Shown here: positions 1-64,000 of the stretch, in pieces | Position numbering within the stretch: position 1 is the stretch's first letter | How the letters are laid out: each line of letters starts with the position of its first letter | Assembly (NCBI GenBank): GCA_964406105.1 | Contig: CAYOQK010000024.1 | Span: 27,294-91,293, forward strand | Length of the DNA: 64,000 nt | Origin: an uncultured bacterium | Lineage (GTDB): Bacteria > Hydrothermota > Hydrothermia > WGAB01 | Direction of reading: 5' to 3' | Position numbers and translations under genes: made by a program | Notes under the pieces: model-generated | The model's input: only the letters and a program-made list of their open reading frames with translations | The model's database searches: none | What the model was told of the DNA's origin: nothing

Positions 1-1
1 G

Positions 2-583
2 TGCTCTGCTCCCATCACGCTGGACATCGCCCTGGCTGCCGGCCCTGTGGACATTGTGGCCACGCCCTTTGATGGCGACCCTCCCGATTCCCACGCCCAG
101 GAAAAGCTGGATTTCTCCCAAACCCTGGCGTTCCAAAACTTTCGCATTTATCCCGATCCCCTTGTGTACGAGCACTCGGACATAGACGTAACCCGCGAGG
201 CCGCTCGCCGCGGCCCTCATACCTATTTCACCCTGTTTGACTTTTCGGCCAAGTTTGATCCGGTGCCCACCATCCTGACCCAGAACCACACCCGGGTGAT
301 CCGCGAGTTCTTAGGTCAAGACACGGGATTCCGCAAGGACCGGCTCAAGGACAACGTGGTGATCATGGGCGAGGTCCTGGGCACCCAGGAGGCAAAGTAC
401 ATTTACGGCAACTACGGCAAGGGTTTTTTCAGTTTTCTGGGTGGCCACGATCCCGAGGACTACCAACACTTCATCGGCGATCCCCCTACCGACCTGAGCC
501 TGCACAAGCATTCGCCAGGGTACCGCCTTATTCTCAACAACGTTCTGTTCCCAGCAGCGCAAAAGCAACCCCTGAAAACTTAA
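2..583 (+). CDS. hypothetical protein, C-terminal fragment (gene continues upstream of window)
   Basis: Frame is open from the window start with no in-frame stop and ends at TAA 581-583, one nt before the coaX ATG. No motif recognised. Confidence 0.45.
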   Translation, partial: CSAPITLDIALAAGPVDIVATPFDGDPPDSHAQEKLDFSQTLAFQNFRIYPDPLVYEHSDIDVTREAARRGPHTYFTLFDFSAKFDPVPTILTQNHTRVIREFLGQDTGFRKDRLKDNVVIMGEVLGTQEAKYIYGNYGKGFFSFLGGHDPEDYQHFIGDPPTDLSLHKHSPGYRLILNNVLFPAAQKQPLKT

Positions 584-584
584 C

Positions 585-1343
585 ATGAAGCGCATCCTCA
601 CCGCAGATTTGGGGAACACCGCCGTGAACTTCGGCCTCTTTGAAGGCTCACGGGTGGTGGAAGTCCGGTCCATGAGCACCTTAGACCTCTCCACCGAGGC
701 AGTGCTGGATCTCCTGAGCGACTGGAACGACGTGGACTATGGGGTGTACTGTTCGGTGGTGCCCCATCTGCGGACGGAGTTGGAGCGCGCCCTGCACCAC
801 CTCACCGGCCGTACCCCCTTGGAATTGGTGTACGGCGATCAGATTCCCTTTCGGGTGCACTACGCCAACCCGGTGAAACTGGGGGCAGATCGCTTGGCCC
901 ATGCCTTTTTTGTGCGCCGCAGTGTTCGGAGGAATGCGGTGGTGGTGGATATCGGCACCGCGGCCACAGTGGACTTCATCCTGGGCACCGGCGAGTTCCT
1001 GGGAGGCGCCATCCTGCCCGGCCCTGAGTCTGCCCTGGAGGGGCTCACACGCCGCACCCATCAACTCCCCCGGTTCCAATGGTCAAACATAGAGGGGTTC
1101 GTGGGCCATTCCCCTGAGGAAGCCATGGAAATCGGGATCCTTCGGGGCTTGGAGGGCGCCCTTTTATACATCGTGGCCCAAGGCGAACAGGAATTGGGCC
1201 TCCGGTTCCCCTCCAAGTACATCACCGGCGGGCTGGCCCCCTTGATTCGGCTCCCGGGTTTCCAGGCCCTTCCGTACCTTACCCTGCACGGGCTCAAGGA
1301 CTACCTGGAAGAGTATGCCGAAACCTACCGCATCCCCGACTGA
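585..1343 (+). CDS. coaX: type III pantothenate kinase
   Basis: 252 aa. N-terminal DLGNTAV (DxGNT) motif, GADRLA and VVDIGTAATVD motifs of the Bvg-accessory-factor/CoaX acetate-sugar-kinase fold. Confidence 0.85.
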   Translation: MKRILTADLGNTAVNFGLFEGSRVVEVRSMSTLDLSTEAVLDLLSDWNDVDYGVYCSVVPHLRTELERALHHLTGRTPLELVYGDQIPFRVHYANPVKLGADRLAHAFFVRRSVRRNAVVVDIGTAATVDFILGTGEFLGGAILPGPESALEGLTRRTHQLPRFQWSNIEGFVGHSPEEAMEIGILRGLEGALLYIVAQGEQELGLRFPSKYITGGLAPLIRLPGFQALPYLTLHGLKDYLEEYAETYRIPD

Positions 1344-1353
1344 GCCACCGGCC

Positions 1354-2454
1354 ATGAACCCCCGAAACCTTCCCCTCAAACGCCTGGATCGTTACGTGCT
1401 CTCCCAGTTTTTTCAACTGTTCGTCATCATGGTGGCGGCCGTGATCCTGCTTTTCATCGTCGTCAACTTCTTTGAACGCCTGGACAAATTCGTGGACCGC
1501 AAGGCCCCACCCTGGGCAATCCTTCGGTTCTACTGGTTCCAGATCCCCTATCTTTACGTGCTGTTTTCGCCCGTGGGAGCCCTGCTGGCGGCCTTCTTCT
1601 CCGTGGGGGAGATGGCCCGACGGTACGAGATCCTGGCGGTGAAAACCGCTGGAGTCCCGGTGTATCGCTTTTTGGCGCCCCTGGTGGTGGCAGGGATCTT
1701 GTTGTCGGCGGTGGCCTTCGGCGTCAACGACCTGTGGGTTCCGGAGGCCCAGCATCGGGTACGGGAGATCAAAACCTACGAGCTGCATCTGGAAAGCCCG
1801 CGCACCATCAAACGCCTGCGGGACATGGCCTTTCTGGGCCAAGGCGGCGTGCTGTATTACTTCGGCAAGGTGGTCAACGATACGCTGGCGGTACAGGCCT
1901 CCATCACCCGCTTGGATTCCCTGGAACGGGTGGTGTTCCGGGTGGACGCGGATACCGCGGTGTTCCGACAGGGCCACTGGCACCTGAAACACGGCACCGA
2001 GTTCCGGTTTGAAAACGGCCGGCCCACCCAGGTGACCCTGTTCCGGGCGCGGGCATATCCGGAGTTCACCGAAACCCCAGCCCAGTTTCTAAAGCAACGG
2101 CGGCGTTTAGACGAACTGAACATTCGGGCCCTTCGTCGGCTCATTCACACCTTGGAACAGGCGGGGTTTGATACCAACCGCGAGCAGGTGGAGCTCCAGG
2201 TGCGTTTTGCCTTTCCCCTGGCCAATCTCATCGTGCTCCTGTTCGCCTTGGCCCTGTCGGTGGAAATGCGGGGCCGTGGCCGGGCCTATGGCTTTGGACT
2301 GGCTGTGTTCGTGGCCTTCTTTTACTGGGGCCTTCTGCAGGCCACCCGGTCCATGGCGGGCGTGGGCCAACTGAACCCTGTGTTCTCTGCGTGGTTTCCC
2401 AATTTGGTGTTCCTGGTGGCCGCCCTCTGGGCCTTCCGCCGTGTCCGCACCTGA
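1354..2454 (+). CDS. LptF/LptG (YjgP/YjgQ) family LPS export permease
   Basis: N-terminus LKRLDRYVLSQFF followed by a hydrophobic TM is a classic LptF/G start, with a large periplasmic domain then C-terminal TMs. ATG at 1354 chosen over the ORF-track start 1315, which overlaps coaX. Confidence 0.75.
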   Translation: MNPRNLPLKRLDRYVLSQFFQLFVIMVAAVILLFIVVNFFERLDKFVDRKAPPWAILRFYWFQIPYLYVLFSPVGALLAAFFSVGEMARRYEILAVKTAGVPVYRFLAPLVVAGILLSAVAFGVNDLWVPEAQHRVREIKTYELHLESPRTIKRLRDMAFLGQGGVLYYFGKVVNDTLAVQASITRLDSLERVVFRVDADTAVFRQGHWHLKHGTEFRFENGRPTQVTLFRARAYPEFTETPAQFLKQRRRLDELNIRALRRLIHTLEQAGFDTNREQVELQVRFAFPLANLIVLLFALALSVEMRGRGRAYGFGLAVFVAFFYWGLLQATRSMAGVGQLNPVFSAWFPNLVFLVAALWAFRRVRT

Positions 2455-2510
2455 ACAAAAGCGGCCCCAGGGGTTCCCCGGGGCCGCTCCAAGAGAACGA
2501 TCAACACACC

Positions 2511-4349
2511 TCAGCGCAGGATCACCACACGGGCAGTTTGGGCATGGGAACCCGCCTGCACCCGCAGGAAGTACACCCCTGAGGCAATGGCGTTCAGGTC
2601 TATCGGCCAGGTATGTTCTCCTGGCGGTACAGTGCCCCGGAACCAGCGATAAACCCGCCGGCCAGCACCATCGTAGAGATCCACGGTAAGGGCGGTTTGG
2701 GTGGCCACCCGTACCTGCAACCGGGCTTGCCGGTGGATCACCGAAGGCACGCGGAGGCTCAGGGCCGGTGCACTGGAGCCGGACTCAGCCACCTCCACGT
2801 AGATGAACACGAAATCGTCATCACCTCGGGGCTCAATGGTGTATCCGCCGCCCACGTACCGTACCACGCCGGTGACGCCAAGGGTATCGCCCTCATGGGG
2901 CTGGTACGTGTACGCATCGCGGTTGCCCACCCGGGCGATGCCCGAGCCGTCGTCAATTTCAAAGTAGGGGCCGCCTTCGTTGGGGTTCACCACCCAAGCG
3001 GTATCCACCCGTACCAGCACACCTTCGTAGGGCTCACCCCCACCGCCGGGTGCGAGGGTCCCGGTGGAGATGTCCACGGGTTCGGGCAAGGGGTGGCCGC
3101 TGGAAATCACACGGAAGAAGATCACGTCCACGATCTCGGTCATGTGGTAGTACTCGTACACCGAGCCCACCAGGATCACGGAGTCGCCCATCAGGGGTTC
3201 GTGGTCATAGTCGTACACCATGATGCCGGAGAAGGGCCCGCCTTGGGCCTCTTCAATGTAGTACCAGTTGGAGGCCGTGGAATCCACGGTGCAGATGCCG
3301 GAAACCGCCACCCGGCGGCCCACCCAGTTGCTGGTGCCGGTATCGGTGGTATCGCTCTGCAAGGTGACGATGGACACCAAGCCGCCCCAGAACCGCGCGG
3401 AATCCAGAGGCATAGTGTTCCCCGCGGTATCCTGCACGCCGGACACGAGCAGCAGGTACTCTTCACCTGCCGTCATCGGGGTGGTGGCGAGGTGCACCAG
3501 TTTGGGGTTGGCGGCGTCCAAAGTGGCCGAGACCACCGACACCCCGCCCGAGAGGGTGTAGTTTGCCGGGTTCTCGGCTGAGGTTTCCTCTACCGGTGCG
3601 GTGAAGTACACGTATACCGAGTCAAACCCAATGGCAAAGGCCGTGGAGAGGTGCAGCACGTGCACCTGGATGTCATCGTCGGAGCGGGGTTCAATGCGGA
3701 ACAGGCCGTAGTACACCCGCACGGGTCCCCGCACCGTGAGGTGGTCTCCCAGTTGGGGGGTGTAGGTGTAGTTGCCGTTGTTGCGGATGTACACGTAGCC
3801 GGTGCCATCGGTCACCTCCCAGTCGTTGTTGGGCCCGGAGGTGCTGGTGACATACACGCTGGGGAGTTCCACCAGCACGCCTTCGTAAGCCTCGGCCGAG
3901 TCCGGCGGGTACATGCTGGTGGCCGAGGTGTCCAGATAGCCGCAGTAGATCTGGGCGGCCGGGGGAAGCGAATGCCCGCTGGACACGATGATGGCATCGG
4001 AGGCACTGCTGACCTTGATTTCGGTGTTGCCGTAGTATTCGTCCACCTGGCCGGTGATCACCACAGAATCCCCTTTCTCAATGGGCACCACCGCTTGGTT
4101 GCTGGTGAAGTACACCTGGATGCCGGACCAGGGGCCACCATTGGATTCGGCCAGGAAGAACACCCGAGAACCGGCCACTTCACCTACATCGGAGACGGCG
4201 ATGCCGGTGGTGGTGACCACCTGGCCGATGTAGGCCGAGGTGTCCGACCCGGGCAGGCGGTTCCCCTGGATCTCATGGATCGGCACAAACTCCTGGGCCG
4301 CCAGCCACCCAGGCAGCAAAGCCAGCACCCACATCCACCTTTGCATCAT
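2511..4349 (-). CDS. secreted protein with T9SS C-terminal sorting domain and an internally duplicated two-domain module
   Basis: Signal peptide MMQRWMWVLALLPGWLAAQE. C-terminus GVYFLRVQAGSHAQTARVVILR is a typical Por/T9SS CTD. Two copies of an [IxEIQG...YYGNTEI] + [YEGVLV...G.Y.IEPR.DDD] module resemble the N-terminal domains of ExeM/NucH-type extracellular nucleases, but no catalytic domain is present. Confidence 0.7.
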   Translation of the reverse strand: MMQRWMWVLALLPGWLAAQEFVPIHEIQGNRLPGSDTSAYIGQVVTTTGIAVSDVGEVAGSRVFFLAESNGGPWSGIQVYFTSNQAVVPIEKGDSVVITGQVDEYYGNTEIKVSSASDAIIVSSGHSLPPAAQIYCGYLDTSATSMYPPDSAEAYEGVLVELPSVYVTSTSGPNNDWEVTDGTGYVYIRNNGNYTYTPQLGDHLTVRGPVRVYYGLFRIEPRSDDDIQVHVLHLSTAFAIGFDSVYVYFTAPVEETSAENPANYTLSGGVSVVSATLDAANPKLVHLATTPMTAGEEYLLLVSGVQDTAGNTMPLDSARFWGGLVSIVTLQSDTTDTGTSNWVGRRVAVSGICTVDSTASNWYYIEEAQGGPFSGIMVYDYDHEPLMGDSVILVGSVYEYYHMTEIVDVIFFRVISSGHPLPEPVDISTGTLAPGGGGEPYEGVLVRVDTAWVVNPNEGGPYFEIDDGSGIARVGNRDAYTYQPHEGDTLGVTGVVRYVGGGYTIEPRGDDDFVFIYVEVAESGSSAPALSLRVPSVIHRQARLQVRVATQTALTVDLYDGAGRRVYRWFRGTVPPGEHTWPIDLNAIASGVYFLRVQAGSHAQTARVVILR

Positions 4350-4402
4350 CGTTGAACCTCCTTGCTTGTTCTTCAGGTTCGCCGGCCCGATGGCCGGGCC
4401 TT

Positions 4403-5707
4403 TCAGAATCCTACGCCAAACTCTTGCAACACTTGAACGAATACCTGGGCCGCTCGGCCCTGCCCGTTGAGCTTATGCAACGGGAACCCCAAAAACACCA
4501 CCTGGGCAGGTCCACCAGCCGGATACCGCAGCGACACAAAGGCCGCTGACCAGTTGACCAGATCGGGGAACCGATACAACCCTTCGCTCATGGAGTCGGG
4601 AACGAAGCCTGTGATGTGGGACAGGATCGGCACCGAGAGCCACAGGCTGTCGGGATAGGGGGGCACCGAGGTGACCAGAGGCCAGGGAGGCAACAGGAAC
4701 TTGTCCAGCGCCAAGGAATCGGGTTCGGCCACGTGCAGGTAATCTCTGACGAAGTCGTTGACCGTGGCCCCTACCAGCCGTTGGTTGCTCACATAGAGTT
4801 TTCCTCCCTGGTCCAGGAACTGGGCCAAGGCCCCCTGGGCGCCGGTAAAGTGTCCTCCTGAGGCCCCGGCGTACCACAGCAGGACCTCAAATCCCAGATC
4901 GTTGACCACTGCGTTAAGGTCTATGGGGCTGTAGGGCAGCCCCTCTTCCACCCGCCACACGGAATACAGGACGCCCAGGGAATCCAGCACCTGACGATAA
5001 AAGATCCCAGCGGTATCCCCGGGTTCGTCGTCCACCAACAGCACGGAGCCCACCGCAGGCTTCACCACAAAAGTGTCGGCTCGGACCTCGGACAGGGCAC
5101 CGGCATCGTCCAAGGCACGCACATGGAACACCCGCACGCCCGGGGCGAGGTTTCGGAGGGTTACTCGGGTGGTTTCCGCCGAAACGAAATGGGCAAAGGA
5201 ATCGGCATCGGTATCCAGCCACCAGAAGTACCCTTGGATGGTTTCATCGCCATCCTCGTCGTGGCCTTCCCAATAGAAGGTGACCACAGGGAACACCGTG
5301 TCTTGGGGCAAACTGCCCGGCAGGAACATCACCGTGGGAGGCGTATTGACCACCGGCAACGTCAGGGTGGCCGGGGTAGGGTCCAGGGCCCCCTCGTTAT
5401 CCTGGGCCCACACATACACCGTGTGAAACACGGGTTCAGGGCCGGAGGTGAACACAAAGGTGCTGCAATGGGAAGTGGTAAACCCTCGTTGCTGGGTATC
5501 GTCCACTGCCACGAAAAACCCGATCACCTCGCCATCAGGGTCGTTGCCGTACCAGCATAGGTGTTGCCGAGCCCCGGTGGTGTCCACCGTTCCCTCAATG
5601 AACAGATGGGTTTCCGGGGGTTGGTTGGGGACCGGCTCCGGTGCCGGTACCCGCTGGCACGCAAAGGCAAGCACAAGCCCTGCCAAAACAAATCTCAATC
5701 GCTTCAT
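4403..5707 (-). CDS. lipoprotein with repeated WxGxDxDG beta-sandwich-like modules and a C-terminal class-I-GATase/ThuA-like region
   Basis: Lipobox LVLAFAC. Repeats CWYGNDPDGEV... / YWEGHDEDGDETI.... C-terminal VLLVDDEP...LLWYAGASGG...GGKLYVS pattern. Start overlaps the upstream gene by 4 nt. Confidence 0.6.
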   Translation of the reverse strand: MKRLRFVLAGLVLAFACQRVPAPEPVPNQPPETHLFIEGTVDTTGARQHLCWYGNDPDGEVIGFFVAVDDTQQRGFTTSHCSTFVFTSGPEPVFHTVYVWAQDNEGALDPTPATLTLPVVNTPPTVMFLPGSLPQDTVFPVVTFYWEGHDEDGDETIQGYFWWLDTDADSFAHFVSAETTRVTLRNLAPGVRVFHVRALDDAGALSEVRADTFVVKPAVGSVLLVDDEPGDTAGIFYRQVLDSLGVLYSVWRVEEGLPYSPIDLNAVVNDLGFEVLLWYAGASGGHFTGAQGALAQFLDQGGKLYVSNQRLVGATVNDFVRDYLHVAEPDSLALDKFLLPPWPLVTSVPPYPDSLWLSVPILSHITGFVPDSMSEGLYRFPDLVNWSAAFVSLRYPAGGPAQVVFLGFPLHKLNGQGRAAQVFVQVLQEFGVGF

Positions 5708-7518
5708 TTCACGATCAGAAACTTGGTTCGTTTCACCTGTCCCGTGGCGTGGTCCCGAACCACCACGTAGTACAGGCCCGTGGCCACTGGAAACCCGCGG
5801 TCGCTGATCAGGTTCCAGGCTTCCTCGCCGCTATAGGGATCATCGTGCTCCAGGGTTTTCACCAAGTCTCCAGCGAGGTTGTAGATGTAAAGGGTCGCCC
5901 GCTGGGGTAGGTTGTAGAACCGGATCTGGCGGCCATAGGCGCCTGGAGCATCAAACCGCGAGGAAAGGTGATAGGGGTTGGGGTATACGCCGATTTCTCG
6001 GTCTGGCTCGCTGGTGGGCGGGGTGCCAGGCACCACTCGGGTGGCGTTGTTTCTTAGGGCACTTTCCAGCGGTGGGAGGCCGATTTCAGGATCCCCTTGG
6101 TCAAAGGAAGTGACGGCGTACTCGTACACAAACCCGTTCTTCAGGCCGGTATCCTCAAACCGGTACCAGCCGCGATAGGCGCCGGTATCCACCGTGTCCG
6201 GCAGGCCCACGTTAAAGCCCAGGGAATCCACCCGATCAAACTCCTTCAGCAGGATCCAGGTGGTATCTGGCCAGTGTCGTCGGTACACCCGATACCCTTC
6301 AAAGTCCAATTTTCCGGTGCTGGGGTCGGGGGCGGTCTCTGGGCTTCGGTCCCAGTAGAGGGTGGCCCTGTGGTTCCCAGGGATCACCACCAGGCGTGGG
6401 GAAGGCGGAGGACCAGGGAGAACGTAGTGGGCATCGTAGGCCTTCTGGGCCCATCCGGCGTTTTCCAGCAGATGGTCCAATGATTCCCCACCCACAAAGG
6501 CCACCACCAACTGCACCGAATCCTGGTTAGACAACGAAGCAAAGGGGCCCACGGAGATCATGGAAATGGGATCGGGGTAGCCGTGTTCGGCCACGTACTC
6601 ATCATCCACATCTGGATCACGTAGAGTGTCGCTCAGGAGCTGGTAGCGTTGGATGTCCGACACCGAACCGGTCATGTCTTGCCAGGACCACCACTGGAAA
6701 CCCACCTGCAGAGAATCCAGGGGAATTCGGTGGTCATTGAACGCCACCCCCAGGAGTTTGAGCCCAATATACTGGGTGGCCACGGTGTCAAAGCCGTCGT
6801 TCCGCTCGTAAATGAGGTGCAAGGAATCCAGGTACACCAAACGTTTGTGCTGAAAGAAGGGGGTTCGGCCGAACTGGTCGCCCCAGAACTCCCGGTTACC
6901 AGTGACCAATTCGGCGTACATGCCCAAGAAGAGATCCAGGAGCAGCCCCAGGCCCGTGTAGTGAACGGTGTAGGTAACGATTACGAAATCGTCGGCAAAG
7001 GGGTAACTCCAGGCATAACTGCGGAGATCCACCTTCAGGTGCAGCGGGGTGTGGTTGGGTACAGGTTGGAGATCGTCGTAGAAGGTGGCCAAGAAATCCT
7101 CCTCGGAGACGGCCTCAGGTGAGTAGTAGGGAGAGGTCAACAGGCTGGAGCGGATGCGTATGGTGTCGCTATCTGCTGGGGTGGGGTAAAACTCAAAGCC
7201 CTCAGAGCCTGCGGTGGCGCTGGTGGCGTCCACCACGCCGGTGGTCACCAGGGTATCGCCCTCGGTGGTCACCGCACCCACCCAAAGGCCTCCCCGATAC
7301 AGGTGTTCGGTACCCGACCCCCGGGGGTACTCCAAGGAGGGCAAGGGGTCGCCGGTGGCAGGGTCATACACCCGGAACCCGTTGCCCAGCATGCCAAAGT
7401 TGGTAATGGTCAACGACAGGTTGCCCACCCGGGTGTAGTGGGTGATGTCGGTTTTTGCGACCAGAGGGGCCACAACGAGGCCCACTCCGACGAAAACGGG
7501 CCAGAGGCGTCGGATCAC
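5704..7518 (-). CDS. secreted protein with T9SS C-terminal sorting domain
   Basis: 604 aa. N-terminal hydrophobic signal. C-terminus GLYYVVVRDHATGQVKRTKFLIVK matches the T9SS CTD. Has an FN3-like internal region. 4-nt overlaps on both sides indicate operon coupling. Confidence 0.7.
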   Translation of the reverse strand: MIRRLWPVFVGVGLVVAPLVAKTDITHYTRVGNLSLTITNFGMLGNGFRVYDPATGDPLPSLEYPRGSGTEHLYRGGLWVGAVTTEGDTLVTTGVVDATSATAGSEGFEFYPTPADSDTIRIRSSLLTSPYYSPEAVSEEDFLATFYDDLQPVPNHTPLHLKVDLRSYAWSYPFADDFVIVTYTVHYTGLGLLLDLFLGMYAELVTGNREFWGDQFGRTPFFQHKRLVYLDSLHLIYERNDGFDTVATQYIGLKLLGVAFNDHRIPLDSLQVGFQWWSWQDMTGSVSDIQRYQLLSDTLRDPDVDDEYVAEHGYPDPISMISVGPFASLSNQDSVQLVVAFVGGESLDHLLENAGWAQKAYDAHYVLPGPPPSPRLVVIPGNHRATLYWDRSPETAPDPSTGKLDFEGYRVYRRHWPDTTWILLKEFDRVDSLGFNVGLPDTVDTGAYRGWYRFEDTGLKNGFVYEYAVTSFDQGDPEIGLPPLESALRNNATRVVPGTPPTSEPDREIGVYPNPYHLSSRFDAPGAYGRQIRFYNLPQRATLYIYNLAGDLVKTLEHDDPYSGEEAWNLISDRGFPVATGLYYVVVRDHATGQVKRTKFLIVK

Positions 7519-8528
7519 GGTTCACCTCCCTCGCTTCCTGGCCGCACCGGTCGGATGTACTTTTCCAGCCATTCTCCCTGGGGGCTTTGGAAGGCGATGT
7601 ACAGGGTCATGCCGTCGGGGGTGGTGGCACAGGACACCGGCCGGGCCATGGAGTCATCCGGGTGCCGGGTTTCCACGACGAAGGCGCCGGTAGATCCAAA
7701 CTTCTGCACCCGGTGGTTGCCGTAATCGGCCACGTACACCGCCCCGGAGGTGTCCACCGAAACGTCCACGGGCTGCAGGAAATAGCCAGGCAGGGTGTCG
7801 CCCTCGTGTGAGGTTCCGCCCAGGTGCAGGAGATTCACGCGGGGCGTATCCACGGAGATGGCCTCCACCCAGTTGTGGCCGGTGCTGGCGACATACACCG
7901 CTCCCTGGTGGTAAAACAGGCCGCGGGGATCCTCCACGTTGAGGATCCCTGAGCCTGGGCCTGCCAGGGTGTCCAACAGGTTTCCAGAGGTATCACACAC
8001 CAGCACCAGGTCCAGGTTTCGCACCGACAGGTACAGGCGATGCTGATCGTCCACGGTGAGGCCCCCGGGCACCAACTGCTGCCACAGGGTATCGGGCTGG
8101 CCGTTGACGGTATCCACCCGTTGGACCAGCCACCGGTCAATGGCAAAGGCCGCCACAGGGGTACCTCCCAGGGAAAAGCCTCGGATCTCTTGTTGGGCGG
8201 AGTCCACCACCCACAGGGTGAAATCCGGGGCTTGGGCCACCGCCACAGGTGTTTCCAAGCCTTCAAAGGCTACCGAGGACGGGACCCCGTTGGTGAAGAA
8301 CCTGCGGAGCCCTTGCTGATCCACCACGTAAAGAAAGCCGTCTCGTCCCAGGTACAGATCGCGAACCCCCTGCACCTCCAGGGGCACTTCGGGCCAGCCT
8401 TCCACCCGTACATAGGAGGATTCCGGGGGCATTCCGGTGTTCCCCACCGGAGGCAGCGGGTACTTTCGGCCGCACCCCAGCATCAGCAGGGTTGCCCATG
8501 TGATGAGGCCCAGGGTTCCCGTTCTCAT
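7515..8528 (-). CDS. NHL-repeat lipoprotein (six-bladed beta-propeller)
   Basis: Lipobox LMLGCG. Repeated YVAD.GNHRVQKF-type NHL motifs (VYVADYGNHRVQKF, LYLSVRNLD, LYVVDQQ). Confidence 0.65.
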   Translation of the reverse strand: MRTGTLGLITWATLLMLGCGRKYPLPPVGNTGMPPESSYVRVEGWPEVPLEVQGVRDLYLGRDGFLYVVDQQGLRRFFTNGVPSSVAFEGLETPVAVAQAPDFTLWVVDSAQQEIRGFSLGGTPVAAFAIDRWLVQRVDTVNGQPDTLWQQLVPGGLTVDDQHRLYLSVRNLDLVLVCDTSGNLLDTLAGPGSGILNVEDPRGLFYHQGAVYVASTGHNWVEAISVDTPRVNLLHLGGTSHEGDTLPGYFLQPVDVSVDTSGAVYVADYGNHRVQKFGSTGAFVVETRHPDDSMARPVSCATTPDGMTLYIAFQSPQGEWLEKYIRPVRPGSEGGEP

Positions 8529-9523
8529 CTTACCTCCAGGCTGATCCGGTCCACGTCGCCCAGGTATCCCATACCGGTACGGGCGTAATCAAAGGCGATC
8601 TGGTGTCCGCCCACCGACACCCGAACCCCAAAGCCCAGGCTTAGGCCTGAGGGCAGGGTTTCTCTACCTGGTCCTCGGCCGTTCAGTTGGTACCCGGCCC
8701 GAAGGAACAGTTTGTGGGCCACCGTGTATTCGGCTCCCAACCGGAAGGTTTCCATGAAGTCTGAGGGCTTTTCCAGTTGCAGGGCCAGGAGCAACGACCG
8801 CGTTGCGTATCCGGAAACCCCCATGCGATACACCACGGGCAAGGCAAAGGCTTGGTACATGGAGCCATCTTGGGGACGAACATCCGGGCCGATGTTGCTC
8901 AGGGCCACGCCCACTTGGATGCCTCGGTACCCCACATCGTACAGGGTGCCAAGATCCAGCGCCACGCCGAAGGTTCGGGTTACGTAAAGGTCTTCGCCGA
9001 GCACCTTGAGGTTCACTCCGAAGGAAAAGCGATCGCTGATCCGGAGGGCATAGTTCAGGCCAGCGAGGTAATCGCCGTAGCGGAAATACTCGCCGGTGCC
9101 TTCGGGGTGGTACTCGTCGGTCACCCGCATGGGATCGGTGCCCAGGTAGCCCACGAAGAGGCCCCAGGCACTCCCCTGTCGCCAGGGTTGGGCCCAAGCG
9201 ACAAAGGTGTACTGCACATCTACAGGCCACAGAGCGTGCGATGCTCCAGCCACAGGTCCCCTCAGGAAGCCGATCCCTGCGGGATTCCAGTAGGGGGCGG
9301 TCGCGTCGGTAGCCTGGGAAACGTAAGCCCCACCCAAGCCTACGGCCCGTGCGCCCACACCGATCTTGAGGAAGGCGAAGGCGGTGGTTCCCACCTTTTG
9401 GCCTCCCAGGATTTCAAAGAACCCGGCATTCAGGGGTGGGGTAAGGAACCCGATCGCGAGGCAAAGCCCCCACCACCAAGCCCAGAAGTGTTGCCGTGTG
9501 TTGTTTTGCATACCGCTCCTCAA
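8525..9523 (-). CDS. PorV/PorQ-family (FadL-like) outer-membrane beta-barrel protein
   Basis: 332 aa. N-terminal motif FLKIGVGARAVGLGGAYVSQATDATAPYWNPAGIGF resembles the PorV signature (ARAAGMGGA...WNPA). Alternating amphipathic beta-strands throughout. Confidence 0.6.
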   Translation of the reverse strand: MRSGMQNNTRQHFWAWWWGLCLAIGFLTPPLNAGFFEILGGQKVGTTAFAFLKIGVGARAVGLGGAYVSQATDATAPYWNPAGIGFLRGPVAGASHALWPVDVQYTFVAWAQPWRQGSAWGLFVGYLGTDPMRVTDEYHPEGTGEYFRYGDYLAGLNYALRISDRFSFGVNLKVLGEDLYVTRTFGVALDLGTLYDVGYRGIQVGVALSNIGPDVRPQDGSMYQAFALPVVYRMGVSGYATRSLLLALQLEKPSDFMETFRLGAEYTVAHKLFLRAGYQLNGRGPGRETLPSGLSLGFGVRVSVGGHQIAFDYARTGMGYLGDVDRISLEVR

Positions 9524-12129
9524 AAGTTTGCCGACAGGCCGATTTGGACACTTCGGGGTTCCCGATACCGAGCGGGGTTGAGCATCATCTCAGGGGTCGT
9601 GCGGGGCGGCAGCGGATCTCCAGGTTCGTAGGCTCGCCCTGTCACCGGGTTCACGTAGTACACGTTCCGGTGATTGAACAGGTTCCGCACCGACACCTGG
9701 AGGGTCCAGGAGCCGTGGAGCCAGCGGAACCCCTTTCGGAAGGACACATCTACCCGATGCCAAGGGGGTCCCAGCCGAGAGTTCCGCTCTCCGGGGTTGC
9801 CCAGGGTGTCTATTGGGGTATAGCGTCGGCCAGCGCTGTAGGAGGCGTTGACCACCAGTTGCCAGTCGTCGGGCAGGGTCCAGCGGCCGAGCACCGGGTG
9901 TTCGCCTGGGCCCCAGCGATACCCCAGGGTGAGGAACAGTTCGTACGGGCGGTCCCACCGCAGGTACCATTCGCCCAGGCTCTCCTCGGCGCCCACGAAA
10001 TAGAAGTCTTCCTCGGTGGAAGACCGTCCTTTGGCCTGGGACAGGGTCCATTCCAAACGGCCGAACCAATGGCGAAACAGGCGGCGTTCCCACCGCCCCT
10101 CCAGGCCCACGGTGCGCGCATAATCGGCGTTGAAGTACATCCAGTAATCCGGATTCGGAGGGATGCCGGGCACCTTGCGGGCCGTAGGGTAGTTAAAAAT
10201 GTCCTTGTAATACGCCACCAGGGACACCTTGGTGTGATCGTTCAACAGGTGTTCCCAACCGAGCTCATAGGCCACGGTCACCTGGGGTTTGAGGTGGGGA
10301 TTGCCCACCAACTCGTAGGACGAAGAGGCCCGCACCCCCAACTTGGAGTACACGTACTTGAAATCGGGCATTTGGGAAAAATGGCCGTAGGAAAAGAAGA
10401 ACTTGTCCACATCGGTTACAGGGTAAGCAATGCCGATCCTGGGACTAAGGTGACCCTTGTAGCGGTAGCCCAGACGAGGAATCCGAGGGGTTTCGTCCAG
10501 GTACCGCTGGTACTCCTGGGCCACGATGGGGGCCAGATCGCCGGAGGCCAACCCGCGTTCCACCCCTCGGTCCAGGTACCGGCCGGGCACCCAAAAGTCG
10601 TACCGCAGCCCCACGTTGGCCACCATCCCCGCAAAGGTGATCCGATCCTGCAGGTACAAGCCGCCTCTGGTGGTGTACACCCGATACACATCGTGGTTCA
10701 GGCCCAACCCATCGGGGGAGTAGAACCAGGGGTACTGGATATCAATCCACTGGGCCTCGGTGTAGTTCAGGAGGAGGCCCATTTTGGTGGTGTGCACAGC
10801 CCTGGGCATCACGGTCCAGTCGGCCTTCAAGATGTAGCTCTCCACGTAGTGGTCGTGCCAGTACGGTGCATCGCCCGCATCGTAAAAGCCATAGGGCGGG
10901 ACATCGTCCCGCCGCTCCTGGTACTCGCTCCAGTGCTTGCCCTGTACATCCAGGTGGAGGTTGGAGAACACCCGGGAAAGCCGCACCTCGTAAAAGGACC
11001 GGGGAGAAAGCATCTCCTTGTAGGAAAGGATGGCCTGGTTGGAATGTCGGGTGAACACAGGGTAATGGTCCAGGATCTCAATGTAGCGATAAGGAAAGCC
11101 GTAGGCGAAGGGGTAATCGCGTCGGTAGTAAAAGTAGCCTTGATTGATCTCCAACGACTGGGTAAAGGTGAGGTAAAGCTTTCGGCGGTCGTTGGGCGTA
11201 GCTGCCAGTTTGAGGATGGCTGAGAGTTCGTTCTCCTCTCGGGGAGAGAGCCGATCCGTGCCCACCACCGAGGAGTACAAAGGACGGCCCACATGGGGCA
11301 GATAGGTGTCGGTGGTGCGGTAAAACAGGTTGCCGAACACCGTGAGCCGACCCAACAACGGAGCCTTTTGAACCAGGGGGCCGGAGAGCGAAGCGTCCAC
11401 TTGATCGGTGTTAAAGAAACGGAACAGATACGGGTGGTCGGTACGCACCGAGGCCGAGGTGTGCCAGCGGTCACCCCCTTCCCGGATCTCCACCTGGATC
11501 ACGCCCGACATGGCCTCGCCGTGTTCGGCATTGAAGCCTCCCAGCACGGCCTCGTACTCTTGAATCGCCGAGGAGGGGATGTACACCGTAAACGCATTGC
11601 CCGACAGGGGGTCCCGCACTGGAATGCCGTCAATCATCATGACGATCTCGTTGGTGCGGCCGCCCCGGATGTGCACCTCGCGGGTACCGAAACTCACCAC
11701 CCCCGCCTGGGTGCTTAAGGCGGTAACCGCGTTGGTGGCGCCCAGGTTCTCCAGGTCTTGGGAACTGAGGTTGCGCAGGGTTGCGCTCACCTTTTGTTCC
11801 AGCAGGGGGCGTTTGGCGGTCACCACGATCTCCTGTTCCAGGGTGATGGCCTCCTCTTCCAAGTAGAAGTCCAGGGTAACGGGGGTGTTGCCCCGAACCT
11901 CCACGGTGTAGGTTTTATCGGTATAGCCGAGCATGGAGGCCGTGATCCGGTACTTTCCCGGTGGCACATCAGGGATCACATAGGCTCCGTTTTCGTCGGT
12001 GGCCGCCCCCAAAGGAGTGCCTTCCAGGTAAACGTTGGCACCGGGCAGGCCTTTGCCCGTGCGGGCGTCATACACGTGTCCCTGCACGAAGCCACTGACC
12101 AGTACCAGCACAGGCACCCAAGCGAGCAT
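9520..12129 (-). CDS. TonB-dependent receptor with N-terminal carboxypeptidase-regulatory-like domain (SusC-like)
   Basis: 869 aa. Signal peptide, CarbD_reg-like GHVYDARTGKGLPGANVYLEGT...NGAY, plug region (VVTAKRPLLEQ, IRGG), long beta-barrel ending in terminal F (SANF). Confidence 0.85.
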   Translation of the reverse strand: MLAWVPVLVLVSGFVQGHVYDARTGKGLPGANVYLEGTPLGAATDENGAYVIPDVPPGKYRITASMLGYTDKTYTVEVRGNTPVTLDFYLEEEAITLEQEIVVTAKRPLLEQKVSATLRNLSSQDLENLGATNAVTALSTQAGVVSFGTREVHIRGGRTNEIVMMIDGIPVRDPLSGNAFTVYIPSSAIQEYEAVLGGFNAEHGEAMSGVIQVEIREGGDRWHTSASVRTDHPYLFRFFNTDQVDASLSGPLVQKAPLLGRLTVFGNLFYRTTDTYLPHVGRPLYSSVVGTDRLSPREENELSAILKLAATPNDRRKLYLTFTQSLEINQGYFYYRRDYPFAYGFPYRYIEILDHYPVFTRHSNQAILSYKEMLSPRSFYEVRLSRVFSNLHLDVQGKHWSEYQERRDDVPPYGFYDAGDAPYWHDHYVESYILKADWTVMPRAVHTTKMGLLLNYTEAQWIDIQYPWFYSPDGLGLNHDVYRVYTTRGGLYLQDRITFAGMVANVGLRYDFWVPGRYLDRGVERGLASGDLAPIVAQEYQRYLDETPRIPRLGYRYKGHLSPRIGIAYPVTDVDKFFFSYGHFSQMPDFKYVYSKLGVRASSSYELVGNPHLKPQVTVAYELGWEHLLNDHTKVSLVAYYKDIFNYPTARKVPGIPPNPDYWMYFNADYARTVGLEGRWERRLFRHWFGRLEWTLSQAKGRSSTEEDFYFVGAEESLGEWYLRWDRPYELFLTLGYRWGPGEHPVLGRWTLPDDWQLVVNASYSAGRRYTPIDTLGNPGERNSRLGPPWHRVDVSFRKGFRWLHGSWTLQVSVRNLFNHRNVYYVNPVTGRAYEPGDPLPPRTTPEMMLNPARYREPRSVQIGLSANF

Positions 12130-12414
12130 CGGGGAAAGTATAGGCCCTGGCGCGGCACACCCACAAGGCGAGGGAGGTTTCTGGCAACCTCGGCCCCACG
12201 TCCCTGGAGGTCTTACCGGGGGCCTTGCCTTTTACTTGAGCCCCAAGGGGTTGCAACGTGCTCGCTGCCGAAGAAAATGGGGTTGGGCGGGTTTATAAGT
12301 TTACGGCCCTCGGCCCGTTTCCCTTTGCCCATTCCTTCCCGGTGTTCCCAAGCCTCCGGTGGCCAGAGCCCTTGACACCCCCCTTACAATTGGAGAAACC
12401 AAGGGGGCTTTGCC

Positions 12415-14772
12415 ATGCATCACATCCAAAAGGCAGCTGTACTCGGAGCCGGGACCATGGGGAGCCAGATCGCTGCCCACCTCGCCAACATTGGCGTGGA
12501 TGTCCTGCTCCTGGACATCGTGCCGCCCGATGCTCAAGACCCGCAGGATCGCAATCGTTTCCCTCGCTTGGCCCTGCAAAGGCTTCAGAAGTCTCAACCC
12601 CCGGCTTTTTACCACCCTGATTTTGCGGGTCGCATCCGCATCGGGAACTTTGAGGACGATCTCCCCAAGGTCTCGGAGGTGGACTGGATCGTGGAGGCCG
12701 TGGTAGAACGGCTGGACATCAAGCGCGCCCTGTTTGAGCGCGTGGAGCAGTTCCGGACTCCCGGCACCCTGGTGAGCACCAACACCTCCGGGCTCTCGGT
12801 GAATCAGCTGGCCGCAGGGCGGTCCGAGGATTTCCGCCGCCACTTCCTGGGCACCCACTTCTTCAATCCTCCGCGCTTCATGAAGCTCTTGGAACTGGTG
12901 CCCCAGCAAGACACAGACCCCGAGGTGCTTCGGTTCATGGTGGATTTCGGCCGACGCCGGCTGGGAAAAGGTGTGGTGATCGCCAAAGACACCCCCAACT
13001 TCATCGCCAACCGTTTGGGCGTGTTCGGCATCCTGCACACCATCCACACCATGGTGGAAATGGATCTCACCGTGGAGGAGGTGGATGCCATCACGGGACG
13101 AGCCATGGGGCGACCCCGCACCGCCACCTTCCGCACCATAGACCTGGTGGGCTTGGATGTGCTCCTGCACGTTGCCCGCAATGTCTACGAGAACGCACCC
13201 AACGACGAGATGCGAGAGATCTTCAAACCCCCGGAGTTTCTGGAAAAGATGGTGGAACGGGGGCTCCTGGGCGACAAAGCCGGTGGCGGCTTTTACAAGA
13301 AGGAAAACGGTCGCCGCTTGGTGCTGGACTGGAAAACCCTGGAATACCGGGAACGACAGAAGCCGAAGTTCGCCTCGGTGGACACGGCCCTGTTAGAGGA
13401 CACCCCAGAGGCCCGAATCCGGGTACTGCTCCAAGGCAAGGATAAGGCCGCGGAGTTCGCCTGGCGTACGCTCTCGGCCTTCCTGACGTATGCGGCCCGC
13501 CGTATCCCTGAGATCGCCGACGATATCCTCAGCGTGGACAACGCCATCAAATGGGGCTTCAACTTCCGCCTGGGTCCCTTTGAAACCTACGATGCCATCG
13601 GAGTGCGGTGGTTCGTGGAACGGCTGGAACAGGAAGGCCAACCGGTACCTGAACGGGTGCAGGAACTCCTGGACGCAGGGAAAGACCGGTTTTACCTGCA
13701 AGAACCCACCCGTCGGCTGTACTTTGACTTCACCCGCAAAGACCACGTCCCCGAGGAACTGCCCGAAGGGGTTATCGTGCTGGAATACCTGAAGGCAGAG
13801 GGCCGCGAAGTTCTGGCGAATCCCGAGGCCAGCCTCATTGACCTGGGCGATGGCGTCGCCCTGCTGGAGTTCCACACCAAAGCCAATGCCTTGGGTCCAG
13901 GCACCATCCAGATGATCTTTGACAGCCTGGAAAAGGTCCGCAGCGACTTTGACGCCTTGGTGCTGGGCAACCGAGGCCGCCACTTCTCCGCGGGCGCAAA
14001 CCTGGCGTTGATCCTGCAGGCCATCGCCGAGGAGGAATGGGACGAACTGGACTACATGGTGCGGCGGTTCCAGCAGGCGGCTATGGCGCTCAAGTACTTT
14101 GAGAAGCCCGTGGTGGCCGCACCCTTTGGACGGGTACTCGGTGGAGGCACGGAGATCACCATGCACACCCACCGGGCCCAGGCGGCCGCCGAGACCTACA
14201 TGGGGCTGGTGGAGGTGGCCGTAGGCCTGCTGCCTGCAGGCGGTGGCACCAAGGAAACCCTGATCCGCTTTACCCAGGACATCATGGCAATCCCAGATGC
14301 CGATCCCTACCCCTTCCTGCGGGAGGCCCTGACCCAGATCGGGATGGCTAAGGTGTCCATGAGCGCCTACGAGGCCCAACAGATGCGGTACCTGCGGCCC
14401 GGCGACGGTGTAACGATCAACGACGATTTCCTGCTGCACGACGCCAAACAGGTGGCTTTAGAGATGGCTCGTACGGGGTTCACACCGCCCACCCCGAAGA
14501 AGATCAAGGTCACCGGTGAATCCGGCTTTGCGTATCTCCAGATGCTCATCTACAACCTGCTGGAGGGCAAACAGATCACTGAGCACGATGCCTTTATCGT
14601 CACCCAGATCGCTCGGGTACTCACCGGAGGCTCTGTTCCTTACGGCACCGAGCTCACGGAGCAGGATCTGCTGGATTTGGAGCGTGAGGCCTTCCTGCGG
14701 CTCTGTGGCACAGAGAAAACGCAGCAGCGCATCATCCACATGCTCAACACCGGCAAACCCCTCCGCAACTAA
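12415..14772 (+). CDS. fadN: 3-hydroxyacyl-CoA dehydrogenase / enoyl-CoA hydratase fusion (FadN-type)
   Basis: 785 aa. N-terminal Rossmann [14 protein letters not shown] (HAD NAD-binding), C-terminal crotonase fold ([17 protein letters not shown]). Followed by thiolase and ACAD as in the B. subtilis fadN-fadA-fadE operon. Confidence 0.85.
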
Positions 14773-14786
14773 CAGGAGGAACCATC

Positions 14787-15962
14787 ATGAGACAGGCCGT
14801 TTTGGCTTTTCCCGTGCGCACCCCGGTGGGCAAAGCACCCCGGGGCAGTTTGAAGGACACCCGGCCCGACGAACTGGCGGCCCTTGTGATCCGCGAAGTG
14901 GTCCGCCGGTCGGGCATTGACCCCCAGGAAGTGGACGACGTGATCCTGGGGTGCGCCTTCCCCGAGGCCGAACAGGGGATGAACGTGGCTCGGGTGGCCC
15001 TGATCCGGGCCGGCTTGCCGAACTCCGTGCCCGGAATGACCGTCAACCGGTTCTGCTCCTCTGGGCTTCAGGCGATCGCTATCGCTGCAGAACGCGTGAT
15101 GGTGGGGGCCGCAGATCTCATCATCGCCGGAGGCGTGGAGTCCATGAGCCGCGTGCCCATGGGCGGCTTCCGCTCCTCTCCCAACCCGTACCTGATGGAG
15201 CACTACCCCCAACTCTACATGGCCATGGGGCTTACCGCTGAGCGGGTGGCGGAAAAGTACGGCATTTCACGCGAGGACCAGGACCGCTTCGGATACGAGA
15301 GCCACATGAAGGCGGCCCGCGCGATCCGCGAGGGCAAGTTTCAGGAAGAGATCGTTCCCGTTCACACCCGCGTGATCCGTCGCACCGAGGACGGCGAGCA
15401 AGTGGTGCAGGAGATCACCTTGGAGGTGGACGAGGGGGTACGGTTTGACACCAGTTTGGAGAAAATGGCCCGATTGAAACCCGTGTTCAAACAGGGGGGA
15501 ACCGTCACTGCAGGCAATTCCTCGCAAATGAGCGATGGAGCAGCGGCGGTGCTCGTGATGTCGGAGGAGAAGGCCAAAAGCCTGGGCATTGAACCCATGG
15601 CGTACTTCCGTGGATACGCCGTGGCAGGCGTGCCTCCCGAGATCATGGGCATCGGCCCGGTGGAGGCCGTGCCAAAGGTGCTACGCCTTACCGGCGTACG
15701 CCTGGAAGACCTGGATCTCATTGAGCTGAACGAGGCCTTTGCCGCCCAATCCTTGGCCGTCATTCGGGAATTGAACCTGCCCTACGAAAAGGTGAACGTG
15801 AACGGTGGCGCCATTGCCTTGGGCCACCCCCTGGGCTGCACGGGCGCCAAACTCACCGCTACCCTGCTCTATGAGATGAAGCGCCGAGATGCCACCTTGG
15901 GCCTGGTGACCATGTGCATCGGCGGCGGCATGGGCGCCGCTGGCATCTTTGAACGCCGTTAA
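14787..15962 (+). CDS. fadA: acetyl-CoA C-acyltransferase (thiolase)
   Basis: 391 aa. Active-site Cys context [12 protein letters not shown]-terminal GGGMG motif region. Confidence 0.9.
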
Positions 15963-15976
15963 CCGGAGGGAAAACC

Positions 15977-17749
15977 ATGGCACAGGATACCCCGCTGTAC
16001 AAAAAGGGCGGAGGCTTTCTGCTGGCCGATACCCCGGCCGAGGAGATGTTCACCCCCGAGGAGTTCACCGAAGAGCAACGGATGTTTGCCCAGGCCGCAG
16101 ACGAGTTCATGGAAAAGGAGGTGCTCCCCAAAAACGAACAGATTGAAAAGCAGGACTTTGACCTGCTTCGTTACCTGATGAAGAAGGCTGGGGAACTGGG
16201 CCTGCTGGCGGTGGACATCCCGGAGAAGTACGGAGGCCTGGGGCTGGACAAGGTGTCTTCCATGCTCATCGCCGAGCGCATGGCCAAACAGGGGTCTTTC
16301 AGCGTAACCTGGGGCGCCCACACCGGCATCGGTACCCTGCCCATCGTGTTTTTCGGCACTGAAGAACAGCGGCAAAAGTACCTGCCGGGCCTGGCCTCTG
16401 CCGACATCATCGGGGCCTATGCCCTCACCGAACCCGGGGCAGGCACAGATGCCATGAACATCAAAACCCGGGCCGTTCTCTCGGACGATGGCAAGTCGTA
16501 CATTCTCAACGGCAGCAAACAGTTCATCACCAATGCGGCCATCGCCGATCTCTTCACGGTCTTTGCCAAGATTGACGGCGAGAAGTTCACGGCCTTTCTG
16601 GTGGAACGGGATACCCCGGGCCTGGAACTGGGCGCCGAGGAAAAGAAACTGGGCATCAAGGGATCCAGCACCCGAAGCCTGACCTTCAACAACGTCAAGG
16701 TGCCCGTGGAGAACGTGGTGGGCGAGATCGGCAAAGGACACCACATTGCCTTCGGCATCCTCAACATCGGGCGATACAAACTGGGCGTGGGCTCCGTAGG
16801 AGCAGCCAAGGAGGCTCTGAAGGTAGCGGTGAACTACGCCAAAGAGCGGGTGCAATTCGGCCAACCCATTGCCAACTTCGGCCTGATCCAAGAAAAGATC
16901 GCCCACATGACCACCCGCATCTTCGTTACCGAAACCATGGCGTACCGCTTGGCCGGGCTCCTGGACGAAGCCATGAAGGGCCTGGATCCCAACGCACCGG
17001 ACTACACCCAGAAGTCCTGGAATGCCGTGGCGGAGTATGCGGTGGAGTGCTCCATCCTCAAGGTGTACGGCTCCGAGATGCTGGACTACGTGGTGGACGA
17101 AACCGTACAGATCTTCGGAGGCTACGGCTACACCCAGGAGTACCCCGCAGAGCAGTACTACCGGGATTCACGGATCAATCGGATCTTTGAGGGCACCAAC
17201 GAGATCAACCGCATCCTGATCCCCGGGATGCTCATGCGGCGGGCCCTGAAGGGCCTGATCCCACTGGTCCCCGTAGCGGCCAAAACCGCCAAAGAGACCC
17301 TCACCCTAATGCCCACCATGATGCCGCGGCCCGAGGGGCCGTTTTCCAATGAGAAGTTCGCTCTGCAGATGGCCAAACGGATCGCCCTCACCCTGGCTGC
17401 GGTGGCAGCCGACAAGTTCAAAGAGGCCCTGCGTCAGGAGCAAGAGGTGCTCGCCGGTCTGGCGGATATCGTCACCGAGGTGTATGCCCTGGAAAGCATC
17501 CTCCTGCGTGCCCTCAAGTCGGGCCACCGTTTGATGGCCTCCATGGTAGAGATGTACACCTACGAGGCCATGAAGCGCATAGAGCTCCGGGCCTACGAGA
17601 TCCTGCCGTACATGAGCGAGGGCGACGAGCTCCGCACCCTGATCTCCACCGTCCGAAAACTGGTTCGGCCCTTTAGCCCGCCGAACCTCATCCAAAAAAG
17701 GAGGGAGATCGCCCGCACGGTCATTGACCAGGGCAAGTATCCCTTCTAA
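15977..17749 (+). CDS. fadE: acyl-CoA dehydrogenase (long form with C-terminal extension)
   Basis: 590 aa. ACAD N-terminal, middle and C-terminal domain motifs (YALTEPGAGTDA, GGYGYTQEYP...RDSRINRIFEGTNEI). Confidence 0.85.
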   Translation: MAQDTPLYKKGGGFLLADTPAEEMFTPEEFTEEQRMFAQAADEFMEKEVLPKNEQIEKQDFDLLRYLMKKAGELGLLAVDIPEKYGGLGLDKVSSMLIAERMAKQGSFSVTWGAHTGIGTLPIVFFGTEEQRQKYLPGLASADIIGAYALTEPGAGTDAMNIKTRAVLSDDGKSYILNGSKQFITNAAIADLFTVFAKIDGEKFTAFLVERDTPGLELGAEEKKLGIKGSSTRSLTFNNVKVPVENVVGEIGKGHHIAFGILNIGRYKLGVGSVGAAKEALKVAVNYAKERVQFGQPIANFGLIQEKIAHMTTRIFVTETMAYRLAGLLDEAMKGLDPNAPDYTQKSWNAVAEYAVECSILKVYGSEMLDYVVDETVQIFGGYGYTQEYPAEQYYRDSRINRIFEGTNEINRILIPGMLMRRALKGLIPLVPVAAKTAKETLTLMPTMMPRPEGPFSNEKFALQMAKRIALTLAAVAADKFKEALRQEQEVLAGLADIVTEVYALESILLRALKSGHRLMASMVEMYTYEAMKRIELRAYEILPYMSEGDELRTLISTVRKLVRPFSPPNLIQKRREIARTVIDQGKYPF

Positions 17750-17763
17750 AAGGAGGGCCCATC

Positions 17764-19449
17764 ATGGATCGGCCCTGGTATGCCCATTACGATCAAGGGG
17801 TTCCTCGGAGCATTGAGTACCCCCGGGTTCCCCTTACGGAGCTCGTGGAACGGGCAGCCCGAAAGTACCCGAACAACGTTGCCTTTTCCTTCTTTGGCGT
17901 AGAGCAAACCTACCACGAGTTCATTGCCCAGGTGCATCGCTTTGCTGCCGCCCTCTATGACCTGGGGATCCGCAAAGGCGATCGCGTTTCCCTGATGCTG
18001 CCCAACTCGCCCCAGTTCCTGATCGCCTTTTACGGTGCCCTCAAAATCGGTGCCACGGTGGTACAAACGAACCCCCTGTACATGCCCTACGAGTTGGAAC
18101 ACATCCTGAACGATTCGGGCACCGAGACCATCGTGGCTCTGCATGTTTTCCATCCCCGCATTGAGGCGGTGCGCAGCAAAACCCCCTTGCGCCGCATCAT
18201 TTACACCTGCCTTGCCGAGTACCTGCCCTGGTGGATGAAGCCCCTGTACCGGTTGCGGCTCTTAGCGAAACGACAAACCCTCCGTGTACCCCGAGGTGCC
18301 GGCATCTATCGCTTCCAAGAACTCCTGCGCTCGGCTTCTCCCACTCCTCCCCAGGTGGACATTGACCCGATGGAAGACGTGGCGTTGTTCCAATACACCG
18401 GGGGCACTACGGGCACACCCAAGGCCGCCATGCTCACCCACTTCAACCTGGTGGCCAACACCTATCAAACCATCACCTGGGACACCATGATGGAGGAGGG
18501 CCACGAGGTGGTCATGGGTGCCCTGCCCTTCTTCCACGTGTACGGCATGACCGTGGCCATGAACCTGGCGATGGTGTCGGGTAGCAAACTGGTGCTGGTT
18601 CCCAAGTTTGAAGTCAAACAGGTGGTCAAACTCCTGGAGAAACATCGCGTGACCCTTTTTCCCGGTGCCCCCACCATGTACATCGCCGTGATCAACATGC
18701 CAGGGGTAGAAAAGCACGACCTGTCGTCCATCAAGGTGTGCATCTCGGGCTCTGCTCCCCTGCCTGTGAAGGTCAAGGAGGACTTTGAACGCCTCACAGG
18801 GGCCAAACTGGTGGAAGGCTATGGCCTGTCGGAGGCCTCTCCTGTGACCCACTGCAATCCCATTCTGGGGGTCAACAAGGCCGGCAGCATCGGGTTGCCG
18901 TTCCCGGACACCGACGCCAAGATCGTGGACCCGGAAACCGGCGAACGTGAGATGCCTGTGGGCGAACCGGGTGAGCTGGTGGTCCGCGGCCCTCAGGTCA
19001 TGAAGGGCTATTGGAACCGCCCCGAGGAAACCGCCCTGACCCTCCGTGACGGGTGGCTACACACCGGAGACATCGCCCGGATGGACGAAGAGGGCTACTT
19101 TTACATCGTGGACCGCAAGAAGGACATGATCCTGGCCTCAGGGTTCAACATCTATCCTCGGGAGGTGGAGGAGGTCCTGTTCCGACACCCTAAGGTTAAG
19201 GAAGTGGCGGTCATCGGGGTACCTCATCCTTACCGCGGGGAAACGGTCAAGGCCTTCGTGGTTCCCAAGGAGGGTGAAACCCTCACCGCCGAGGAGATCA
19301 TCCAGTTCTGCCGCCAAAACATGGCGAAGTTCAAGTGCCCCACGGAGGTGGAATTCCGCACGGAGCTGCCCAAGACCTTCGTGGGCAAGGTGCTCCGACG
19401 CGTATTGCGGGAAGAGGAATTGAAGAAACGCGGCCAGGAATCCGCTTAA
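17764..19449 (+). CDS. fadD: long-chain-fatty-acid--CoA ligase
   Basis: 561 aa. AMP-binding motif YTGGTTGTPKAAMLTH, GYGLSE, and C-terminal motif K in the KTFVGKVLRRVLREE region. Confidence 0.88.
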   Translation: MDRPWYAHYDQGVPRSIEYPRVPLTELVERAARKYPNNVAFSFFGVEQTYHEFIAQVHRFAAALYDLGIRKGDRVSLMLPNSPQFLIAFYGALKIGATVVQTNPLYMPYELEHILNDSGTETIVALHVFHPRIEAVRSKTPLRRIIYTCLAEYLPWWMKPLYRLRLLAKRQTLRVPRGAGIYRFQELLRSASPTPPQVDIDPMEDVALFQYTGGTTGTPKAAMLTHFNLVANTYQTITWDTMMEEGHEVVMGALPFFHVYGMTVAMNLAMVSGSKLVLVPKFEVKQVVKLLEKHRVTLFPGAPTMYIAVINMPGVEKHDLSSIKVCISGSAPLPVKVKEDFERLTGAKLVEGYGLSEASPVTHCNPILGVNKAGSIGLPFPDTDAKIVDPETGEREMPVGEPGELVVRGPQVMKGYWNRPEETALTLRDGWLHTGDIARMDEEGYFYIVDRKKDMILASGFNIYPREVEEVLFRHPKVKEVAVIGVPHPYRGETVKAFVVPKEGETLTAEEIIQFCRQNMAKFKCPTEVEFRTELPKTFVGKVLRRVLREEELKKRGQESA

Positions 19450-19467
19450 GCTGGGCTGCCTACGGGT

Positions 19468-20322
19468 TCACCCTACCGCCAAAAGGATCATGCTGCTCAT
19501 CATGTAGAGCGAGGCGAACTTGAAGAGCAGGAAATTCCGCCGGGGGGACGGCCGCGTGGCGCTGGTCAATGCCAAAAGGGTGAGGGCCACAGAAAGCACC
19601 ACCAGCACCTGCAAGATCCCCGCTGTCACCCCGATTCGCCAGGCAGCCACGATCATCGTCAGGGCCGCGAGGATGGCAGAACCGGCGATCATCGCATAGG
19701 CGAACCGAGGCCCGTACACGATGGGGATGGTCGGCACCCCGGCACGGCGGTAATCCTCATCGTACCGGAGCGCAAAGGTCACGATATGGGTGGGGATCCA
19801 AAAGAGGACCGCTAAGGCCAACAGGAGCCCCACCTCGTCTATTTGACCTGCAGACAACACTCGGCCGGCCAACACGGGCATGCCTCCAGCAGCACCACCC
19901 CACAGGATAGACCAAGCTGTGCGCCGCTTGAGCCAAAGGGTGTATACCACCACATCAAAAAACCACCCCGCAAACACTACAAGGCCATAGAGGGCGGAAA
20001 GGCGCAGGGCCCAACCGACCCCCAACACCGAGAGCAGAACCCCCAACCCCAACGCCTCGCTGGGGGACACCCGATGGGTAGGGAGGGGCCGCCAACAGGT
20101 GCGGTACATCCGGGCATCAATATCCCGGTCATACCACATGTTGACCACCGTGCTGCCAATGATGGCCAGGTACAAACTGCCCACCAACCCCACCACCTGG
20201 CTCCAGGGCCCTAAGGTGTGGGCACTGAAGTACCCGGCGATGCCGGTGAGTACCAGCAGGCCGGTTTGCAGGCTTTTGGTGAGCTGCCAGTAATTGCGAA
20301 GCCGATTCCAAAGGGTTTGCAT
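19468..20322 (-). CDS. ctaB: protoheme IX farnesyltransferase (heme O synthase), UbiA family
   Basis: UbiA-type polytopic protein starting MQTLWNRLRNYWQLTKSLQTGLLVLTGIAGY. ATG at 20322 has an AAGGGA RBS. The ORF-track N-extension to 20649 overlaps the upstream gene and is rejected. Confidence 0.8.
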   Translation of the reverse strand: MQTLWNRLRNYWQLTKSLQTGLLVLTGIAGYFSAHTLGPWSQVVGLVGSLYLAIIGSTVVNMWYDRDIDARMYRTCWRPLPTHRVSPSEALGLGVLLSVLGVGWALRLSALYGLVVFAGWFFDVVVYTLWLKRRTAWSILWGGAAGGMPVLAGRVLSAGQIDEVGLLLALAVLFWIPTHIVTFALRYDEDYRRAGVPTIPIVYGPRFAYAMIAGSAILAALTMIVAAWRIGVTAGILQVLVVLSVALTLLALTSATRPSPRRNFLLFKFASLYMMSSMILLAVG

Positions 20323-20342
20323 AGGTTTCCCTTGAAAAGGGC

Positions 20343-20370
20343 TTGCGGGGCGGCGCTGCAGCGCCGCCCC
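20343..20370 (-). terminator. perfect 12-4-12 palindrome GCGGGGCGGCGC-TGCA-GCGCCGCCCCGC; candidate intrinsic terminator/attenuator between the FGE-like gene and ctaB
   Basis: Seen in sequence. On the minus strand it is followed by AAGCCCUUUUC. Confidence 0.4.
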
Positions 20371-20383
20371 GCAACGCCCGGCT

Positions 20384-21328
20384 TTACGGCTCTTCAGCCG
20401 ATTCACCCTCTTGGACCTCCCGAACACAGCGGAATCCCACGGTAGGACCCGCAAATTCCGGAGGCGCGAAGTTCCGCCATGTGGCCCGGCAGTCAATCTC
20501 GTAGTCGGTGAAACTGCCTCCCTTGAGGATGCGCTGGTGGGTTTCCTCAATGTCGTCAGACACCCACTCCCACACGTTGCCCGCCATATCGTACGCGCCG
20601 TAGGGGCTTGCCGCGTTCTCGGTGTGGAACCCCAGGTGGGTTTGGCCATTGTAAAAGCCCACAGGCGTGGTTTCTCCTAAGCCACCCCACAGGCTCTCAA
20701 AGGGATCACGACTCTTGTAGTAGTTGGCGTGGGCAGGGGTGATCTCATGTCCCCACGGATAGGGCCGACCGTCCGTGCCGCGGGCCGCCTTTTCCCACTC
20801 GGCCTCGGTGGGGATCCGATAGCCGTAGTACCGGCAGTAGGCCCAGGCACCGAAATAGGTTACAAAGGTGGCCGGATGGTTCTCAAAGCCCCGCTGCACC
20901 ACAAAGGAGTCGCCCTCCCAGTGCACCTTTTGGCCCACCCGGTGGAGCGGATACGCCAGGTACCATCCTGCGTCAATCTTCTCCTCGTGCTTACCACCGT
21001 GGTACGGCTCCCCTGGGTAAAAGGCCATCACGCCCTCTTCGGAGAGTTTGATGAGGTTCCGGGCGGCTGAGTCACGAAGCGCCTGATTCAGGAACCGGGC
21101 CCACTGAGCATTGGTGACAGGGGTTTTCATGATCTCGTAGTCGTAGTCCAGCACCATCCGCCGGTTATGGAGACCAAACAGGAACTCGCCGGCCGGTACC
21201 CGCACCCACTCCTCGGGGTTAACCCCGGTGTCCACCGTGGGCACAGCTTCCGGCGGCTCCGGCCGGGGCGCACAGGCAGCCATCAACAACACACCCAGCG
21301 TCAGGCTAAGAGCGACCTTGCGGTTCAT
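20384..21328 (-). CDS. FGE/SUMF1-domain lipoprotein (NirV-like)
   Basis: 314 aa. Lipobox LLMAACA. Formylglycine-generating-enzyme fold motifs YRIPTEAEWEKAARG, GNVWEWVSD, RGGSF. Its start overlaps the upstream HCO-like gene by 4 nt. Confidence 0.75.
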   Translation of the reverse strand: MNRKVALSLTLGVLLMAACAPRPEPPEAVPTVDTGVNPEEWVRVPAGEFLFGLHNRRMVLDYDYEIMKTPVTNAQWARFLNQALRDSAARNLIKLSEEGVMAFYPGEPYHGGKHEEKIDAGWYLAYPLHRVGQKVHWEGDSFVVQRGFENHPATFVTYFGAWAYCRYYGYRIPTEAEWEKAARGTDGRPYPWGHEITPAHANYYKSRDPFESLWGGLGETTPVGFYNGQTHLGFHTENAASPYGAYDMAGNVWEWVSDDIEETHQRILKGGSFTDYEIDCRATWRNFAPPEFAGPTVGFRCVREVQEGESAEEP

Positions 21329-22821
21329 TTCTGCTCCTCCTCAAACACCACAGGCATGGCGGGGTTCCGCCACTCCTCTACCCACCGCCCCTGGGGCTTA
21401 AAGAGATCCACCAGTCGCCAGAGCAGGAACAGGGCCAATCCCGTGAGGAACAGGAACAGGCTCACATCCATCACCAGGAGGGTGCGGGCCACCAGAGGCT
21501 GCTCCTGGATCTCGGGAACCCAGAGCCGCTTCATGATGAGCACGTTGGCGCCCAGGGTGGCCACATCAGAGCCCAGGATCACGATCCAGCCGAAGATCTG
21601 GCGGGCCTTGCCCTTCAGGCCAGCCACATCCAGGTAGTAAAGGAGCAACACCGTGGCGATCATGAAGGCCAGGATGTGCCAGTGGCCCACCAGACCGATC
21701 TTCTCTTCCCGCAGCAGAATGCTCCGGAAGAACTCCAACTTGATGGCCATGAACACGCCGGGAGCGGTAACCACCAGGTTCATGAACATCATCTGCCAGG
21801 TGGCTCCCCAGGGCAGGGGATCGTGGAACAGGGCCTTGAGTTTCTGTCCGAACCCGGCCTTGTCCGGGGACAACCCTTGGCGAGCCAGGCCCACCTCAAT
21901 TTGCCGTCGCCACACGAAGATGGTGAGCAGCAGCGAGGCGAGCATCAGGAACCCGGCCCCCACGTTGATGATGTGGTGAGCGATGGCACGGAAGGGCACC
22001 ACCATCCAAGCCCCCACACTGATGATCACCGTGCCGATGATCATCAGGGGAATGGCCCACTTCTGAAGCCGCCCTTTGAAGTCCGTCCACCGGCTCACGA
22101 TGAACACCGCCATGACCGCGATGTCCACGAGCATGATGTGGAGGTGTCCCACGATGGCCAGCTCCATGGGCGTGTGGTAGGGGATGCGGATGATGTCCTC
22201 GGAGAGGAACACCTCAAAGCTGTGGCCGAAGAAGGACCCTGGAATGGCGCCGTAAATGGCCGAGATCAGTGTGGCCACAACAGCGATGAACACCGCGAGC
22301 TTTTCAATGTCCACACCACTTGCCGTTTTGAGGTACGGGGCATCGGGTGGCAACCGATGGTCACGGGACCAAGGCCAGAAGGCCACAGCCAACCACACCC
22401 CACCGAAGAAAAGCAGGCTCTGGCCAAAGAGGAACAGGCCGTGGAACACCCAGTTATGCCCCCAGTAGGCAAACAGCAGTCCGAAGATCATGGCGGACAG
22501 GTAGCCCACGGTCACCAGCACGTGGATCCCGATCCGGTGTACCTCCTTGATGCGGTACACCGCGGTGAGCATGTACACCTCCAGAGCCACCACGGCCATG
22601 GCGAAGGTGTGGTACAGGAAGATGAGCCGACCTTCGCGCTCCAGGGGATCCAGTTTCATCCCCCACAATTTGATCCAGAACTCCCTTACCCCCCACTCAG
22701 CCATGGGCCCGGAGAGCATGCCCATAAAGGCCGCCTGCAGGGCAATGAGCGCCACCGTGCCCAGGATGAGCCCCCGAGAGGTGCCGAAAAGGTAGCGCAA
22801 ACGCGACGCCAGTCCCTTCAT
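21325..22821 (-). CDS. heme-copper oxidase superfamily catalytic subunit homolog (divergent; candidate NO/O2 reductase)
   Basis: 498 aa, about 12 predicted TM helices. His ligands at canonical positions: helix II LYHTFAMAV, helix VI GHLHIM, helix VII/VIII AIAHHIINVG (compare bovine WAHHMFTVG), helix X GHWHILAF (compare AHFHYV). No Tyr at the HPEVY position. Confidence 0.6.
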   Translation of the reverse strand: MKGLASRLRYLFGTSRGLILGTVALIALQAAFMGMLSGPMAEWGVREFWIKLWGMKLDPLEREGRLIFLYHTFAMAVVALEVYMLTAVYRIKEVHRIGIHVLVTVGYLSAMIFGLLFAYWGHNWVFHGLFLFGQSLLFFGGVWLAVAFWPWSRDHRLPPDAPYLKTASGVDIEKLAVFIAVVATLISAIYGAIPGSFFGHSFEVFLSEDIIRIPYHTPMELAIVGHLHIMLVDIAVMAVFIVSRWTDFKGRLQKWAIPLMIIGTVIISVGAWMVVPFRAIAHHIINVGAGFLMLASLLLTIFVWRRQIEVGLARQGLSPDKAGFGQKLKALFHDPLPWGATWQMMFMNLVVTAPGVFMAIKLEFFRSILLREEKIGLVGHWHILAFMIATVLLLYYLDVAGLKGKARQIFGWIVILGSDVATLGANVLIMKRLWVPEIQEQPLVARTLLVMDVSLFLFLTGLALFLLWRLVDLFKPQGRWVEEWRNPAMPVVFEEEQK

Positions 22822-22891
22822 TGCAGAACCTCCGTTGGTTTACCACAGCCCCTGGCCCAAGGTCGCAGGGGCAGGGAGACCTCAGTCGCGG

Positions 22892-23518
22892 TTATTTGGC
22901 GGAAATCCGCCGGACCAACCCCCAGGTGTACGCCAGGGTCATGAGCAAGAGCAGGGGCGAGAGAATGGCAAACACCACAGGGGCACTAAAGAACAACAGC
23001 TGCTTGCCCGCCTTCAAGAAGGCCAGCGCCATACCTCCCAGGCTGATGAGTACACCCCCCACCGACACCCACACAAAGCCTGCCGGTGCCTGAGCCTGGG
23101 TCACCGCCAGAATGGGGACGAGCACGATGGTGAGCCCCGCGATGCCGTGTACAATGGGCAGGATCACCCGACCCAACCCCTGTAAACCGGGGTTCAGGTA
23201 ACCCACGGCAATCAACAGGAACCCCACCACCGCAAACACGGTGTACGCTGTGCCCAGCGAGGGCTTGACGTCGTACACCAGCCCTGTGGCCAGGCCCAGG
23301 GGGATCAAGGTGGTCACCACAACCACCCAGGGGGATCCCAGGATGTCATAGCCCAGGAAAATGAGCAGCAACCCTGCCACCAGCAACACCAGGAAGGACA
23401 GCCCATAGGCCACCTTGGCCCCCTTCACCAGCTTGTCACCGGCCTGGTTCAAACGAACCAGCATGTAGATGGCCGTTAAGCCCGTCAACAACAACAACAC
23501 CTTATCCCACCAGTGCAT
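22892..23518 (-). CDS. polytopic membrane protein (about 6 TM), no Cys, first gene of the HCO-like operon
   Basis: 208 aa, strongly hydrophobic throughout. No CxxCH or cupredoxin motifs. Confidence 0.5.
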   Translation of the reverse strand: MHWWDKVLLLLTGLTAIYMLVRLNQAGDKLVKGAKVAYGLSFLVLLVAGLLLIFLGYDILGSPWVVVVTTLIPLGLATGLVYDVKPSLGTAYTVFAVVGFLLIAVGYLNPGLQGLGRVILPIVHGIAGLTIVLVPILAVTQAQAPAGFVWVSVGGVLISLGGMALAFLKAGKQLLFFSAPVVFAILSPLLLLMTLAYTWGLVRRISAK

Positions 23519-23832
23519 CGTGCACCTCCTTCACGGTTTTGGGAAAACCCTTGGTGAGTCCTTCTACGCACCCCGCGGAAGCACCACCCTCCCCCTCTAC
23601 AAACCTGTGCAGAGGCAAAACTCTTACACGCCGCTCCAGTACCCGTGTCGTCATCTCTCCTCGGGCCTGCCCTGTGTGGTAGTAACCGCTTACTTTAAAA
23701 CGTTACGGGGGCAGGGCGACGGTGTCAAGCATTTCACAGGACCTCCAAGGGGCAGGGCCCTGTAGGGCTCTTTGTGATCTTAGGAGGATCCACAGGGAGA
23801 GGAGTTTCGCAGAGCCGAGGGGGAACACATCA

Positions 23833-23915
23833 TGCGAGGGGCGGGACTCGAACCCGCACGGGAATACCCCACCAGATCCTAAATCTGGCGCGTCTGCCTA
23901 TTCCGCCACCCTCGC
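23833..23915 (-). tRNA. tRNA-Leu (anticodon TAG)
   Basis: Minus-strand read GCGAGGGTGGCGGAATAGGCAGACGCGCCAGATTTAGGATCTGGTGGGGTATTCCCGTGCGGGTTCGAGTCCCGCCCCTCGCA. 7-bp acceptor stem, anticodon loop TT-TAG-GA, long variable arm (type II), GGTTCGAGTCC T-arm. CCA not encoded. Confidence 0.85.
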
Positions 23916-23930
23916 AGGTATGGGTAAAGG

Positions 23931-24905
23931 TTATACAGCACCCCCTTCGGGGGTGGGAGCAGTTTCAAACACCCCAAACTGCAAGAAGCGTTGCCGCCGG
24001 TGCTGGAGCACCTCCTCGGGCGAAAGCCGTCGGAGATCGGCCAGGTGCCGCAACACGGCCTCCTTCACACGGCGAATTGCCTCCTCAGGCTGACGATGCG
24101 CACCCCCCAGAGGCTCCGGGATCACCTCGTCCACCACCCCAAGCCGATGGAGATCCTTGGAGGTCAACCGCAGTACCTCTGCGGCCTTGGGGGCCTCCGC
24201 ACCGTCTTTCCAAAGGATGGCTGCACACCCTTCGGGCGAGATCACCGAGTAAATGGCGTATTCCAGCATCAGCACTCGGTTGCCCACCCCAATGGCCAGC
24301 GCTCCACCGGATCCGCCCTCGCCGATCACCACGGCCACAATAGGCACCTTCACCTCCAACATGGTTTGGATGGCCGTGGCGATGGCCCGAGACTGCCCTC
24401 GTTCCTCGGCCTCAATCCCTGGAAAGGCCCCAGGAGTGTCAATCAAGGTAACGATGGGCAACCCGAATTTATCCGCCAAACGAAAGAGCCGCTCCGCCTT
24501 GCGGTACCCTTCGGGGTTGGGCATCCCAAAGTTGCGCTGCACTCGTTCTTTGACATCGCGCCCCTTTTCCTCGCCCACCACCACCCACCGTTGGTCCTCC
24601 ACCTGGATCAACCCACCCACAATAGCGGGATCATCGCCATAGTACCGATCGCCGTGGAGTTCCAAGAAGTCGGTGGCCATCCCGCGGATGTAGTCCAGGG
24701 CATGGGGCCGATCGGCATGACGGGCTACCTGCACGATCTGCCACGGGGTGAGATGGGCATAGATCTTCCGGCGGATCCGTTCGGCCCGGGCCTCCAGATC
24801 CCGGATCTCGTCGGCCAGATCCGGCCGCGTATCCAGCAATCGCTTCAATTCTTCTAAACGCTTCTCAATGTCGTAAAGGGGTCGCTCAAAGTCCAGCAAC
24901 CTCAT
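23931..24905 (-). CDS. accA: acetyl-CoA carboxylase carboxyltransferase subunit alpha
   Basis: 324 aa. MRLLDFERPLYDIEKRLEEL N-terminus and carboxyltransferase motifs (PIVAVVIGEGGSGGALA). Confidence 0.88.
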   Translation of the reverse strand: MRLLDFERPLYDIEKRLEELKRLLDTRPDLADEIRDLEARAERIRRKIYAHLTPWQIVQVARHADRPHALDYIRGMATDFLELHGDRYYGDDPAIVGGLIQVEDQRWVVVGEEKGRDVKERVQRNFGMPNPEGYRKAERLFRLADKFGLPIVTLIDTPGAFPGIEAEERGQSRAIATAIQTMLEVKVPIVAVVIGEGGSGGALAIGVGNRVLMLEYAIYSVISPEGCAAILWKDGAEAPKAAEVLRLTSKDLHRLGVVDEVIPEPLGGAHRQPEEAIRRVKEAVLRHLADLRRLSPEEVLQHRRQRFLQFGVFETAPTPEGGAV

Positions 24906-24912
24906 GGCTCAC

Positions 24913-25749
24913 CTACGGTGTGAGTTCTAAGGCTACCCGGTACATCTGACCCATTCCGGCCCCACTGGGAACCCACCCCAGCCGCAGGGCCAGATGTTCG
25001 CGGTGTACTTTGAGGTCCATTCGCAATGGAAACAGGTCGTTGCCGTACACGTAGCCCACCCGGAGGAACACCCAAGGATGCACCTTCCAACCCAGGAAAC
25101 CGCCTCCTTCGCTCCATCCTCCCTCGTATCCACGGGTATACCGCCCCAGGACACTCAGGCTCCAAACACCGCGTTCCATATCCACAGATGCCGACACCCG
25201 CAGAGGGGGGTCCAGGTACTCCTGAGGCCGCACCTGAACCCGGGTGCCCAGGTTCTCAAAGGCCAGGCCCAGGCGAACCCACGGAAACCGCTGAGGAGTG
25301 TAGATCAACCCCCCGGAAACCAACACCGCCCGGTATTCGCGATCGTAGATTCGCTGGTACACGTAGGCAAGGGCCAGGCCTCCCTGGAGTTCGGGGTCCA
25401 GCCGCAGAGCTCGGCCCACCTGGGCCCGTAAGGCGAAGGGGGTAAAGGAAAGGCCGCCTTGGTCGTTGGGGGTATCGTCTTGGTATTCCAGGGCGCCGAA
25501 GTTTACGTAGTCTACCCCAAGGCCCCAGGGGCCTGTTTTCAAGGCCGCCAGGGACCGATAGCCCTCCAAGGGATAACGGTGATAACTGAAAAGGATCCCC
25601 GTGCCTGGGGTCCAGAGACCCGCCGGATTCCCTACCACCGCCGAAAGGCCCTGGGTTGCCGGCGTGGGCTCCAGAGCCACCTCAGGCGCCAACAGGAACT
25701 CAAATCCCGGATTGACGAATTGGAGAAGCGAGAGCAAGAGCAAAACCAT
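24913..25749 (-). CDS. putative outer-membrane beta-barrel protein (FadL/PorV-like N-terminal motif)
   Basis: Start set at the ATG at 25749 (signal peptide [18 protein letters not shown]). N-terminal [15 protein letters not shown] motif. Amphipathic strands. The ORF-track N-extension to 26076 is rejected. Confidence 0.45.
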
Positions 25750-25836
25750 GGCCCCATTATACCTTACCCCCTTCACGGGTTCAATCACGGCCACGCTTTC
25801 CCGTATGATAAAAGGGCAAAAACCGGAGGTTGGGCC

Positions 25837-26319
25837 ATGGAACTCCATGTGGTGCCCGTGGAAAAACCCGAGGACATCAACTGTGTATTGGGCCAAGCCC
25901 ACTTCATTAAAACCGTGGAGGACGTGCACGAAGCCCTGGTGAACTCGGTCCCAGGGATCCAGTTTGGCTTCGCCTTCTGCGAGGCCTCTGGGCCGCGGCT
26001 CGTGCGCTACACCGGCACCGACCCTGAACTGGTGGATCTTGCCAAGAAGAACGCCCTGAACATCGCCGCCGGCCACGTGTTCGTGCTGTTCTTACGGAAC
26101 GCCTATCCCATCAACATCCTGAACGCTCTAAAACACGTGCCCGAGGTGGTGCGGATCTTCGCCGCCACCGCCAATCCCCTACAGGTGATCGTGGCGGAAA
26201 CCGACCAGGGCCGCGGGGTCTTAGGGGTGGTGGACGGCCAACCCCCCTTGGGGGTGGAAACCGAGGAGGACATCCAAAAACGGAAGTCCTTCCTCCGAAC
26301 CATCGGGTACAAACTATGA
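25837..26319 (+). CDS. adenosine-specific kinase-like protein (PF04008-like)
   Basis: 160 aa starting [35 protein letters not shown], matching the family pattern remembered as ...[30 protein letters not shown].... GGAGGT RBS 6 nt upstream. The ORF-track start 25459 is rejected. Confidence 0.6.
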
Positions 26320-28037
26320 GCCTGCGGTTTGGGCTTGGGGCCTTAGCTCTGGTGCTCCTGTGGGGATGCACCACCTGGCCCCAACGGGCGGTCCCCTCGT
26401 CCTCGCCAGAAGCCGATACCCTGGCTGTGGCCGACCTTCCCGAAACCGAAACCACCCCGTTCTTTGAAGAGGGCGAACGCTTCGTTCAACGTGTGAACGA
26501 AGAACAGATCCAGCAACTCCTACGGGAACAGCGTCATCTGCTGGAGGCCGAGTTCGCCCTGTTCAACCTGGAGGCCACCCTGGACCGCGAAGAGGTGCTG
26601 CGGTGGATTGAGTTCTACCGGGGCCCCGGCCGGGCCAAGTTGGAGCGGTTTTACCGACGCGGCCTGCGATACCTCCCCTACATCTTTGACATCGTGGAAG
26701 AGGAAGGCCTGCCCCGCGACCTGGCCTATCTGCCGATGATTGAAAGCGGGTTTAACCCTCGGGCGCGCTCACGGGCCGGGGCAGTGGGGATCTGGCAGTT
26801 CATGCGAGGGACCGCTCGCAAATACGGACTGCGGGTGGACTGGTGGATGGATGAACGCCGGGACCCCCTGAAGTCCACCCGGGCGGCGATGCGATACCTC
26901 AAGGACCTGTACCAGGAGTTCGGCTCTTGGGATCTGGCGCTCGCCGCTTACAACGTGGGCGAGGGACGGATCCGACGACTGCGGAAAACCGCCGATCTCA
27001 CCTACTGGGAAGTGCGGCGACGGCTTCCCAGGGAAACCCGGCTGTACGTGCCCTCCTTCTTCGCCGTGGTGCTCATCTTGAAGGACCCCACGGCCTTTGG
27101 CATCACTCTGGACACCACCGGCGTGCACCCCTGGACCTTTGATACCGTGTATGTGCCTGCGCCCGTTGAGCTTACCTTAGTGGCCCGCTGGGCTGGCACC
27201 ACGGTGGACGTGCTGGAGGACCTGAATCCGGCGTTTCGCCGGTGGGCCACACCGCCCGACCTCAAAGGGTTTTACCTACGGATCCCCCCCGGAACCCGGG
27301 ACCGGGTACTGGCCGGCATGGCCTCCACCCCACGGCAACGGTGGGTGACCAAACTCGTCCACCGGGTGCGACGGGGCGAATCGCTGTGGACCATCGCACG
27401 GAAATACGGGGTTTCGGTATCGGCCATTGCCCGAGCAAACCACCTCCGACGCCGAAGCCTGATTCATCCAGGCCAACGCCTTTGGATCCCGGTTCCTGGC
27501 ACCTCGGCCTCGGCTTCGGTGGCCTCGGAGCCCCCCTCCTCCACCCGGGCTCGTCCTCCGGCCTCCGGCATCTACCGGGTACGCCAGGGCGATAGTCTGT
27601 GGAAAATCGCCCGGCGCTTTGGGGTGACCGTGGCCGACCTGAAACGCTGGAACCGCCTGAAATCCAACACCCTACGGCCTGGCCAACGGCTCGTGGTCAC
27701 TCCCCCAGACTCGGCCCCGGCCTCCTCGGTGATCACCTATCGGGTGCGCTCAGGCGACAGCCTGTGGAAAATCGCCCGACGATACCGGGTGACCGTGGCC
27801 GATCTGAAACGCTGGAACCATCTGAAGTCCAACACCTTGCGGCCTGGCCAGGTCTTGAAAATCCATCGGAGCCCTGGAACGGGCTACATCACCTATCGGG
27901 TTCGCCGGGGCGATACCCTGGAGGCCATCGCGCGCCGCTACGGGGTGCGGGTGCAGGATCTCATGGAGGTGAACGGCATCCACAATCCCCGTCGGCTCCG
28001 GGCCGGACAACTCCTCAAAGTTCCTGCCTCCGGTTGA
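26316..28037 (+). CDS. mltD: membrane-bound lytic murein transglycosylase D-like lipoprotein with C-terminal LysM repeats
   Basis: Lipobox LLWGC. SLT domain ([29 protein letters not shown]). Four LysM modules ([18 protein letters not shown]...). Confidence 0.85.
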
Positions 28038-28067
28038 AGCCGTATAATCTCTCTGGAGGTTGGAACT

Positions 28068-28745
28068 ATGCCGAAATCTAATGGCGAGGATCTCGCCCGG
28101 TTGGAAGCCGAAGTCAAAGCCCTTCAACAGCAGGTCCAAGAACTTCAAAACACCCTGAACGCCTTTCTGGAAGCCCTCAAGAGAAGGGGCATTGAGGGAT
28201 TGGTCCGGGCAGCACGGGCCACCCGCGAGCGCTCCCTGGACCCGCAACAGAACCGTTTGGGCATCTATGTGGACGTTCAAAACCTGTACTACGCAGCCAA
28301 GGACCTGGGAGGCAAGATTGACTACCGAAAGCTCCGCGACTGGATCGTGGCTGGCCGCACCCTGGTTCGGGCCAACGCCTACACCATCATTAATCCCAGT
28401 ATCCCTGGCCAGGAGAAGTTCCTGCGCGCCCTGGAAAACTACGGCTTCTTCCTGCGTACCAAGGTCATCAAAATCTACTTTGACGGCAACCACAAGGGCA
28501 ACTGGGATCTCGGTATGGCCGTGGACATGATTGAAGACGCCCCTCATCTGGACATCGTAGCCATCGTCACTGGCGACAGCGACTTCGCTCCGGTGGTGCG
28601 CCTCCTCAAGCGCTTGGGCGTGACCGTGGAGGTGTACTCCTTCCTACACACCCTGTCGCAGGAGCTACGGGAAGCGGCAGACCGGTTCTTCCCGCTGTCC
28701 GAAGCGTTCCTGATCAAGGAAAAGGAACACGAGCCCCAGGCCTAA
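28068..28745 (+). CDS. NYN/LabA-like domain protein with N-terminal coiled coil
   Basis: 225 aa. Heptad-like EAEVKALQQQVQELQNTLNAFLEAL region, then NYN motifs IYVDVQNLYYA, IVTGDSDFAPVV. TATAAT at 28046 and a GGAGGT RBS upstream. Confidence 0.7.
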   Translation: MPKSNGEDLARLEAEVKALQQQVQELQNTLNAFLEALKRRGIEGLVRAARATRERSLDPQQNRLGIYVDVQNLYYAAKDLGGKIDYRKLRDWIVAGRTLVRANAYTIINPSIPGQEKFLRALENYGFFLRTKVIKIYFDGNHKGNWDLGMAVDMIEDAPHLDIVAIVTGDSDFAPVVRLLKRLGVTVEVYSFLHTLSQELREAADRFFPLSEAFLIKEKEHEPQA

Positions 28746-29425
28746 GGGCGACCCGGCTCGGGGAACCCAGCAGCCCGCAACGTTCGCAAGGTACCTCTTC
28801 TGTCCATCCACCAAAGACGGAGATCCGGGGTGGGAGCCAGGTCAAAATGGGTGACCCGCGGCAAGGCGGGCCCGCTGGGCAGGTACAGGGTGTCTCCCCG
28901 GAGGATCCACAGGGTGTGCTGGCCTTGGGCGAAGGCCTTGGCCACACGAGCCGAACCCCGCCACCATACCTCTCCCTCTGGGCTCATGAGCCACAGGCTA
29001 TCCGGAAATCGGACGGCCAAGGCCAAACCCGCGCCGTCCAAACGGACAGCCGGCCGAGGCAGAGACATCACTGGTTCCGTCTGTTGCCCTTTGAGTTGAA
29101 GGATCTCGGTTCCTTCGGGCGACAGGAGGAACACGGTGCCATCGGCGACCACAGCACAGGCCCGAGCCTCTACGGGCACCTCGCCCACCCGGGTGCCGTC
29201 GGCGCCGTGGACCTCCAGGCGATCTGACCGCAGCAGATAAAACGCCAAGGGTCCGCCTTCCACATCCACGAGATCCGGCACCCGTTGCCACCAGAGGGTG
29301 CGGCCCAGGGTATCCACCACCTCCAGATCCGTACCTTGATGGAGCAGCAGAGCCCAGTCGCCGAAGGCCTCCAGCCGATCCACGGATGGCGTGGCCACAA
29401 GAAGCCAAAGGACCCAGGGGATCAT
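28742..29425 (-). CDS. hypothetical secreted protein (signal peptide, W-rich beta-rich)
   Basis: 227 aa. N-terminal MIPWVLWLLVATPSV. Last gene of the permease operon with 4-nt overlaps. No known motif. Confidence 0.45.
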   Translation of the reverse strand: MIPWVLWLLVATPSVDRLEAFGDWALLLHQGTDLEVVDTLGRTLWWQRVPDLVDVEGGPLAFYLLRSDRLEVHGADGTRVGEVPVEARACAVVADGTVFLLSPEGTEILQLKGQQTEPVMSLPRPAVRLDGAGLALAVRFPDSLWLMSPEGEVWWRGSARVAKAFAQGQHTLWILRGDTLYLPSGPALPRVTHFDLAPTPDLRLWWMDRRGTLRTLRAAGFPEPGRP

Positions 29426-30231
29426 CCCTTAATTGCTCCTCGGGTGATGCCTTCAATGAAGTAGCGTTGGGCGAACACAAAGAGCACCGCAATGGGCACC
29501 ACCGACAGGGTAGCGGCTGCCATTTCCAGGGTGTAGGCCTCTTGGTGTTGGCCCTTGAACATGGCCAGTCCTACGGGCAAGGTGTACATGCTCTGATCTT
29601 GGGCCACCACCAATTGCCAAAGGAAGTTGGCCCAGTGGAACTGGAAGTTCAGCAGGAACACCGTGGCGATGATGGGCAAGGCCAGGGGCACGATGACCCA
29701 TCCGAAGATGCGGAACTCGGAGGCCCCATCAATCCGGGCCGCCTCCAGCAGGGAATCGGGAATCTCCCGGATGAACTGGGTGAGCAGGAACAGTCCGAAC
29801 ACATTGGCCAAGTGAGGCACGATCATGCCCCAATAGGTGTTGATCCAACGGAGTTTGTAGACGATCAAGAACTGGGGCACAAGGTAGAGCAAACCGGGCA
29901 CCATCATAGAGGAAAGGAACACCACGAACAGGGTGCGACGCAGGGGGAACCGCCCCTTGGCAAAGGCATAGGCGGCCAAACTGGCGAAGAGGGTGGAAAA
30001 CAGGGCTGAAGCCGTGGCGATGATGAGGCTGTTCAGGAAGTACCGGCCAAAGTTGAACTGAAACAGCACCCGTCGGAAGTTTTCCAAGGTATAGGGAACC
30101 CGAAGGGAGAACACCAGGCCATACCCCTCTTGTTTGAAGGCAGTAAAAAGCATCCACAGGTACGGAAAGAGGAATACCAAGGCCAGGAGGGTGGTGGTAA
30201 AGTACAGCCAAAACCAGCGTTTTGCGCTCAT
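29422..30231 (-). CDS. carbohydrate ABC transporter permease (MalG-like)
   Basis: 269 aa, 6 TM. EAA-like loop (EAARIDGASEFRIFGWVIVPLALP). Confidence 0.85.
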   Translation of the reverse strand: MSAKRWFWLYFTTTLLALVFLFPYLWMLFTAFKQEGYGLVFSLRVPYTLENFRRVLFQFNFGRYFLNSLIIATASALFSTLFASLAAYAFAKGRFPLRRTLFVVFLSSMMVPGLLYLVPQFLIVYKLRWINTYWGMIVPHLANVFGLFLLTQFIREIPDSLLEAARIDGASEFRIFGWVIVPLALPIIATVFLLNFQFHWANFLWQLVVAQDQSMYTLPVGLAMFKGQHQEAYTLEMAAATLSVVPIAVLFVFAQRYFIEGITRGAIKG

Positions 30232-31133
30232 GCCTTCCTCCCAAAGAGCCTCATGCTTGCCAGGGAGATGCCCAAGGAGAGCAACAGCAGCACGAAGGAG
30301 GTGGCTGCCGCAATGCCGATCCTCATGTTGGAGAAGTGTTCAAATAGGTAGTAGCCGGCCACCTTGGTCGCTCCCACGGGTTTCCCCCACAGGAACAGGG
30401 TGGGTCCTCCACCGGTCATTGCGTAGAACTCTGCAAAGGCAGAAAGGGCCCCAATGATGCCCACCACCACCAGGAAGAGCATCACGGGCTTCAATTGTGG
30501 CAGGGTGACGAACCACAGTTTCTTCCACCCGGTGGCACCGTCAATATCGGCGGCTTCCAGTACCTCAGGGGGGATGTGGTCCAAGGCGGCGAGGAACAGG
30601 ACCATACCGAACCCGGCGTTCTTTAGGGTCATGGCCACCACCACACCAGGCATCGCCGTAGCGGGGTGGGCCAAAACACCGAAGTCCAAGGGCACCAGAT
30701 GAAGCCAGTGGAGCAATTGGGTGAGCACGCCGAACCGAGGCGCATAGAGGAAGGTCCACACGATCCCCACCACAAAGGCATCCAACACAAAGGGCAAGAA
30801 GAAGAGGGTGCGGTACACTCGGAACAGGGGACGGCGGGGCCGTACCAGAAGCGCCAAGCCCAGGGAAACGGCGATCCCCAGGGGAATGCTCAGCGCTCCA
30901 TAGTAAAAGCTTGCCAGTACGCCCCAGTAGAACTCGGGATCCTTGAGGATATAGGCATAGTTGGCCAGGCCAGCGAACTTTAGGCCACTGAGGATGTTCA
31001 AGAGGTTGGTGATCCGGTGAAAGGAAAGGTACAAGGCATACAGAAAGGGGAACCCCAGGAACACCAAGAACACGACGGTAAAGGGCAGGATGAACAGGAG
31101 GTATGTGGCCCGAGTTTTCCAGGTATCGGTCAT
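30228..31133 (-). CDS. carbohydrate ABC transporter permease (MalF-like)
   Basis: 301 aa, 6 TM. EAA motif EAADIDGATGWKKLWFVTLPQLKP. Confidence 0.85.
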   Translation of the reverse strand: MTDTWKTRATYLLFILPFTVVFLVFLGFPFLYALYLSFHRITNLLNILSGLKFAGLANYAYILKDPEFYWGVLASFYYGALSIPLGIAVSLGLALLVRPRRPLFRVYRTLFFLPFVLDAFVVGIVWTFLYAPRFGVLTQLLHWLHLVPLDFGVLAHPATAMPGVVVAMTLKNAGFGMVLFLAALDHIPPEVLEAADIDGATGWKKLWFVTLPQLKPVMLFLVVVGIIGALSAFAEFYAMTGGGPTLFLWGKPVGATKVAGYYLFEHFSNMRIGIAAATSFVLLLLSLGISLASMRLFGRKA

Positions 31134-31612
31134 GGCAGGTTTCGGATCCGCTCAATGATTTTACTGGTGGAGTATCCAGGCACTAAGGGCAGGAGTACCA
31201 CCCGTCCACCGTAGGCTTCCACCAGGTCCCGTCCCACCACGTCCTCCAGGCGGTAATCGGCCCCTTTGACCAGTACATCCGGCCGGAGTTTTTGGATGAG
31301 GGCATAGGGGGTATCCTCTTCAAAGGGCACCAGAAGGTCCACACTGCGTAGGGCATGTAGAAGGATCAGGCGGGCTTCCAAGGGATAGATGGGTCGGTGG
31401 GGGCCCTTCAAACGTCGCACCGAGGCATCGGTGTTCACGCCCACCACCAGGACGTCTCCCAGGGTGCGGGCCTCTTGCAGGTAGAGCACGTGGCCGGGGT
31501 GGAGCAGGTCAAACACCCCGTTGGTGAACACCACGGTTTTCCCTTGGTGTTGCCAGAGCCGAACCCTATGGGCGGCTTCCTCCGGGGACACTACGCGTTC
31601 CAAGGGTTTCAT
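31130..31612 (-). CDS. D-glycero-beta-D-manno-heptose 1-phosphate adenylyltransferase-like (RfaE domain II / cytidylyltransferase family)
   Basis: 160 aa. VFTNGVFDLLHPGHVLYLQEAR (HxGH nucleotidyltransferase motif). ATG at 31612 chosen; the ORF-track extension to 31846 is rejected. Confidence 0.75.
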   Translation of the reverse strand: MKPLERVVSPEEAAHRVRLWQHQGKTVVFTNGVFDLLHPGHVLYLQEARTLGDVLVVGVNTDASVRRLKGPHRPIYPLEARLILLHALRSVDLLVPFEEDTPYALIQKLRPDVLVKGADYRLEDVVGRDLVEAYGGRVVLLPLVPGYSTSKIIERIRNLP

Positions 31613-31748
31613 GGTTCTGTGGATTATATGCCCTGGTCCGATGGCTTGCGGCCTTAGAATTGCGGGTGTATCCTTGGATTCCGGCCCCCACGACTTAAAA
31701 GAAATCAGTAGTTCATAGAAGTCAGCAGAAAGGTACCGGAGGTTTGGG

Positions 31749-32396
31749 ATGTTCCAGCTGTTCAAGAAAACCAGGGAGCTTGAGAATAAGATAGACGCCT
31801 TTCTTGACACCATCCTCCAGGCGGCGCTTGAATACCGCGAGGGCATGAAATACTACTTGGCTGGAAAAATGGAGGACTTTGAAAAACGGGTGCAGGAGGT
31901 GGACCGCCTGGAGGGAAAGGCCGATGGCCTCCGCCGAGAGATTGAGAATACCATCTACGCCCAAATGCTTCTGCCAGAAGCCCGAGGCGACGTCCTCGCC
32001 CTCCTGGAAAACTCGGACGACGTGCTCAACGCCCTGGCCGATAGTTTGGTGGAGTTCTCTGTGGAGAAACCCGAAATCCTGCCGGAACACAAAGAGGATT
32101 GGCAAAACCTGGTGGAAGTCAGCCTGAAGGCAGTAGAGGAAATGGTGGCCGCTGTGCGTGCCTACTTCAAGGATATCGCCGCTGTCAAAAACCACATCGC
32201 CGGCATCATGTTCTACGAGAAGGAATCCGACAAGGTGGGCGAGAAACTCAAACGGCAGGTCTTCGGCCGCACAGACCTCCGCTTAAGCCACAAGATGCAC
32301 TTGAGGAACTTCGTGTCCTTCATCCAAGACTTGGCCGACCGCGCAGAGGACGTGGGCGACCGACTGTCCATCTACGTGATCAAGCGCCTGGTGTGA
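31749..32396 (+). CDS. DUF47 (PhoU-like, TIGR00153) family protein
   Basis: 215 aa. Helical, immediately upstream of and overlapping a PiT transporter gene, the conserved DUF47-PiT pair. Confidence 0.7.
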   Translation: MFQLFKKTRELENKIDAFLDTILQAALEYREGMKYYLAGKMEDFEKRVQEVDRLEGKADGLRREIENTIYAQMLLPEARGDVLALLENSDDVLNALADSLVEFSVEKPEILPEHKEDWQNLVEVSLKAVEEMVAAVRAYFKDIAAVKNHIAGIMFYEKESDKVGEKLKRQVFGRTDLRLSHKMHLRNFVSFIQDLADRAEDVGDRLSIYVIKRLV

Positions 32397-32397
32397 T

Positions 32398-33921
32398 ATG
32401 GTGTGGTTCTACCTGTCCAGTGGCCTCTTCTTAGGATGGTCCTTGGGGGCCAACGACGCCGCCAATGTCTTCGGTACCGCCGTGGCCACCCGGATGCTCC
32501 GTTTTACCCTGGCGGCCTCAGTGGCCGCCTTCTTTGTGATCCTCGGGGCTGTGATCAGTGGCGCCGGCCCGGCCCACACCTACAGCAAACTCGGCGCCGT
32601 CAATGCCCTGGGTGGTTCCTTTACCGTGGCCTTAGCCGCCGCCCTCACTGTGGCTTGGATGACCAAAACAGGACTGCCGGTGTCCACCACCCAGGCTATC
32701 GTGGGCGCCATCGTGGGCTGGGACCTCTTCGTCGGCCTGCCCATTGACCGACCTACGCTGACCAAGATCTTGGCCACCTGGGTGGCCTCACCTGTACTCA
32801 CCGCCCTGTTTGCTCTGCTGGGAGTGTACTTGGCCCGCGCCCTTATCTACCGCGTTCGCATCCACCTGTTGGACTTAGACCTCTACACGCGTATGGGGTT
32901 GCTCTTTATCGCCGCCTTTGGCGCCTACAGCCTGGGAGCCAACAACATCGCCAACGTCATGGGGGTGTTTGTGGGATCCAACCCCTTCCGCGACATCACG
33001 GCCTTCGGCGTACTCCACCTCAGCCGCACCCAGGTGCTGTTCCTCATCGGGGGGATCGCCATTGCCGTCGGTATCCTTACTTACTCCCACCGGGTCATCC
33101 GCACCGTGGGCAACGAGATCCTCAAACTCTCCCCCTTGGACGCCTGGATCGTGGTGGCCGCCGAGTCCCTGGTGCTCTTCATCTTCGCCTCCAGAAGCCT
33201 CCAGCACCTTCTGATGCAACTCCACCTGCCCACCCTTCCCTTGGTCCCGGTTTCCAGTTCCCAGGCCGTGGTGGGCGGGGTCATCGGCATCGGCCTGGCC
33301 AAGGGAGGGGGCAGAGCCCTCAACCTGGGGGTCATTCGTCGGATCGTTTGGGGATGGGTGATCACCCCTGTCACCGCAGGCCTGCTGTCCTTTTTTGGCC
33401 TGTTCTTCATGCAGAACGTGTTTCAGCAACAGGTGTATCGCCCGATGGTGTACACCGTGGATGCGGAGACCCTGGCGGAACTCCGGCGCTTGGGTATCCA
33501 AAGCCCCGTGCTGGACAGCCTCCGTGGGCACACCATCGTCGGGGCCCGCTCGTGGCAGCATCTTCTTAAGGAGGCCGGCCTCTCGGGCGACCAAATCCTT
33601 AAGGTGTTGGAGTACACCGAGGTGGACAGCTTGGTGATGGACTCGCTATTGGCTCAAGAGGCCCTGCCTCCCGATCTGTTTCCCCCTGCCTTCCTGCGTC
33701 CAGTAAAGGCCCTGCACGGCCAATTGTTCCTGCACCACTGGCAACTGGAACGGGCCCTGGCCCGCCTGAGCCCCGCTTGGCAATTCCGGCCTGCCACCTT
33801 GGAAAACCAGGAGTACAACAAGGCCCTCAGGGCGCGGTACCAGATCCTGTTTGACACCTTCCAGGTGGACCGGGTGCGGGAGTTTCGTCGGCGATTCGTG
33901 CTGCGATACCCCCGGATGTAG
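32398..33921 (+). CDS. inorganic phosphate transporter (PiT family) with C-terminal cytoplasmic extension
   Basis: 507 aa. GANDAANVFGTAV and second GANNIANVMGVFVG PiT signatures. About 165 extra C-terminal residues after the last TM. Confidence 0.85.
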   Translation: MVWFYLSSGLFLGWSLGANDAANVFGTAVATRMLRFTLAASVAAFFVILGAVISGAGPAHTYSKLGAVNALGGSFTVALAAALTVAWMTKTGLPVSTTQAIVGAIVGWDLFVGLPIDRPTLTKILATWVASPVLTALFALLGVYLARALIYRVRIHLLDLDLYTRMGLLFIAAFGAYSLGANNIANVMGVFVGSNPFRDITAFGVLHLSRTQVLFLIGGIAIAVGILTYSHRVIRTVGNEILKLSPLDAWIVVAAESLVLFIFASRSLQHLLMQLHLPTLPLVPVSSSQAVVGGVIGIGLAKGGGRALNLGVIRRIVWGWVITPVTAGLLSFFGLFFMQNVFQQQVYRPMVYTVDAETLAELRRLGIQSPVLDSLRGHTIVGARSWQHLLKEAGLSGDQILKVLEYTEVDSLVMDSLLAQEALPPDLFPPAFLRPVKALHGQLFLHHWQLERALARLSPAWQFRPATLENQEYNKALRARYQILFDTFQVDRVREFRRRFVLRYPRM

Positions 33922-33945
33922 CCCCATCGGTATAATTTCCCATCC

Positions 33946-34926
33946 ATGAAGAAACGCTTTGAGCGGGTGGTGTCTGAAAAGAACGCCCGAATGCGGCTGG
34001 ACCAGTATTTGGTGATCTCTGGCATCGGACTCACCCGGAGCCAGGTGGAGCACCTGATCAAAGAAGGGCAGGTGTGGGTCAATGGCGAACCCGCACCCAA
34101 GCCGGGGTACCGGGTAAAGGCCGGTGATCACATCGTGGCCGAGTTTGAGGTCCGCGATAAGTTGGAGATCGTGCCCCAGGAAATCCCGGTCCCCATCCTG
34201 TACGAGGACGAGGATGTCGTCGTGATCAACAAACCCGCTGGCATGGTGGTCCATCCCGCCAAGGGCAACCTGGAGGGCACCCTGATCAATGCCCTCTTGG
34301 CACGATACCCAGCCTTGCCCACCACCTCAGACAAAACCCGGCCGGGGGTGGTCCACCGGTTGGACAAGGAGACCTCTGGGGTGATGGTGGTGGCCAAGTC
34401 GGACCGGGCGGTGCGCAGTTTGGCCCGGCAAATGGCCGAAAAGGTGGCCCGACGGGAGTACCTGGCGGTGGTGTGGGGCGTGCTGGAACGCAACGAGGGC
34501 GTGATTGAGGCTCCCATTGGCCGGCATCCCATTGACCGGAAACGCATGGCGGTAACTCCCTTCGCCTCCAAACCGGCGATCACGGAGTATCGGGTGCTCC
34601 GACGGTTCGGCGAGCTGGCCACCGAGGTGCAGGTGTCCTTAAAAACAGGTCGCACCCACCAGATCCGCGTGCACTTTGAGTACTTAGGGCATCCGGTGGT
34701 GGGAGACCCCACCTACGGGGGACGGGATCCTCGCAAGATCTTTCACCGGGTCCCCTCCCGATACCGGGAACAGGTCAAAGAGATCCTGGCCCTGCTTTCC
34801 CGCCAGGCCCTGCATGCCTGGCGGCTCAGGTTCCGACATCCTCGCGATGGCTCTTGGGTGGAACTTGAGGCTCCCCTCCCCGAGGACCTGCGGCGTTTAC
34901 TTGACTATCTTGGTCGGGTGACGTAA
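33946..34926 (+). CDS. rluD: 23S rRNA pseudouridine synthase, RluD/RluA family
   Basis: 326 aa. S4 domain N-terminus (RLDQYLV), catalytic HRLDKETSGVMVVAKS. Confidence 0.85.
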   Translation: MKKRFERVVSEKNARMRLDQYLVISGIGLTRSQVEHLIKEGQVWVNGEPAPKPGYRVKAGDHIVAEFEVRDKLEIVPQEIPVPILYEDEDVVVINKPAGMVVHPAKGNLEGTLINALLARYPALPTTSDKTRPGVVHRLDKETSGVMVVAKSDRAVRSLARQMAEKVARREYLAVVWGVLERNEGVIEAPIGRHPIDRKRMAVTPFASKPAITEYRVLRRFGELATEVQVSLKTGRTHQIRVHFEYLGHPVVGDPTYGGRDPRKIFHRVPSRYREQVKEILALLSRQALHAWRLRFRHPRDGSWVELEAPLPEDLRRLLDYLGRVT

Positions 34927-34989
34927 TTTATGGGCTGCCAAGTGCCGAAACTGCCCGATTTTTCGGGATTCTTTGGGCCCCCAGGCCCC

Positions 34990-35019
34990 TTGACACCCTG
35001 TCGGACACCAAGGTATAAT
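34990..35019 (+). promoter_or_regulatory. sigma70-type promoter TTGACA-N18-TATAAT upstream of the TPR gene
   Basis: Seen in sequence: TTGACA 34990-34995, TATAAT 35014-35019, AGGTGA RBS, ATG at 35036. Confidence 0.6.
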
Positions 35020-35035
35020 TGGGACAGGTGAAAAA

Positions 35036-35725
35036 ATGGCACACTTAACGAAACAGGAACTGCGAAAGGATCCGATCCGCGACTTCCTGATGCGGATCCT
35101 GGGGTACTTCACGGAAAAACCAGAGCGTGCGTACTGGGCGCTCGGGGCTCTGCTCGTGCTGGCGGTGATCGTTGCGTTCCAGGCCATGAACCGTCCGAAA
35201 CCGAACCCCCAAACCCAGGTGGCGTATCTGCAGGCGGTCACCCTATTGGCCACAGGGGACACGACCAACGCTCTCCCCATCCTCCGCAATCTCGCGGAAC
35301 AGCACCTCAACACCCCTGAGGGCAAGGCCGCTCTGTACTACCTGGGCACCCACTACCTCAACTTCGGTGATCGGGAAAAGGCGCGCACCTACCTGGAGCA
35401 GTTCGTGAATGCCAAACCCAAGGACCCCTATCTCAAGGGGTTTGCGCTGAGCAAACTGGGCGATATTGCCCTGGACGAGGGCGATCCCGCCCAGGCCCTC
35501 ACCTACTACCAAGAGGCCGAGAAACTGGTGGACTTCCAGTCTTTTCGCACGCTTCTGACCCTGAAGAAGGCCACAGCCTTGAAACTCCAAGGCCGCTACC
35601 AAGAGGCCCTGAGCCTACTGCAGGAGTACCGAAAGGCCCACTCCCGCAACCTGGGGGGCTTTGCCCGCTCCCTGCGGGAGATGGAACGGGAACTGCAGGG
35701 CCTCCTGTTGGCCCAAGGAGCCTAA
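35036..35725 (+). CDS. TPR-repeat protein with N-terminal membrane anchor
   Basis: 229 aa. TM WALGALLVLAVIVAF followed by TPR-like helices (AALYYLGTHYLNFGDREKARTYLEQ...). Confidence 0.6.
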   Translation: MAHLTKQELRKDPIRDFLMRILGYFTEKPERAYWALGALLVLAVIVAFQAMNRPKPNPQTQVAYLQAVTLLATGDTTNALPILRNLAEQHLNTPEGKAALYYLGTHYLNFGDREKARTYLEQFVNAKPKDPYLKGFALSKLGDIALDEGDPAQALTYYQEAEKLVDFQSFRTLLTLKKATALKLQGRYQEALSLLQEYRKAHSRNLGGFARSLREMERELQGLLLAQGA

Positions 35726-35749
35726 ACCGCACGGAGGGAGGCGAGATCT

Positions 35750-38200
35750 GTGTACTTTAACGAACGCTTCACGGAGCGAGCCAAGCGGGTGCTGTTCTTG
35801 GCCCGCGAAGAGGCTCTCCGTTTGTCCCACAACTTCGTGGGCACCGAGCATATTCTCTTAGGGCTGGCCCGCATCGGCGAAGGTGTGGCCGCCAATGTCC
35901 TGTCCAACCTGGGGTTGGATCTCAACGAACTCCGACAGGCGGTGGAGGAAATGGTGCCGCCCGGCAAGCACCGGGTGCCCCCCACCGACCTGCCGCTCAA
36001 CCCCTCGGCCCGCCGGGCCCTCCACTTTGCGATGGAGGAATCCCGACGGCTGAACCACAACTACATCGGCACCGAACACCTGCTGCTGGGCCTGCTCCGA
36101 GAGCGCAAGGGCATGGCCGCCCAAATCCTGGCGGCCCTCGGCATGGACATTGATGTCATCATGGAAGAAACCCTGCGCGCCATCGGGGCCCGAGAGCCCG
36201 GTGAGCAGGGGTCCGGCCGGTCTAAAAAGAACGTACGCACCTTGGAGCGGTTCTCCACCGATCTCACCGCCCTGGCCCGCGAGGGCAAGCTGGATCCCGT
36301 GATCGGACGCGAGAAGGAAATTGAACGGATGATTGAGATCCTCTCTCGCCGCAAAAAGAACAACCCCGTGCTCATCGGTGAACCAGGGGTGGGGAAAACC
36401 GCCATCGTGGAGGGGTTAGCCCAGCGGATCGTGGAGGGCAAGGTGCCCGAGGTGCTGATGGATAAGCGCATCCTGGCCCTGGACCTGGCAGCCATCGTCG
36501 CTGGTACCAAGTACCGGGGCCAATTTGAAGAACGGCTGAAGGCCATTGTGAATGAGGCCGCTGAGGCTCCTGAGGTGATCCTCTTCATTGACGAGTTACA
36601 CACTGTGGTGGGCGCAGGCGCCGCCGAGGGCGCCATTGACGCCTCAAATATCCTGAAACCCGCCCTGGCCCGGGGGCTGATCCGCGTGATCGGTGCCACC
36701 ACCCTGGAGGAGTACCGCAAGTACATTGAAAAGGATGGCGCCTTGGAACGCCGGTTCCAGCCCATCATCGTGGAGCCCCCCACGGTCCAGGAGACCATTG
36801 AGATCCTCAAAGGGCTCAAGAGCAAGTACGAGAGCTTCCACGGGGTCCGCTATACCGAGGAGGCCATTGAGGCCGCAGCCAAACTCTCAGACCGGTACAT
36901 CCAGGACCGCCAACTGCCCGATAAGGCCATTGACGTGTTAGACGAGGCGGGAGCCAAGGTGAAACTCTCCTCTCGGGCCACCGACGAGGTTTTGGAACGG
37001 TACAAACGGGAACTGGAATCCATCCGAGCCCTGAAACAGGAGGCCATTCAGAGTCAACGGTTTGAACAGGCTGCCAAACTGCGCGACCGGGAGCAGGAAC
37101 TGGAGCACCGCATCGCCGAAAAGAAACGCCGGCTGCTGGCAGAGAGCGAGGCCCTTCAGGTCACGGCTGAGCACGTGGCCCAGGTGGTGTCTCGGTGGAC
37201 CGGGATCCCTCTGGTGCGGGTGGGTGAAAACGAACAGGCCCGTCTGATCCACATGGAAGAGGAACTCAAAAAACGGATCGTGGGCCAGGACGAGGCCATC
37301 CAAGCCCTGGCCCGGGCAATCCGCCGATCCCGGGCAGGCATCAAAGATCCCCGCCGGCCCATTGGCTCCTTCATCTTCCTGGGCCCCACCGGCGTGGGGA
37401 AAACCGAAACGGCCAAGGCACTGGCCGAGTTCCTGTTCGGCGACGAGGAAGCCCTCATTGAACTGGATATGTCCGAGTACATGGAACGGTTCAACGTCTC
37501 GCGCCTCATCGGTGCACCCCCAGGCTACGTAGGCTATGAGGAGGGCGGTCAACTCACCGAACGGGTACGCCGAAAGCCCTACTCCGTGGTGCTCTTTGAT
37601 GAGTTTGAAAAGGCCCACCCCGACGTGTTCCACATCCTGCTACAGATCCTGGAAGAGGGCATCCTCACCGACTCCTACGGCCGCAAGGTGAGCTTCCGGA
37701 ACACGGTGATCATCCTCACCTCCAATATCGGCACCCGACAGATCAAGAAAACCCAATCCCTGGGCTTCAAGACCTCGGACCAGGAACTGGATTTCCACCA
37801 GATTCAGGCCTTGCTCAAGGGCGAACTCAAGAAAATCGTGCCCCCGGAGTTCCTGAACCGCATTGATGAGATCATCATCTTCCGGCCCCTGGAACTCGCG
37901 GACATTGAAAAGATCGTGGACATCCTGGTGGGAGACCTGCAAAAGCGCCTGTACGATCGGAACATCACCATCCGACTGACCCCCGAAGCTCGCCGGTTCC
38001 TGGCCGAGAAGGGATACGACCCTGAGTTCGGTGCCCGTCCCCTGCGGCGGGTGATCCGGAAGTACATTGAAGAGCCTCTTTCCGAAGCCCTCCTGAAGGG
38101 CGAGATTAAAGAAGGCAACCGAGTGGTGGTGGCCCGCCACGACGGCGACCTCAAACTGGAGGTGGAAGACCTGCTGGCGGAAACCACAGGAGGGCTGTAG
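35750..38200 (+). CDS. clpC: ATP-dependent Clp protease ATP-binding subunit ClpC
   Basis: 816 aa, GTG start. Two Clp-N repeats, Walker A GEPGVGKT and [11 protein letters not shown]-like linker ([17 protein letters not shown]), ClpB/C signature motifs. Confidence 0.9.
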
Positions 38201-38239
38201 GGGAATCCCTCCGTTGCCCCAAACCATCAGGACACAACC

Positions 38240-40510
38240 ATGATGAACACACTGGTGTGGGCAGGACTCCTGCTTTTTGGCTTCACCGCCCGATCGGTCA
38301 CCGTGGAAGGACTCCGATGGAACACCCAGGAGGGTGTGATCCACCGCTTCGGCATCACCCCCGGTACCTCCTTTGACCTGGAAACCGTGCGGGAAGGGCT
38401 GAAACGGCTGTATCGGTCGGGCCTGTTCCAAGACCTGGCTGTGACCGTTCACATCACCCCTTCGGGCGAGGCCCAGGTGGTGCTCCACGTGAAGGAGAAT
38501 CCCCGGCTGCGCACCCTAAAGTTTGAGGGAAACCGTGCGATCTCCAGCAAAACCCTCCGCGACACCCTCAAGGCCCGCCGAGGGATGTACCTGAGCTATT
38601 CACGCGTGTTCCGCTGGACCCGAACCCTGGAATCGCTGTACCACGCCCGGGGATACGTGCGTGTGAACATCACCCCGGAGATCACCCCGCCCGATTCCCA
38701 GGGCTTTGCCGATCTCATCTTCCATATAGAAGAGGGGCACGTGTACCCCATCCGCCGCATTGAAATCGTAGGGAACCACCACTTCCCGGATGAGGTACTG
38801 GAGGTGCGGCTGAAGAACCGGGAGAAACGCTGGTACCGAAAGGCTCGGTTTCTGCCCGAGGAGTGGCCCCGCGACCTGGAGCGCATCGTGGAGTTCTACC
38901 AAGAGCACGGGTTTCCCAATGCCCGGGTGGACTCCACCCACTTTGAATACCGGGAGGACGGCCTGTACATCACGGTGTACATCACCGAAGGGCAACGGTT
39001 CTGGTTCGGCAACACCGACTTTGTTGGCAACCGACTGTTTTCCACCGAGTTCCTGAAGAGCCATGTGGATCTGCGGCGCGACCGCCCACCCCTCGCCGAG
39101 GTCCTTAAAAAGTTGATCGGCAAAAGCACGTACACCCCCGGCGTATACCGCAAGGATCGCTTGCAGGAGGCCATCGCCACCATTGCAGGCTTTTACGGCG
39201 ACTCCGGATACATCTACGTTCAAGTGCTACCCGAGGAGCGGCTTCGTCAAGACACCCTCATTGACGTGGTGTTTCACATCACCGAGGGCGAACGCGTAAA
39301 GGTGCGGAAGATCAACATCGTGGGCAACACGAAAACCTACGAAAGCGTGATCCGCCGAGAGATTGACCTGATGCCCAACCGCTACTTCTCCCGGTACCTT
39401 GCGGTGAAGAGCCAGCGCGATCTCTTTTACCTGAACTACTTTGAAAACGTGCTCCTCAACTTTGCCCCCACCGAAGACTCGGGCTTCGTGGATGTGGTGT
39501 TTGAAGTGAAGGAAAAACCCACGGGTCAAATGGGCATCGGTGCCAGCTACTCCGCCACCTACGGGCCTTCGCTCTACTTGAACCTCCAAAACCCGAACTT
39601 CCTGGGCCGGGGACAGCAGATCAATGCCTTGGTGGAATACGGATCCCGGCGACGCAACGTTCAGTTGGGGTTTACCGAGCCTTACCTGTTCGGCAAACCG
39701 CGCTCCCTGGGCCTGGAAGGGCACGACCTCACCACCTACCTGCCGGAATACAGCACCCGGCGCATTGGCGGATCCATCACCTACGGTCAACGACTCTGGA
39801 ACGACTACTGGCGCGGCACCGTGGGGTATCAGTTGGAAATGATCCGGGTGTTCAACATCGCCGACACCCTGCGGAACCTTCCGTCGCTCCGAGAATGGGT
39901 GGAGGACGAGTACCGCTGGACCTCTAAGATCTCCCTGGGGATCCGGTACGACTCCCGGAACCGGATCTTTAATGCCACCGAAGGACTCCAGGCCTCCTAT
40001 CATCTGGACTTTGCCGGAGGCCCACTCCTGGGTGATGTGCACTATCACAAACACCTGGCCACTCTCTCCCTTTACGGCAATGTGCAACAAAAGTACATCG
40101 GGATGGCCATGATCCGACTGGGCTACTTGGGAGGCCTTCGGAAACTCTCGGATGTTCCCTTCTACGAGCGCTTTTACCTGGGGGACATCGGCCCCTATGG
40201 CCTGCGAGGCTTCTCCTGGCGAAGCATCACCCCTGTGGAAACCCCAGCCGATGTGGGAGGCCGGGTGTTTGGCATCCTCACCCTGGAGGCCCGGTACCGG
40301 GTGTCCGAAACCATGTACCTGCTGACCTTCCTGGATGTGGGCAATACCTGGGAGAACATCTCCTACTTTGACCTTTGGCGGCTGAAGAAGGGCATCGGCG
40401 TAGGGATCCGCATGGAGGTCCCCATGATGGGGGTGGTGGGCTTTGACTTGGCCTACAGCATCAACGATCGGAAATGGATGCCCCACGTGCAGTTTGGCAC
40501 GGGGTTTTAA
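38240..40510 (+). CDS. bamA: outer membrane protein assembly factor BamA
   Basis: 756 aa. Signal peptide, POTRA repeats, Omp85 barrel ending VQFGTGF. Confidence 0.88.
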   Translation: MMNTLVWAGLLLFGFTARSVTVEGLRWNTQEGVIHRFGITPGTSFDLETVREGLKRLYRSGLFQDLAVTVHITPSGEAQVVLHVKENPRLRTLKFEGNRAISSKTLRDTLKARRGMYLSYSRVFRWTRTLESLYHARGYVRVNITPEITPPDSQGFADLIFHIEEGHVYPIRRIEIVGNHHFPDEVLEVRLKNREKRWYRKARFLPEEWPRDLERIVEFYQEHGFPNARVDSTHFEYREDGLYITVYITEGQRFWFGNTDFVGNRLFSTEFLKSHVDLRRDRPPLAEVLKKLIGKSTYTPGVYRKDRLQEAIATIAGFYGDSGYIYVQVLPEERLRQDTLIDVVFHITEGERVKVRKINIVGNTKTYESVIRREIDLMPNRYFSRYLAVKSQRDLFYLNYFENVLLNFAPTEDSGFVDVVFEVKEKPTGQMGIGASYSATYGPSLYLNLQNPNFLGRGQQINALVEYGSRRRNVQLGFTEPYLFGKPRSLGLEGHDLTTYLPEYSTRRIGGSITYGQRLWNDYWRGTVGYQLEMIRVFNIADTLRNLPSLREWVEDEYRWTSKISLGIRYDSRNRIFNATEGLQASYHLDFAGGPLLGDVHYHKHLATLSLYGNVQQKYIGMAMIRLGYLGGLRKLSDVPFYERFYLGDIGPYGLRGFSWRSITPVETPADVGGRVFGILTLEARYRVSETMYLLTFLDVGNTWENISYFDLWRLKKGIGVGIRMEVPMMGVVGFDLAYSINDRKWMPHVQFGTGF

Positions 40511-40530
40511 CCAAAAGGAGGTGTTGGGAC

Positions 40531-42042
40531 ATGCTGAAACGAGCGATCCTGGCCGCCAGCATGCTCGCCCTCGGAATCATCCTGGGCGTGATCCTCACCG
40601 CAGACCTTGGGTGGCACGCTACCAGCGAGGCTGAGGATACCGCCGCCGTCACCCTGCCTACGAGCCCCGGTGTTCCCGCACCGCAGGGATGCGAACGCCC
40701 CTTCGCCAAGGCCATTGAGGCCGTAGTGCCCGCTGTGGTTAACGTCTCCACCGAGCATGTGTTCAAACACCCTCCGATCCAGGGCAGCCCCTTTGAAGAG
40801 TTCTTCCGCGAGTTCTTTAAAGACCTTCCCCCCATGCCGGAACGGAGCCGGAGCCTGGGATCTGGTTTCATCTTCCTGCGCAAGGGCAACGAGTACTACA
40901 TCCTGACCAACAACCACGTGGTTAAGGACGCCGACAAGATCGTGGTGAAACTCCACGACGAAAGCGAGTTCAAGGGCGACGAGGTGGAAGTGGTAGGCAC
41001 CGACCCACGCACCGACTTGGCTGTTCTCAAGATCCGCAGTGATCACGAACTCCCAGTGGCCCCCCTGGGCGACTCCGATAGCATCCAAGTGGGGGACTGG
41101 GCCATTGCCATAGGCAACCCCTTTGGCCTGGAACGCACCGTCACCGTCGGGGTGATCAGTGCCACGGGTCGCTCTGGCTTGGCCCTGCCTGAGGGCCCAT
41201 CGTACCAGGATTTCATCCAAACCGACGCAGCCATCAACCCTGGCAACTCTGGCGGCCCCCTGGTGAACATCCGGGGCCAGGTGATCGGCGTGAACACCGC
41301 CATCTCCACCCCCTCGGGGGGCAATGTGGGGATCGGTTTTGCCATCCCCATCAACCTGGCCAAGTACGTGGCCACCCAACTCATTGAAAAGGGCCGGGTG
41401 ATTCGGGGATACCTGGGCATCCTGCCCCAACCCTTGACCCCAGAACTGGCCGAAGCCTATGGTCTGGAAAAACCCGAAGGTGTGCTCGTAGCCCGCGTGG
41501 TGGAAAACACCCCTGCGGAGAAGGCCGGACTCCAAGAAGGGGACGTGATCGTGGAGTTCAATGGCAAACCTGTGACCACCGTGGAGAAGTTCCGGATCAT
41601 GGTGGCTGAAACGCCGCCAGGCACTGAGGTCACCCTCAAGGTGGTTCGGCCAGATGGTTCCCAAACCACGCTGAGGGCCACCCTTGCGGAGTTTCCCTCT
41701 TCGGCCACAGCCGCCGCCCCTGGCCAAGGGGAACAGCCTGAAGTGGTTCCCGGCCACGCCACCTGGTTGGGCCTGGAGGTGGCCGACGTAAGGTCCGAAG
41801 ACGCCCAGAAACTGGGAGTTAGCCAGGACCAAGGCGTGGTGGTGCTCAAGGTGGAACCCAACTCCCGGGCCGAGGACGCGGGATTCCAACGGGGCGACGT
41901 GATCCAACGAATCGGCGAGTTGGAAATCCAAGGGCTCAAGGACTTCAAGGACGCGCAAAAGCGTTATCAGGATGCCAAACGTCCCATCATCTTCAAGGTG
42001 ATCCGGCGCAATGTGCCGGTGTTCCTGGCAGTGAAACCGTAA
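40531..42042 (+). CDS. htrA: Do-family serine endoprotease (DegP/HtrA) with two PDZ domains
   Basis: Catalytic GNSGGPL, HD...D triad context, two PDZ segments. ATG at 40531 with AAAGGAGGTG RBS preferred over the track start 40474. Confidence 0.88.
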   Translation: MLKRAILAASMLALGIILGVILTADLGWHATSEAEDTAAVTLPTSPGVPAPQGCERPFAKAIEAVVPAVVNVSTEHVFKHPPIQGSPFEEFFREFFKDLPPMPERSRSLGSGFIFLRKGNEYYILTNNHVVKDADKIVVKLHDESEFKGDEVEVVGTDPRTDLAVLKIRSDHELPVAPLGDSDSIQVGDWAIAIGNPFGLERTVTVGVISATGRSGLALPEGPSYQDFIQTDAAINPGNSGGPLVNIRGQVIGVNTAISTPSGGNVGIGFAIPINLAKYVATQLIEKGRVIRGYLGILPQPLTPELAEAYGLEKPEGVLVARVVENTPAEKAGLQEGDVIVEFNGKPVTTVEKFRIMVAETPPGTEVTLKVVRPDGSQTTLRATLAEFPSSATAAAPGQGEQPEVVPGHATWLGLEVADVRSEDAQKLGVSQDQGVVVLKVEPNSRAEDAGFQRGDVIQRIGELEIQGLKDFKDAQKRYQDAKRPIIFKVIRRNVPVFLAVKP

Positions 42043-42048
42043 AAATTG

Positions 42049-42078
42049 GGGTGGTGGGGTCGCTCCCCCACCACCCCA
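42049..42078 (+). terminator. 12-bp perfect stem-loop GGGGTGGTGGGG-tcgctc-CCCCACCACCCC just after the htrA stop
   Basis: Seen in sequence. No U-tract follows (common in GC-rich genomes). Confidence 0.45.
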
Positions 42079-42088
42079 CCCTTACACC

Positions 42089-42940
42089 ATGATTCGCCAA
42101 ACCTTACGCTCTCCCCATGGGCGAACCCTGGAAACCGGGGGACGCACCCTGATCATGGGGATTCTGAACGTCACCCCGGACTCGTTCTATGACGGCGGCC
42201 GCTACACCCTTACCGACACCGCGGTACAACGAGGCCTGGACATGCTGGAACAAGGGGCCGACCTGCTGGACATTGGGGGAGAATCCTCCCGACCAGGCGC
42301 CGAACCCGTCCCTTTGGAGGAGGAACTGCGGCGGGTGATCCCGGTGGTACGCGAACTCCGCCGCGAAGCCCCTGAGGCCTGGATCTCCGTGGACACCTAC
42401 AAGGCAGAGGTGGCACGCCAGGCCGTGGAAGCAGGGGCCGACATGGTGAACGACATCTCGGCCGCCACCTTTGACCCCGATATGGCGACCTTTGTGGTCT
42501 CTCAAAGCGTGCCCACCGTGCTCATGCACATGAAGGGCACCCCACGCGACATGCAGAAGAACCCCTTTTACCGCGACGTGGTGGACGAGGTGTACCGGTA
42601 CCTGGAAAGCCGACGCAGTGCCCTCCTGCACCTGGGGTTGCCGGCCCACCAGATCGTGGTAGACCCCGGCATCGGCTTCGGAAAACGGGTGGAGGATAAC
42701 CTGGAACTCCTGAAGAACATTACCCGGTTCCGGGGCCTCGGAGCCCCTCTGTTGGTGGGTCACTCCCGCAAGAGTTTCATCGGAGCCCTGCTCCAGGAAC
42801 CCCACCCCGAGGGCCGACTGTTCGGCACCCTGGCGGTGACCGCCTTCTTGGTGATGAAGGGCGTGGAAATCCTGCGGGTACACGATGTCGCAGAGAACCG
42901 CCAGGTGATCCAAACCTTGGAATCCCTCAAGCGCGAGTAG
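42089..42940 (+). CDS. folP: dihydropteroate synthase
   Basis: 283 aa. IMGILNVTPDSFYDGG, DIGGESSRPG, GHSRKSF motifs. Confidence 0.9.
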   Translation: MIRQTLRSPHGRTLETGGRTLIMGILNVTPDSFYDGGRYTLTDTAVQRGLDMLEQGADLLDIGGESSRPGAEPVPLEEELRRVIPVVRELRREAPEAWISVDTYKAEVARQAVEAGADMVNDISAATFDPDMATFVVSQSVPTVLMHMKGTPRDMQKNPFYRDVVDEVYRYLESRRSALLHLGLPAHQIVVDPGIGFGKRVEDNLELLKNITRFRGLGAPLLVGHSRKSFIGALLQEPHPEGRLFGTLAVTAFLVMKGVEILRVHDVAENRQVIQTLESLKRE

Positions 42941-42941
42941 C

Positions 42942-43841
42942 ATGTACGTGTTTACCGGGGAGCCGGTGCGGGTCACAGGCATTGACGAAAACGGCTACGG
43001 CCCTTTCCTGGGCCCTCTGGTGGTCACCCGGGTGGACCTGGAGGTAGAGGGCGATCCCTGGCAACACCTGGACCTCACTCAGCAGGCCCGCCCGCCCCTG
43101 TTCCGGGACAGCAAGGAGATCTTTCGGCGAAGCCTACCCACCTACCGCAACGGCGAATTCCTGGCCTTGGGCCTTCTCCAGGCCCAAGGCCTCCAAATTC
43201 AGGATTTCCACAGCCTGGTGCAGCAACTCCTGGGCCGAACTCTACAGGACCTCTATGCCCCTTGCCCCTCCCTTGCCTCCCTGTACCTTAACCTCCCCCT
43301 GCCCGCGTGGCTGGACCACACCCCTCCTCCCCTTCACCACCCATCTCCGGGGGTTCGGCTGGCCGAGATTCGGGTAGACATCCTTTCGGAACCGCTGTTT
43401 AATGAGCAGGTGGACCGCTACGGGAGTAAGGCGTTGGTGGACTTTCGGCTGTTCCTCTCCCTGCTGGAGGCAGGGGAATCCGGGCAAGAGGCCTTCCTGG
43501 GGAAGATCGGGGGCACCCGGCGGTACAGCCGTTGGTTCCAGCAACTCAAAGAACCTGTGGAGGTGCTCAGGGAAACCCGACACCATGCCGCTTACCGATG
43601 GCACGGTCAACGGCTCCATTTTCTGCAAAACGCCGATGCCCGTTGGCTCCCCGTGGCCATGGCCTCGGTCGTCGGCAAGTATCTGCGCGAGCTCTTCATG
43701 CTGGCCCTCAGCCGGGGCCTGGGGTTTGAGCACCCGCTCCCCTATGCCTCGGGGTACGCCCACGACCCCCGCAGCCACGAGGTGGCTCAACGACTGGCTC
43801 GTTTGGGGCTTCCTCCCTTCTGTTTTCGCCGAAAAAAATGA
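42942..43841 (+). CDS. divergent RNase HII-like protein with about 100-aa central insertion
   Basis: 299 aa. N-terminal VTGIDENGYGPFLGPLVV (compare RNase HII IAGIDEAGRGPLAGPVV), DSK motif. C-terminal ADARWLPVAMASVVGKYLRE...GYAHDP (compare ADSKYPIVSAASIIAK...GYPSDP). Confidence 0.45.
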   Translation: MYVFTGEPVRVTGIDENGYGPFLGPLVVTRVDLEVEGDPWQHLDLTQQARPPLFRDSKEIFRRSLPTYRNGEFLALGLLQAQGLQIQDFHSLVQQLLGRTLQDLYAPCPSLASLYLNLPLPAWLDHTPPPLHHPSPGVRLAEIRVDILSEPLFNEQVDRYGSKALVDFRLFLSLLEAGESGQEAFLGKIGGTRRYSRWFQQLKEPVEVLRETRHHAAYRWHGQRLHFLQNADARWLPVAMASVVGKYLRELFMLALSRGLGFEHPLPYASGYAHDPRSHEVAQRLARLGLPPFCFRRKK

Positions 43842-44647
43842 ATCTGGCCCTGGTTCTGGTGGCCCTGTTGGAGGGGCCGGGCATGGCCCTCTCAGGCCCT
43901 ACCCCACCCCCGGCCTTCACCTTGTACCTTCAACAGTTCGTCAACCTGCCCTCCCCTTCGCCTCCCACCCTCAATCCTCCTGACCTGCCCTTCCTGAACC
44001 GAGGGCAGATGCTACTGGCCGGGCTCACCGTGGCTGCAGTCTTGGACCTCGCCTTTGATCCGATGAACCGAGAGGCAGTGCTCCATCGGCTGGAACTCAT
44101 TACCAGCCCCAATCACGCAGCCCCTGAGAACAAAGGGCCCTTCCACGTCCGGTCTTGGCAAAAGGAATTCGGACAAAAGAACCATCTGGACCGCTGTGTC
44201 CACTTCATGATCCCCCACCTGCTCACCCGTCACCTCACCCACGTATTGGAGTACGGCACCCAACTGGACCGCACCAAAAGCCTGGCGATCGCCAGCACCA
44301 CCGTGGCGATTCTGAGCATCGCTGACGAGTACGTGGACGGCATTGAACAGGACGAAGGCTTCAGCCCCCTGGACTTTCTGGCCAACCTGGCCGGTGTCCT
44401 TTGGGCATGGGTTCGGGAACGCCACGGCTTGGACTTCGTGGAGATCTATTGGGACTACCCCCGAAAGGATCCCAATTGGAAATGGGCGTGGTGGAACAAC
44501 ATGGACGCCTACGTGTTCACCCTTCGCATCAACCTGCTGGGCCTCTCCCAATCCACCTCGCAGCAACCCCAGATCTTTCGCTGGTGGAAAAACTACCTGG
44601 GGTATTTCCCGTACACCACCCTCCTCGGTGAGCGGCAACGACCATGA
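43838..44647 (+). CDS. hypothetical protein (signal-peptide-like N-terminus, Trp-rich C-terminus)
   Basis: 269 aa. 4-nt overlaps with flanking genes. No motif recognised. Confidence 0.4.
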   Translation: MNLALVLVALLEGPGMALSGPTPPPAFTLYLQQFVNLPSPSPPTLNPPDLPFLNRGQMLLAGLTVAAVLDLAFDPMNREAVLHRLELITSPNHAAPENKGPFHVRSWQKEFGQKNHLDRCVHFMIPHLLTRHLTHVLEYGTQLDRTKSLAIASTTVAILSIADEYVDGIEQDEGFSPLDFLANLAGVLWAWVRERHGLDFVEIYWDYPRKDPNWKWAWWNNMDAYVFTLRINLLGLSQSTSQQPQIFRWWKNYLGYFPYTTLLGERQRP

Positions 44648-46056
44648 CCCACCCCTCTACCCTGCGCCACCTCATCCTCACGGCCATCCGCCGATACCGC
44701 ATGATGGAACCCGGCATGAAGGTGCTGGTGGCCGTTTCGGGAGGGGCCGACTCGGTGTTCCTGCTCCACTGGCTCGTACACCTGCGGCCCCTGTTGCAAG
44801 TGGAACTCGCGGTGGCCCATTTGGATCATCGGATCCGCCCCGACTCCTTGGACGACCTTCACTTCACTGCGGAGTTGGCGGAGATCCTCCACCTGCCCTT
44901 CTTCGGCCACCGGCTCCAGAAACCGCTGGAAAAGAAACCCGGTCAGAATCTGGAGGAACAGGCCCGGATCGCCCGAATGGCCTTCCTGGAAGAAACCCTC
45001 CGCCGATGGGGCGGGCACCGCATTGCCCTGGGCCATACCCTCACGGACGCTGCCGAAACCCTGCTGTTCCACTTGTTCCGAGGGGCAGGCTTTACCGGTC
45101 TCTCTGGCCTGCGCCCTGTGCGACTGCCCTACGTGCGGCCCTTGATCCTCATCCGGCGCGAGGCTGTCCGTGCGTACCTCCAAAAAGAGGGAATCCCCTT
45201 TCGCGAGGATCCCACGAACCAGGATCTCAGCCGAGCGCGGAACTTCATCCGGCTCCAAGTGATCCCCTTGGTGGAAGAGCGGTTTCCTGGGCTCCAGGAT
45301 CACCTATTTGCGGTGTCCCGGTTGAATCAAGAGATCGTGGAGGACCTCCAGAGTCGGCTGCCTGCCCTGGAACAACTGGTGGATCACACCTTCTTTGGCA
45401 ACCCCGTGATTCCTGTAGAGGCCCTGGAACGTCTGCCCCGTGTGCTCCAGCGCTGGTTTGCGTACCAGGTATTGGGAGCCAACTTCAAGGAGTCCGAGGA
45501 GTTCCTGCGGCTCCTCCAGTGCCCCTCTGGTCGGGTGGATCTGCGGGGAGGACGTCTGATCCGGTCCTTTGGATGGCTCCTGTGGGAACGTACTTTACCC
45601 CCTCGTCCCCCAGGCCCGCAACGGTGGGAGGGCCCAAGCCTGCGGCTGCCCCAAATCAACCTGCTGTTCCAAGTGGCTCCCACGGCCTCTTGTGCACCTC
45701 CCCATCCGCTCCAGGCCTGCTGGCCCGAGGATGCCGTGGGCGGCCCGCCCTTTACAATTAGAACGATACAGCCCGGCGACCGCCTGGAGGTTCAGCCCGG
45801 ACGATGGAAAAAGGTGAAATTCCTGTTGCAAACCCATCGGGTTCCTCAATGGATCCGCTCCTGGTTGCCGGTGGTAGAGGACGCCCGCGGGCTCCTTTGG
45901 ATTCCAGGAGTGGCTCAGGCGCATCGGCCGGGCCAACAGGACCGTTGGGTGAAAATGGAGGTGAAAAAAGCCAATGAACACGAACCCTGGCTATTTGATT
46001 ACTGCCGAGGAAATCCAACGGCGGGTTCAGGAACTGGCCCAAACCCTAACCCGTGA
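44644..46056 (+). CDS. tilS: tRNA(Ile)-lysidine synthetase
   Basis: 470 aa. PP-loop KVLVAVSGGADSVFLLH, HLDH motif, TilS C-terminal domain (LLWIPGV). 3' end overlaps hpt by 83 nt in another frame. Confidence 0.8.
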   Translation: MTHPSTLRHLILTAIRRYRMMEPGMKVLVAVSGGADSVFLLHWLVHLRPLLQVELAVAHLDHRIRPDSLDDLHFTAELAEILHLPFFGHRLQKPLEKKPGQNLEEQARIARMAFLEETLRRWGGHRIALGHTLTDAAETLLFHLFRGAGFTGLSGLRPVRLPYVRPLILIRREAVRAYLQKEGIPFREDPTNQDLSRARNFIRLQVIPLVEERFPGLQDHLFAVSRLNQEIVEDLQSRLPALEQLVDHTFFGNPVIPVEALERLPRVLQRWFAYQVLGANFKESEEFLRLLQCPSGRVDLRGGRLIRSFGWLLWERTLPPRPPGPQRWEGPSLRLPQINLLFQVAPTASCAPPHPLQACWPEDAVGGPPFTIRTIQPGDRLEVQPGRWKKVKFLLQTHRVPQWIRSWLPVVEDARGLLWIPGVAQAHRPGQQDRWVKMEVKKANEHEPWLFDYCRGNPTAGSGTGPNPNP

Positions 46057-46516
46057 CTACGAGGGCAAAAACCCCCTGTTTGTGGGCGTGCTCAAGGGAT
46101 CCTTCATCTTTTTGGCGGACCTGATCCGCCATATCCCCTTTGACGTAGCCGTGGACTTCCTGGCCGTGTCCAGCTACGGAAAGTCCACCGAGAGCAGCGG
46201 TGAGGTCAAGATCCTGAAGGATCTCTCCGAACCCATTGAAGGGCGTCACGTGCTCCTGGTGGAGGACATCGTGGATACCGGCATCACCTTGGACTACCTG
46301 TATCGCCTGCTCTTGGAACGCAAACCGGCCAGCCTGGAGATCTGCGTGCTGCTGGATAAGCAGGAGCGTCGGGTGGTGGACGTGCCCGTGAAGTACGTGG
46401 GCTTTTCCGTGCCCGACCGGTTCTTGGTGGGCTACGGTTTGGACTTCGCAGAACGTTATCGCAACCTGCCCTATGTTCGGGAACTGCTGCCCGAGGAGGT
46501 GAAGGCCGGTGGATAG
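45974..46516 (+). CDS. hpt: hypoxanthine phosphoribosyltransferase
   Basis: 180 aa. PRPP-binding VLLVEDIVDTGITL. GGAGGTG RBS 10 nt upstream of the ATG. Confidence 0.9.
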   Translation: MNTNPGYLITAEEIQRRVQELAQTLTRDYEGKNPLFVGVLKGSFIFLADLIRHIPFDVAVDFLAVSSYGKSTESSGEVKILKDLSEPIEGRHVLLVEDIVDTGITLDYLYRLLLERKPASLEICVLLDKQERRVVDVPVKYVGFSVPDRFLVGYGLDFAERYRNLPYVRELLPEEVKAGG

Positions 46517-48458
46517 AAAGCGACCCAGGGTGCCCGCCCCACGGGGCCGCTCTGAATTCGCCAAAACCCTCCTCGTGTGGTCCACCCTGTTCCTGGTGGT
46601 GCTGATCGCTATCCACTTCATGGGAGGCACCCAACCGGAACGCATCCCCCTGGACCTTACCACCTTCCAACAACTCGTGGAGGAGGGAAAGGTCCAACGG
46701 GTGGTGATTACCGACCTGGACCTGGAAGGGGAACTCTCTGAACCCTACACCACCCCCGAGGGCAAAACCTCTCGGTTCTTCAAAACCCGACTCCCCTTCC
46801 AAGACCCAGACCTGGTGAAAACCCTGATAGCCAAGGGCATTCAGGTGGAGTCGCGACAACGCACGATCTGGTGGGATATCGCCCTCACCTACCTTCCCTG
46901 GCTCGTGCTCATCTTCCTGTTCTGGTTCTTCATGTTTCGGCAGATGGGTGGGGCCAATCGGGCGTTTACCTTCGGCAAGAGCCGCGTGAAGATCCTGGCT
47001 GAGGACCGGCCCAAGGTTACCTTCAACGACGTGGCCGGTGTGGAGGAGGCCAAGGAGGAACTCCGCGAGGTGATTGAGTTCCTCAAAAACCCCGACAAGT
47101 TCAAACGACTGGGAGCCCGCATTCCCAAGGGCGTTCTGCTGCTGGGCCCCCCGGGGACCGGCAAAACCCTGTTGGCCAAGGCAGTGGCCGGCGAGGCTGG
47201 AGTGCCCTTTCTTTCCATTTCCGGATCGGACTTCGTAGAACTCTTCGTCGGCGTAGGGGCCGCCCGGGTTCGGGACCTCTTTGAACAGGCCAAGGCCCAC
47301 GCCCCCTGCATCGTGTTCATTGACGAGATTGACGCTGTGGGCCGCCTGCGGGGCGCTGGCCTTGGTGGTGGCCACGACGAACGCGAACAAACCCTGAACC
47401 AGCTGCTCGTGGAAATGGATGGGTTTGACACCTCGGAGGGCATCGTGGTCATGGCAGCCACGAACCGGCCCGATATCCTGGATCCTGCCCTTCTACGGCC
47501 GGGTCGCTTTGACCGACGCATTGTGGTGGATATGCCCGATGTGAAGGGCCGAGAAGAAATCCTCAAGATCCACACCCGCAACGTTCCCCTGGCCCCAGAC
47601 GTGGACCTCTCCAAGATCGCCCGAAGTACGCCAGGGTTCTCCGGGGCAGACCTCGCCAATCTGGTGAACGAGGCCGCCCTGTTGGCAGCACGGGCAGGCC
47701 GAAACATGGTTACCATGGCCGACTTTGAAGAGGCCAAGGACAAGGTGATCATGGGGACCGCCCGCCGCAGCCTGGTAATGTCCGACGAAGAAAAGCAACG
47801 GATCGCCTATCACGAGGCCGGCCATGCATTGGTGTCGCGGTTCCTTCCGGGCACCGACCCCATCAATAAGGTCACCATTGTGCCTCGGGGCCGCGCCCTG
47901 GGGGTTACCCAATCCTTGCCCACCGATGATCGGCACATCTATCCCCGGGAGTACCTGGAGAACCAACTGGCCATCCTGATGGGGGGCCGCGTGGCCGAGA
48001 AACTCGTGTACGGTGATCTCTCCACAGGGGCTGCCAACGACCTGGAACGTGCCACCGAACTCGCCCGAAAGATGGTCACGGAGTGGGGGATGTCCGAAAA
48101 ACTCGGGCCCGTCACCTTCGGAAAGGTGGAAGAAGAGGTGTTCCTGGGCCGGGAACTCGGGGTCAAACGGAGTTACTCCGAGGAGATCGCTCGGCTGATT
48201 GACCAAGAGATCCGCAACTTCGTGCTGCGCGCTGAGGCCAGAGCCCAGGAGATCCTTCAGCAAAACCTGGACAAACTCCACGCCTTGGCCCAGGCGCTTC
48301 TGGAAAAGGAAACCTTGAGTGGCGAAGAGGTGGACGAGATCCTCGGGATCCGGTCATCCTCGCCCGAAAGGCCTGCGGTGTCCGAACCCTCGGGCTCTTC
48401 TCCAAAGTCTCCGGGGCCCACACCTTCGGGCGACAGGACGTCAGACACCACTCCGTAA
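46509..48458 (+). CDS. ftsH: ATP-dependent zinc metalloprotease FtsH
   Basis: 649 aa, GTG start overlapping the hpt stop. Two TMs, AAA Walker [19 protein letters not shown] zinc motif. Confidence 0.92.
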
Positions 48459-48467
48459 ACGCACCCC

Positions 48468-49628
48468 ATGCGGATCCTCGTGGCCTTCAACGCCTTCAAA
48501 GAAGCCTTATCTTCCCGGGAGGCCTGCGAAGCGGCGGCGCGGGCAATCCATCGGGCCTGGCCCGAGGCCGAGGTAGATGCCGTGCCCATCGGCGATGGGG
48601 GCGACGGCACGTTAGAGGCCCTGGCCTACGCTTTGGGGGACCAAGCACGGATCCACCGCTCCACGGTGACCGGCCCGGTGTTCACCCCGGTCAAGGCGTT
48701 GTGGCTGGAACTGCCTCAAGATACCGCTTACATAGAAATGGCTCAGGCTTCGGGATTGGCTCTGGTGCCACCCGAGCAACGCAATCCTTACCTCACCACC
48801 TCGCTGGGTACCGGGGAACTCCTGCTGCATGTGCTTCAACAGGGGTTTCGCCGGATCTACCTGGGGGTCGGGGGTTCTGCCACGGTGGACGGGGGACTGG
48901 GAGCACTCACTGCTCTGGGATTCCGTTTCCTGGATGCCCAGGGCCGGCCCGTTCCTCCCACAGGCCAGGGATTGGTGGAGTTCCGAGAGATCCAGCCTCC
49001 TAAGCATCCCCTGCCTGAGTTCCAATTGACCGTGCTCGTGGACGTCCGCAACCCTCTGTTGGGACCTGAGGGGGCTGCCCGGGTGTACGGGCCCCAAAAG
49101 GGGGCAACCCCCCAACAGGTACGCACCTTAGAGCAAGGACTCCAAAGGCTTCGGGAGGCTGTGCTCGCTCTCACCGGCCGCGACATCAACGTGCCCGGCG
49201 GTGGAGCGGCAGGCGGCATTGCGGCTGCCCTGTTCGGCCTCTTGGATGCCCGTTTGGAACCCGGCAGCGAGGTGTTCCTGCGGCTGGTGGATTTTGATCG
49301 GCACCTGGGCCCGGTGGACCTGGTGCTCACGGGTGAAGGTCGGTTTGATGAGCAGTCCCGCTACGGCAAGGGGCCCTGGGCGGTGCTGCAGCACGCAGCC
49401 CAACAGGGCAAGCCGGTGTGGGTCCTGGCCGGATCCATGGCCTCGCCTCTGCCCGTACTGCCTGAAGGCGTGGGTGTGCTGGGGATCCAGCGGGGGGCCT
49501 ATCCCCTCCCCGAGGCCCTGGCCCACACCTCCCGCAATTTGGCCGACACCGTAGAACACCTGTTCCGGGTGCTTCGCCGCCTGGTGGGCCCTGGAGGGAA
49601 ATCGCATCAGAACGACGGTTCGGGTTGA
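48468..49628 (+). CDS. glxK: glycerate kinase (GarK/GlxK family)
   Basis: 386 aa. MRILVAFNAFKEALSSREACEAA N-terminus, GGGAAGG motif typical of the glycerate kinase I family. Confidence 0.8.
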   Translation: MRILVAFNAFKEALSSREACEAAARAIHRAWPEAEVDAVPIGDGGDGTLEALAYALGDQARIHRSTVTGPVFTPVKALWLELPQDTAYIEMAQASGLALVPPEQRNPYLTTSLGTGELLLHVLQQGFRRIYLGVGGSATVDGGLGALTALGFRFLDAQGRPVPPTGQGLVEFREIQPPKHPLPEFQLTVLVDVRNPLLGPEGAARVYGPQKGATPQQVRTLEQGLQRLREAVLALTGRDINVPGGGAAGGIAAALFGLLDARLEPGSEVFLRLVDFDRHLGPVDLVLTGEGRFDEQSRYGKGPWAVLQHAAQQGKPVWVLAGSMASPLPVLPEGVGVLGIQRGAYPLPEALAHTSRNLADTVEHLFRVLRRLVGPGGKSHQNDGSG

Positions 49629-49694
49629 CTTCCCGCAGGGCATAGCGTATCTAATTAGCCTACAAAATCCCCGTTTCAAGGAGGCGCGCAGGAC

Positions 49695-51512
49695 ATGAGT
49701 GAAAAGAAAGAAGTACAGGATGCCGTGGTGCATCAAACTGCCAATGCGGAAGGAGGTGATGACCAAGACTTTTTGAGGTTGGTGGAGGAATCCCTCCAGA
49801 TGCCCCGGGAGGGGGAAATCGTCAAGGGCCGGGTTGCCAAGATCACCGGAAACGAGGTGTTCATTGACATCGGCGGGAAAAGCGAAGGTGTAGCCCCTCT
49901 CCACGAGTTCCGCAACGCCGAAATCAAGGAAGGGGACGAGGTGTACGTGTACGTGGAGTCCCTGGAGGGTCGCAACGGCCGCACCATCGTATCCAAACAG
50001 AAGGCCGACTTTCTCTTGGCCTGGGACCAGATCAAGGCCGTGTACGACAACAACGAAACCATCCAGGCCAAGGTGGTGCGGCAAGTGAAAGGTGGCTTGA
50101 TCGTGGAGATCTTCGGGGTGGACGCCTTCCTGCCCGGCTCCCATATTGACGTTCGGAAGGTCAAAAGCATCTCTTCCTTTGTGGGCCGCACGATCCCTGT
50201 GAAGGTCATCAAGCTGAACAAGGCCCGGAAAAACATCGTGGTATCGCGCCGCGAGGTGATTGAGGAGCAGATTGAACGGGCCCGAGAATGGCTCCAACAG
50301 GTGAAACCCGGCGATGTATTGGAAGGCGTGGTGAAGAACATCACCGACTTTGGTGTGTTCGTACGGGTGGGGGATAAGAACCAGCCCGGTGTGGAAATTG
50401 ACGGCTTGGTGCACATCTCCGACTTGGCCTGGCACAAAGTTCGCGACCCCCGCGAGATCGTACAGATTGGGGAAACCGTGAAGGTGCAGGTGCTGGACGT
50501 GGATCCCCAAAACCTCAAGCTCTCTTTGAGCATGAAGCACCTGCAACCCCACCCGTGGGAACAGGTCAAGGAACGGTACCCCGTGGGTGCCAAGATCAAG
50601 GGCCGCGTGACCCGGATCATGGACTACGGGGTATTCGTGGAGGTGGAGCCGGGTGTAGAGGGCCTGGTGCACATCTCGGAAATGACCTGGGGGAAGCCGC
50701 CGAACCATCCCAGCGACCTGGTGAAGGAAGGCGACGAGGTGGAAGTGGTGGTGCTCAACGTGGACGTGGAAAAGCAGCGGCTCTCCCTGGGCATGAAGCA
50801 GGCCAAGCCCGACCCCTGGTCCATGATTGAGGAAAAGTACCCCAAGGGCTCCGTGGTACGGGGCACCGTGGTGGACTTTGGCAACTTCGGCGCTTACATT
50901 GAAATTGAGGACGGCATTGAAGGTTTCCTGCACGTAGCCGATATCTCCTGGACCAAGAAGTTTACCCGACCCCAGGAGGCTCTGCGAAAGGGGCAAAAGG
51001 TCCGCCTCAAGGTGATGGGGTTTGACAAACGGAACCGCATCCTGGAGCTCTCCCTGAAAGACCTTCAACCCAACCCCTGGGACGAGATCGTGCGTCGCCT
51101 CCCTCCGGGCAGCGAGATCAAAACCAAGATCCTTTCCCTCAACGAGCACGGGGCTGTGGTGGAGGTGACCGAGGGCCTGGAGGGCTTTGTGCCACGGTCG
51201 CACCTGGCACAAAAGGGCAACCCTCTGGAGAACTACGAGGTGGGCCAAGAGATCAACGTGAAGGTCATGCGCATTGAGCCCCAGCGAAAACGGGTGCTGC
51301 TCTCGGAACGGGAGTACGTGCAGGCAAAGGAAAAGGCCGATATGGCCCGGTATCGGCCTGAGCCGGCCCGCATCAGCCTGGGCGAACTGCTCAAGCCCGA
51401 ACTGGAACGACTCAAAGCCCTGATGGAAAAGGAGGCCGAGGGCGAAGCCTCCTCGGAGGAGGGTGAGGAGACCGGTCCCGAGGCGGACACCTCCGAGTCC
51501 TCTGAGGCGTGA
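49695..51512 (+). CDS. rpsA: 30S ribosomal protein S1
   Basis: 605 aa. Six S1 domains (repeated G.V..I.DFGVFV / GLVHISE patterns), acidic C-terminal tail. AAGGAGG RBS. Confidence 0.92.
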   Translation: MSEKKEVQDAVVHQTANAEGGDDQDFLRLVEESLQMPREGEIVKGRVAKITGNEVFIDIGGKSEGVAPLHEFRNAEIKEGDEVYVYVESLEGRNGRTIVSKQKADFLLAWDQIKAVYDNNETIQAKVVRQVKGGLIVEIFGVDAFLPGSHIDVRKVKSISSFVGRTIPVKVIKLNKARKNIVVSRREVIEEQIERAREWLQQVKPGDVLEGVVKNITDFGVFVRVGDKNQPGVEIDGLVHISDLAWHKVRDPREIVQIGETVKVQVLDVDPQNLKLSLSMKHLQPHPWEQVKERYPVGAKIKGRVTRIMDYGVFVEVEPGVEGLVHISEMTWGKPPNHPSDLVKEGDEVEVVVLNVDVEKQRLSLGMKQAKPDPWSMIEEKYPKGSVVRGTVVDFGNFGAYIEIEDGIEGFLHVADISWTKKFTRPQEALRKGQKVRLKVMGFDKRNRILELSLKDLQPNPWDEIVRRLPPGSEIKTKILSLNEHGAVVEVTEGLEGFVPRSHLAQKGNPLENYEVGQEINVKVMRIEPQRKRVLLSEREYVQAKEKADMARYRPEPARISLGELLKPELERLKALMEKEAEGEASSEEGEETGPEADTSESSEA

Positions 51513-51536
51513 TCGGGCCGAACAGGAAAGGCGTGT

Positions 51537-52478
51537 ATGGGTATTCCACCGTTACTGCAGGCTGCGTACCGTCCCATTGAGCCTGCGCTGCAGTTGACCG
51601 ACCAGGAACTCTCCGAACGGGTCCTCCGGGGGTTTCCGCTTCCCATCCCAGGGTTCGTGCTCTCGGGGAAACGCTTACGGCCGGCGGCCCTGCTGCTGGC
51701 GGCCCGCGCCTTCGGTGACGGCCACCGCAGGGCCGCCGTTCTCGCCGCAGGCATTGAACTGATCCATGCCTCTTCCCTGGTGCACGACGACGTGGTGGAC
51801 CACTCCCGGTTCCGCAGGAACATGACCGCCTTGCACGAGCAATACGGAAGCCACTTTGCCGTGCTGGCCGGCGACTACTTGTTCACCCGAGGGCTTCAAG
51901 CCATCCAGGAGGCCGGCAATCCCCAGATCCTGGAAGAAACCCTAAACGCCGTGGCTGAAATGGTGGAGGGCGAAGTGGAAGAGGAGGTATTGGAACCCGA
52001 AACCCAACTGCAGGAGCCCGTGTACCTGCGCATCATCCGGAAGAAAACCGCCTCCTTGTTCCGCTGCGCCACCACCGTGGGTGCCCTTTACCGAGGGCTG
52101 GAGGGCCCGGAACTGGACTTGTACCGACGGATCGGCCTGGCCTTTGGCATGGCGTACCAGATTGTGGACGACTGCCACGATCTCTTTTCAGAGGAAGACC
52201 CAGACGCCGAGGAGAAGAAGATCACTCTGCCCACCATCCGGGCGTTTCAGAAGGGGCTGCTGACCTCCTGGGAGGATACCGAGTCCATTGACCGTCTAAA
52301 GCAGGCCATTCTGGAGGCCGGAGGGTTTGAGTACTCTGGCGCACGGGCCGAGGAGTACATCCAACAGGGGCTTTCCCACGTTCGGGAGATCTCCGACCCC
52401 CTGTTGCGACAGGCCCTGGAGGACTTCTTTGAGTACTTGCGACAGAAAAACCAGGCCCTTATTCAACAATTCTCGTAG
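51537..52478 (+). CDS. polyprenyl diphosphate synthase (trans-isoprenyl diphosphate synthase family)
   Basis: 313 aa. First Asp-rich motif LVHDDVVDHS and second YQIVDDCHD. Confidence 0.8.
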   Translation: MGIPPLLQAAYRPIEPALQLTDQELSERVLRGFPLPIPGFVLSGKRLRPAALLLAARAFGDGHRRAAVLAAGIELIHASSLVHDDVVDHSRFRRNMTALHEQYGSHFAVLAGDYLFTRGLQAIQEAGNPQILEETLNAVAEMVEGEVEEEVLEPETQLQEPVYLRIIRKKTASLFRCATTVGALYRGLEGPELDLYRRIGLAFGMAYQIVDDCHDLFSEEDPDAEEKKITLPTIRAFQKGLLTSWEDTESIDRLKQAILEAGGFEYSGARAEEYIQQGLSHVREISDPLLRQALEDFFEYLRQKNQALIQQFS

Positions 52479-52498
52479 AACCCAGGGCCCGTGTTTCC

Positions 52499-52526
52499 AA
52501 GATTTCCCCCACCTGGAAATCTTTTG
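52499..52526 (+). terminator. rho-independent terminator AAGATTTCC-cccacct-GGAAATCTT followed by TTTG
   Basis: Seen in sequence: 9-bp stem, 7-nt loop, U-tract. 20 nt after the polyprenyl synthase stop. Confidence 0.65.
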
Positions 52527-52598
52527 TGAAGATTTGGCCTATTGCCAAAAGTTTCCGCATTTTTTCAAGGCTCTAAGCCCTGGAATAAATTTGTTTTG

Positions 52599-52627
52599 TT
52601 GACAGCAGTACCCCCGGGGGCTATAAT
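52599..52627 (+). promoter_or_regulatory. consensus sigma70 promoter TTGACA-N17-TATAAT with AT-rich UP-like region upstream; csp promoter
   Basis: TTGACA 52599-52604, TATAAT 52622-52627. 5'-UTR hairpin CTGCCC-acctc-GGGCAG at 52636-52652. AAAGGAGGA RBS. Confidence 0.7.
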
Positions 52628-52677
52628 TCCCCCAACTGCCCACCTCGGGCAGGAAAAGTAAAAGGAGGATTTGTACC

Positions 52678-52890
52678 ATGGCAGAAGTGAAGTACGGGAG
52701 AGTCAAGTGGTTCGACTCTCGGAAGGGCTACGGATTCATTGAAGCAGAGGATGGATCCGGAGATGTGTTCGTGCACTTCAGCGATATCCTGGGAGAAGGC
52801 TATAAATCGCTGGACGAAGGTGACCGTGTGAAGTTTGAAGTGGTCAACTCCGCAAAGGGTCCTAAGGCGATCAATGTAAGTCGCGTCTGA
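52678..52890 (+). CDS. cspA: cold-shock protein (CspA family)
   Basis: 70 aa. RNP1/RNP2 motifs [12 protein letters not shown] and VFVHF. Confidence 0.92.
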
Positions 52891-53660
52891 TGCACCCCGT
52901 ACTCTTCAAGGTTGGGCCGTTTACGGTTACCACCTGGGGAGTATTCGTCTTAGCGGGCATTCTCCTGGCTGTGTTCTACACGGCCAGGGAGGCAGAAAAG
53001 GCCGGGTTCCGTAGAGAGGACATCTACGACCTGGCCTTTTTTGCTGTGCTCGCTGGCCTGGTGGGCGCCCGACTGTTCTACGTGGCCACCCACTGGCAAG
53101 AGTTCGCCCCCGATCCCCTGGAAATCCTCAGGGTGTGGCACGGCGGAATGGTGTTCTACGGGGGGTTCCTGTTGGGAGTGCCTGCGGCCCTTCTGTTCGT
53201 GCACCGACGACGGCTCCCTCTGGCCCAGGTGGCCGACTGGGTGGCCCCCGGTATTCCCCTGGCCATCGCCATCGGCCGCTGGGGATGCTTCTTCAATGGA
53301 TGCTGCTACGGAAAACCCACCCATCTCCCCTGGGGGGTGGTCTTCCCCGACGGGGCCGCAGGGGCTCAGTTCCCCGGGGTTCACCTTCATCCCACCCAGA
53401 TTTACGAGTCCATCGGCCAGTTCTTGGTGTTCCTGTTCCTATGGTTTCTCAAGCGTCGCCACCCCGATCTGCCTGCCGGGTCGCTCTTTTGGATCATGGC
53501 GTTCCTCTCTCCCCTGGTGCGCTTCCTGGACGACTTTTTCCGCTACTACGAGCCTTCCCAGTATCTGGGCTTCCTTACCCTGAGCCAGGTCATCTCCCTG
53601 ACCCTCTCGCTGGCGGCCCTCCTCGCGCTGTTCCGTCTATGGGGTGGCCGCGGTTCCTGA
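52890..53660 (+). CDS. lgt: prolipoprotein diacylglyceryl transferase
   Basis: 256 aa. Lgt signature region (FGIPLAIAIGRWGCFFNGCCYGKPT...HPTQIYES). Start overlaps the csp stop (TGATG). Confidence 0.88.
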   Translation: MHPVLFKVGPFTVTTWGVFVLAGILLAVFYTAREAEKAGFRREDIYDLAFFAVLAGLVGARLFYVATHWQEFAPDPLEILRVWHGGMVFYGGFLLGVPAALLFVHRRRLPLAQVADWVAPGIPLAIAIGRWGCFFNGCCYGKPTHLPWGVVFPDGAAGAQFPGVHLHPTQIYESIGQFLVFLFLWFLKRRHPDLPAGSLFWIMAFLSPLVRFLDDFFRYYEPSQYLGFLTLSQVISLTLSLAALLALFRLWGGRGS

Positions 53661-54358
53661 TCCCCCTCCTGGACTTCGTGGCCCCACCGGTGTGCTTGGT
53701 GTGTGGGGCCCCGGTAGAGGACCCCGACCAGCCTCCTCTGGTATGCGAGGCGTGCCGTCGGCAAATCTACAGGCTGAAGATCCAGATCCCCTTCTGCCGC
53801 CGCTGCGGTACCCCACTTCGGGGACGGCAATGTCCCCGGTGCCATGGCAAGCGCCTACCCTTTGATCGGGCCAGGGCAGCCTATCTTTACACCGGCCCGG
53901 TGGCACACCTGGTGGAGGCGATGAAATACCACGGCTTCCGCTCTCTGAGCCGCTGGATGGCCCACGAGATCGCCGCTGCACTGCCCAGCGATCCCGCCCA
54001 GATCCACGGGATCGTTCCCATCCCTCTGCATCCGGCTCGGGTGCGGGAACGGGGGTTTTCCCAAACGCAGGAATTGGCCCAACACTTGGCCGAAGCCACA
54101 GGCTTGCCGGTGGTTCCCCTGCTACGCAGGGTCCGGTACACCCGCAGCCAAACCACCTTAAGCCCGGAGGAAAGACGAGAAAACCTGCGAGGTGCCTTTG
54201 CACTCCAGGCCCCACCCCAGGCCGTGCAGGAACGAACTTGGCTTTTGGTGGACGATGTGATGACCTCTATGACCACGGTCAAGGAGGCCTCCCGGGTGCT
54301 TCGCCAGGCGGGCGCTCAAAGGATCCTTGTGGCCCTGTTTGCCTTGGCCCCGGCTTAG
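53639..54358 (+). CDS. comF: ComF family protein (double zinc ribbon + phosphoribosyltransferase domain)
   Basis: N-terminal CLVCG...CEACRR...CRRCG...CPRCHG Cys clusters. PRTase motif LLVDDVMTSMTTVKEA. ATG at 53639 chosen; the first 168 codons of the ORF-track 53135 frame overlap lgt and are rejected. Confidence 0.75.
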   Translation: MGWPRFLIPLLDFVAPPVCLVCGAPVEDPDQPPLVCEACRRQIYRLKIQIPFCRRCGTPLRGRQCPRCHGKRLPFDRARAAYLYTGPVAHLVEAMKYHGFRSLSRWMAHEIAAALPSDPAQIHGIVPIPLHPARVRERGFSQTQELAQHLAEATGLPVVPLLRRVRYTRSQTTLSPEERRENLRGAFALQAPPQAVQERTWLLVDDVMTSMTTVKEASRVLRQAGAQRILVALFALAPA

Positions 54359-57300
54359 GGCCCTGATGCCCCGATTTGCTGAAGCAGGATCTCCACAGCC
54401 TTGCGCAACTGAGGGTCACCGGTACGGTTGTCGTACTGGGGCGGGTTCTCCACCCAGATATCGGGTTCCACCGGATGGTTCTCCAAGGAGAGCCCGCTTA
54501 GGCGATACCATCCCTCCTCAGGCTGCCGAAACACGGTGCCATCAAACAACTCCAGGTTTCGGGTGCCGATCACAGCCCCAAAGGTGGGGGTTCCCACCAC
54601 GGTGCCCAGTTTCAACTCCTTAAAGCCCTGGGGAAAGATTTCAGCATCGCTGTAGCAGTGCTCGTTGATCAGCAACACGATGGGTTTGGCCCATGCGAAC
54701 AGGGAACTGAATTCCCGTGTGGTGTCTCCCCGTTCCACCGAGTACAGGTACCGTACCCTTCGTAAAATCTGTAGCAGAGCATCGTGAGTAGACCCCCCAC
54801 CGTTGTACCGAATATCCAGCACCAACCCCTCACGATCCCGCTGCTCGTAGAGGTCCTTTTTGAAGCGTTCCAGGCTTTCCTCATCCATGGCCCGCACGTG
54901 TAGGTAGGCCAATCGTCCGTGGCTGACGCTGTCCACAAAGTGGCGGTTTTGGGATACCCATTCCTCATACAAGAGGTCCGACAGTTCCCCCAAGCCGATG
55001 GGTTCCACCTCTATGCGCTCTGTTTGGCCCGAGGGATGCCGAACCGTGAGAAGTACCCGTTTTCCCCGGGTGAACCGCAGCAGAGCGTAAAGGTTGGTAT
55101 CGGCCACGGGGACATCGTTCACGGCCAGGATGACATCTCCGGCCTTTAGGCCGTAGCGGTCTGCTGGTGCTTTAGGCACCACGTGGCGGAGCACCACACC
55201 TTCGGCCACCGGTTGTACATGGACCCCCAAGTAGCCCACCTGTTCATTGGCCGGGTGTTCTCCCCGGCGCCAGATACCCAGATGAGAAGCGTTGAGTTCG
55301 CCCAACATCATCCTTACCACCCGATGGAAATCCGAGCGGTTCTGTTGTGCCTGGGCCAGGGGAAGGTACTTGAGAAACAGGGCATCCCAGTCTACACCGT
55401 GAAAGTGGGGATCGTAGAAGCCGTCCTTGATCACCCAATACGCCTGGCGCAGCAAGGCCTCCCAGTACTGGGCATAGGTGAATTCCAGACCTACGCGGAA
55501 GGGGTATCGCTGGGGGGAGGACGATTCCAAAGACACGCGGTAGATCTGCCCGGCGTCGTCCAGGTACCACAGGGCTTGGCTCTTTGGCCCGAACATCATC
55601 GCTTTGGGATCAGGCCCATTGTGGGTGAGTTGCCGGAGTTCTTCCCCCAGGAAATCCACCACCCAAACATCAGGGTCGTTGAGGTTTTCCGCGACCACTG
55701 CGAACCACCAGCCATCTGGGCTTCGGGTGTAAAGGTTGTATCCTCCTCGGAACTGGGCCACAGTGCGGATCCGGTCTCGGAGGCCTTCAAAGTCAATCCT
55801 TACCGGCTTAGAGGAGGAAAGGCTGTCGCGAAAGGCCTTCCATTCTTCGGGCTCCCGTAGAGCATCCTCTTCCCGGAGAAACACCTCCCGGATCCAAAGA
55901 TCCCCCTCGGCATTGCGAGAGGCGAAACTGAGGCGGCGGCCATCGCGGCTCCACAGGGGGTGATAATCGTCGTTGGGATGATTGGAAAGGTTGAACGGTT
56001 CTGAGGACCCATCGGCGGGCACGATGTACACATCCTCTCGCCATCCCAAAGCGGTGCGGGAAAAGGCCAGCCAGCGGGAATCCGGCGACCAATCCACCCA
56101 AAGGATGTCGTTCCAGGGGGTTACCTGACGCTCTTGGGTACCGTCGCTTTTCGCCACCACCAAGGTGCCTTGGTTCCGAAGGAAACTGAGGTGTTGGCCA
56201 TCCGGAGAGTACTGGGGTGCAAACTCGGTTACCGGCGTGTCCAAAAGCCTTTGCACCTCAAATACCTGATCCTCCACGAACCGGTCCTTGTACTTGGGAC
56301 GAGCAACGTATAGATCCCAATCGCCGTCCTCCAAGCAGGAGAACACCAGTTGCTCCTTTTGGGGGTGCCAGGCCACGTCTCGGCAGGGCCGGCGAAATCG
56401 GGTCACCTGTTGGATTCTGCCAGGTCCCTCTTCCTTCAGCTCCATCACAAACACCTGGCCGTACACCACGAAAGCCAGTTCGTCGCCTTTGGGGGAAAGG
56501 GCCAGGTGGGTGGCCTCTCGGGTGAGGCGTCGGTAAAAGGGATCCCGGTCCTTAGGGTCCCGGGGAACTTGAATCTGTAAAGAGTCCACCCGGCCGGTGG
56601 CCACTTCATACACGTACAGGCGACCCAGGCTTTCAAAGACGATGATGGATCCATCCGCCGACATTCGGGGATGGAAGATCTCCTCCGTGAAATGGGTAAG
56701 CTGTCGCCGGTCCGAGCCATCCAGGTTCATGCTCCAAAGGTTCCCGGTATTCTCCGGTCCCTGGTTGGACACGAAGTACACCCTGCGACCATGAACCATG
56801 GGCCACGCATCACGTCCTTCAAAGGAGGTTAACCTTTGAGCGAAGGATCCACGAAGGTCGGTAAGCCATAGATCGCGGTTGGCGGGCCCCCGGTAACGAC
56901 GCCGCCACCATGCCGTGGCCCCCCGCTCAACCACCAAGGTATCGGTGCCCGGTACCGGTGCTGCGGAAAGCACCTCAAAGTTCAAAACCCGCTCGGGCAT
57001 GGTGCCCCCATGCAGGGGAATCCGATACACTGCCTCGCGGAACTCCGTACGGCGAGATGCAAAGTAGAGGGTATCCCCGCGGAGGAACAGGGGCCATTCG
57101 TTGCCAAAGAACGTGAGACGCCTGGGGGGTTCACTGCCGTCAGCGGGCATCACGAAGAGATGGCTCATCCCGTACCGGTTAGAATAGAACACCAGAAACC
57201 GTCCCGCCCAAAGGGGGCTTGCCTCGTACCCATCAGAATCGGTCAACCGACGAGCCTGGCCGCCTTCCCTGGGCACCACCCAAAGATCGCCCTGGTAGGT

Positions 57301-57393
57301 GAAGGCAATCCAACGGCCGTCGGGCGAGGGGGCAGGCCAGGCAAAGCCCGGTGTTCCCGATGCCACCAGCCACAGCAAAAGGGACGTCCACAT
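54355..57393 (-). CDS. tricorn-protease-like S41 peptidase (beta-propellers + PDZ + S41 domain)
   Basis: 1012 aa. Signal peptide. TolB-like repeats (SPDGRWIAFTYQGDLWVV, SPKGDELAFV, SPDGQHLSF, SPDSRWLAFS). PDZ GLKAGDVILAVNDVPV. C-terminal S41 domain. Confidence 0.8.
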   Translation of the reverse strand: MWTSLLLWLVASGTPGFAWPAPSPDGRWIAFTYQGDLWVVPREGGQARRLTDSDGYEASPLWAGRFLVFYSNRYGMSHLFVMPADGSEPPRRLTFFGNEWPLFLRGDTLYFASRRTEFREAVYRIPLHGGTMPERVLNFEVLSAAPVPGTDTLVVERGATAWWRRRYRGPANRDLWLTDLRGSFAQRLTSFEGRDAWPMVHGRRVYFVSNQGPENTGNLWSMNLDGSDRRQLTHFTEEIFHPRMSADGSIIVFESLGRLYVYEVATGRVDSLQIQVPRDPKDRDPFYRRLTREATHLALSPKGDELAFVVYGQVFVMELKEEGPGRIQQVTRFRRPCRDVAWHPQKEQLVFSCLEDGDWDLYVARPKYKDRFVEDQVFEVQRLLDTPVTEFAPQYSPDGQHLSFLRNQGTLVVAKSDGTQERQVTPWNDILWVDWSPDSRWLAFSRTALGWREDVYIVPADGSSEPFNLSNHPNDDYHPLWSRDGRRLSFASRNAEGDLWIREVFLREEDALREPEEWKAFRDSLSSSKPVRIDFEGLRDRIRTVAQFRGGYNLYTRSPDGWWFAVVAENLNDPDVWVVDFLGEELRQLTHNGPDPKAMMFGPKSQALWYLDDAGQIYRVSLESSSPQRYPFRVGLEFTYAQYWEALLRQAYWVIKDGFYDPHFHGVDWDALFLKYLPLAQAQQNRSDFHRVVRMMLGELNASHLGIWRRGEHPANEQVGYLGVHVQPVAEGVVLRHVVPKAPADRYGLKAGDVILAVNDVPVADTNLYALLRFTRGKRVLLTVRHPSGQTERIEVEPIGLGELSDLLYEEWVSQNRHFVDSVSHGRLAYLHVRAMDEESLERFKKDLYEQRDREGLVLDIRYNGGGSTHDALLQILRRVRYLYSVERGDTTREFSSLFAWAKPIVLLINEHCYSDAEIFPQGFKELKLGTVVGTPTFGAVIGTRNLELFDGTVFRQPEEGWYRLSGLSLENHPVEPDIWVENPPQYDNRTGDPQLRKAVEILLQQIGASGP

Positions 57394-57498
57394 CGTCGCG
57401 TTTACCTCCTTCGGTTGTTAAGCATATGGCACCCCTCGCCCAGGGGCGGTTATAATTGTGGTCGGTTCCGATAGGTAAGGGTTTTGTGAGGGTATCCA

Positions 57499-60400
57499 AT
57501 GAAATACCGTTTGTCTTGGCTCGGGGTGAGCCTGGGGGTGCTGCTCCTGGGAGCCCCTTCCCTCTTCAGCAGGGTGCTGTGGTGGGAGAATCTGGAAGAT
57601 TCCACCTTGGCCCGTATGTCGTGGTCGGGCCAGGTTTCTCTGGAATACGATCCCCCTTACGTCCAGGATGATCCCGCCGGTTTCCGTCGTCAGAACCATG
57701 GCCTGGTGAGCCTGCGGTTGGAGGGCCTGGCCGACGATTCCACGTGGGTGCGGTGGCCTGCCTTGGCCCAGGGGGTTCCCTTGGCACTTCTGGAGGTGTA
57801 CGTGAATCTGCCCGAGGCCGGCCTTGAGACCGCCCTGTGGCGATTGGGCCGCTTAGACGTGGAAATCCTGGCCCTGGGCACCTCCCGATACGCCCTGAGG
57901 GTCTCCGATGCGCTGGGATCCCACCTCTTTTCGGAGGATACCCTGATTCTGGTGCCGGACACCGTGGTGCACCCCCAAAATTGGTATCGGCTCCAAGTCC
58001 TGTTCACCGATACCCTGGATTACCTCTTCATCAACGGGTACCGGGTAGGCCAGGGCTTTCTGCCGCGGGACACTCTCCTGCCCGATTCCGTTACGTGGGT
58101 CATCCCAGCGGGCAACCTTGGCTCCCTCCTGCTGGACGACTACGTGGTGTCGGTGCCGGATACCGGACTGCACCCCAACCTCCTCTTTGCCCCCGAGGAC
58201 ATCCCCATCCTCTTGGCCAAAACCACCGACACCTACACCGGTACCTCGGGGATCGCTCCTGCGGAGCTGTGGGACACCATCGCTGTACGAGCCCAACGAT
58301 ACCTGAACACCGACACCTTGGTGCTGCTGGATGGAGAAGTCCGGTATCCCTATCCCTTCCCCTGGCCTCCACCCCTATGGAGCGGGCTGCTGTACCAAGC
58401 CTACATTCCCCAATGGGTGCAGTTTGAGGGCTTTGTGTATGCCCTCACCGGTGATACTGCCCATGCCCACAAGGTACGAAATATCCTGTGGAGCCTGAGC
58501 AACTGGCCCCAACTGGAATGGCCCTTTTACTACCACAACCCCACTCCCCTTTACATGGAAACCGATGGGTTTCACTACCTGCTGGTGCTTACCCTGGGGT
58601 ACGATCTGGTGTACAACGCCCTCTCGGACGTAGATCGGATGAGCATAGAAAACGCCATTCTGGTTAAGGGCGTGCAACAGGCCGACCTTTCCCTGCGAAT
58701 CGGCAATCTCTCTCGCAGACCTGTCCGGTCTAACAAGGCCCTGGTGGGGGCTACTGCATTGCTTCTGGCCTGCTTGACCGTGGAGGACTCTGCCTACACG
58801 GCAGAGCCCCGAAGTGTGGCGATTCAAACCTTTGAGGACTTTTTTAGCCATCCCGAAGAGAGCTTTAACCCCACCACCGGCGACGCTCGGGAAAACTCCT
58901 TTTACGCCTCCTACGCTCTGGCACACGTGGCCCTGGCGGCAGAGGCCTTAGAACGGCGGGGCCAATCCCGGCTCCGAGAAGCCCTCACCCCCTTTGTGCG
59001 GTACCGCGCCAGTTTGGCCTTGCCAGGACTCCGGTCATATCCCCCCGTCGGGGACAACTCCGCTGTGCTCTATGGGTTCATGGAGCAAACCCCTGAACTC
59101 CTGGCTTATTTGGCTTCCCGTTCCCACAACGCCCTGGCCCAATGGTACCTGGCGGGCATCTCCTCGTACACCTTTGACTACGGACAGGGACTTTGGGGAG
59201 ACTATATCCACTTCGGCACCTTTCTGTGGTTAGACAACACCCAACCCACGGCTTCTCCTGCCGACTTGGGGCTCCCGCGGGTTCAACGGTTTCCGGTGGT
59301 GGGCTTGGCCATGTATCGCAGTGGCTGGCAAGATCCTCGTAGCCTCACAGTGTTCTTGAAATCCCGCGACGCTGGAGCGTACCACAATCACCTGGACAAC
59401 AACACCCTCTTTCTCGGGCTTGGAGACCGCTGGCTCGTGGGCGAGGACACCTATCGGCACCTTCCCTACACAGAACGCCACAGTACCCTGTGGGTGTTCT
59501 ACCAAAACGACACCTTAGGCCAGGTGGGGCGCGCCGACGGCGGTACCCTGCGGGATCCCTTCCAGGATTCCGTGAGTGTGCTCTTGGAAGGAGAGGCACA
59601 GGGCAGTTATCAAACCGTGTCGCTGTTCCGCCGCCGGGTGTGGATTCTGCCCGCGGACACCCTGGTGGTGGTGTGGGACCGCATTGAATCCCCCGAAACC
59701 TATCCGGCTCGGTACCAGCTGCGGTACCACCTCTTTGGCACTCCCTATTGGCAGGGCGATACCTTGAACCTGCTCCAAGACTCCCTTCACTTGAGAATGC
59801 TGTGGCGCTCTGCCTTTGCCACCCATCAGGGGCTGGAGTTCCGGCCCACGGACACCGTTTGGACCATCACCTCGCTCCACGACTCCACAGAGTTTGAAGG
59901 CGCAGCGATCTTTGATCTGTCGGCGGCGGTGTCCGAATTCCCAGAGCCCTTCCAAACCCAGGTAGGCCACGGCTTCCGGTACCTGCACCACCGACTGCTG
60001 GAAGTGGAGGCGGCATACCGGGACTCCTTCCAGCTCCCAGAGAACCACGGCACCCAAGCGTACTGGCTCCTTTTGAACCTCCGGCCAAACACCTCCTACG
60101 CTCTGGCCTATGCCGGCGACTCCACCGCCGGGTACGACACCCTCACCACCGACGGCTATGGACGTGCCAGTTTCGTGCTCCAAGCTCCAGAGGACACCCT
60201 GGAGGTGTATGTCTTTTGGCGGGGCAAGCCCCAGGCCCCCACCCGTCCTGTGGTGCCAAACCGCATCCACGGAGAAACCCCTGCCCTGGAGTGGTGGACC
60301 TATGAGGTTCATCACCAGGTGTTTGCCGTAGAAACCCGGCATCAGAACACCTACTGGTTGGATTTCGGGGAAATGCCCACCATCACCCACACCCACACTC

Positions 60401-62487
60401 CGAGGGTGGCCTACTATCAACGCAGACGTGGCCGGTGGAATCTTACCCTCCGCAACGTGGAAAACTCTGAGGACTGGGTGCTGAATACCTGGCCCGACAG
60501 TTCGGAAATCCGGAGGTACCCACCGGTCCTCCTGGCGGAATCCAGCGATACCCTGTGGCTGGTCCACTGGATTGCCAGGGCCGACTCGCAGGCCTGGCTT
60601 TTGGGGTATCGGCTCCTTGGCACCTCGGTGGAGATTGACACCTTGGCCACCTCTCCTCTGGCCCCCTCCCCCTACAGTGTTCCCTCTCTGGCTCGCACCC
60701 CCGAAGACCTGTGGATGGCATGGTTTCAGCCGGTAGGCATCTCTCATCTGCTGTTGGTGGCTCCTGGTTTCACAAAGGCCCCACCTGAAACCGTGGCTGT
60801 GCTCACGGACCCTGGCAATGGCCCTACTCTGCTGGCCGATCAGCACCGGTTGTACGTCGCTTGGGAAACCGAGGGTTCTGTATGGTACTCCCTGCGAGAG
60901 GGAGGGCTTTGGCGTCCACCGGAGCTGGTGGATTCCAGCGTGGGGCACCCGGTGTTCCTTAGCCCTCAACACCTGTTGGTGAGCACCTTCGGCAAACGCC
61001 CCACGGTGGTCCTCTACACCTTCAACGGCGCACGGTTCAGCCGAGACCTAAACGTGAGTCCAGAGGGCAGTGGCTGGTATGGCACAGGTCGGGTGATCTC
61101 CGAAAGCCACGGCGCCTACGAAACCCAGGTGCTGTGGAGCGATGTGAACGGTGCGCCCTATCTTCGGGATACCCTGCTCCACTTACGTCCCCGTACCTTT
61201 GTCAACGGCCGAATCAGCGGGCTTACTTTCTGGCGAGACACCGTGTACGTCAACGGCGACATCCTGGTGGACTCTGCGGCCGTGCTCCGGATCCTGCCAG
61301 GCACAGTGGTGCAAATCACCCCCCACTTTGACTATCTCCAAACGGGCCGAGATCCGCAGGCCACGGAGATCGTGGTTCAAGGCACCCTGGTGGCCTACGG
61401 AGAACACCGAAACCCGGTGACGTTCCAGGGTGAGGGCACCCCAGGCTCCTGGCTGGGTCTTCGCGTGGAACCCGGCGGCACAGACACCTTGGTGAACGTC
61501 CACCTCCTGGACGCTGAGCACGGCGTCGTAGCCTTGGCAGGCACGGAGATCTTCTTAGATTCCGTGCACATGATTCAACTCTCCGGCTGGTCGGTGTATG
61601 CCCAGGGAGCCACTGTGGAGATCTTGAACGGCTATCTTTACGGCCCTTGGGGTATTGCCTTGGACCAATGCCATGGACGGGTGCAGGGGAACACCCTACG
61701 CGGCCAACCCCATGCCCTCACGGTGCGAGATCCCTCAGGCTACCTGTTGGTACAGAAAAACTCGGTGTTTGTGGTTGGACCTGTGGGCTTTCTGTTGGAA
61801 AACACGGGGCGTCGGGTGGACCTTTTCCAAAACACCGTGTACGGTGCTGACATTGGCCTGCTGCTGATCAACAGTTCCCCCTTAATGGATCAAAACCGGA
61901 TTTTCCTAAGCCAGGTGGCCTCGGTGTGGACTGTGGGCAACTCCCAACCCCGGCTGTACCGCAATTTCCTCCACGCGCGCCGGCTCACCGTGGTGGCCAC
62001 GGACGGTAGCCGTCCCCTTCTGGGTGAAGATTCAGACAGCCACTCGGGAAACAACACCGTGGTGGGCGATTCCCTACGGGTGGCCTATGTGCCCACCGGG
62101 CCCACTGCTGCTCCCTTAAGGGCAGAAAACAACTGGTGGGGCACCACCACCCCAGGGCCGAGCCTGTTCCTTGGTCCTGTGGACTATGTGCCCTACCTTC
62201 AGGGCCCGCCGGAGGCGTTCTCCCAAGGTTCTGCCCAACCCCTCCAGGCGACGATCCCCACTTTGGTCCGCCGCACCCTCAGGGTCCGGCTCGCCTCACC
62301 CGTGGACCAATCCTTGACCTACGCAGTATACGACATCACTGGGCGGCAAGTGGTTCGTGGCCTGTGGCCCCTCTCCTCCTTGGAGATCCGCATCCCCGTG
62401 GCACACCTCCCGGCCGGCGTATACTTTCTTACGCTCTGGGACCCTCATGAATCCGTGGTTCTGCACAGGAGGTTTGTGAAACTATGA
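57499..62487 (+). CDS. giant secreted multidomain protein: N-terminal lectin-like region, heparinase II/III-like lyase core, right-handed beta-helix, T9SS C-terminal sorting domain
   Basis: 1662 aa. Signal peptide. Hepar_II_III-like pattern GAYHNHLDNNTLFLGLGDRWLVGEDTY. Parallel beta-helix repeats around residues 1250-1500 (NTLRGQ..., QNTVYGADIGLLL..., NRIFLSQ...). C-terminus [23 protein letters not shown] is T9SS-CTD-like. Confidence 0.7.
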   Translation: MKYRLSWLGVSLGVLLLGAPSLFSRVLWWENLEDSTLARMSWSGQVSLEYDPPYVQDDPAGFRRQNHGLVSLRLEGLADDSTWVRWPALAQGVPLALLEVYVNLPEAGLETALWRLGRLDVEILALGTSRYALRVSDALGSHLFSEDTLILVPDTVVHPQNWYRLQVLFTDTLDYLFINGYRVGQGFLPRDTLLPDSVTWVIPAGNLGSLLLDDYVVSVPDTGLHPNLLFAPEDIPILLAKTTDTYTGTSGIAPAELWDTIAVRAQRYLNTDTLVLLDGEVRYPYPFPWPPPLWSGLLYQAYIPQWVQFEGFVYALTGDTAHAHKVRNILWSLSNWPQLEWPFYYHNPTPLYMETDGFHYLLVLTLGYDLVYNALSDVDRMSIENAILVKGVQQADLSLRIGNLSRRPVRSNKALVGATALLLACLTVEDSAYTAEPRSVAIQTFEDFFSHPEESFNPTTGDARENSFYASYALAHVALAAEALERRGQSRLREALTPFVRYRASLALPGLRSYPPVGDNSAVLYGFMEQTPELLAYLASRSHNALAQWYLAGISSYTFDYGQGLWGDYIHFGTFLWLDNTQPTASPADLGLPRVQRFPVVGLAMYRSGWQDPRSLTVFLKSRDAGAYHNHLDNNTLFLGLGDRWLVGEDTYRHLPYTERHSTLWVFYQNDTLGQVGRADGGTLRDPFQDSVSVLLEGEAQGSYQTVSLFRRRVWILPADTLVVVWDRIESPETYPARYQLRYHLFGTPYWQGDTLNLLQDSLHLRMLWRSAFATHQGLEFRPTDTVWTITSLHDSTEFEGAAIFDLSAAVSEFPEPFQTQVGHGFRYLHHRLLEVEAAYRDSFQLPENHGTQAYWLLLNLRPNTSYALAYAGDSTAGYDTLTTDGYGRASFVLQAPEDTLEVYVFWRGKPQAPTRPVVPNRIHGETPALEWWTYEVHHQVFAVETRHQNTYWLDFGEMPTITHTHTPRVAYYQRRRGRWNLTLRNVENSEDWVLNTWPDSSEIRRYPPVLLAESSDTLWLVHWIARADSQAWLLGYRLLGTSVEIDTLATSPLAPSPYSVPSLARTPEDLWMAWFQPVGISHLLLVAPGFTKAPPETVAVLTDPGNGPTLLADQHRLYVAWETEGSVWYSLREGGLWRPPELVDSSVGHPVFLSPQHLLVSTFGKRPTVVLYTFNGARFSRDLNVSPEGSGWYGTGRVISESHGAYETQVLWSDVNGAPYLRDTLLHLRPRTFVNGRISGLTFWRDTVYVNGDILVDSAAVLRILPGTVVQITPHFDYLQTGRDPQATEIVVQGTLVAYGEHRNPVTFQGEGTPGSWLGLRVEPGGTDTLVNVHLLDAEHGVVALAGTEIFLDSVHMIQLSGWSVYAQGATVEILNGYLYGPWGIALDQCHGRVQGNTLRGQPHALTVRDPSGYLLVQKNSVFVVGPVGFLLENTGRRVDLFQNTVYGADIGLLLINSSPLMDQNRIFLSQVASVWTVGNSQPRLYRNFLHARRLTVVATDGSRPLLGEDSDSHSGNNTVVGDSLRVAYVPTGPTAAPLRAENNWWGTTTPGPSLFLGPVDYVPYLQGPPEAFSQGSAQPLQATIPTLVRRTLRVRLASPVDQSLTYAVYDITGRQVVRGLWPLSSLEIRIPVAHLPAGVYFLTLWDPHESVVLHRRFVKL

Positions 62488-63035
62488 GCCTGGTGCTCAC
62501 GTGGGTGTTGCTGGCCCAAACCTTCCAAACCCTGAAGGTTCAACCGGATCAGGTGATCCTCCTTTCCACCACAAAGCCCCGGGTGGTCAGCCGCATCTTA
62601 CTGCACTTTCCTCTGGACTCATTGGATCCTCAGCGTGTCGTGGAGGCTCGGCTGGAGTTTACCAGCCCGGAGGGTCTGCCGTACCATCGCCGTATCCTTC
62701 TGCAGGTGGTCCCCGTGACCACGCCTTGGGATCCCAGCACCGTGTCCTGGACCGTTCCCTGGGCCACACCAGGCGGAGACTTTGATGCCACTGTATCCCG
62801 GTACTTGGCTCTACCCGCTGCGGGCCAACGGGTGCAGGTGGACATCACCCTGTTTGTACGGAACGTTCACCTGTACCCTGGCCTTTTGATCAAACCCCCA
62901 CCCTTTCAAGGGCTGGGCTTCGGGGACGTGGGGCGTCGGCTTCTGGAGGCGTTGAAAAACTCCACCCTCCACCTGCAAATGGCCCCCACCGAGGGCTCAG
63001 CCGACACTTTGATCCGCACATTTCCTAAGGAGTAG
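62484..63035 (+). CDS. small protein translationally coupled to the giant gene; DNRLRE-like (LLxFxL...TW) domain
   Basis: 183 aa. ATGA overlap with the upstream stop. Motifs [30 protein letters not shown]. Confidence 0.45.
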
Positions 63036-63747
63036 AGAGTTCGCCCAAGCGGTGCATGAGGAGGGCGAGGCCCACCAGGGCAGCGGTTTCCACCCGAAGG
63101 ATTCGGGGACCCAACGAACATATCCGAAACCCCCGACGTTCCAAGGCCAAAACCTCGTCAGGTGTGAATCCACCCTCGGGCCCGACCACCAACACCTGAT
63201 GCCGAGGTTCATCGGGAGCAGGGGGCTCCCTCACAGGCCAGGGAGAGCCCCCAGGGTGAAGCGCCCATCCCTGCCAGGAAGAGGGGAGTTGATCCAGAAG
63301 GTCGGCCAGGCGAAGGGGTGCGAGGATCTCGGGGATCCGAGCCCGTTGGCTTTGTTTCACAGCGCTTCGGGCAATGCGTTGCCAACGGGGCAAACGGCCT
63401 GCCTGGAGTCGTACAGAGCGATGGAACACCACGGGTACCAGCCGCTGGACCCCCAGTTCCACAGCCTTTTCCACCAGGAAATCCATGCGATCTCCTCGGG
63501 GCACGGCTACAGCGAGCACCACGTGCCACACGGGTTCGTTGGCAGGCAAGGGGTTCAACAGGAGAAACTCGGCTTCTTCTCGTCGGCGGTCCACCCGTTG
63601 AAGCCGAGCCCGGTATGCGTGGCCTTGGCCATCCACCAGCCGAACCTCTTGGCCAGGTTGCAAACGCAGTACCCGAAGAGCGTGATGGAACTCCTCGCCC
63701 CGAAGCCATCCCCTTTCCCCCTGGATCTCACCGATGAAGGTATCCAT
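63025..63747 (-). CDS. rsmE: 16S rRNA (uracil1498-N3)-methyltransferase
   Basis: 240 aa from the ATG at 63747 ([11 protein letters not shown]...). PUA-like N-terminus and SPOUT C-terminus ([15 protein letters not shown]). Confidence 0.8.
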
Positions 63748-63774
63748 GGCCTTGATTGTAGCGCACGAAACCCT

Positions 63775-63804
63775 GTGGTGGCCGCCCGTACGGGCGGCCA
63801 CCAC
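63775..63804 (-). terminator. perfect 14-bp-stem palindrome GTGGTGGCCGCCCG-TA-CGGGCGGCCACCAC upstream of rsmE; candidate terminator of an upstream minus-strand gene or a bidirectional hairpin
   Basis: Seen in sequence. No U-tract. Confidence 0.35.
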
Positions 63805-64000
63805 AGGGTGGAAGGGCTCACCAGTTCAACGGCCCGAAGGAGCCTTGAACAGGGAGGAGGGCAACTTCGGCAATTTCCTTTTGTCGTCCTTTGGTGTGCG
63901 TACAGGAACCTTCTTGGACTTCCCTTTGGAGGACTTCCGATCCTTGGGGGTCCGCTTGAGGACCGATTCAAAGCTCCGCCGGATCCACCGGTGATCCTCG

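Follow-up and report, generated by a model that had tools for sequence, protein, structure and literature searches.

The six minus-strand open reading frames between positions 2511 and 12129 (ORF coordinates) of the window, the 64,000-nucleotide stretch of DNA analysed here, are a real operon-like cassette that is spread over many phyla related to Bacteroidota. The encoded proteins, a TonB-dependent receptor, a PorV/PorQ-type barrel, an NHL-repeat lipoprotein and three proteins termed here P4, P5 and P6 (Table 1), may together form one outer-membrane surface complex for taking hold of a polymer outside the cell, most probably DNA or another nucleic acid, and for bringing it or its fragments in via the TonB-energised receptor, a tentative reading to which we give not quite even weight. 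As a design for a capture-and-uptake machine on the cell surface, the cassette appears to be undescribed: in a literature coverage that is incomplete, searches on PorV/PorQ paralogs in TonB receptor operons and on PorV2 turned up no account of it.

The co-directional layout proposed in the initial annotation was confirmed, including four-nucleotide overlaps between successive genes (9520-9523, 8525-8528, 7515-7518 and 5704-5707) and a 53-nucleotide gap between the P5 and P6 genes, and its domain assignments for the six genes agree with the Pfam and NCBIfam HMM scores, that of the C-terminal domain of P4 being sub-threshold. The cluster is bounded on one side by a convergent LptF/LptG gene (1315-2454, plus strand) and on the other by a divergent beta-oxidation operon (12415-19449, plus strand). 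Across positions 2300-12600 no sigma-70 consensus site was found, and terminator-like sites occur at background level only and are uninformative. There are no enzymes in the cassette, and a domain scan of the six genes and their flanks revealed no secreted nuclease.

Table 1. Features of the cassette and its upstream region (positions in the window).
Feature	Position	Strand	Basis
TonB-dependent receptor, 869 aa	9520..12129	-	Pfam and NCBIfam scores
PorV/PorQ-family (FadL-like) outer-membrane barrel, 332 aa	8525..9523	-	NF033709
NHL-repeat lipoprotein, 337 aa	7515..8528	-	PF01436, lipobox LMLGC
P4, 604 aa	5704..7518	-	predicted fold; no Pfam family
P5, lipoprotein, 434 aa	4403..5707	-	lipobox LAFAC
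P6, 612 aa	2511..4349	-	PF01336, NF033681, TIGR04183
Divergent intergenic region upstream of receptor gene; presumed promoter region	12130..12414	.	position only

Co-conservation of the six genes, which supports the initial reading of them as one unit, is illustrated by metagenomic loci anchored on the 604-residue P4 and counted only where the flank was adequate (n = 19): receptor, barrel and P5 are found in all 19, P6 in 18 and the NHL protein in 16. Chance does not account for the cluster, as dozens of independent loci have the same genes together. The usual gene order is P4-P6-P5-TBDR-barrel-NHL (20 full and 10 truncated loci), with the NHL gene following the barrel gene in type-A loci, and the order in the window is the permuted WOR-3 one, seen in three complete loci plus partial ones. 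Carriers of the cassette include WOR-3, Zixibacteria, KSB1, Zhuqueibacterota and a Flavobacteriales MAG. The conserved core is the receptor-P4-barrel triad, found in Marinimicrobia, TA06, Melioribacteraceae, Chlorobiota and Hydrothermae; this core occurs without any P6, and DNA binding therefore cannot be its function. Of the other proteins, it is P4, and not the putatively DNA-binding P6, whose association with receptor and barrel is the most conserved, a feature overlooked in the initial annotation.

The barrel matches the PorV/PorQ family model NF033709 over model positions 1-324 of 326 (172.2 bits against a cut-off of 90) and falls below the equivalog cut-offs for PorV (NF033710, 61.2 versus 250 bits), PorQ (NF033711, 89.7 versus 220) and PorV2 (NF052325, 65.0 versus 325), so that it was rejected as a housekeeping PorV or PorQ. 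PorQ is its closest named relative, true Bacteroidales PorQ proteins (345-389 bits on NF033711) exist separately from it, and comparison with Flavobacterium johnsoniae PorV (6H3I) gave an E value of 1.7e-5. On a cassette HMM, cassette-linked barrels score at least 240 bits (370 bits for that of the window) and all other PorV/PorQ-family loci at most 160, which agrees with the earlier suggestion of a dedicated PorV-like paralog beside the receptor; nor is the barrel an unrelated FadL transporter among unconserved neighbours, given the NF033709 score and the co-conservation of the genes. In a neighbour-joining tree of 98 PorV/PorQ-family barrels, the type-A and type-B cassette barrels each cluster, and because the deep branches are too short to call the cassette barrels as a whole monophyletic relative to an unlinked PorV2-like group, their delineation is based on the gap in HMM scores and on NCBIfam cut-offs. 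On these sequence scores, the barrel is a cassette-specific PorV/PorQ subfamily tied to the receptor. Its role as a cargo shuttle, put forward in the initial annotation, is pure inference, and a role as a static anchor, by analogy with PorQ-PorZ, would fit equally well; PorV anchors PorU, and PorQ anchors PorZ (PMC12365241).

P4 comprises, according to a predicted model, a signal peptide, a supersandwich (galactose-mutarotase-like) domain of ~340 residues, an FN3 domain and a PorZ-like C-terminal domain, the model ending in a C-terminal beta-sandwich. The supersandwich fold is typical of carbohydrate-active enzymes. The C-terminus scores a sub-threshold 16.5 bits on TIGR04183 and matches the C-terminus of PorZ with an E value of 1.4e-5. 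A PDB sequence search with the P4 profile gave no match, and the family, with more than 1,500 clusters at 50% identity in many phyla, has no Pfam model; the cassette would give it its first functional context. The porU and porV genes are neighbours in Flavobacterium, which was the reason for considering P4 as a PorU-type sortase, a candidate that was rejected: P4 has no peptidase C25 or PorU match, and its fold is supersandwich plus FN3.

The receptor consists of a signal peptide, a CarboxypepD_reg-like N-terminal domain (CarbopepD_reg_2 PF13715, 76 bits), a TonB-box-like motif, a plug (PF07715, 36.9 bits against a cut-off of 23.9) and a beta-barrel (OMP_b-brl_3 PF14905, 41.4 bits against 27), and thus has the TonB box, plug and C-terminal beta-barrel of a generic TonB-dependent receptor; it scores 1095 bits on the cassette HMM. 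The TonB-box-like motif, EIVVTA at residues 100-105, follows the CarboxypepD_reg domain, and its position is aligned in 36 of 36 receptor orthologs. The initial annotation had described a SusC-like receptor lacking its SusD. The absence stands, in that neither the six proteins nor the other window ORFs scanned include a SusD-family Pfam match and no SusD homolog was found nearby, but the premise of a ‘missing’ SusD is weak because the receptor is not a SusC/RagA member, matching TIGR04056 over residues 15-174 only (60.4 bits against a cut-off of 368).

These features bear on a quite different explanation, namely that the cassette belongs to the type IX secretion (T9SS) and attachment machinery as an accessory or lineage-specific component, or to envelope assembly. 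In this view, a PorQ/PorZ-like pair of barrel and P4 would deliver or attach surface material and the TonB-type barrel would be structural or serve export, as proposed for PorF or Myxococcus Oar. The PorZ-like C-terminus of P4, the kinship of the barrel with PorQ, the lack of enzymes, and the very large size and wide phyletic range of the P4 family would all suit such a role, as would the reported requirement of the Myxococcus TonB-type transporter Oar for protein secretion (PMC6434023). We nevertheless consider it quite unlikely. Import is the more probable direction of transport given the conserved TonB box and plug, Bacteroidales have a separate, true PorQ, the receptor does not resemble Oar (only 29 bits on PF25183, over 50 residues), and the explanation gives no role to the nuclease-type OB modules of P6 or to the nuclease neighbours described below.

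Both remaining lipoproteins show recognisable domains. P5, in which the lipobox cysteine (Cys17) is at least 90% conserved, is made up of two FN3/Ig-like domains and a GATase1/ThuA-like alpha/beta domain similar to the middle domains found in GH42 enzymes, Agd3 and PelA. This domain is judged non-catalytic because it has no conserved Cys or His, and P5 was on that ground rejected as an enzyme. The NHL protein scores 47.8 bits on PF01436 (cut-off 20 bits), and its residues 154-291 match the ScyF NHL model (E 4e-15); the repeats are of the beta-propeller type, forming a putative six-bladed propeller.

P6 is composed of a signal peptide, a tandem-OB module (residues ~20-231), an Ig-like domain (~232-322), a second tandem-OB module (~323-520) and a type A T9SS C-terminal domain (TIGR04183, 27.9 bits against a cut-off of 23). 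The two modules, each of ~200 residues, are 37% identical to each other (E 9e-27), and P6 scores 30.8 bits on PF01336. The protein also matches the ExeM/NucH model NF033681 (E 8e-16), over model positions 34-112 only and with 58 bits against a cut-off of 300; a domain scan found no Exo_endo_phos match that would indicate an EEP catalytic domain, and P6 was rejected as an ExeM/NucH extracellular nuclease. Among 40 P6 orthologs, 38 carry the C-terminal domain PF18962, 18 match PF01336, seven match DUF5689 (PF18942, best E 3.8e-7) and six match CBM_56, while the P6 of the window has no DUF5689 match at E≤0.01. A single P6 sequence found no match in the PDB, and only the P6 family profile reached OB3-OB4 of Streptococcus pyogenes SpnA (9SF8; E 6e-12); hhalign of the family with an LTD-OB-DUF5689 protein gave an E value of 1.5e-43. 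Judged by these profile comparisons, the P6 modules are homologous to the DNA-binding OB3-OB4 of SpnA, in which the OB2-OB4 domains are reported to be required for DNA binding and cleavage (PMC13601614), and to DUF5689 (DdbD). The OB modules of the window are very acidic (pI 4.1-4.3), a property not usually seen in DNA binders, although acidity is shared by every soluble protein of the cassette in this organism.

Also significant is the surrounding of the cassette in other genomes. T9SS-secreted nucleases or LTD/OB nuclease-like proteins flank it in seven related loci (Endonuclease_1 in L011; PLDc_2 in L083 and L084; EEP in L139 and L155; LTD in L157; LTD-OB-DUF5689 in L118), and most related loci have no adjacent nuclease. 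The nucleases represent three unrelated folds, and no other enzymes recur beside the cassette; L151 has an adenosine deaminase upstream of it, and L083 a GH18 chitinase with a C-terminal domain. Among the substrates listed in the initial annotation (extracellular DNA, polymer, metal complex), extracellular DNA is favoured by these neighbours and by the homology of the P6 OB modules to SpnA and DUF5689. Against a DNA reading can be set the lack of a nuclease in the cassette of the window and beside most related loci, the P6-free three-gene core, the acidity of the OB modules, the absence of a DUF5689 match in the P6 of the window, the carbohydrate-type fold of P4, the CBM_56 matches and the GH18 neighbour.

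It is conceivable that the same architecture handles a glycan or other non-nucleic polymer, with the P4 supersandwich and the P6 beta-barrel modules as carbohydrate-binding modules. The GH42-, Agd3- and PelA-like domain of P5, the CBM_56 matches in six of 40 P6 orthologs, the chitinase in L083 and the absence of P6 from the three-gene core would be in keeping with this, but it is an unlikely alternative given a conserved set without any glycoside hydrolase, enzymatic neighbours that recur only as nucleases of three unrelated folds, and the homology of the P6 modules to DUF5689 and to the OB pair by which SpnA binds its substrate.

In the preferred reading of nucleic acid capture and import, P4 and P6 would cross the outer membrane by type IX secretion via their C-terminal domains, and the operon's own barrel would bind the retained C-terminal domain of P4, and possibly that of P6, keeping them beside the receptor as PorQ holds PorZ. 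P6 would grip nucleic acid by its two tandem-OB modules, a module type used by extracellular nucleases for their substrate, while P4 (supersandwich and FN3), the NHL lipoprotein and P5 may serve as lid or scaffold subunits. The receptor would then move the substrate or its fragments into the periplasm, with nucleases presumably supplied from elsewhere in the genome or, in some lineages, from adjacent genes.

The purpose of such uptake could be natural transformation rather than feeding, the cassette then providing the outer-membrane DNA-uptake step in parallel with the Riemerella CarboxypepD_reg receptor and its DUF5689 partner. Transposon insertions in Riemerella anatipestifer RA0C_RS04915 abolished transformation (PMC8459023), DNA utilisation and transformation are treated as evolutionarily related in the ddb paper (PMC12478041), and a window cassette without a nuclease suits the uptake of intact DNA. 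Furthermore, an ORF at ~53.66-54.36 kb has a double zinc ribbon match, as in ComF-family proteins, although this candidate ComF call near 53.7 kb was not confirmed on follow-up. Several lineages have nucleases next to the cassette, the window shows no ComEC, DprA or ComEA, and no cassette-carrying organism is known to be competent; transformation as the dedicated purpose appears improbable.

Extracellular DNA is a major pool of phosphorus and nitrogen in sediments and soils, and most cassette-carrying lineages are uncultured and assumed to live on polymers. If DNA capture is indeed the function, carriage of the cassette would mark genomes for DNA foraging or uptake in much of the FCB superphylum, TonB receptors could be equipped, in place of SusD-type lipoproteins, with type IX-secreted partners that a private PorV/PorQ-type barrel holds, and the recently found DNA transporters of Bacteroidales and Riemerella would connect to a system that is far older and more widespread. 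A bolder and rather doubtful extension is a pan-FCB, T9SS-assembled DNA-uptake machine, in which the PorQ-like barrel docks lipid-free P4 (lid) and P6 (DNA catcher) onto the TonB receptor for pilus-independent uptake in WOR-3, Zixibacteria, KSB1, Ignavibacteria-like organisms and some Bacteroidota, for phosphorus and nitrogen foraging and possibly natural transformation. Type IX secretion and TonB-dependent import would then be physically coupled, a coupling not yet described, and P4, P5 and the cassette barrel would be three new protein families.

As in the SusC/SusD utilisomes of Bacteroidota polysaccharide utilisation loci, the TonB receptor of the cassette carries a CarboxypepD_reg domain at its N-terminus and a TonB box and is encoded in one operon with several (here predicted) surface-exposed binding proteins and lipoproteins, but the cassette is without SusD, its receptor scores below the SusC/RagA model, its conserved set has no degradative enzyme, and two of the partners are predicted T9SS cargo instead of lipoproteins. 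Like the PorQ-PorZ and PorV-PorU pairs of Porphyromonas gingivalis, in which the barrels hold T9SS C-terminal-domain proteins on the surface (PMC12365241), it encodes a PorV/PorQ-family barrel with predicted proteins of this kind, and the C-terminus of P4 is closest to that of PorZ. In contrast to the T9SS attachment complex, this barrel scores below the equivalog cut-offs for PorQ, PorV and PorV2, a supersandwich domain in P4 takes the place of the beta-propellers of PorZ, and barrel and P4 are genetically tied to a TonB receptor. In SpnA (9SF8), ExeM/NucH and YhcR, a tandem OB pair homologous to the P6 modules lies ahead of the catalytic domain, whereas P6 has no nuclease domain and is probably a binding-only protein. 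DUF5689 proteins partner CarboxypepD_reg TonB transporters in DNA utilisation by Bacteroides thetaiotaomicron (DdbC-DdbD of ddbABCDEF; PNAS 2025, PMC12478041) and in transformation of R. anatipestifer, for which RA0C_RS04915 (a CarboxypepD_reg outer-membrane protein) and RA0C_RS04920 (DUF5689) are treated as essential (PMC8459023). The cassette shares with these pairs a CarboxypepD_reg-like TonB-type transporter, the receptor likeness being one of architecture only, encoded with a non-enzymatic protein of OB/HIN-like DNA-binding modules, the absence of SusD and, in several lineages, secreted nucleases in or beside the locus. It differs from them in that a cleavable signal peptide and a T9SS C-terminal domain replace the lipid anchor in P6, which contains two modules and is encoded apart from the receptor gene; in having four further components not described for ddb loci, namely a PorV/PorQ-type barrel, P4, P5 and an NHL lipoprotein; and in its occurrence across many phyla outside Bacteroidota.

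Six minus-strand reading frames make up the cassette, as the initial annotation laid it out, with 4-nt overlaps linking the first five genes and a 53-nt gap between P5 and P6; a convergent LptF/LptG gene borders it at its end and a divergent beta-oxidation operon at its start. HMM scans bore out the earlier domain calls for the receptor, the barrel, the NHL protein and P6, and matched P4 and P5 to no Pfam family. The G+C content is approximately 0.59-0.63 across, with no compositional break, and the remaining window genes are housekeeping genes (BamA, FtsH, ClpB, ribosomal protein S1, TilS, Lgt and others). No nuclease is encoded in the window. One window ORF, a candidate ComF-like gene, combines four CxxC motifs with a double zinc ribbon match, a combination that marks the N-terminus of ComF-family competence proteins; a PDB sequence search returned no match.

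Coordinates and composition of cassette genes, other window features and related loci (L numbers) in other genomes or metagenomes
Feature	Position	Strand	Description
TonB-dependent receptor	9520-12129	minus	869 aa; first in transcription order
PorV/PorQ-family barrel	8525-9523	minus	332 aa; second
NHL lipoprotein	7515-8528	minus	337 aa; third; NHL repeat and lipobox (HMM scans)
P4	5704-7518	minus	604 aa; fourth
P5	4403-5707	minus	434 aa; fifth
P6	2511-4349	minus	612 aa; sixth
Window, MltD-like gene	26316-28037		14 kb from cassette
Window, ORF 53135-54358	~53660-54358	plus	four CxxC motifs, Pfam DZR_2 (double zinc ribbon) match
Window, tricorn-type protease	54355-57393	minus	1012 aa; PD40/WD40-like propeller repeats, Tricorn_C1, PDZ, Peptidase_S41
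Window, ORF	57499-62487	plus	1662 aa; no Pfam match at E<=0.001; adjoins tricorn-like protease gene
L091, insert between P6 and P5	14046-16263		DNA methylase (N6_N4_Mtase + HTH_17), 378-aa Pfam-less ORF
L079; L080, seventh gene between P6 and P5	13948-16131; 13648-15831		727 aa; LVIVD-repeat beta-propeller, FlgD_ig-type C-terminal domain
L081; L086, upstream of cassette	2441-5707; 6488-9778		Oar-like protein, ~1090 aa (CarboxypepD_reg + OMP_b-brl_4)
L022; L039, barrel pairs	2625-4522; 8959-10852		adjacent PorV/PorQ-family genes, unlinked to receptor or P4
L003-L007, L010, L012-L017, L019, L020, L023			short form: receptor, long P4, barrel
L011, neighbour			Endonuclease_1 + T9SS C-terminal domain
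L083, L084, neighbour			PLDc_2 + T9SS C-terminal domain
L139, neighbour			Exo_endo_phos
L155, neighbour			Exo_endo_phos + LTD + T9SS C-terminal domain
L157, neighbour			LTD + T9SS C-terminal domain
L118, neighbour			LTD + OB + DUF5689 + T9SS C-terminal domain

The closest genomes, candidate division WOR-3 MAGs (loci L001 and L002), encode orthologs of 78-93% protein identity in identical order. A barrel search of species-representative genomes yielded 78 loci; tblastn of these with all six cassette proteins placed the receptor and a relative of P4 beside the barrel in many phyla. An independent sample of 80 metagenomic loci anchored on P4, analyzed by tblastn and with family HMMs built for this analysis, gave a near-fixed order of P4-P6-P5-receptor-barrel-NHL (20 complete and 10 truncated loci). 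Where at least 5 kb upstream and at least 9.5 kb downstream of P4 were available (19 P4-anchored loci), the receptor, the barrel and P5 were each always present, P6 in 18 and the NHL gene in 16; the three loci lacking the latter stop within ~0.1 kb of the barrel gene. The two halves are swapped (receptor-barrel-NHL-P4-P5-P6) in the window, in WOR-3 (L085) and in a few further loci. The cassette is also carried by, among others, Zixibacteria (L079), Zhuqueibacterota (L081), KSB1 (L086) and a Flavobacteriales MAG (L011), and Ignavibacteria and Eisenbacteria are also among the source names of P4 homologs. Marinimicrobia, TA06, Melioribacteraceae, Chlorobiota and Hydrothermae have a short form that reads receptor, long P4, barrel. 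In Marinimicrobia the long protein, of 1079 aa, is homologous to P4 over the supersandwich and FN3 domains (hhalign probability 99.9, E 1.8e-31) and contains no P6-like part. Since the short form keeps these three genes alone, receptor, P4 and barrel are the invariant core, and P6, P5 and the NHL gene a frequent extension.

Individual loci depart from this arrangement. Zixibacteria (L079 and L080) have a seventh cassette gene. The insert in L091, whose cassette is otherwise standard, is possibly mobile or part of a restriction-modification system. L136 (14582 bp) has two P4 genes in facing orientation: one stands alone on the plus strand, and the other belongs to a second cassette on the minus strand, barrel-NHL-P4-P5-P6-P6, in which P6 is duplicated. 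Pyrimidine-synthesis genes lie just upstream of the cassette in L086 (OTCace and DHOase) and L081 (DHOase), and an MltD-like lytic transglycosylase gene (SLT and 4-5 LysM), a type also present in the window, lies directly upstream of P4 or the cassette in the metagenomic loci L104, L115, L117 and L137.

The window barrel scores 172 bits on the PorV/PorQ family model NF033709 (cut-off 90) and falls below every equivalog cut-off (PorQ, 89.7 versus 220; PorV, 61.2 versus 250; PorV2, 65 versus 325 bits); genuine Bacteroidales PorQ reached 345-389 bits on the PorQ model in the same search. A cassette-barrel HMM gives at least 240 bits for barrels beside a receptor and P4, and at most 160 for every other PorV/PorQ-family match. 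In a distance tree, type-A (NHL after barrel) and type-B barrels lie apart from an unlinked PorV2-like group, the poorly resolved deep branches allowing no claim of monophyly. Judged by sequence, the cassette barrel is a private PorV/PorQ-family paralog, in line with the earlier proposal of a PorV-like paralog tied to the receptor. In the unlinked pair of L039, one copy lies under the family cut-off, and both fall short of every equivalog model.

The receptor comprises CarbopepD_reg_2, Plug and beta-barrel domains (HMM scans). Membership of SusC/RagA was rejected (60 bits, from the N-terminus alone, versus a cut-off of 368), so that the absence of SusD is in itself no anomaly: no SusD-like protein occurs in any scanned window ORF, in agreement with the initial annotation of the cluster, but to call it missing is weak. 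The layout is nevertheless SusC-like: immediately after the CarboxypepD_reg domain comes a TonB-box-like motif, EIVVTA in the window protein, that aligns in 36/36 receptor orthologs as (E/D)(V/I)(V/I)-V-(I/V/T)-(G/A); together, domain and conserved motif support a predicted TonB-dependent import. P4, confidently modeled (pLDDT 90.7), contains no catalytic (alpha/alpha)6 domain in the model; its family numbers 1,581 clusters at 50% identity (E<=1e-30), whose members, where the source gives a name, are always 'hypothetical protein'. The P4 fold, a few CBM_56 matches and one GH18 neighbour keep a glycan, rather than nucleic acid, a live alternative as substrate. The lipoprotein P5 (pLDDT 93) combines two FN3/Ig domains bearing conserved Asp-rich motifs with a GATase1-like domain in which ortholog conservation reveals no conserved Cys or His, and is therefore not an amidotransferase.

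Nucleic acid is suggested as a candidate ligand by P6, which consists of two ~200-residue modules (37% mutual identity, E 9e-27) with an Ig-like domain between them and a T9SS domain last; its sorting domain is of T9SS type A (27.9 bits versus a cut-off of 23), and it also matches OB-folds of the ExeM/NucH type. Orthologs carry the T9SS domain in 38/40 cases, PF01336 (OB-fold nucleic-acid-binding) in 18/40 and DUF5689 in 7/40. A neighbouring LTD-OB-DUF5689 protein can be aligned to the family profile across 425 columns (E 1.5e-43). The profile also matches residues 4-242 of S. pyogenes nuclease A (PDB 9SF8; E 6e-12), a stretch that, from the published list of resolved domains (OB3, OB4, nuclease), should be the OB3-OB4 pair; OB2-OB4 of that enzyme are needed for DNA binding in catalysis (PMC13601614). 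Several P6 relatives are labeled 'YhcR endonuclease' or 'predicted extracellular nuclease' by JGI, although P6 has no catalytic domain. The cassette neighbours listed in the table are T9SS-secreted nucleases or nuclease-like proteins; three unrelated nuclease folds converge on this neighbourhood, and an adenosine deaminase gene lies upstream in L151. Two characterised proteins belong to DUF5689. DdbD, from a B. thetaiotaomicron DNA-utilisation locus, has been put forward as the protein that binds DNA in partnership with DdbC, a TonB transporter (PMC12478041); the other, RA0C_RS04920, is, with the CarboxypepD_reg outer-membrane protein RA0C_RS04915, essential for natural transformation of R. 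anatipestifer (PMC8459023), and uptake of DNA specifically for transformation is a live alternative purpose. The OB modules of the window P6 are strongly acidic (pI 4.1-4.3).

In a T9SS-assembled, TonB-powered apparatus for nucleic-acid capture and import, the type IX system would export P4 and P6, and the cassette barrel would bind a retained C-terminal domain, docking them beside the receptor; these putative contacts are proposed because PorV anchors PorU and PorQ anchors PorZ (PMC12365241). P6 would catch nucleic acid, the receptor would import it or its fragments, and P4 with the NHL protein and P5 would act as lid or scaffold. Homologies, folds and co-conservation are established by the data; the contacts, the ligand, the lipoprotein topology and the physiological purpose are inferred. 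An accessory role in the T9SS or the envelope is a further live alternative. Because receptor, P4 and barrel occur without P6, the ligand that defines the core triad cannot be DNA. This core, the glycan hints, the acidic OB modules, the lack of a window nuclease and the purely architectural likeness to DdbC lead us to hold the complete capture-and-import scheme tentatively, at a little under even chances.

No published account of the cassette was found in the literature searched, coverage of which was incomplete. It would work much as SusCD and DdbCD-type uptake complexes do, the resemblance to DdbC being one of shared architecture, yet its proteins belong to none of SusC/RagA, PorV, PorQ and PorV2. 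Compared with the ddb loci, the cassette has a binding protein that is T9SS-anchored rather than lipidated, a private PorV/PorQ-type barrel and three further conserved subunits, and is spread across many phyla beyond Bacteroidota.

Follow-up and report, generated by a model that had tools for sequence, protein, structure and literature searches.

DNA passage across the outer membrane in the Bacteroidota/FCB group is only now being worked out. In both a genetic study in Riemerella (2021; PMC8459023) and the description of a Bacteroides DNA-utilisation locus (2025; PMC12478041), the central parts are a DUF5689 protein and an outer-membrane barrel of the CarboxypepD_reg type. In Bacteroides thetaiotaomicron, the ddbABCDEF DNA-utilisation locus is essential for DNA depletion, and DdbD (WP_048698952.1), a DUF5689 protein whose predicted fold resembles HIN-type dsDNA binders, was proposed as the DNA-binding partner of the TonB-dependent transporter DdbC (WP_008762511.1) (PMC12478041). 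DdbD is described as consisting of DUF5689 only and is encoded next to the transporter, while the other extracellular ddb proteins are lipoproteins (PMC12478041). In Riemerella anatipestifer, RA0C_RS04920 (DUF5689 plus DUF5017) and RA0C_RS04915 (a CarboxypepD_reg outer-membrane protein) are both essential for natural transformation (PMC8459023). Related OB-fold pairs stand before the EEP nuclease domain of extracellular nucleases, where the OB region was reported to be required for the nuclease activity of ExeM (PMC6085458), Xds (PMC6746945) and Streptococcus pyogenes SpnA (PMC13601614).

The locus described here would bring the same two parts together inside a larger six-gene cluster, with the DUF5689 part duplicated and predicted to be delivered by a type IX secretion system (T9SS).

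Domain organization of the target protein

Within the window, i.e. the whole 64,000-nucleotide stretch of DNA that was analysed, the target gene (2511..4349, minus strand) is an intact open reading frame of 612 aa with an ATG start. A search for a sigma-70-like promoter found none, and terminator-like sites did not exceed shuffled expectation. The features of the gene and its cluster are listed in Table 1.

Table 1 Features of the target gene and of the neighbouring cluster genes, with positions in the window
Feature	Position	Strand	Remarks
Signal peptide, putative	4296..4349	(-)	aa 1-18; sequence reading, cleavage expected between LAA and QEF
Module A, first OB fold	3975..4292	(-)	aa 20-125; IHEIQG...GQVVTTTG...EYYGNTEI
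Module A, second OB fold	3657..3974	(-)	aa 126-231; AEAYEGVLV...VTDGTG...IEPRSDDD
Ig-like spacer	3384..3656	(-)	aa 232-322; Pfam Big_5, all-beta in AF2 model
Module B, second tandem-OB (DUF5689-like)	2805..3383	(-)	aa 323-515
Flexible linker	2772..2804	(-)	aa 516-526; low-confidence in AF2 model
T9SS type-A C-terminal sorting domain	2514..2771	(-)	aa 527-612; TIGR04183, PF18962
Shine-Dalgarno AAGGAGG	4357..4363	(-)	sequence reading; 7 nt 5' of target ATG
g434, 434-aa probable lipoprotein	4403..5707	(-)	LAFAC lipobox; synteny with target
g604, 604-aa secreted protein	5704..7518	(-)	PorZ-like or type-B-like C-terminal domain
NHL-repeat probable lipoprotein, 337 aa	7515..8528	(-)	LMLGC lipobox; Pfam NHL E=1e-12; synteny
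PorV/PorQ-family outer-membrane beta-barrel, 332 aa	8525..9523	(-)	NF033709, 172 bits vs cutoff 90
TonB-dependent-transporter-like outer-membrane protein, 869 aa	9520..12129	(-)	Pfam CarboxypepD_reg + Plug + barrel; NCBIfam TonB families

The sequence-only reading had described the protein as a T9SS cargo in which two copies of a two-domain module flank an Ig-like middle domain and in which a nuclease domain is missing, and profile searches and structure prediction bore out this architecture. The C-terminal domain, which is basic (pI 11.6), scored 27.9 bits against TIGR04183 (cutoff 23; aa 545-610); the related profile PF18962 (Por_Secre_tail) gave 23.7 bits for the target, under its gathering score of 27, and matched 44 of the 48 homologs. 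A lipobox cysteine is absent, the signal being of the SPI type and combined with the T9SS C-terminal domain. The model predicted by AF2 shows a helix at aa 2-16, and the residue that would form the mature N-terminus after the expected cleavage, Gln19, is nearly invariant among the 48 homologs. For the middle domain, the Pfam Big_5 match (E=9e-4, 20.3 bits) stayed under the gathering score, with an all-beta fold predicted for the same region. The AF2 model further places a five-strand barrel in the second OB fold of module A, repeats the strand pattern of module A in module B, and falls to pLDDT <50 in a single segment (aa 520-526).

Searches of Pfam, NCBIfam and PDB sequences revealed no catalytic domain in the target, including no Pfam match to PF03372 or PF19580, and an EEP domain was found in none of the 120 best homologs. 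A lamin-tail domain (LTD), which the sequence-only reading had named among the domains to be searched for, is likewise absent, and the whole target used as a single-sequence PDB query gave no match.

Comparison of aa 1-250 with aa 300-612 by BLASTP aligned modules A and B at 37% identity over 193 aa (E=3e-34), far past chance, and thereby supports the proposed tandem duplication. The motifs on which this proposal had been built are all found in module A (IHEIQG 24-29, GQVVTTTG 42-49, YYGNTEI 105-111, YEGVLV 155-160, VTDGTG 179-184 and IEPRSDDD 219-226), while module B carries diverged equivalents (IVTLQS 326-331, GRRVAVSG 344-351, YYHMTEI 400-406, IDDGSG 465-470 and IEPRGDDD 505-512) next to an unchanged YEGVLV (441-446). 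As both modules are kept in all 48 aligned homologs, the duplication is ancient. A layout with two modules is widespread and not a peculiarity of the target. Homologs of the target number 680, and in other phyla they stay conserved over the full length at identities as low as about 25%. Relative to an 87%-identical ortholog, dN/dS was 0.11 overall, with values of 0.07 in both modules, 0.33 in the C-terminal domain and, as the lowest, 0.025 in the Ig spacer; the gene is under purifying selection.

OB folds, DUF5689 and the acidic character of the modules

Structure prediction, which the sequence-only reading had suggested as a check, was repeated with one module alone and gave a closed barrel of five beta-strands that can be superposed on OB folds of known proteins. 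Foldseek searches with a single module retrieved the tandem-OB dsDNA/ssDNA binders p204, p202, IFI16 HIN, Teb1 and SSB, and the structural neighbours listed were all OB-fold proteins and nearly all nucleic-acid binders. The full-length model gave only generic multi-beta-domain matches (TM<=0.25), S-layer proteins and PorZ included. OB stands for oligonucleotide/oligosaccharide binding, and the fold alone therefore leaves the ligand unfixed. The top matches, the HIN-200 domains (p202, p204, AIM2, IFI16), likewise consist of two consecutive OB barrels, but they share no sequence similarity with the target module, and the TM-scores reach only 0.3-0.4 because the interdomain geometry differs. Moreover, HIN domains bind DNA via basic surfaces, whereas the target module is strongly acidic.

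Kinship to the N-terminus of ExeM/NucH nucleases, as suggested from the motifs, was corroborated at the profile level. Both isolated modules matched NCBIfam ExeM_NucH_DNase (A, E=8.7e-10; B, E=2.4e-6) at profile positions ~34-117 of 546, while the target as a whole reached 58 bits against the ExeM/NucH family NF033681, below the whole-protein cutoff of 300. The module profile also found residues 3-182 of the SpnA chain 9sf8_A (OB3-OB4 region) at E=2e-8, the start of the second OB fold of module A aligning with the ESMEGMLV segment of this chain. Motifs common to the target modules and ExeM/SpnA-type nucleases are IxEIQ, GDxVxVxGxVxE[YF]xGxT[ED] and E..EGxLV. The target thus resembles ExeM, NucH, Xds and SpnA (NF033681, NF033680; 9SF8) in its homologous OB pair, its predicted extracellular location and its acidity. 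In contrast to these nucleases, it has neither an EEP catalytic domain nor an LTD, its module is duplicated, and its anchor is a T9SS C-terminal domain instead of GlyGly-CTERM or LPXTG.

A search of the target against Pfam DUF5689 (PF18942) gave no match at E<=0.1. The gathering score of 28.6 bits is exceeded by two of its homologs, P0042 with 32.6 bits (profile positions 2-217 of 217) and P0048 with 35.4 bits; both align with 96-100% of the target at 39-40% identity. DUF5689 was matched in 10 of the 48 family members (E<=0.01). Judged from these sequence relationships, the target module probably corresponds to DUF5689 by transitive homology through such close homologs. A survey of domain architectures, combining an exhaustive representative search with a Pfam scan of a 45-protein sample, revealed that EEP, PLD-like and LTD domains accompany near relatives of the module and that module-bearing relatives are also found with CBM_4_9, CBM96, CBM_56-like and dockerin domains. 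A T9SS cargo protein encoded at a Balneolaceae locus (L057) has DUF5689 immediately before an EEP domain, and its gene adjoins that of a CarboxypepD_reg TonB receptor. The module profile retrieved only 22 short proteins from a 5.8-billion word-indexed database.

The target has a net charge of -38 with only 3 lysines. A set of 669 modules taken from 272 proteins had a median pI of 4.05, with no value above pI 7. Among the conserved charged residues of the module nearly all are acidic, with E104, E110, D140, E153, E156 and D226 invariant; the basic exceptions are Arg62 and Arg222 (invariant) in module A and Arg345, Arg497 and Arg508 (invariant) in module B. In this respect the module is unlike HIN or RPA DNA-binding surfaces, and its composition (pI about 4.1-4.3) argues for caution regarding a DNA ligand. 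However, the OB3-OB4 stretch of the SpnA DNase, to which the module is homologous, is acidic as well (pI 4.6), which is why acidity was not taken as disproof of DNA binding.

A conserved six-gene cluster

The target is the last of six genes, in the order CarboxypepD_reg TonB-dependent transporter, PorV/PorQ-like protein, NHL lipoprotein, g604, g434 and target. The full cluster was found at nine WOR-3 or Hydrothermae loci, the window included, and its gene families recurred in a somewhat altered order in each of five distant genomes examined (Calditrichota, Zixibacteria, Zhuqueibacterota, one Bacteroidota-labelled MAG and one further MAG). Each of these five loci holds a collinear two-module protein with a C-terminal sorting domain (CTD), and an NHL-like gene was recorded in four of them, the Zixibacteria stretch ending just past the PorV-like gene. 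Transporter orthologs are 35-42% identical over ~900 aa in Calditrichota, Zixibacteria and Zhuqueibacterota, and orthologs of the PorV/PorQ-family protein in distant phyla are 33-38% identical. Synteny of g434 with the target extends over WOR-3 and five distant phyla, while neither Pfam nor the PDB yielded a confident match for this protein. Conservation within the cluster is highest for g604, with 957 homologs across FCB phyla, the best 120 of which have no precomputed Pfam domain or informative name; PDB and Pfam searches with g604 found nothing beyond the PorZ-like C-terminal domain, which matched the PorZ structure 5m11_A in a profile comparison (E=1.3e-4) and the NCBIfam PorZ C-terminus. 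Possible further signs of a T9SS in the window are the PorV/PorQ-family gene and other CTD proteins. No recognisable nuclease was present in the six cluster genes or their annotated flanks, nor in the WOR-3 cluster in general, and the competence genes ComEC, DprA and ComF were not seen in the annotated parts of the window.

Some homologs of the target lie outside the cluster, and two or more copies occur in several MAGs; the off-cluster homologs in WOR-3 (L011, L016, L028) have only housekeeping neighbours. At one distant locus (L067), a protein combining the module with PLDc_2 and a CTD is encoded immediately downstream. Several Bacteroidota loci (L035, L041, L043-L046, L049) encode single-module proteins of ~300 aa with a CTD (561 aa in L044); examined for a DdbCD-like organisation, these loci showed no relative of the cluster transporter nearby.

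With DdbD, the target shares the tandem-OB module, probably of DUF5689 type, the HIN-like predicted fold and a six-gene locus that includes a TonB-dependent transporter. It differs from DdbD in its two modules, Ig spacer, Sec signal peptide and T9SS CTD, in being encoded four genes from the transporter, and in its phylum; the ddb locus contains three nucleases, whereas the target cluster contains none, and the PorV/Q-like, NHL, g604 and g434 proteins have no described ddb counterparts. Surface lipoproteins with an SPII signal are the usual form of substrate-binding partners in Bacteroidales, and such a signal is lacking in the target. The Riemerella pair RA0C_RS04920/RA0C_RS04915 resembles the cluster in that a DUF5689 protein is genetically paired with an outer-membrane beta-barrel carrying an N-terminal carboxypeptidase-regulatory-like domain. 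Compared with RA0C_RS04920, the target has no DUF5017 or choice-of-anchor J part but two modules and a T9SS tail, and, unlike in the Riemerella pair, its gene is not adjacent to that of the transporter. The CarboxypepD_reg + Plug + barrel protein of the cluster is a candidate counterpart of DdbC and RA0C_RS04915.

Proposed function and alternatives

We propose, with a probability of roughly 45%, that the target is the surface ligand-capture arm of the TonB-dependent transporter of the cluster and that its most likely ligand is extracellular nucleic acid. The protein would be exported by Sec and then by the T9SS and displayed on the cell surface, where its four OB folds, arranged as two DUF5689-type modules held apart by the Ig-like spacer, would act non-catalytically and capture extracellular nucleic acid, probably double-stranded DNA. 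Bound DNA might then be handed to the transporter, either directly or after cutting by a nuclease encoded elsewhere. From the domain content and genomic context we infer DNA as the ligand, retention at the surface and partnership with the transporter. The sequence-only reading had already suggested an extracellular DNA-binding or uptake factor, and this idea appears strengthened, because the module is, by homology, probably the DUF5689 of DdbD and RA0C_RS04920 and because a TonB-dependent transporter is part of the conserved cluster. A bolder extension, which we consider rather unlikely, would see in the cluster an ancient, FCB-superphylum-wide outer-membrane DNA importer, in which a T9SS-delivered tandem-OB protein captures DNA for a TonB-powered channel. 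Bacteroides DdbCD and the Riemerella transformation system would then follow the same principle as derivatives that are reduced and based on lipoproteins.

The extreme and uniform acidity of the modules, including that of their conserved charged residues, their occurrence in relatives with CBM_4_9, CBM96, CBM_56-like and dockerin domains, and a WOR-3 cluster devoid of a nuclease would suit a capture arm that binds polysaccharide, cationic polymers or peptides, or metal or mineral surfaces, with the OB pair as a generic extracellular binding module. We regard such a non-nucleic ligand as unlikely, given the module's sequence-level homology with the OB pair found in EEP DNases and with DUF5689 proteins that have been linked to DNA uptake, the preponderance of nucleic-acid binders among the listed Foldseek neighbours, and the acidity of the homologous SpnA segment. 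Less probable still is a T9SS-related surface-attachment or outer-membrane biogenesis complex, analogous to PorQ-PorZ, in which the target would be a structural or coat part, or a co-regulated major cargo, and would capture no ligand. The PorV/PorQ-family gene (172 bits), the PorZ-like C-terminal domain of g604, the housekeeping-like retention of the cluster and g604 across many FCB phyla, and the low-scoring full-length Foldseek matches to S-layer proteins and PorZ point in this direction, but the complete TonB-dependent-transporter-like protein, plug domain included, is more suggestive of import, and strong purifying selection on the OB modules (dN/dS 0.07) and the conserved motifs common to these modules and nuclease OB pairs also speak against it.

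Nucleases offer two further explanations. The target could serve in trans as a cofactor or scaffold of a separately encoded secreted nuclease by providing an OB pair of the kind on which ExeM, Xds and SpnA depend in cis; ExeM and Xds cannot act as nucleases without their OB region, and T9SS-secreted nucleases with the same module do exist (EEP in L057, PLDc_2 in L067). However, neither the WOR-3 cluster nor its immediate neighbourhood encodes a partner nuclease, it is the transporter that is conserved as genetic partner, and we are aware of no case in which free OB pairs complement in trans, which makes this role very improbable. The other explanation, a functionless relic of an ExeM/NucH-type nuclease whose catalytic domain was lost, would account for a retained nuclease-type OB pair in the absence of EEP, but it is effectively refuted by conservation and selection, namely the intact reading frame, the dN/dS of 0.11, the conserved synteny, and 680 homologs conserved over their full length to ~25% identity.

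Implications

If the ligand is not DNA, the cluster would still represent a conserved, unannotated outer-membrane system, of which g604 alone has ~1,000 homologs. If the ligand is DNA, the target would offer a soluble, nuclease-free DUF5689 protein that is easily expressed for binding studies, and the cluster would make a functional tie between T9SS cargo and TonB-dependent import and would hint that uncultured sediment and hot-spring phyla widely scavenge extracellular DNA or take up genes by this route.

Gene, domain architecture and fold of the target protein

The target protein is encoded by an intact open reading frame of 612 amino acids, the last of six co-directional, closely packed genes with 4-nt overlaps at three junctions. 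A gap of 53 nt, which holds a GC hairpin, separates it from the preceding gene for a probable 434-aa lipoprotein (g434). Gln19 is the first residue past the site where signal peptidase is predicted to cut; at least 90% of 48 homologs have Gln there, which fits the Q-rule of Bacteroidetes, i.e. an N-terminal pyroglutamate on exported proteins.

Coordinates of the target gene, its cluster and further features of the window
Feature	Position	Strand	Remarks
TonB-dependent-transporter-like gene	9520-12129	-	CarboxypepD_reg + Plug + barrel
PorV/PorQ-family gene	8525-9523	-	172 bits vs cutoff 90
NHL-repeat probable lipoprotein gene	7515-8528	-	
g604	5704-7518	-	PorZ-like C-terminal domain
g434, probable lipoprotein gene	4403-5707	-	without known domain
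GC hairpin, 6 bp	4382-4397	-	CCGGCC-ATCG-GGCCGG, without T-run; between g434 stop and target ribosome-binding site
Shine-Dalgarno AAGGAGG	4357-4363	-	strong; 5' of target
Target gene	2511-4349	-	
Gln19 codon	4293-4295	-	
Signal peptide	aa 1-18		expected cleavage between LAA and QEF
Module A	aa 20-231		
Ig-like domain	aa 232-322		
Module B	aa 323-515		
Disordered linker	aa 516-526		
C-terminal domain (CTD)	aa 527-612		
Fatty-acid beta-oxidation operon	12415-19449	+	divergent from cluster; fused 3-hydroxyacyl-CoA dehydrogenase/enoyl-CoA hydratase, thiolase, acyl-CoA dehydrogenase, AMP-dependent ligase
Tricorn-like protease, 1012 aa	54355-57393	-	PD40 + PDZ + Peptidase_S41
1662-aa protein	57499-62487	+	weak T9SS tail, otherwise without Pfam match; adjoins tricorn-like protease

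Alignment of modules A and B, the two tandem OB-fold pairs, revealed 37% identity over 193 residues (E = 3e-34), so the tandem duplication proposed in the sequence-only reading is real, and it is old, since all 48 aligned homologs carry both modules at identities down to 28%. The motifs quoted in that reading were all present, the first three being diverged in module B. Comparison with an 87%-identical ortholog gave a dN/dS of 0.11 overall, with 0.07 for each module, 0.025 for the Ig domain and 0.33 for the CTD; on these values, the interpretation as a decayed nuclease was rejected, and the target is a functional gene.

In agreement with the proposed role as T9SS cargo, the CTD passes NCBIfam TIGR04183 (27.9 bits vs a cutoff of 23) and Por_Secre_tail was matched in 44 of the 48 homologs; the suggested Ig-like middle domain gave a weak match to Pfam Big_5 (E = 9e-4). 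AlphaFold2 modeled the whole protein with a mean pLDDT of 90.9 (48-sequence alignment) and module A by itself with a pLDDT of 95 and a pTM of 0.90, each module forming two five-stranded barrels. The Foldseek matches are tandem-OB DNA binders, namely Teb1 and the HIN domains of p204, p202, IFI16 and AIM2. Generic carbohydrate-binding modules, which had been named as the alternative, occurred neither among the domain matches nor among the Foldseek matches of the target. As claimed in the sequence-only reading, the target is nuclease-less: Pfam and NCBIfam searches found no EEP domain (the nuclease catalytic domain) in it, and none was present in any of its 120 best homologs.

Relationship to nuclease OB pairs and DUF5689

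The predicted likeness to ExeM/NucH N-termini was borne out by profile searches. The whole target matches NCBIfam ExeM_NucH_DNase in two stretches (E = 8e-16; 58 bits, cutoff 300), each module matches alone (about positions 34-117 of 546), and module A additionally matches ExeM positions 198-317 of 884. A profile of 29 module sequences found 9sf8_A with E = 2e-8, its positions 4-165 corresponding to chain residues 3-182. In this entry, Streptococcus pyogenes nuclease A (SpnA) was solved by cryo-EM. The resolved chain comprises OB3, OB4 and the nuclease domain, and the authors report OB2-4 to be required for DNA binding in catalysis (PMC13601614). Deletion of the OB region in ExeM and Xds abolished nuclease activity, while the lamin-tail domain was dispensable (PMC6085458, PMC6746945). 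Modules and SpnA have motifs in common, including the invariant acidic residues of EY..TE and E..EG.LV. Lacking the catalytic domain, the target itself lies outside the ExeM/NucH family.

Pfam DUF5689 was matched end to end, with scores above the gathering threshold, by two homologs with 39-40% full-length identity to the target: P0042, with residues 22-232 covering profile positions 2-217 (32.6 bits), and P0048 (35.4 bits). In total, 10 of 48 family members matched DUF5689 (E ≤ 0.01); the target itself falls short of a match, and the link is therefore transitive. The nature of this domain is shown directly by an 853-aa T9SS-secreted nuclease on the Balneolaceae chromosome OZ252011.1, in which an Ig domain is followed by DUF5689 (319-478), Exo_endo_phos (499-677) and a CTD: DUF5689 is the OB pair N-terminal to the EEP domain. 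The nuclease gene adjoins one for a CarboxypepD_reg + Plug + TonB-barrel receptor, and the two (L057:9095-14062) look like a minimal "nuclease plus transporter" unit outside Bacteroidales.

DUF5689 is also the annotated domain of DdbD from B. thetaiotaomicron, which has been proposed to partner the TonB-dependent transporter DdbC in substrate binding, based on an AlphaFold3 complex and its likeness to dsDNA-bound p202 (PMC12478041). In R. anatipestifer, the DUF5689-containing RA0C_RS04920 and the adjacent CarboxypepD_reg outer-membrane protein RA0C_RS04915 are essential for natural transformation (PMC8459023). The target has its module in common with ExeM/NucH and DdbD, but departs from the DdbD type in that it is neither a lipoprotein nor transporter-adjacent and its locus has no recognizable nucleases.

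Abundance and acidity of the module

An exhaustive search of 1.84 billion representatives with the module profile returned 13,873 proteins with a cutoff of E ≤ 0.001 and 1,546 with one of 1e-30, many of them matching in 2-7 stretches. Among 272 fetched relatives, 146 contain two full modules and 107 three or more; tandem duplication is therefore ordinary in this superfamily. Pfam domains co-occurring in a sample of 45 of the best matches included T9SS tails (15), DUF5689 (10), LTD (5), EEP nuclease (2), CBM_4_9 (2), dockerin (2), CBM96 (1), PLDc_2 (1) and DUF5017 (1). Proteins of about 300 aa with one OB module and a T9SS tail (P0126-P0131) were observed in Bacteroidota/Flavobacteriales MAGs (L035, L041, L043, L045, L046, L049), with no relative of the cluster's transporter near their genes.

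The mature target carries a net charge of −38 and three lysines. All 669 modules of the 272 proteins have a pI below 7 (median 4.05), with a median net charge of −19 per about 200 aa. Nearly every conserved charged position is Asp/Glu; Arg62, Arg345 and Arg497 of the target are mostly basic among homologs, and the Arg of the PR motif is the sole invariant basic residue per module. Such acidity is unexpected in a presumed DNA binder and unlike HIN or RPA surfaces. As a disproof of DNA binding it was set aside, because the homologous OB3-OB4 stretch of the DNase SpnA is acidic too (net −10, pI 4.6). Given that ExeM activity was assayed in a buffer with Mg2+ and Ca2+, cation-bridged DNA binding is conceivable.

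The gene cluster in WOR-3 and beyond

The closest genome matches are MAGs of candidate division WOR-3/Hydrothermae, a phylum presently named Caldifarciminota in the NCBI taxonomy. The six genes were found in the same order in L003, L014, L018-L022 and L058 in addition to the window's contig, and several more loci of this group contain a partial cluster as far as contig ends permit. In L030 the order is rotated, and in L005, L011, L016, L017 and L028 target homologs lie away from the cluster. Several WOR-3/Stahlbacteria MAGs carry two copies of the double-OB protein (L004/L033, L006/L036, L023/L034, L012/L048, L024/L047), in at least two of them with one copy cluster-linked and the second on another contig; double-OB paralogs thus exist, and their roles may differ. 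The WOR-3 cluster contains no recognizable nuclease, and no description of the cluster was found in the literature searched.

The cluster gene g604 encodes a secreted 604-aa protein, the body of which is covered by no Pfam or PDB match. About 130 of its positions are invariant among 8 orthologs. It has 957 detectable homologs in many FCB phyla, including full-length ones with 33-42% identity in Zixibacteria, Eisenbacteria, Ignavibacteria, KSB1, Calditrichota, Zhuqueibacterota and Bacteroidota; few are named in their source, and those are called hypothetical. None of the 120 best of these homologs carries a precomputed Pfam domain. The CTD of g604 is more similar to that of PorZ (5m11_A, E = 1.3e-4) and to CHU_C than to type-A tails. 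With the PorV/PorQ-family gene two genes upstream, g604 may form a PorQ-PorZ-like pairing.

Five of the distant g604 loci were examined (L065-L069), all from FCB-group genomes: Calditrichota, Zixibacteria, Zhuqueibacterota, a Bacteroidota-labelled MAG and one further MAG. All five showed the order g604, two-module T9SS protein, g434-like, transporter, PorV/Q-like; compared with WOR-3, the places of target and g434 are exchanged and the order is rotated. The transporters share 35-42% identity with that of the window across about 900 aa. An NHL-like gene follows, directly or one gene on, in four of the five loci; the Zixibacteria stretch examined ends just past the PorV-like gene. In four loci the second gene contains two full modules (hmmsearch with the module profile). 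In Zixibacteria SM23_81 (LJUY01000009.1, L068:11944-13938), a collinear full-length target homolog (28% identity, 678 aligned positions, E = 2e-38) falls in a 2-kb stretch without a called gene in the public annotation. Directly 3' of the cluster in GCA_036781665.1 (L067:20728-21968) lies a gene for a protein of 766 aa that combines a single OB module with PLDc_2 and a T9SS tail, possibly a secreted nuclease of the PLD type that has joined the cluster in that lineage.

Functional interpretation

The observed architecture, folds, homologies, secretion signal, selection and synteny best support the reading as a capture protein: the target would be a non-catalytic four-OB protein, displayed via T9SS and presumably retained at the surface, that would serve the TonB-dependent transporter of its cluster. 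Its ligand would most likely be DNA. The observations of the sequence-only reading hold, and its interpretation is supported, with DNA as an inferred ligand. The main counter-evidence is the acidic composition, and the nuclease-free WOR-3 cluster also argues against DNA capture. Given PorQ-like and PorZ-like features in two cluster genes, a T9SS-related surface complex is a possible but less likely reading.

The finding gains importance from the fixed place of the target in an outer-membrane gene cluster that lacks annotation, is conserved in several phyla and appears to mirror the two parts at the core of the only Bacteroidota systems known for DNA uptake.

Follow-up and report, generated by a model that had tools for sequence, protein, structure and literature searches.

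The Barrel Gene at 8525–9523

The window, that is, the whole 64 kb stretch of DNA that was analysed, encodes on the minus strand of bp 8525–9523 an outer-membrane barrel of the PorV/PorQ family. The open reading frame matches these bounds exactly. The plus-strand translation of the segment is full of stops, and a plus-strand reading was rejected on that ground. The product is 332 aa long when translation starts at the TTG at 9523 and 328 aa long when it starts at the ATG at 9511, the start used in public gene calls; the ATG start is the more likely of the two. The signal peptide ends in ...PPLNA, and the conserved mature N-terminus is GFFEILGGQKVGT. An N-terminal motif, FLKIGVGAR...YWNPAGIGF, spans residues 51–86 (bp 9266–9373, minus strand), where the sequence reads FLKIGVGARAVGLGGAYVSQATDATAPYWNPAGIGF. 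In an alignment of 25 homologues, the motif residues F51, L52, I54, G55, N80, and P81 are invariant, and two non-membrane segments, TEYxPxGTGxYF and QLNHPxDNxEN, are also strongly conserved.

An earlier note on this DNA read the barrel as PorV-like and would have given up that reading had no PorV/PorQ profile matched significantly. The reading holds. The barrel passes the NCBIfam PorV_fam model NF033709 with 172.2 bits against a cutoff of 90 (E 2e-50, model positions 1–324 of 326), which places the match far beyond chance, and its orthologues score 189–233 bits. The equivalog models of PorV (NF033710, 61.2 bits, cutoff 250, N-terminal two-thirds only), PorQ (NF033711, 89.7 bits, cutoff 220, the best of its equivalog scores), and PorV2 (NF052325, 65 bits, cutoff 325) are not passed, nor is the Pfam FadL/Toluene_X family PF03349 (23.7 bits, gathering threshold 29.7). 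No PorP/SprF family model in Pfam or NCBIfam matches at E ≤ 0.01. A profile built from the 25 homologues has F. johnsoniae PorV (6h3i_F, E 2.6e-21) as its nearest solved relative; FadL/TodX-type PDB chains reach only E 2e-4 to 0.17. Of 1135 barrel homologues found, those with a name are called "PorV/PorQ family protein". As judged by sequence, the barrel is a genuine member of the PorV/PorQ family and is the orthologue of neither PorV nor PorQ.

The NPA(G) part of the N-terminal motif, which the note had taken as characteristic of PorV/PorQ barrels, turned out not to be specific. It aligns to NPAAMAF of a FadL-type chain. This alignment indicates that NPAG by itself is generic to the FadL superfamily and that the full-length profile alone discriminates. 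By its homology to PorV along the entire protein, the barrel is probably of the 14-strand type with an N-terminal plug segment; a crude and unreliable amphipathicity scan, which missed obvious strands, gave about 12 segments.

A Six-Gene TonB-Dependent-Transporter Cassette

The barrel gene belongs to a translationally coupled cassette of six genes, which encode a transporter, the barrel, an NHL lipoprotein, and the proteins P604, P434, and P612. In the window and in its relatives, adjacent genes overlap by 1–7 nt or lie 8 nt apart. The note had called the locus a cargo operon. That description is partly right: two of the products, P604 and P612, have type IX secretion system (T9SS) C-terminal domains, but the locus as a whole is a TonB-dependent-transporter cassette conserved across phyla. 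A scan of bp 2300–12500 for sigma-70 promoters and terminators gave nothing above shuffled expectation.

The first gene (bp 9520–12129, minus strand) encodes a TonB-dependent transporter of 869 aa with a signal peptide, a CarboxypepD_reg extension, a TonB box, a plug, and a β-barrel ending in ...GLSANF. The Pfam scores are 76 bits for CarbopepD_reg_2, 36.9 for Plug, and 41.4 for OMP_b-brl_3. The best PDB match, a weak one, is XusA (9gbc, E 8e-7). The TonB box, QEIVVTAKRP, lies at residues 99–108 (bp 11806–11835, minus strand), between the N-terminal extension and the plug, and is kept as (Q/G)-E-V/I-V-V-x-G/A-E/K-K/R-P in 16 transporter orthologues from other phyla. Because this box is conserved and follows the N-terminal extension, the transporter is counted as a real importer.

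Two of the products are lipoproteins. The gene at bp 7515–8528 (minus strand), which overlaps the barrel gene by 4 nt, encodes an NHL-repeat β-propeller lipoprotein of 337 aa with the lipobox LMLGC. It matches Pfam NHL with 47.8 bits and the TRIM71 NHL propeller in the PDB at E 4e-28, and a lipobox-like motif is present in 23 of 35 orthologues. A multihaem, extracellular-electron-transfer role for this protein was discarded, the CXXCH motif being absent from every cassette protein. P434 (bp 4403–5707, minus strand; lipobox LAFAC) has no Pfam family and consists of two Fn3/Ig-like domains and a GATase1/ThuA-like α/β domain. Its similarity to amidotransferases is one of predicted fold only, at 6–13% identity, and a catalytic role was not deduced from it.

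P604 (bp 5704–7518, minus strand) is a secreted protein that has a β-supersandwich at the N-terminus (residues ~22–365), an Fn3-like domain, and, at the C-terminus, a PorZ-like T9SS domain. It has no Pfam family, and its homologues are all "hypothetical". In the predicted structure, the fold is typical of carbohydrate-active enzymes, and the PorZ propellers are absent. A glycoside hydrolase was considered and rejected; the likeness is to the non-catalytic N-domain fold only, with no (α/α)6 domain. The C-terminal domain, residues 505–604 (bp 5707–6006, minus strand), matches the PorZ C-terminus model NF052228 at E 1.4e-5. It aligns very weakly with the C-terminus of PorZ 5m11 (profile E 0.89, not significant alone), and TIGR04183 gives P604 16.5 bits, below its cutoff of 23. 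The tail is 43% identical to that of members from other phyla, against 39% for the N-domain. A tail that is no less conserved than the body of the protein would be expected of a retained binding domain.

P612 (bp 2511–4349, minus strand), the product of the last cassette gene, is also secreted. It has a pair of OB-fold/DUF5689-type domains, an Ig/CBM-like domain in the middle, and a T9SS tail of type A. Its N-terminus matches the ExeM/NucH N-terminal region model NF033681 at E 8e-16, and the protein matches the Pfam OB-fold at 30.8 bits. With a bona fide DUF5689 domain (locus L077, Pfam 58.5 bits) as the jackhmmer seed, domain 1 (residues 22–228; bp 3666–4286, minus strand) was found at iE 2e-48 and domain 2 (residues 323–514; bp 2808–3383, minus strand) at iE 4e-52. 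The same seed matches a Hydrothermae P612 orthologue by direct phmmer at 3e-21. The domain 2 part of the P612 family profile aligns to OB3–OB4 of SpnA (9sf8, E 1.5e-11). The tail, residues 545–612 (bp 2514–2717, minus strand), scores 27.9 bits with TIGR04183 (cutoff 23) and is less conserved than the OB domains (22% against 26–31%). Among 39 family members, Por_Secre_tail is found in 37, the OB-fold model in 22, and Pfam DUF5689 in 12, and the middle domain gives weak CBM56 matches in 10.

A divergently transcribed β-oxidation operon (bp 12415–19449), with fadB-, fadA-, and fadE-like genes and a fourth gene, starts 286 nt upstream of the cassette. No T9SS core genes are found within the 64 kb window.

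Conservation of the Cassette

All six cassette genes occur together in Marinimicrobia, Calditrichota, KSB1, Zixibacteria, Ignavibacteriota, and other groups, with unrelated flanks. Hydrothermae/WOR-3-like relatives at 60%, 50%, and 45% identity also keep the six genes, again with unrelated flanks. These relatives bear on the possibility that the barrel serves as a FadL-type channel through which long-chain fatty acids or other hydrophobic compounds pass, tied to the divergently transcribed β-oxidation operon. The barrel, with its NPA(G) hatch motif, does fall in the FadL superfamily, and the fad-like genes begin close by on the opposite strand. However, the three relatives lack the fad neighbourhood while keeping the cassette, the Toluene_X score is sub-threshold, and the FadL/TodX matches in the PDB are some 17 orders of magnitude weaker than the match to PorV. 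The fatty-acid reading was rejected on these grounds; synteny largely refutes it, and we consider it very improbable.

A wider scan gave listed matches in at least 80 genomes of other FCB phyla, the window's own genome and its close WOR-3 relatives not being among them. Within these listed matches, 69 of 76 assessable loci have the transporter gene immediately upstream of the barrel gene, and 42 of 73 have an NHL-type gene downstream of the barrel gene by single-sequence phmmer; the genes for P604, P434, and the transporter lie upstream in 45 of 49 loci. In the window and at more than 70 other loci, the barrel gene is flanked by genes for a TonB transporter and an NHL lipoprotein; porU is never its neighbour. 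At least one barrel family member, in Cloacimonetes (L008/L020), is an exception: it lies solitary beside accD, with no cassette around it.

A core trio of transporter, P604, and barrel genes is kept while the other genes change at loci L069 and L084 and on the Rhodothermus marinus plasmid pRMAR01. By Pfam, the accessory genes of L069 and L084 include little beyond an extra true FadL-type barrel upstream. Among 72,556 plasmids, pRMAR01 is the only one with a P604-like gene or a PorV-like gene of this kind, and there both genes adjoin the one full-length transporter match; the barrel gene of R. marinus is RMAR_RS14110. The accessory genes of this plasmid variant are of the peptidoglycan type instead.

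In 12 of 90 loci, 10 of them among the 80 scan loci, the cassette directly adjoins a gene for a T9SS-tailed nuclease of the EEP or PLD type. The labelled nuclease-flanked loci are from Marinimicrobia, KSB1, Ignavibacteriota, Bacteroidota MAGs, and Melioribacteraceae. No nuclease is encoded in or beside the cassette of the window.

The synteny data also bear on a second possibility: that the barrel is the general housekeeping PorV (or PorQ) of these lineages, made to look divergent solely by equivalog models trained on Bacteroidota, and that its operon position has no mechanistic meaning. In every lineage tested, the barrel is the best full-length NF033709 match (172–233 bits), its closest solved relative is PorV, and no canonical PorV is seen in the window. 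Set against this, the scores fall far short of the PorV, PorQ, and PorV2 equivalog cutoffs in every phylum tested, Ignavibacteriota (part of Bacteroidota in GTDB) among them. The barrel gene is never beside porU; across phyla it keeps its place behind a single transporter family, with junctions that overlap, and the R. marinus copy is plasmid-borne. Further, on a marinimicrobial contig, L006, two more barrels like PorV/PorQ and a protein whose tail resembles that of PorZ are encoded next to SprA, 4 kb from the cassette; these are better candidates for the general machinery. We consider the housekeeping role improbable.

Relation to Known Systems

PorV, the T9SS type A carrier (Fjoh_1555 of F. 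johnsoniae, PDB 6H3I; PG0027/LptO of P. gingivalis), is of the same family as the barrel and is likewise encoded alongside proteins with type A C-terminal domains. The barrel of the window is ~70 residues shorter, leaves the 253–325 loop region of PorV unmatched, and is fixed in a TonB-transporter operon rather than beside porU. The shuttle function that the note ascribed to the barrel is an analogy with such carriers. The PorP/SprF carriers (sprB-sprF) offer a likeness of another kind, a cargo-specific carrier or anchor encoded in the operon of its own cargo, but they form a different barrel family, and their cargo is type B whereas the tails here are type A-like.

In the P. gingivalis attachment complex, PorQ keeps a specific surface protein, PorZ, via an uncleaved C-terminal domain (PMC10202324). 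PorQ is the best equivalog of the barrel of the window, and the P604 tail is PorZ-like. In P604, a β-supersandwich takes the place of the two propellers of PorZ, and the context is a transporter rather than a sortase complex. The cassette might accordingly be read as a T9SS attachment-type module, an analogue of PorQ–PorZ and PorF that handles glycan or LPS for cargo attachment and not nutrient import. The carbohydrate-enzyme-type β-sandwich of P604 agrees with such a role, as do its tail and the PorQ score of the barrel, and PorF (PG0534) is a precedent for a T9SS protein of this kind: P. gingivalis depends on this 92-kDa TonB-receptor-like barrel to reach full T9SS output (PMC5445135, PMC12704123). 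On the other side, P604 lacks the PorZ propellers and a PorU-like peptidase is missing; P612 and the adjacent nucleases suggest nucleic acid, and the accessory genes vary as they do in utilisation loci. An attachment module is, in our estimate, a poor candidate, though a better one than a fatty-acid channel.

BamG is a 14-strand FadL homologue that binds BamA tightly and whose loops hold the surface lipoprotein BamH (PMC12578637). The likeness would lie in a 14-strand barrel of the FadL family that is permanently paired with a larger barrel and keeps hold of surface proteins. The two differ in that BamG belongs to the FadL/Toluene_X family and has a conserved N-terminal extension, whereas the barrel of the window is of the PorV/PorQ branch. 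With BamG/BamA/BamH as a precedent (PMC12578637), the barrel could be a structural adaptor that packs on the transporter and binds the NHL and P434 lipoproteins by its loops, the T9SS tails being irrelevant. That the cassette encodes two lipoproteins suits this arrangement, and so do the strongly conserved non-membrane segments of the barrel. Yet the barrel is closest in sequence to PorV/PorQ, whose known role is tail binding, and at L069, L084, and pRMAR01 the constant companion of barrel and transporter is the tailed P604, not the lipoproteins. An adaptor of this type seems to us about as unlikely as a housekeeping PorV.

Two systems resemble the transporter side of the cassette. XusAB and BtuBG, TonB transporters capped by β-propeller surface lipoproteins, share the pairing of a transporter with an adjacent propeller lipoprotein; the cassette differs in having an NHL-type propeller and four more subunits. 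The second likeness is to DdbCD of B. thetaiotaomicron (ddbABCDEF) and RA0C_RS04915/04920 of Riemerella anatipestifer, which pair a CarboxypepD_reg TonB-type barrel with a DUF5689/OB-fold surface protein. The same pairing is found in the window, where a CarboxypepD_reg TonB-type barrel is encoded with a protein bearing two DUF5689-like domains, P612. In some lineages, though not in the window, secreted nucleases accompany the locus and may extend this likeness. DdbD, a DUF5689 protein, has been proposed to bind DNA as a lid on the TonB transporter DdbC (PMC12478041), and a DUF5689 protein and a CarboxypepD_reg barrel are essential for Riemerella transformation (PMC8459023). The differences are that the DUF5689 protein here is T9SS-tailed and lacks a lipobox, DdbD being the putative substrate-binding partner of its transporter, and that the cassette adds the PorV-like barrel, P604, P434, and the NHL propeller.

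A Proposed Outer-Membrane Uptake Machine

On balance we favour, with modest confidence, the proposal that the six genes, conserved and co-translated, specify an uptake machine of the outer membrane with the barrel as a dedicated subunit, that the barrel carries or anchors the tailed proteins, and that DNA is the likely substrate. P604 and P612, as bearers of tails, would be exported by the type IX system and would then be carried by the cassette's own PorV-like barrel. By gripping the putatively uncleaved PorZ-like C-terminal domain, the barrel would keep at least P604 on the cell surface, and it would thus substitute for the lipid anchor used in the transporter lids of Bacteroidia. There are precedents for a barrel that anchors a tailed protein, as follows: PorQ holds PorZ, PorV holds PorU, and SprF holds SprB (PMC10202324, PMC10994853). 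By analogy with these, we infer that the barrel holds tailed proteins, chiefly P604, next to the transporter. The result would be a Sus/Ddb-like "utilisome" built around the TonB-dependent transporter and including the NHL propeller and P434 lipoproteins. P612 may capture extracellular nucleic acid via its nuclease-type OB/DUF5689 domains, as proposed for DdbD and the Riemerella transformation genes, and the transporter would import the nucleic acid or its fragments on TonB energy.

Extracellular nucleic acid would be the likely substrate of the six-gene version. Some observations make DNA uncertain: the cassette of the window has no nuclease in or beside it, nucleases lie beside a minority of loci only, the P604 fold is of the carbohydrate-active-enzyme type, the P612 family gives weak CBM56 matches, and the accessory genes in R. 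marinus are of the peptidoglycan type.

A broader proposal can be made, tentatively, and we think it rather less probable. In much of the FCB superphylum outside the classical Bacteroidia, one family of TonB-dependent transporters would have no lipoprotein lid; instead, a T9SS-exported P604 would be held permanently by the PorV-like barrel, a shuttle fold repurposed in an importer, and swappable tailed modules would set the substrate. The widespread six-gene version, with its tandem nuclease-type OB domains and nearby secreted nucleases, might then be what Marinimicrobia, Calditrichota, KSB1, Zixibacteria, Ignavibacteriota, and WOR-3-like bacteria use to capture and take up DNA at the outer membrane; it would be an evolutionary relative of the Bacteroides Ddb and Riemerella transporters.

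To our knowledge, PorV-family barrels have been known only as carriers or anchors in the type IX secretion pathway, and TonB-dependent "utilisomes" only with partners that a lipid anchors. If the proposal is right, a TonB transporter with a PorV-like barrel and T9SS-tailed proteins hard-wired to it would link the two fields. Literature on PorV-like barrels with TonB transporters, on PorV2, and on PorV of Ignavibacteria yielded no description of this cassette. The proposal would also give a function to two large "hypothetical" families, P604 and P434, and would suggest how abundant uncultured FCB lineages, such as the marine Marinimicrobia, catch extracellular DNA or other polymers. Such capture would be relevant to how phosphorus and nitrogen are scavenged, and perhaps to natural transformation. 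The R. marinus plasmid copy and the orthologues labelled Melioribacteraceae or Ignavibacteriota may allow tests in cultivable organisms.

A Second Barrel and Other Genes of the Window

Elsewhere in the window, bamA lies at bp 38240–40510, unlinked to the barrel gene, and the sole result of Rfam and tRNA scans is a tRNA-Leu at bp 23832–23916. A second protein with an NPAGL motif, which the earlier note had placed at bp 24913–25749, is indeed encoded there on the minus strand. It is a divergent PorQ-like barrel of 278 aa, with its ATG at 25749 and NPAGL at residues 41–45. Alone, this barrel is sub-threshold for PorV_fam (41.7 bits, cutoff 90), but 18 of 20 members of its family match PorQ/PorV_fam. 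Across its full length, the family profile aligns with that of the first barrel (hhalign probability 99.9%, E 6e-33); it also matches PorV 6h3i at E 6e-12. By profile alignment, the second barrel is thus a distant paralogue of the first. Its gene is outside the six-gene cassette and directly upstream of accA (bp 23931–24905). The barrel–accA order is kept, with a 4-nt overlap, in an orthologue (P0285), and the second barrel and accA are a conserved pair.

The Barrel Gene and Its Family

The open reading frame delimited by 8525–9523 lies on the minus strand and encodes 332 amino acids from a TTG start. The public gene calls (P0001) start instead at the ATG at 9511, giving 328 residues. The plus-strand translation of the segment has stops throughout. 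The signal peptide ends ...PPLNA, and the N-terminal motif quoted in the earlier note is found at residues 51–86.

The earlier note took this motif as a mark of the PorV/PorQ family. The family placement holds, as the protein scores 172.2 bits against NCBIfam NF033709 (PorV/PorQ family, cutoff 90), covering model positions 1–324 of 326. The motif itself does not discriminate. In alignments of A1, a profile built from 25 barrel homologues, the NPA(G) segment is common to the barrel and FadL chains, and so is generic to the superfamily. Thus, it is the full-length profile, not the motif, that assigns the barrel to the PorV/PorQ branch by sequence. Among solved structures, A1 matches F. johnsoniae PorV (6h3i_F) along its whole length, in two stretches, with E 2.6e-21; FadL/TodX chains reach only 2e-4 to 0.17. 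A 14-strand topology is predicted from the homology to PorV. The Pfam PorV match (34.3 bits) is confined to the N-terminal 46 residues. The protein falls far short of the cutoff in all three equivalog models: PorQ, 89.7 bits (cutoff 220); PorV, 61.2 bits (cutoff 250); and PorV2, 65 bits (cutoff 325).

An operon for β-oxidation, at 12415–19449 on the plus strand, is divergently transcribed from the barrel's own gene cluster. It encodes a FadB-like protein with 3HCDH/ECH domains (785 aa), a FadA-like thiolase (391 aa), FadE (590 aa, 844 bits) and, as a fourth gene, a 561-aa ORF. This operon invited a FadL interpretation of the barrel. That interpretation was rejected: the neighborhood is missing in all relatives examined, and the barrel scores 23.7 bits against Pfam FadL/Toluene_X, under the threshold of 29.7.

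A Conserved Six-Gene Cassette

Six abutting genes on the minus strand form a cluster, with the barrel gene in second place. The order is: TonB-dependent transporter (12129–9520, 869 aa), PorV-like barrel (9523–8525, 332 aa), NHL lipoprotein (8528–7515, 337 aa), P604 (7518–5704), P434 (5707–4403) and P612 (4349–2511), the last three being named for their lengths of 604, 434 and 612 aa. Junctions are 4-nt overlaps, except for 8 nt ahead of the barrel ATG and 53 nt ahead of P612. The earlier note described a cargo operon. Proteins with type IX secretion system (T9SS) tails are indeed encoded there, but what is conserved is a TonB-transporter cassette, with the barrel as one of its fixed subunits.

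The transporter consists of a CarboxypepD_reg extension, a plug and a barrel domain. Its TonB box, QEIVVTAKRP, is of the textbook type and is kept in orthologues from other phyla, which marks the transporter as a real energised importer. The closest solved relative, weakly (E 8e-7), is XusA, the lid of which, XusB, is a surface lipoprotein. The NHL protein combines an NHL β-propeller with a lipobox. P434, also a lipoprotein, shows two Fn3/Ig domains and one GATase1/ThuA-like domain in its predicted structure (pLDDT 90.8). P612 scores 27.9 bits with the type A T9SS tail model, above the cutoff of 23.

The six genes keep their order in relatives at 60%, 50% and 45% identity, among them contigs of the cluster that NCBI names Candidatus Hydrothermae, and the flanks are entirely different. 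A genome scan using one genome per species gave at least 80 loci, with record titles that include Neomarinimicrobiota, Calditrichota, Zixibacteria, KSB1, Ignavibacteriota, Chlorobi-type, Kryptonia, Eisenbacteria and Bacteroidota-labelled MAGs. When six-frame ORFs of these loci were searched with the six window proteins, 69 of the 76 assessable loci had the transporter gene immediately upstream of that for the barrel. P604, P434 and the transporter were all found upstream in 45/49, and all four upstream genes in 34/49. The usual order in the scan loci is P604-P612-P434-transporter-barrel-NHL. Lipobox-like motifs are enriched in the NHL (23/35) and P434 (33/58) families and not in those of P604 (3/52) and P612 (6/44).

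Public annotation already has a name for the barrel's protein family. In an Ignavibacteriota copy, the labels are 'TonB-dependent receptor', 'hypothetical protein', 'T9SS type A sorting domain-containing protein' and 'PorV/PorQ family protein'. Literature searches turned up no account of the cassette or its core trio, nor of any PorV-like barrel that forms part of an importer.

The Core Trio

Two loci, L069 and L084, have the order transporter-P604-barrel with no P612 in between. The trio is also found on plasmid pRMAR01 of Rhodothermus marinus DSM 4252 (NC_013502.1 8638–21117). There, a gene for a T9SS-tailed FG-GAP protein comes first and is followed by one for a TonB-dependent receptor (E 6e-67, coverage 99%). 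Next are a 1132-aa 'hypothetical' that resembles P604, tail included (E 4e-38), and a 'PorV/PorQ family protein' (E 1.5e-41). The last two genes encode a T9SS-tailed peptidoglycan-recognition protein and a serine hydrolase. Since all three loci keep the trio, the constant unit is transporter, P604 and barrel, and the accessory tail-bearing proteins vary, much as in polysaccharide-utilisation loci. The pRMAR01 variant suggests that a cultivable organism carries a version directed at peptidoglycan. Among 72,556 plasmids, only pRMAR01 carries a P604-like or cassette-type PorV-like gene; 58 more records have partial transporter matches.

The pRMAR01 module adjoins a type III-A CRISPR csm operon. 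Upstream of the transporter, L084 (868–2367) and L069 (1219–2610) each encode an extra FadL/Toluene_X-type barrel, scoring above (41.8 bits) and below (26 bits) threshold, respectively.

A Proposed Role for the Barrel

PorV-family barrels bind T9SS C-terminal domains, and where the tail is uncleaved the barrel holds a specific surface partner, as in PorV-PorU and PorQ-PorZ; PorP/SprF-type carriers act likewise on cargo whose genes lie beside their own (PMC10202324; PMC10994853). The cassette barrel is co-translated with two tail-bearing proteins. Its constant companion is P604, the tail of which is PorZ-like and, across phyla, as conserved as the rest of the protein (43% versus 39% identity). 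P612 has an ordinary type A tail at 22% identity, versus 26–31% for its functional domains. Based on this co-translation, the constancy of P604 and the tail conservation, we propose that the barrel is dedicated to carrying and anchoring P604, and possibly P612. It would place P604, and possibly P612, at the transporter, taking over the job of lipid anchors. SusD, DdbD, XusB and BtuG of Bacteroidia, in contrast, are lipid-anchored. Alternatively, the barrel may act as a BamG-like adaptor, a role with precedent (PMC12578637).

It is less likely that the barrel serves as the general PorV of its lineage. The barrel family fails the equivalog models in all phyla tested, and the gene is never beside porU. 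Furthermore, the Neomarinimicrobiota contig L006 has other candidates for that role a few kilobases off the cassette. There (12400–21011), an EEP nuclease with an LTD domain and a T9SS tail directly follows the cassette; then comes a cluster that encodes an M28 peptidase, proteins of 291 aa and of 535 aa, the latter with a weak PorZ-like tail, two extra PorV/PorQ-like barrels (310 and 302 aa; PorV_fam 86 and 72 bits) and, at the end, SprA. Three PorV-family paralogues thus lie inside 10 kb.

The Substrate

The N-terminus of P612 resembles ExeM/NucH extracellular nucleases in their non-catalytic part (E 8e-16) and also matches OB-fold models, and two DUF5689-type OB domains are found at residues 22–228 and 323–514. 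The query was a bona fide DUF5689 domain from locus L077 (Pfam 58.5 bits), which matches a Hydrothermae P612 orthologue directly (3e-21) and, upon local iteration, both window P612 domains (2e-48 and 4e-52). Among 39 P612 orthologues, 22 match an OB-fold model, 12 match DUF5689 and 37 have a T9SS tail. The family profile matches OB3-OB4 of the Streptococcus nuclease SpnA (E 1.5e-11), in which OB2 and OB3 are reported to be required for DNA binding and cleavage (PMC13601614). DUF5689 corresponds to DdbD, which has been proposed as the DNA-binding lid of DdbC, the TonB transporter of the B. thetaiotaomicron DNA-utilisation locus ddbABCDEF (PMC12478041). In Riemerella, a DUF5689 protein partners a CarboxypepD_reg barrel essential for natural transformation (PMC8459023). 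T9SS-tailed nucleases are directly beside the cassette at 12 loci, of EEP type (L006/7, L018, L032, L033, L038, L046, L060, L067) or PLD type (L066, L077, L081), one being fused to DUF5689.

DNA is a tentative candidate for the substrate of the six-gene version, with a chance slightly short of even. Against it, there is no nuclease at the window cassette, and the majority of loci have none adjacent. The P604 fold and weak CBM56 matches in P612 (10/39) are carbohydrate-flavoured, and the R. marinus variant points to peptidoglycan. Cytochrome c-type domains (Cytochrome_CBB3/Cytochrom_C matches) in three P612-family members hint that this tail-bearing subunit has diversified further in function.

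The Second Paralogue

The earlier note's second PorV-like protein was confirmed. It is encoded on the minus strand from an ATG at 25749 and has 278 aa, with NPAGL at residues 41–45. Its own sequence stays below threshold, with 41.7 bits for PorV_fam, and in hhalign its probability against A1 is 65%. It belongs to a small conserved family (17 representatives at E ≤ 1e-10), the profile of which, A4, aligns end to end with A1 (probability 99.9%, E 6e-33) and matches PorV 6h3i at E 6e-12. Both PorQ and PorV_fam are matched by 18 of 20 family members (best 2e-51). By these profiles, the protein is classed as a divergent PorQ-like barrel.

Its gene immediately precedes accA (acetyl-CoA carboxylase carboxyltransferase alpha), the pair occupying 23931–25749 on the minus strand. 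The gene of a 41%-identical orthologue has accA next to it in the same way, overlapping by 4 nt (L091 4001–5793; L092 3299–5091). PorQ-like-accA is a conserved pair, separate from the cassette. In a Cloacimonetes MAG (L008 8938–10972), a first-type PorV-family barrel stands alone directly after accD. The link between such barrels and acetyl-CoA carboxylase genes is thus a recurring one.

Other Features of the Window

An envelope-biogenesis run (35036–42042, plus strand) includes a TPR protein with weak BamD/PorW-like matches (35036–35725), an 816-aa ORF, BamA with four matched POTRA stretches and Omp85 (38240–40510), and a DegP/HtrA protease (40474–42042). The longest ORFs at 32099–32434, 44343–45761, 48612–51248 and 53135–54358 have odd N-termini and atypical third-position GC (0.30, 0.46, 0.68–0.73 and 0.62, respectively, versus 0.64–0.84 in the rest of the window), and are probably not the true coding frames of these stretches. 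A 1012-aa tricorn-like protease (54355–57393, minus strand) has PD40/DPPIV propellers, Tricorn_C1, PDZ and Peptidase_S41. At 57499–63035 (plus strand) is a 1662-aa secreted protein with no Pfam family and a sub-threshold T9SS tail (TIGR04183 20.1 bits versus 23); an overlapping junction leads from it to a 183-aa protein with a weak DNRLRE-domain match.
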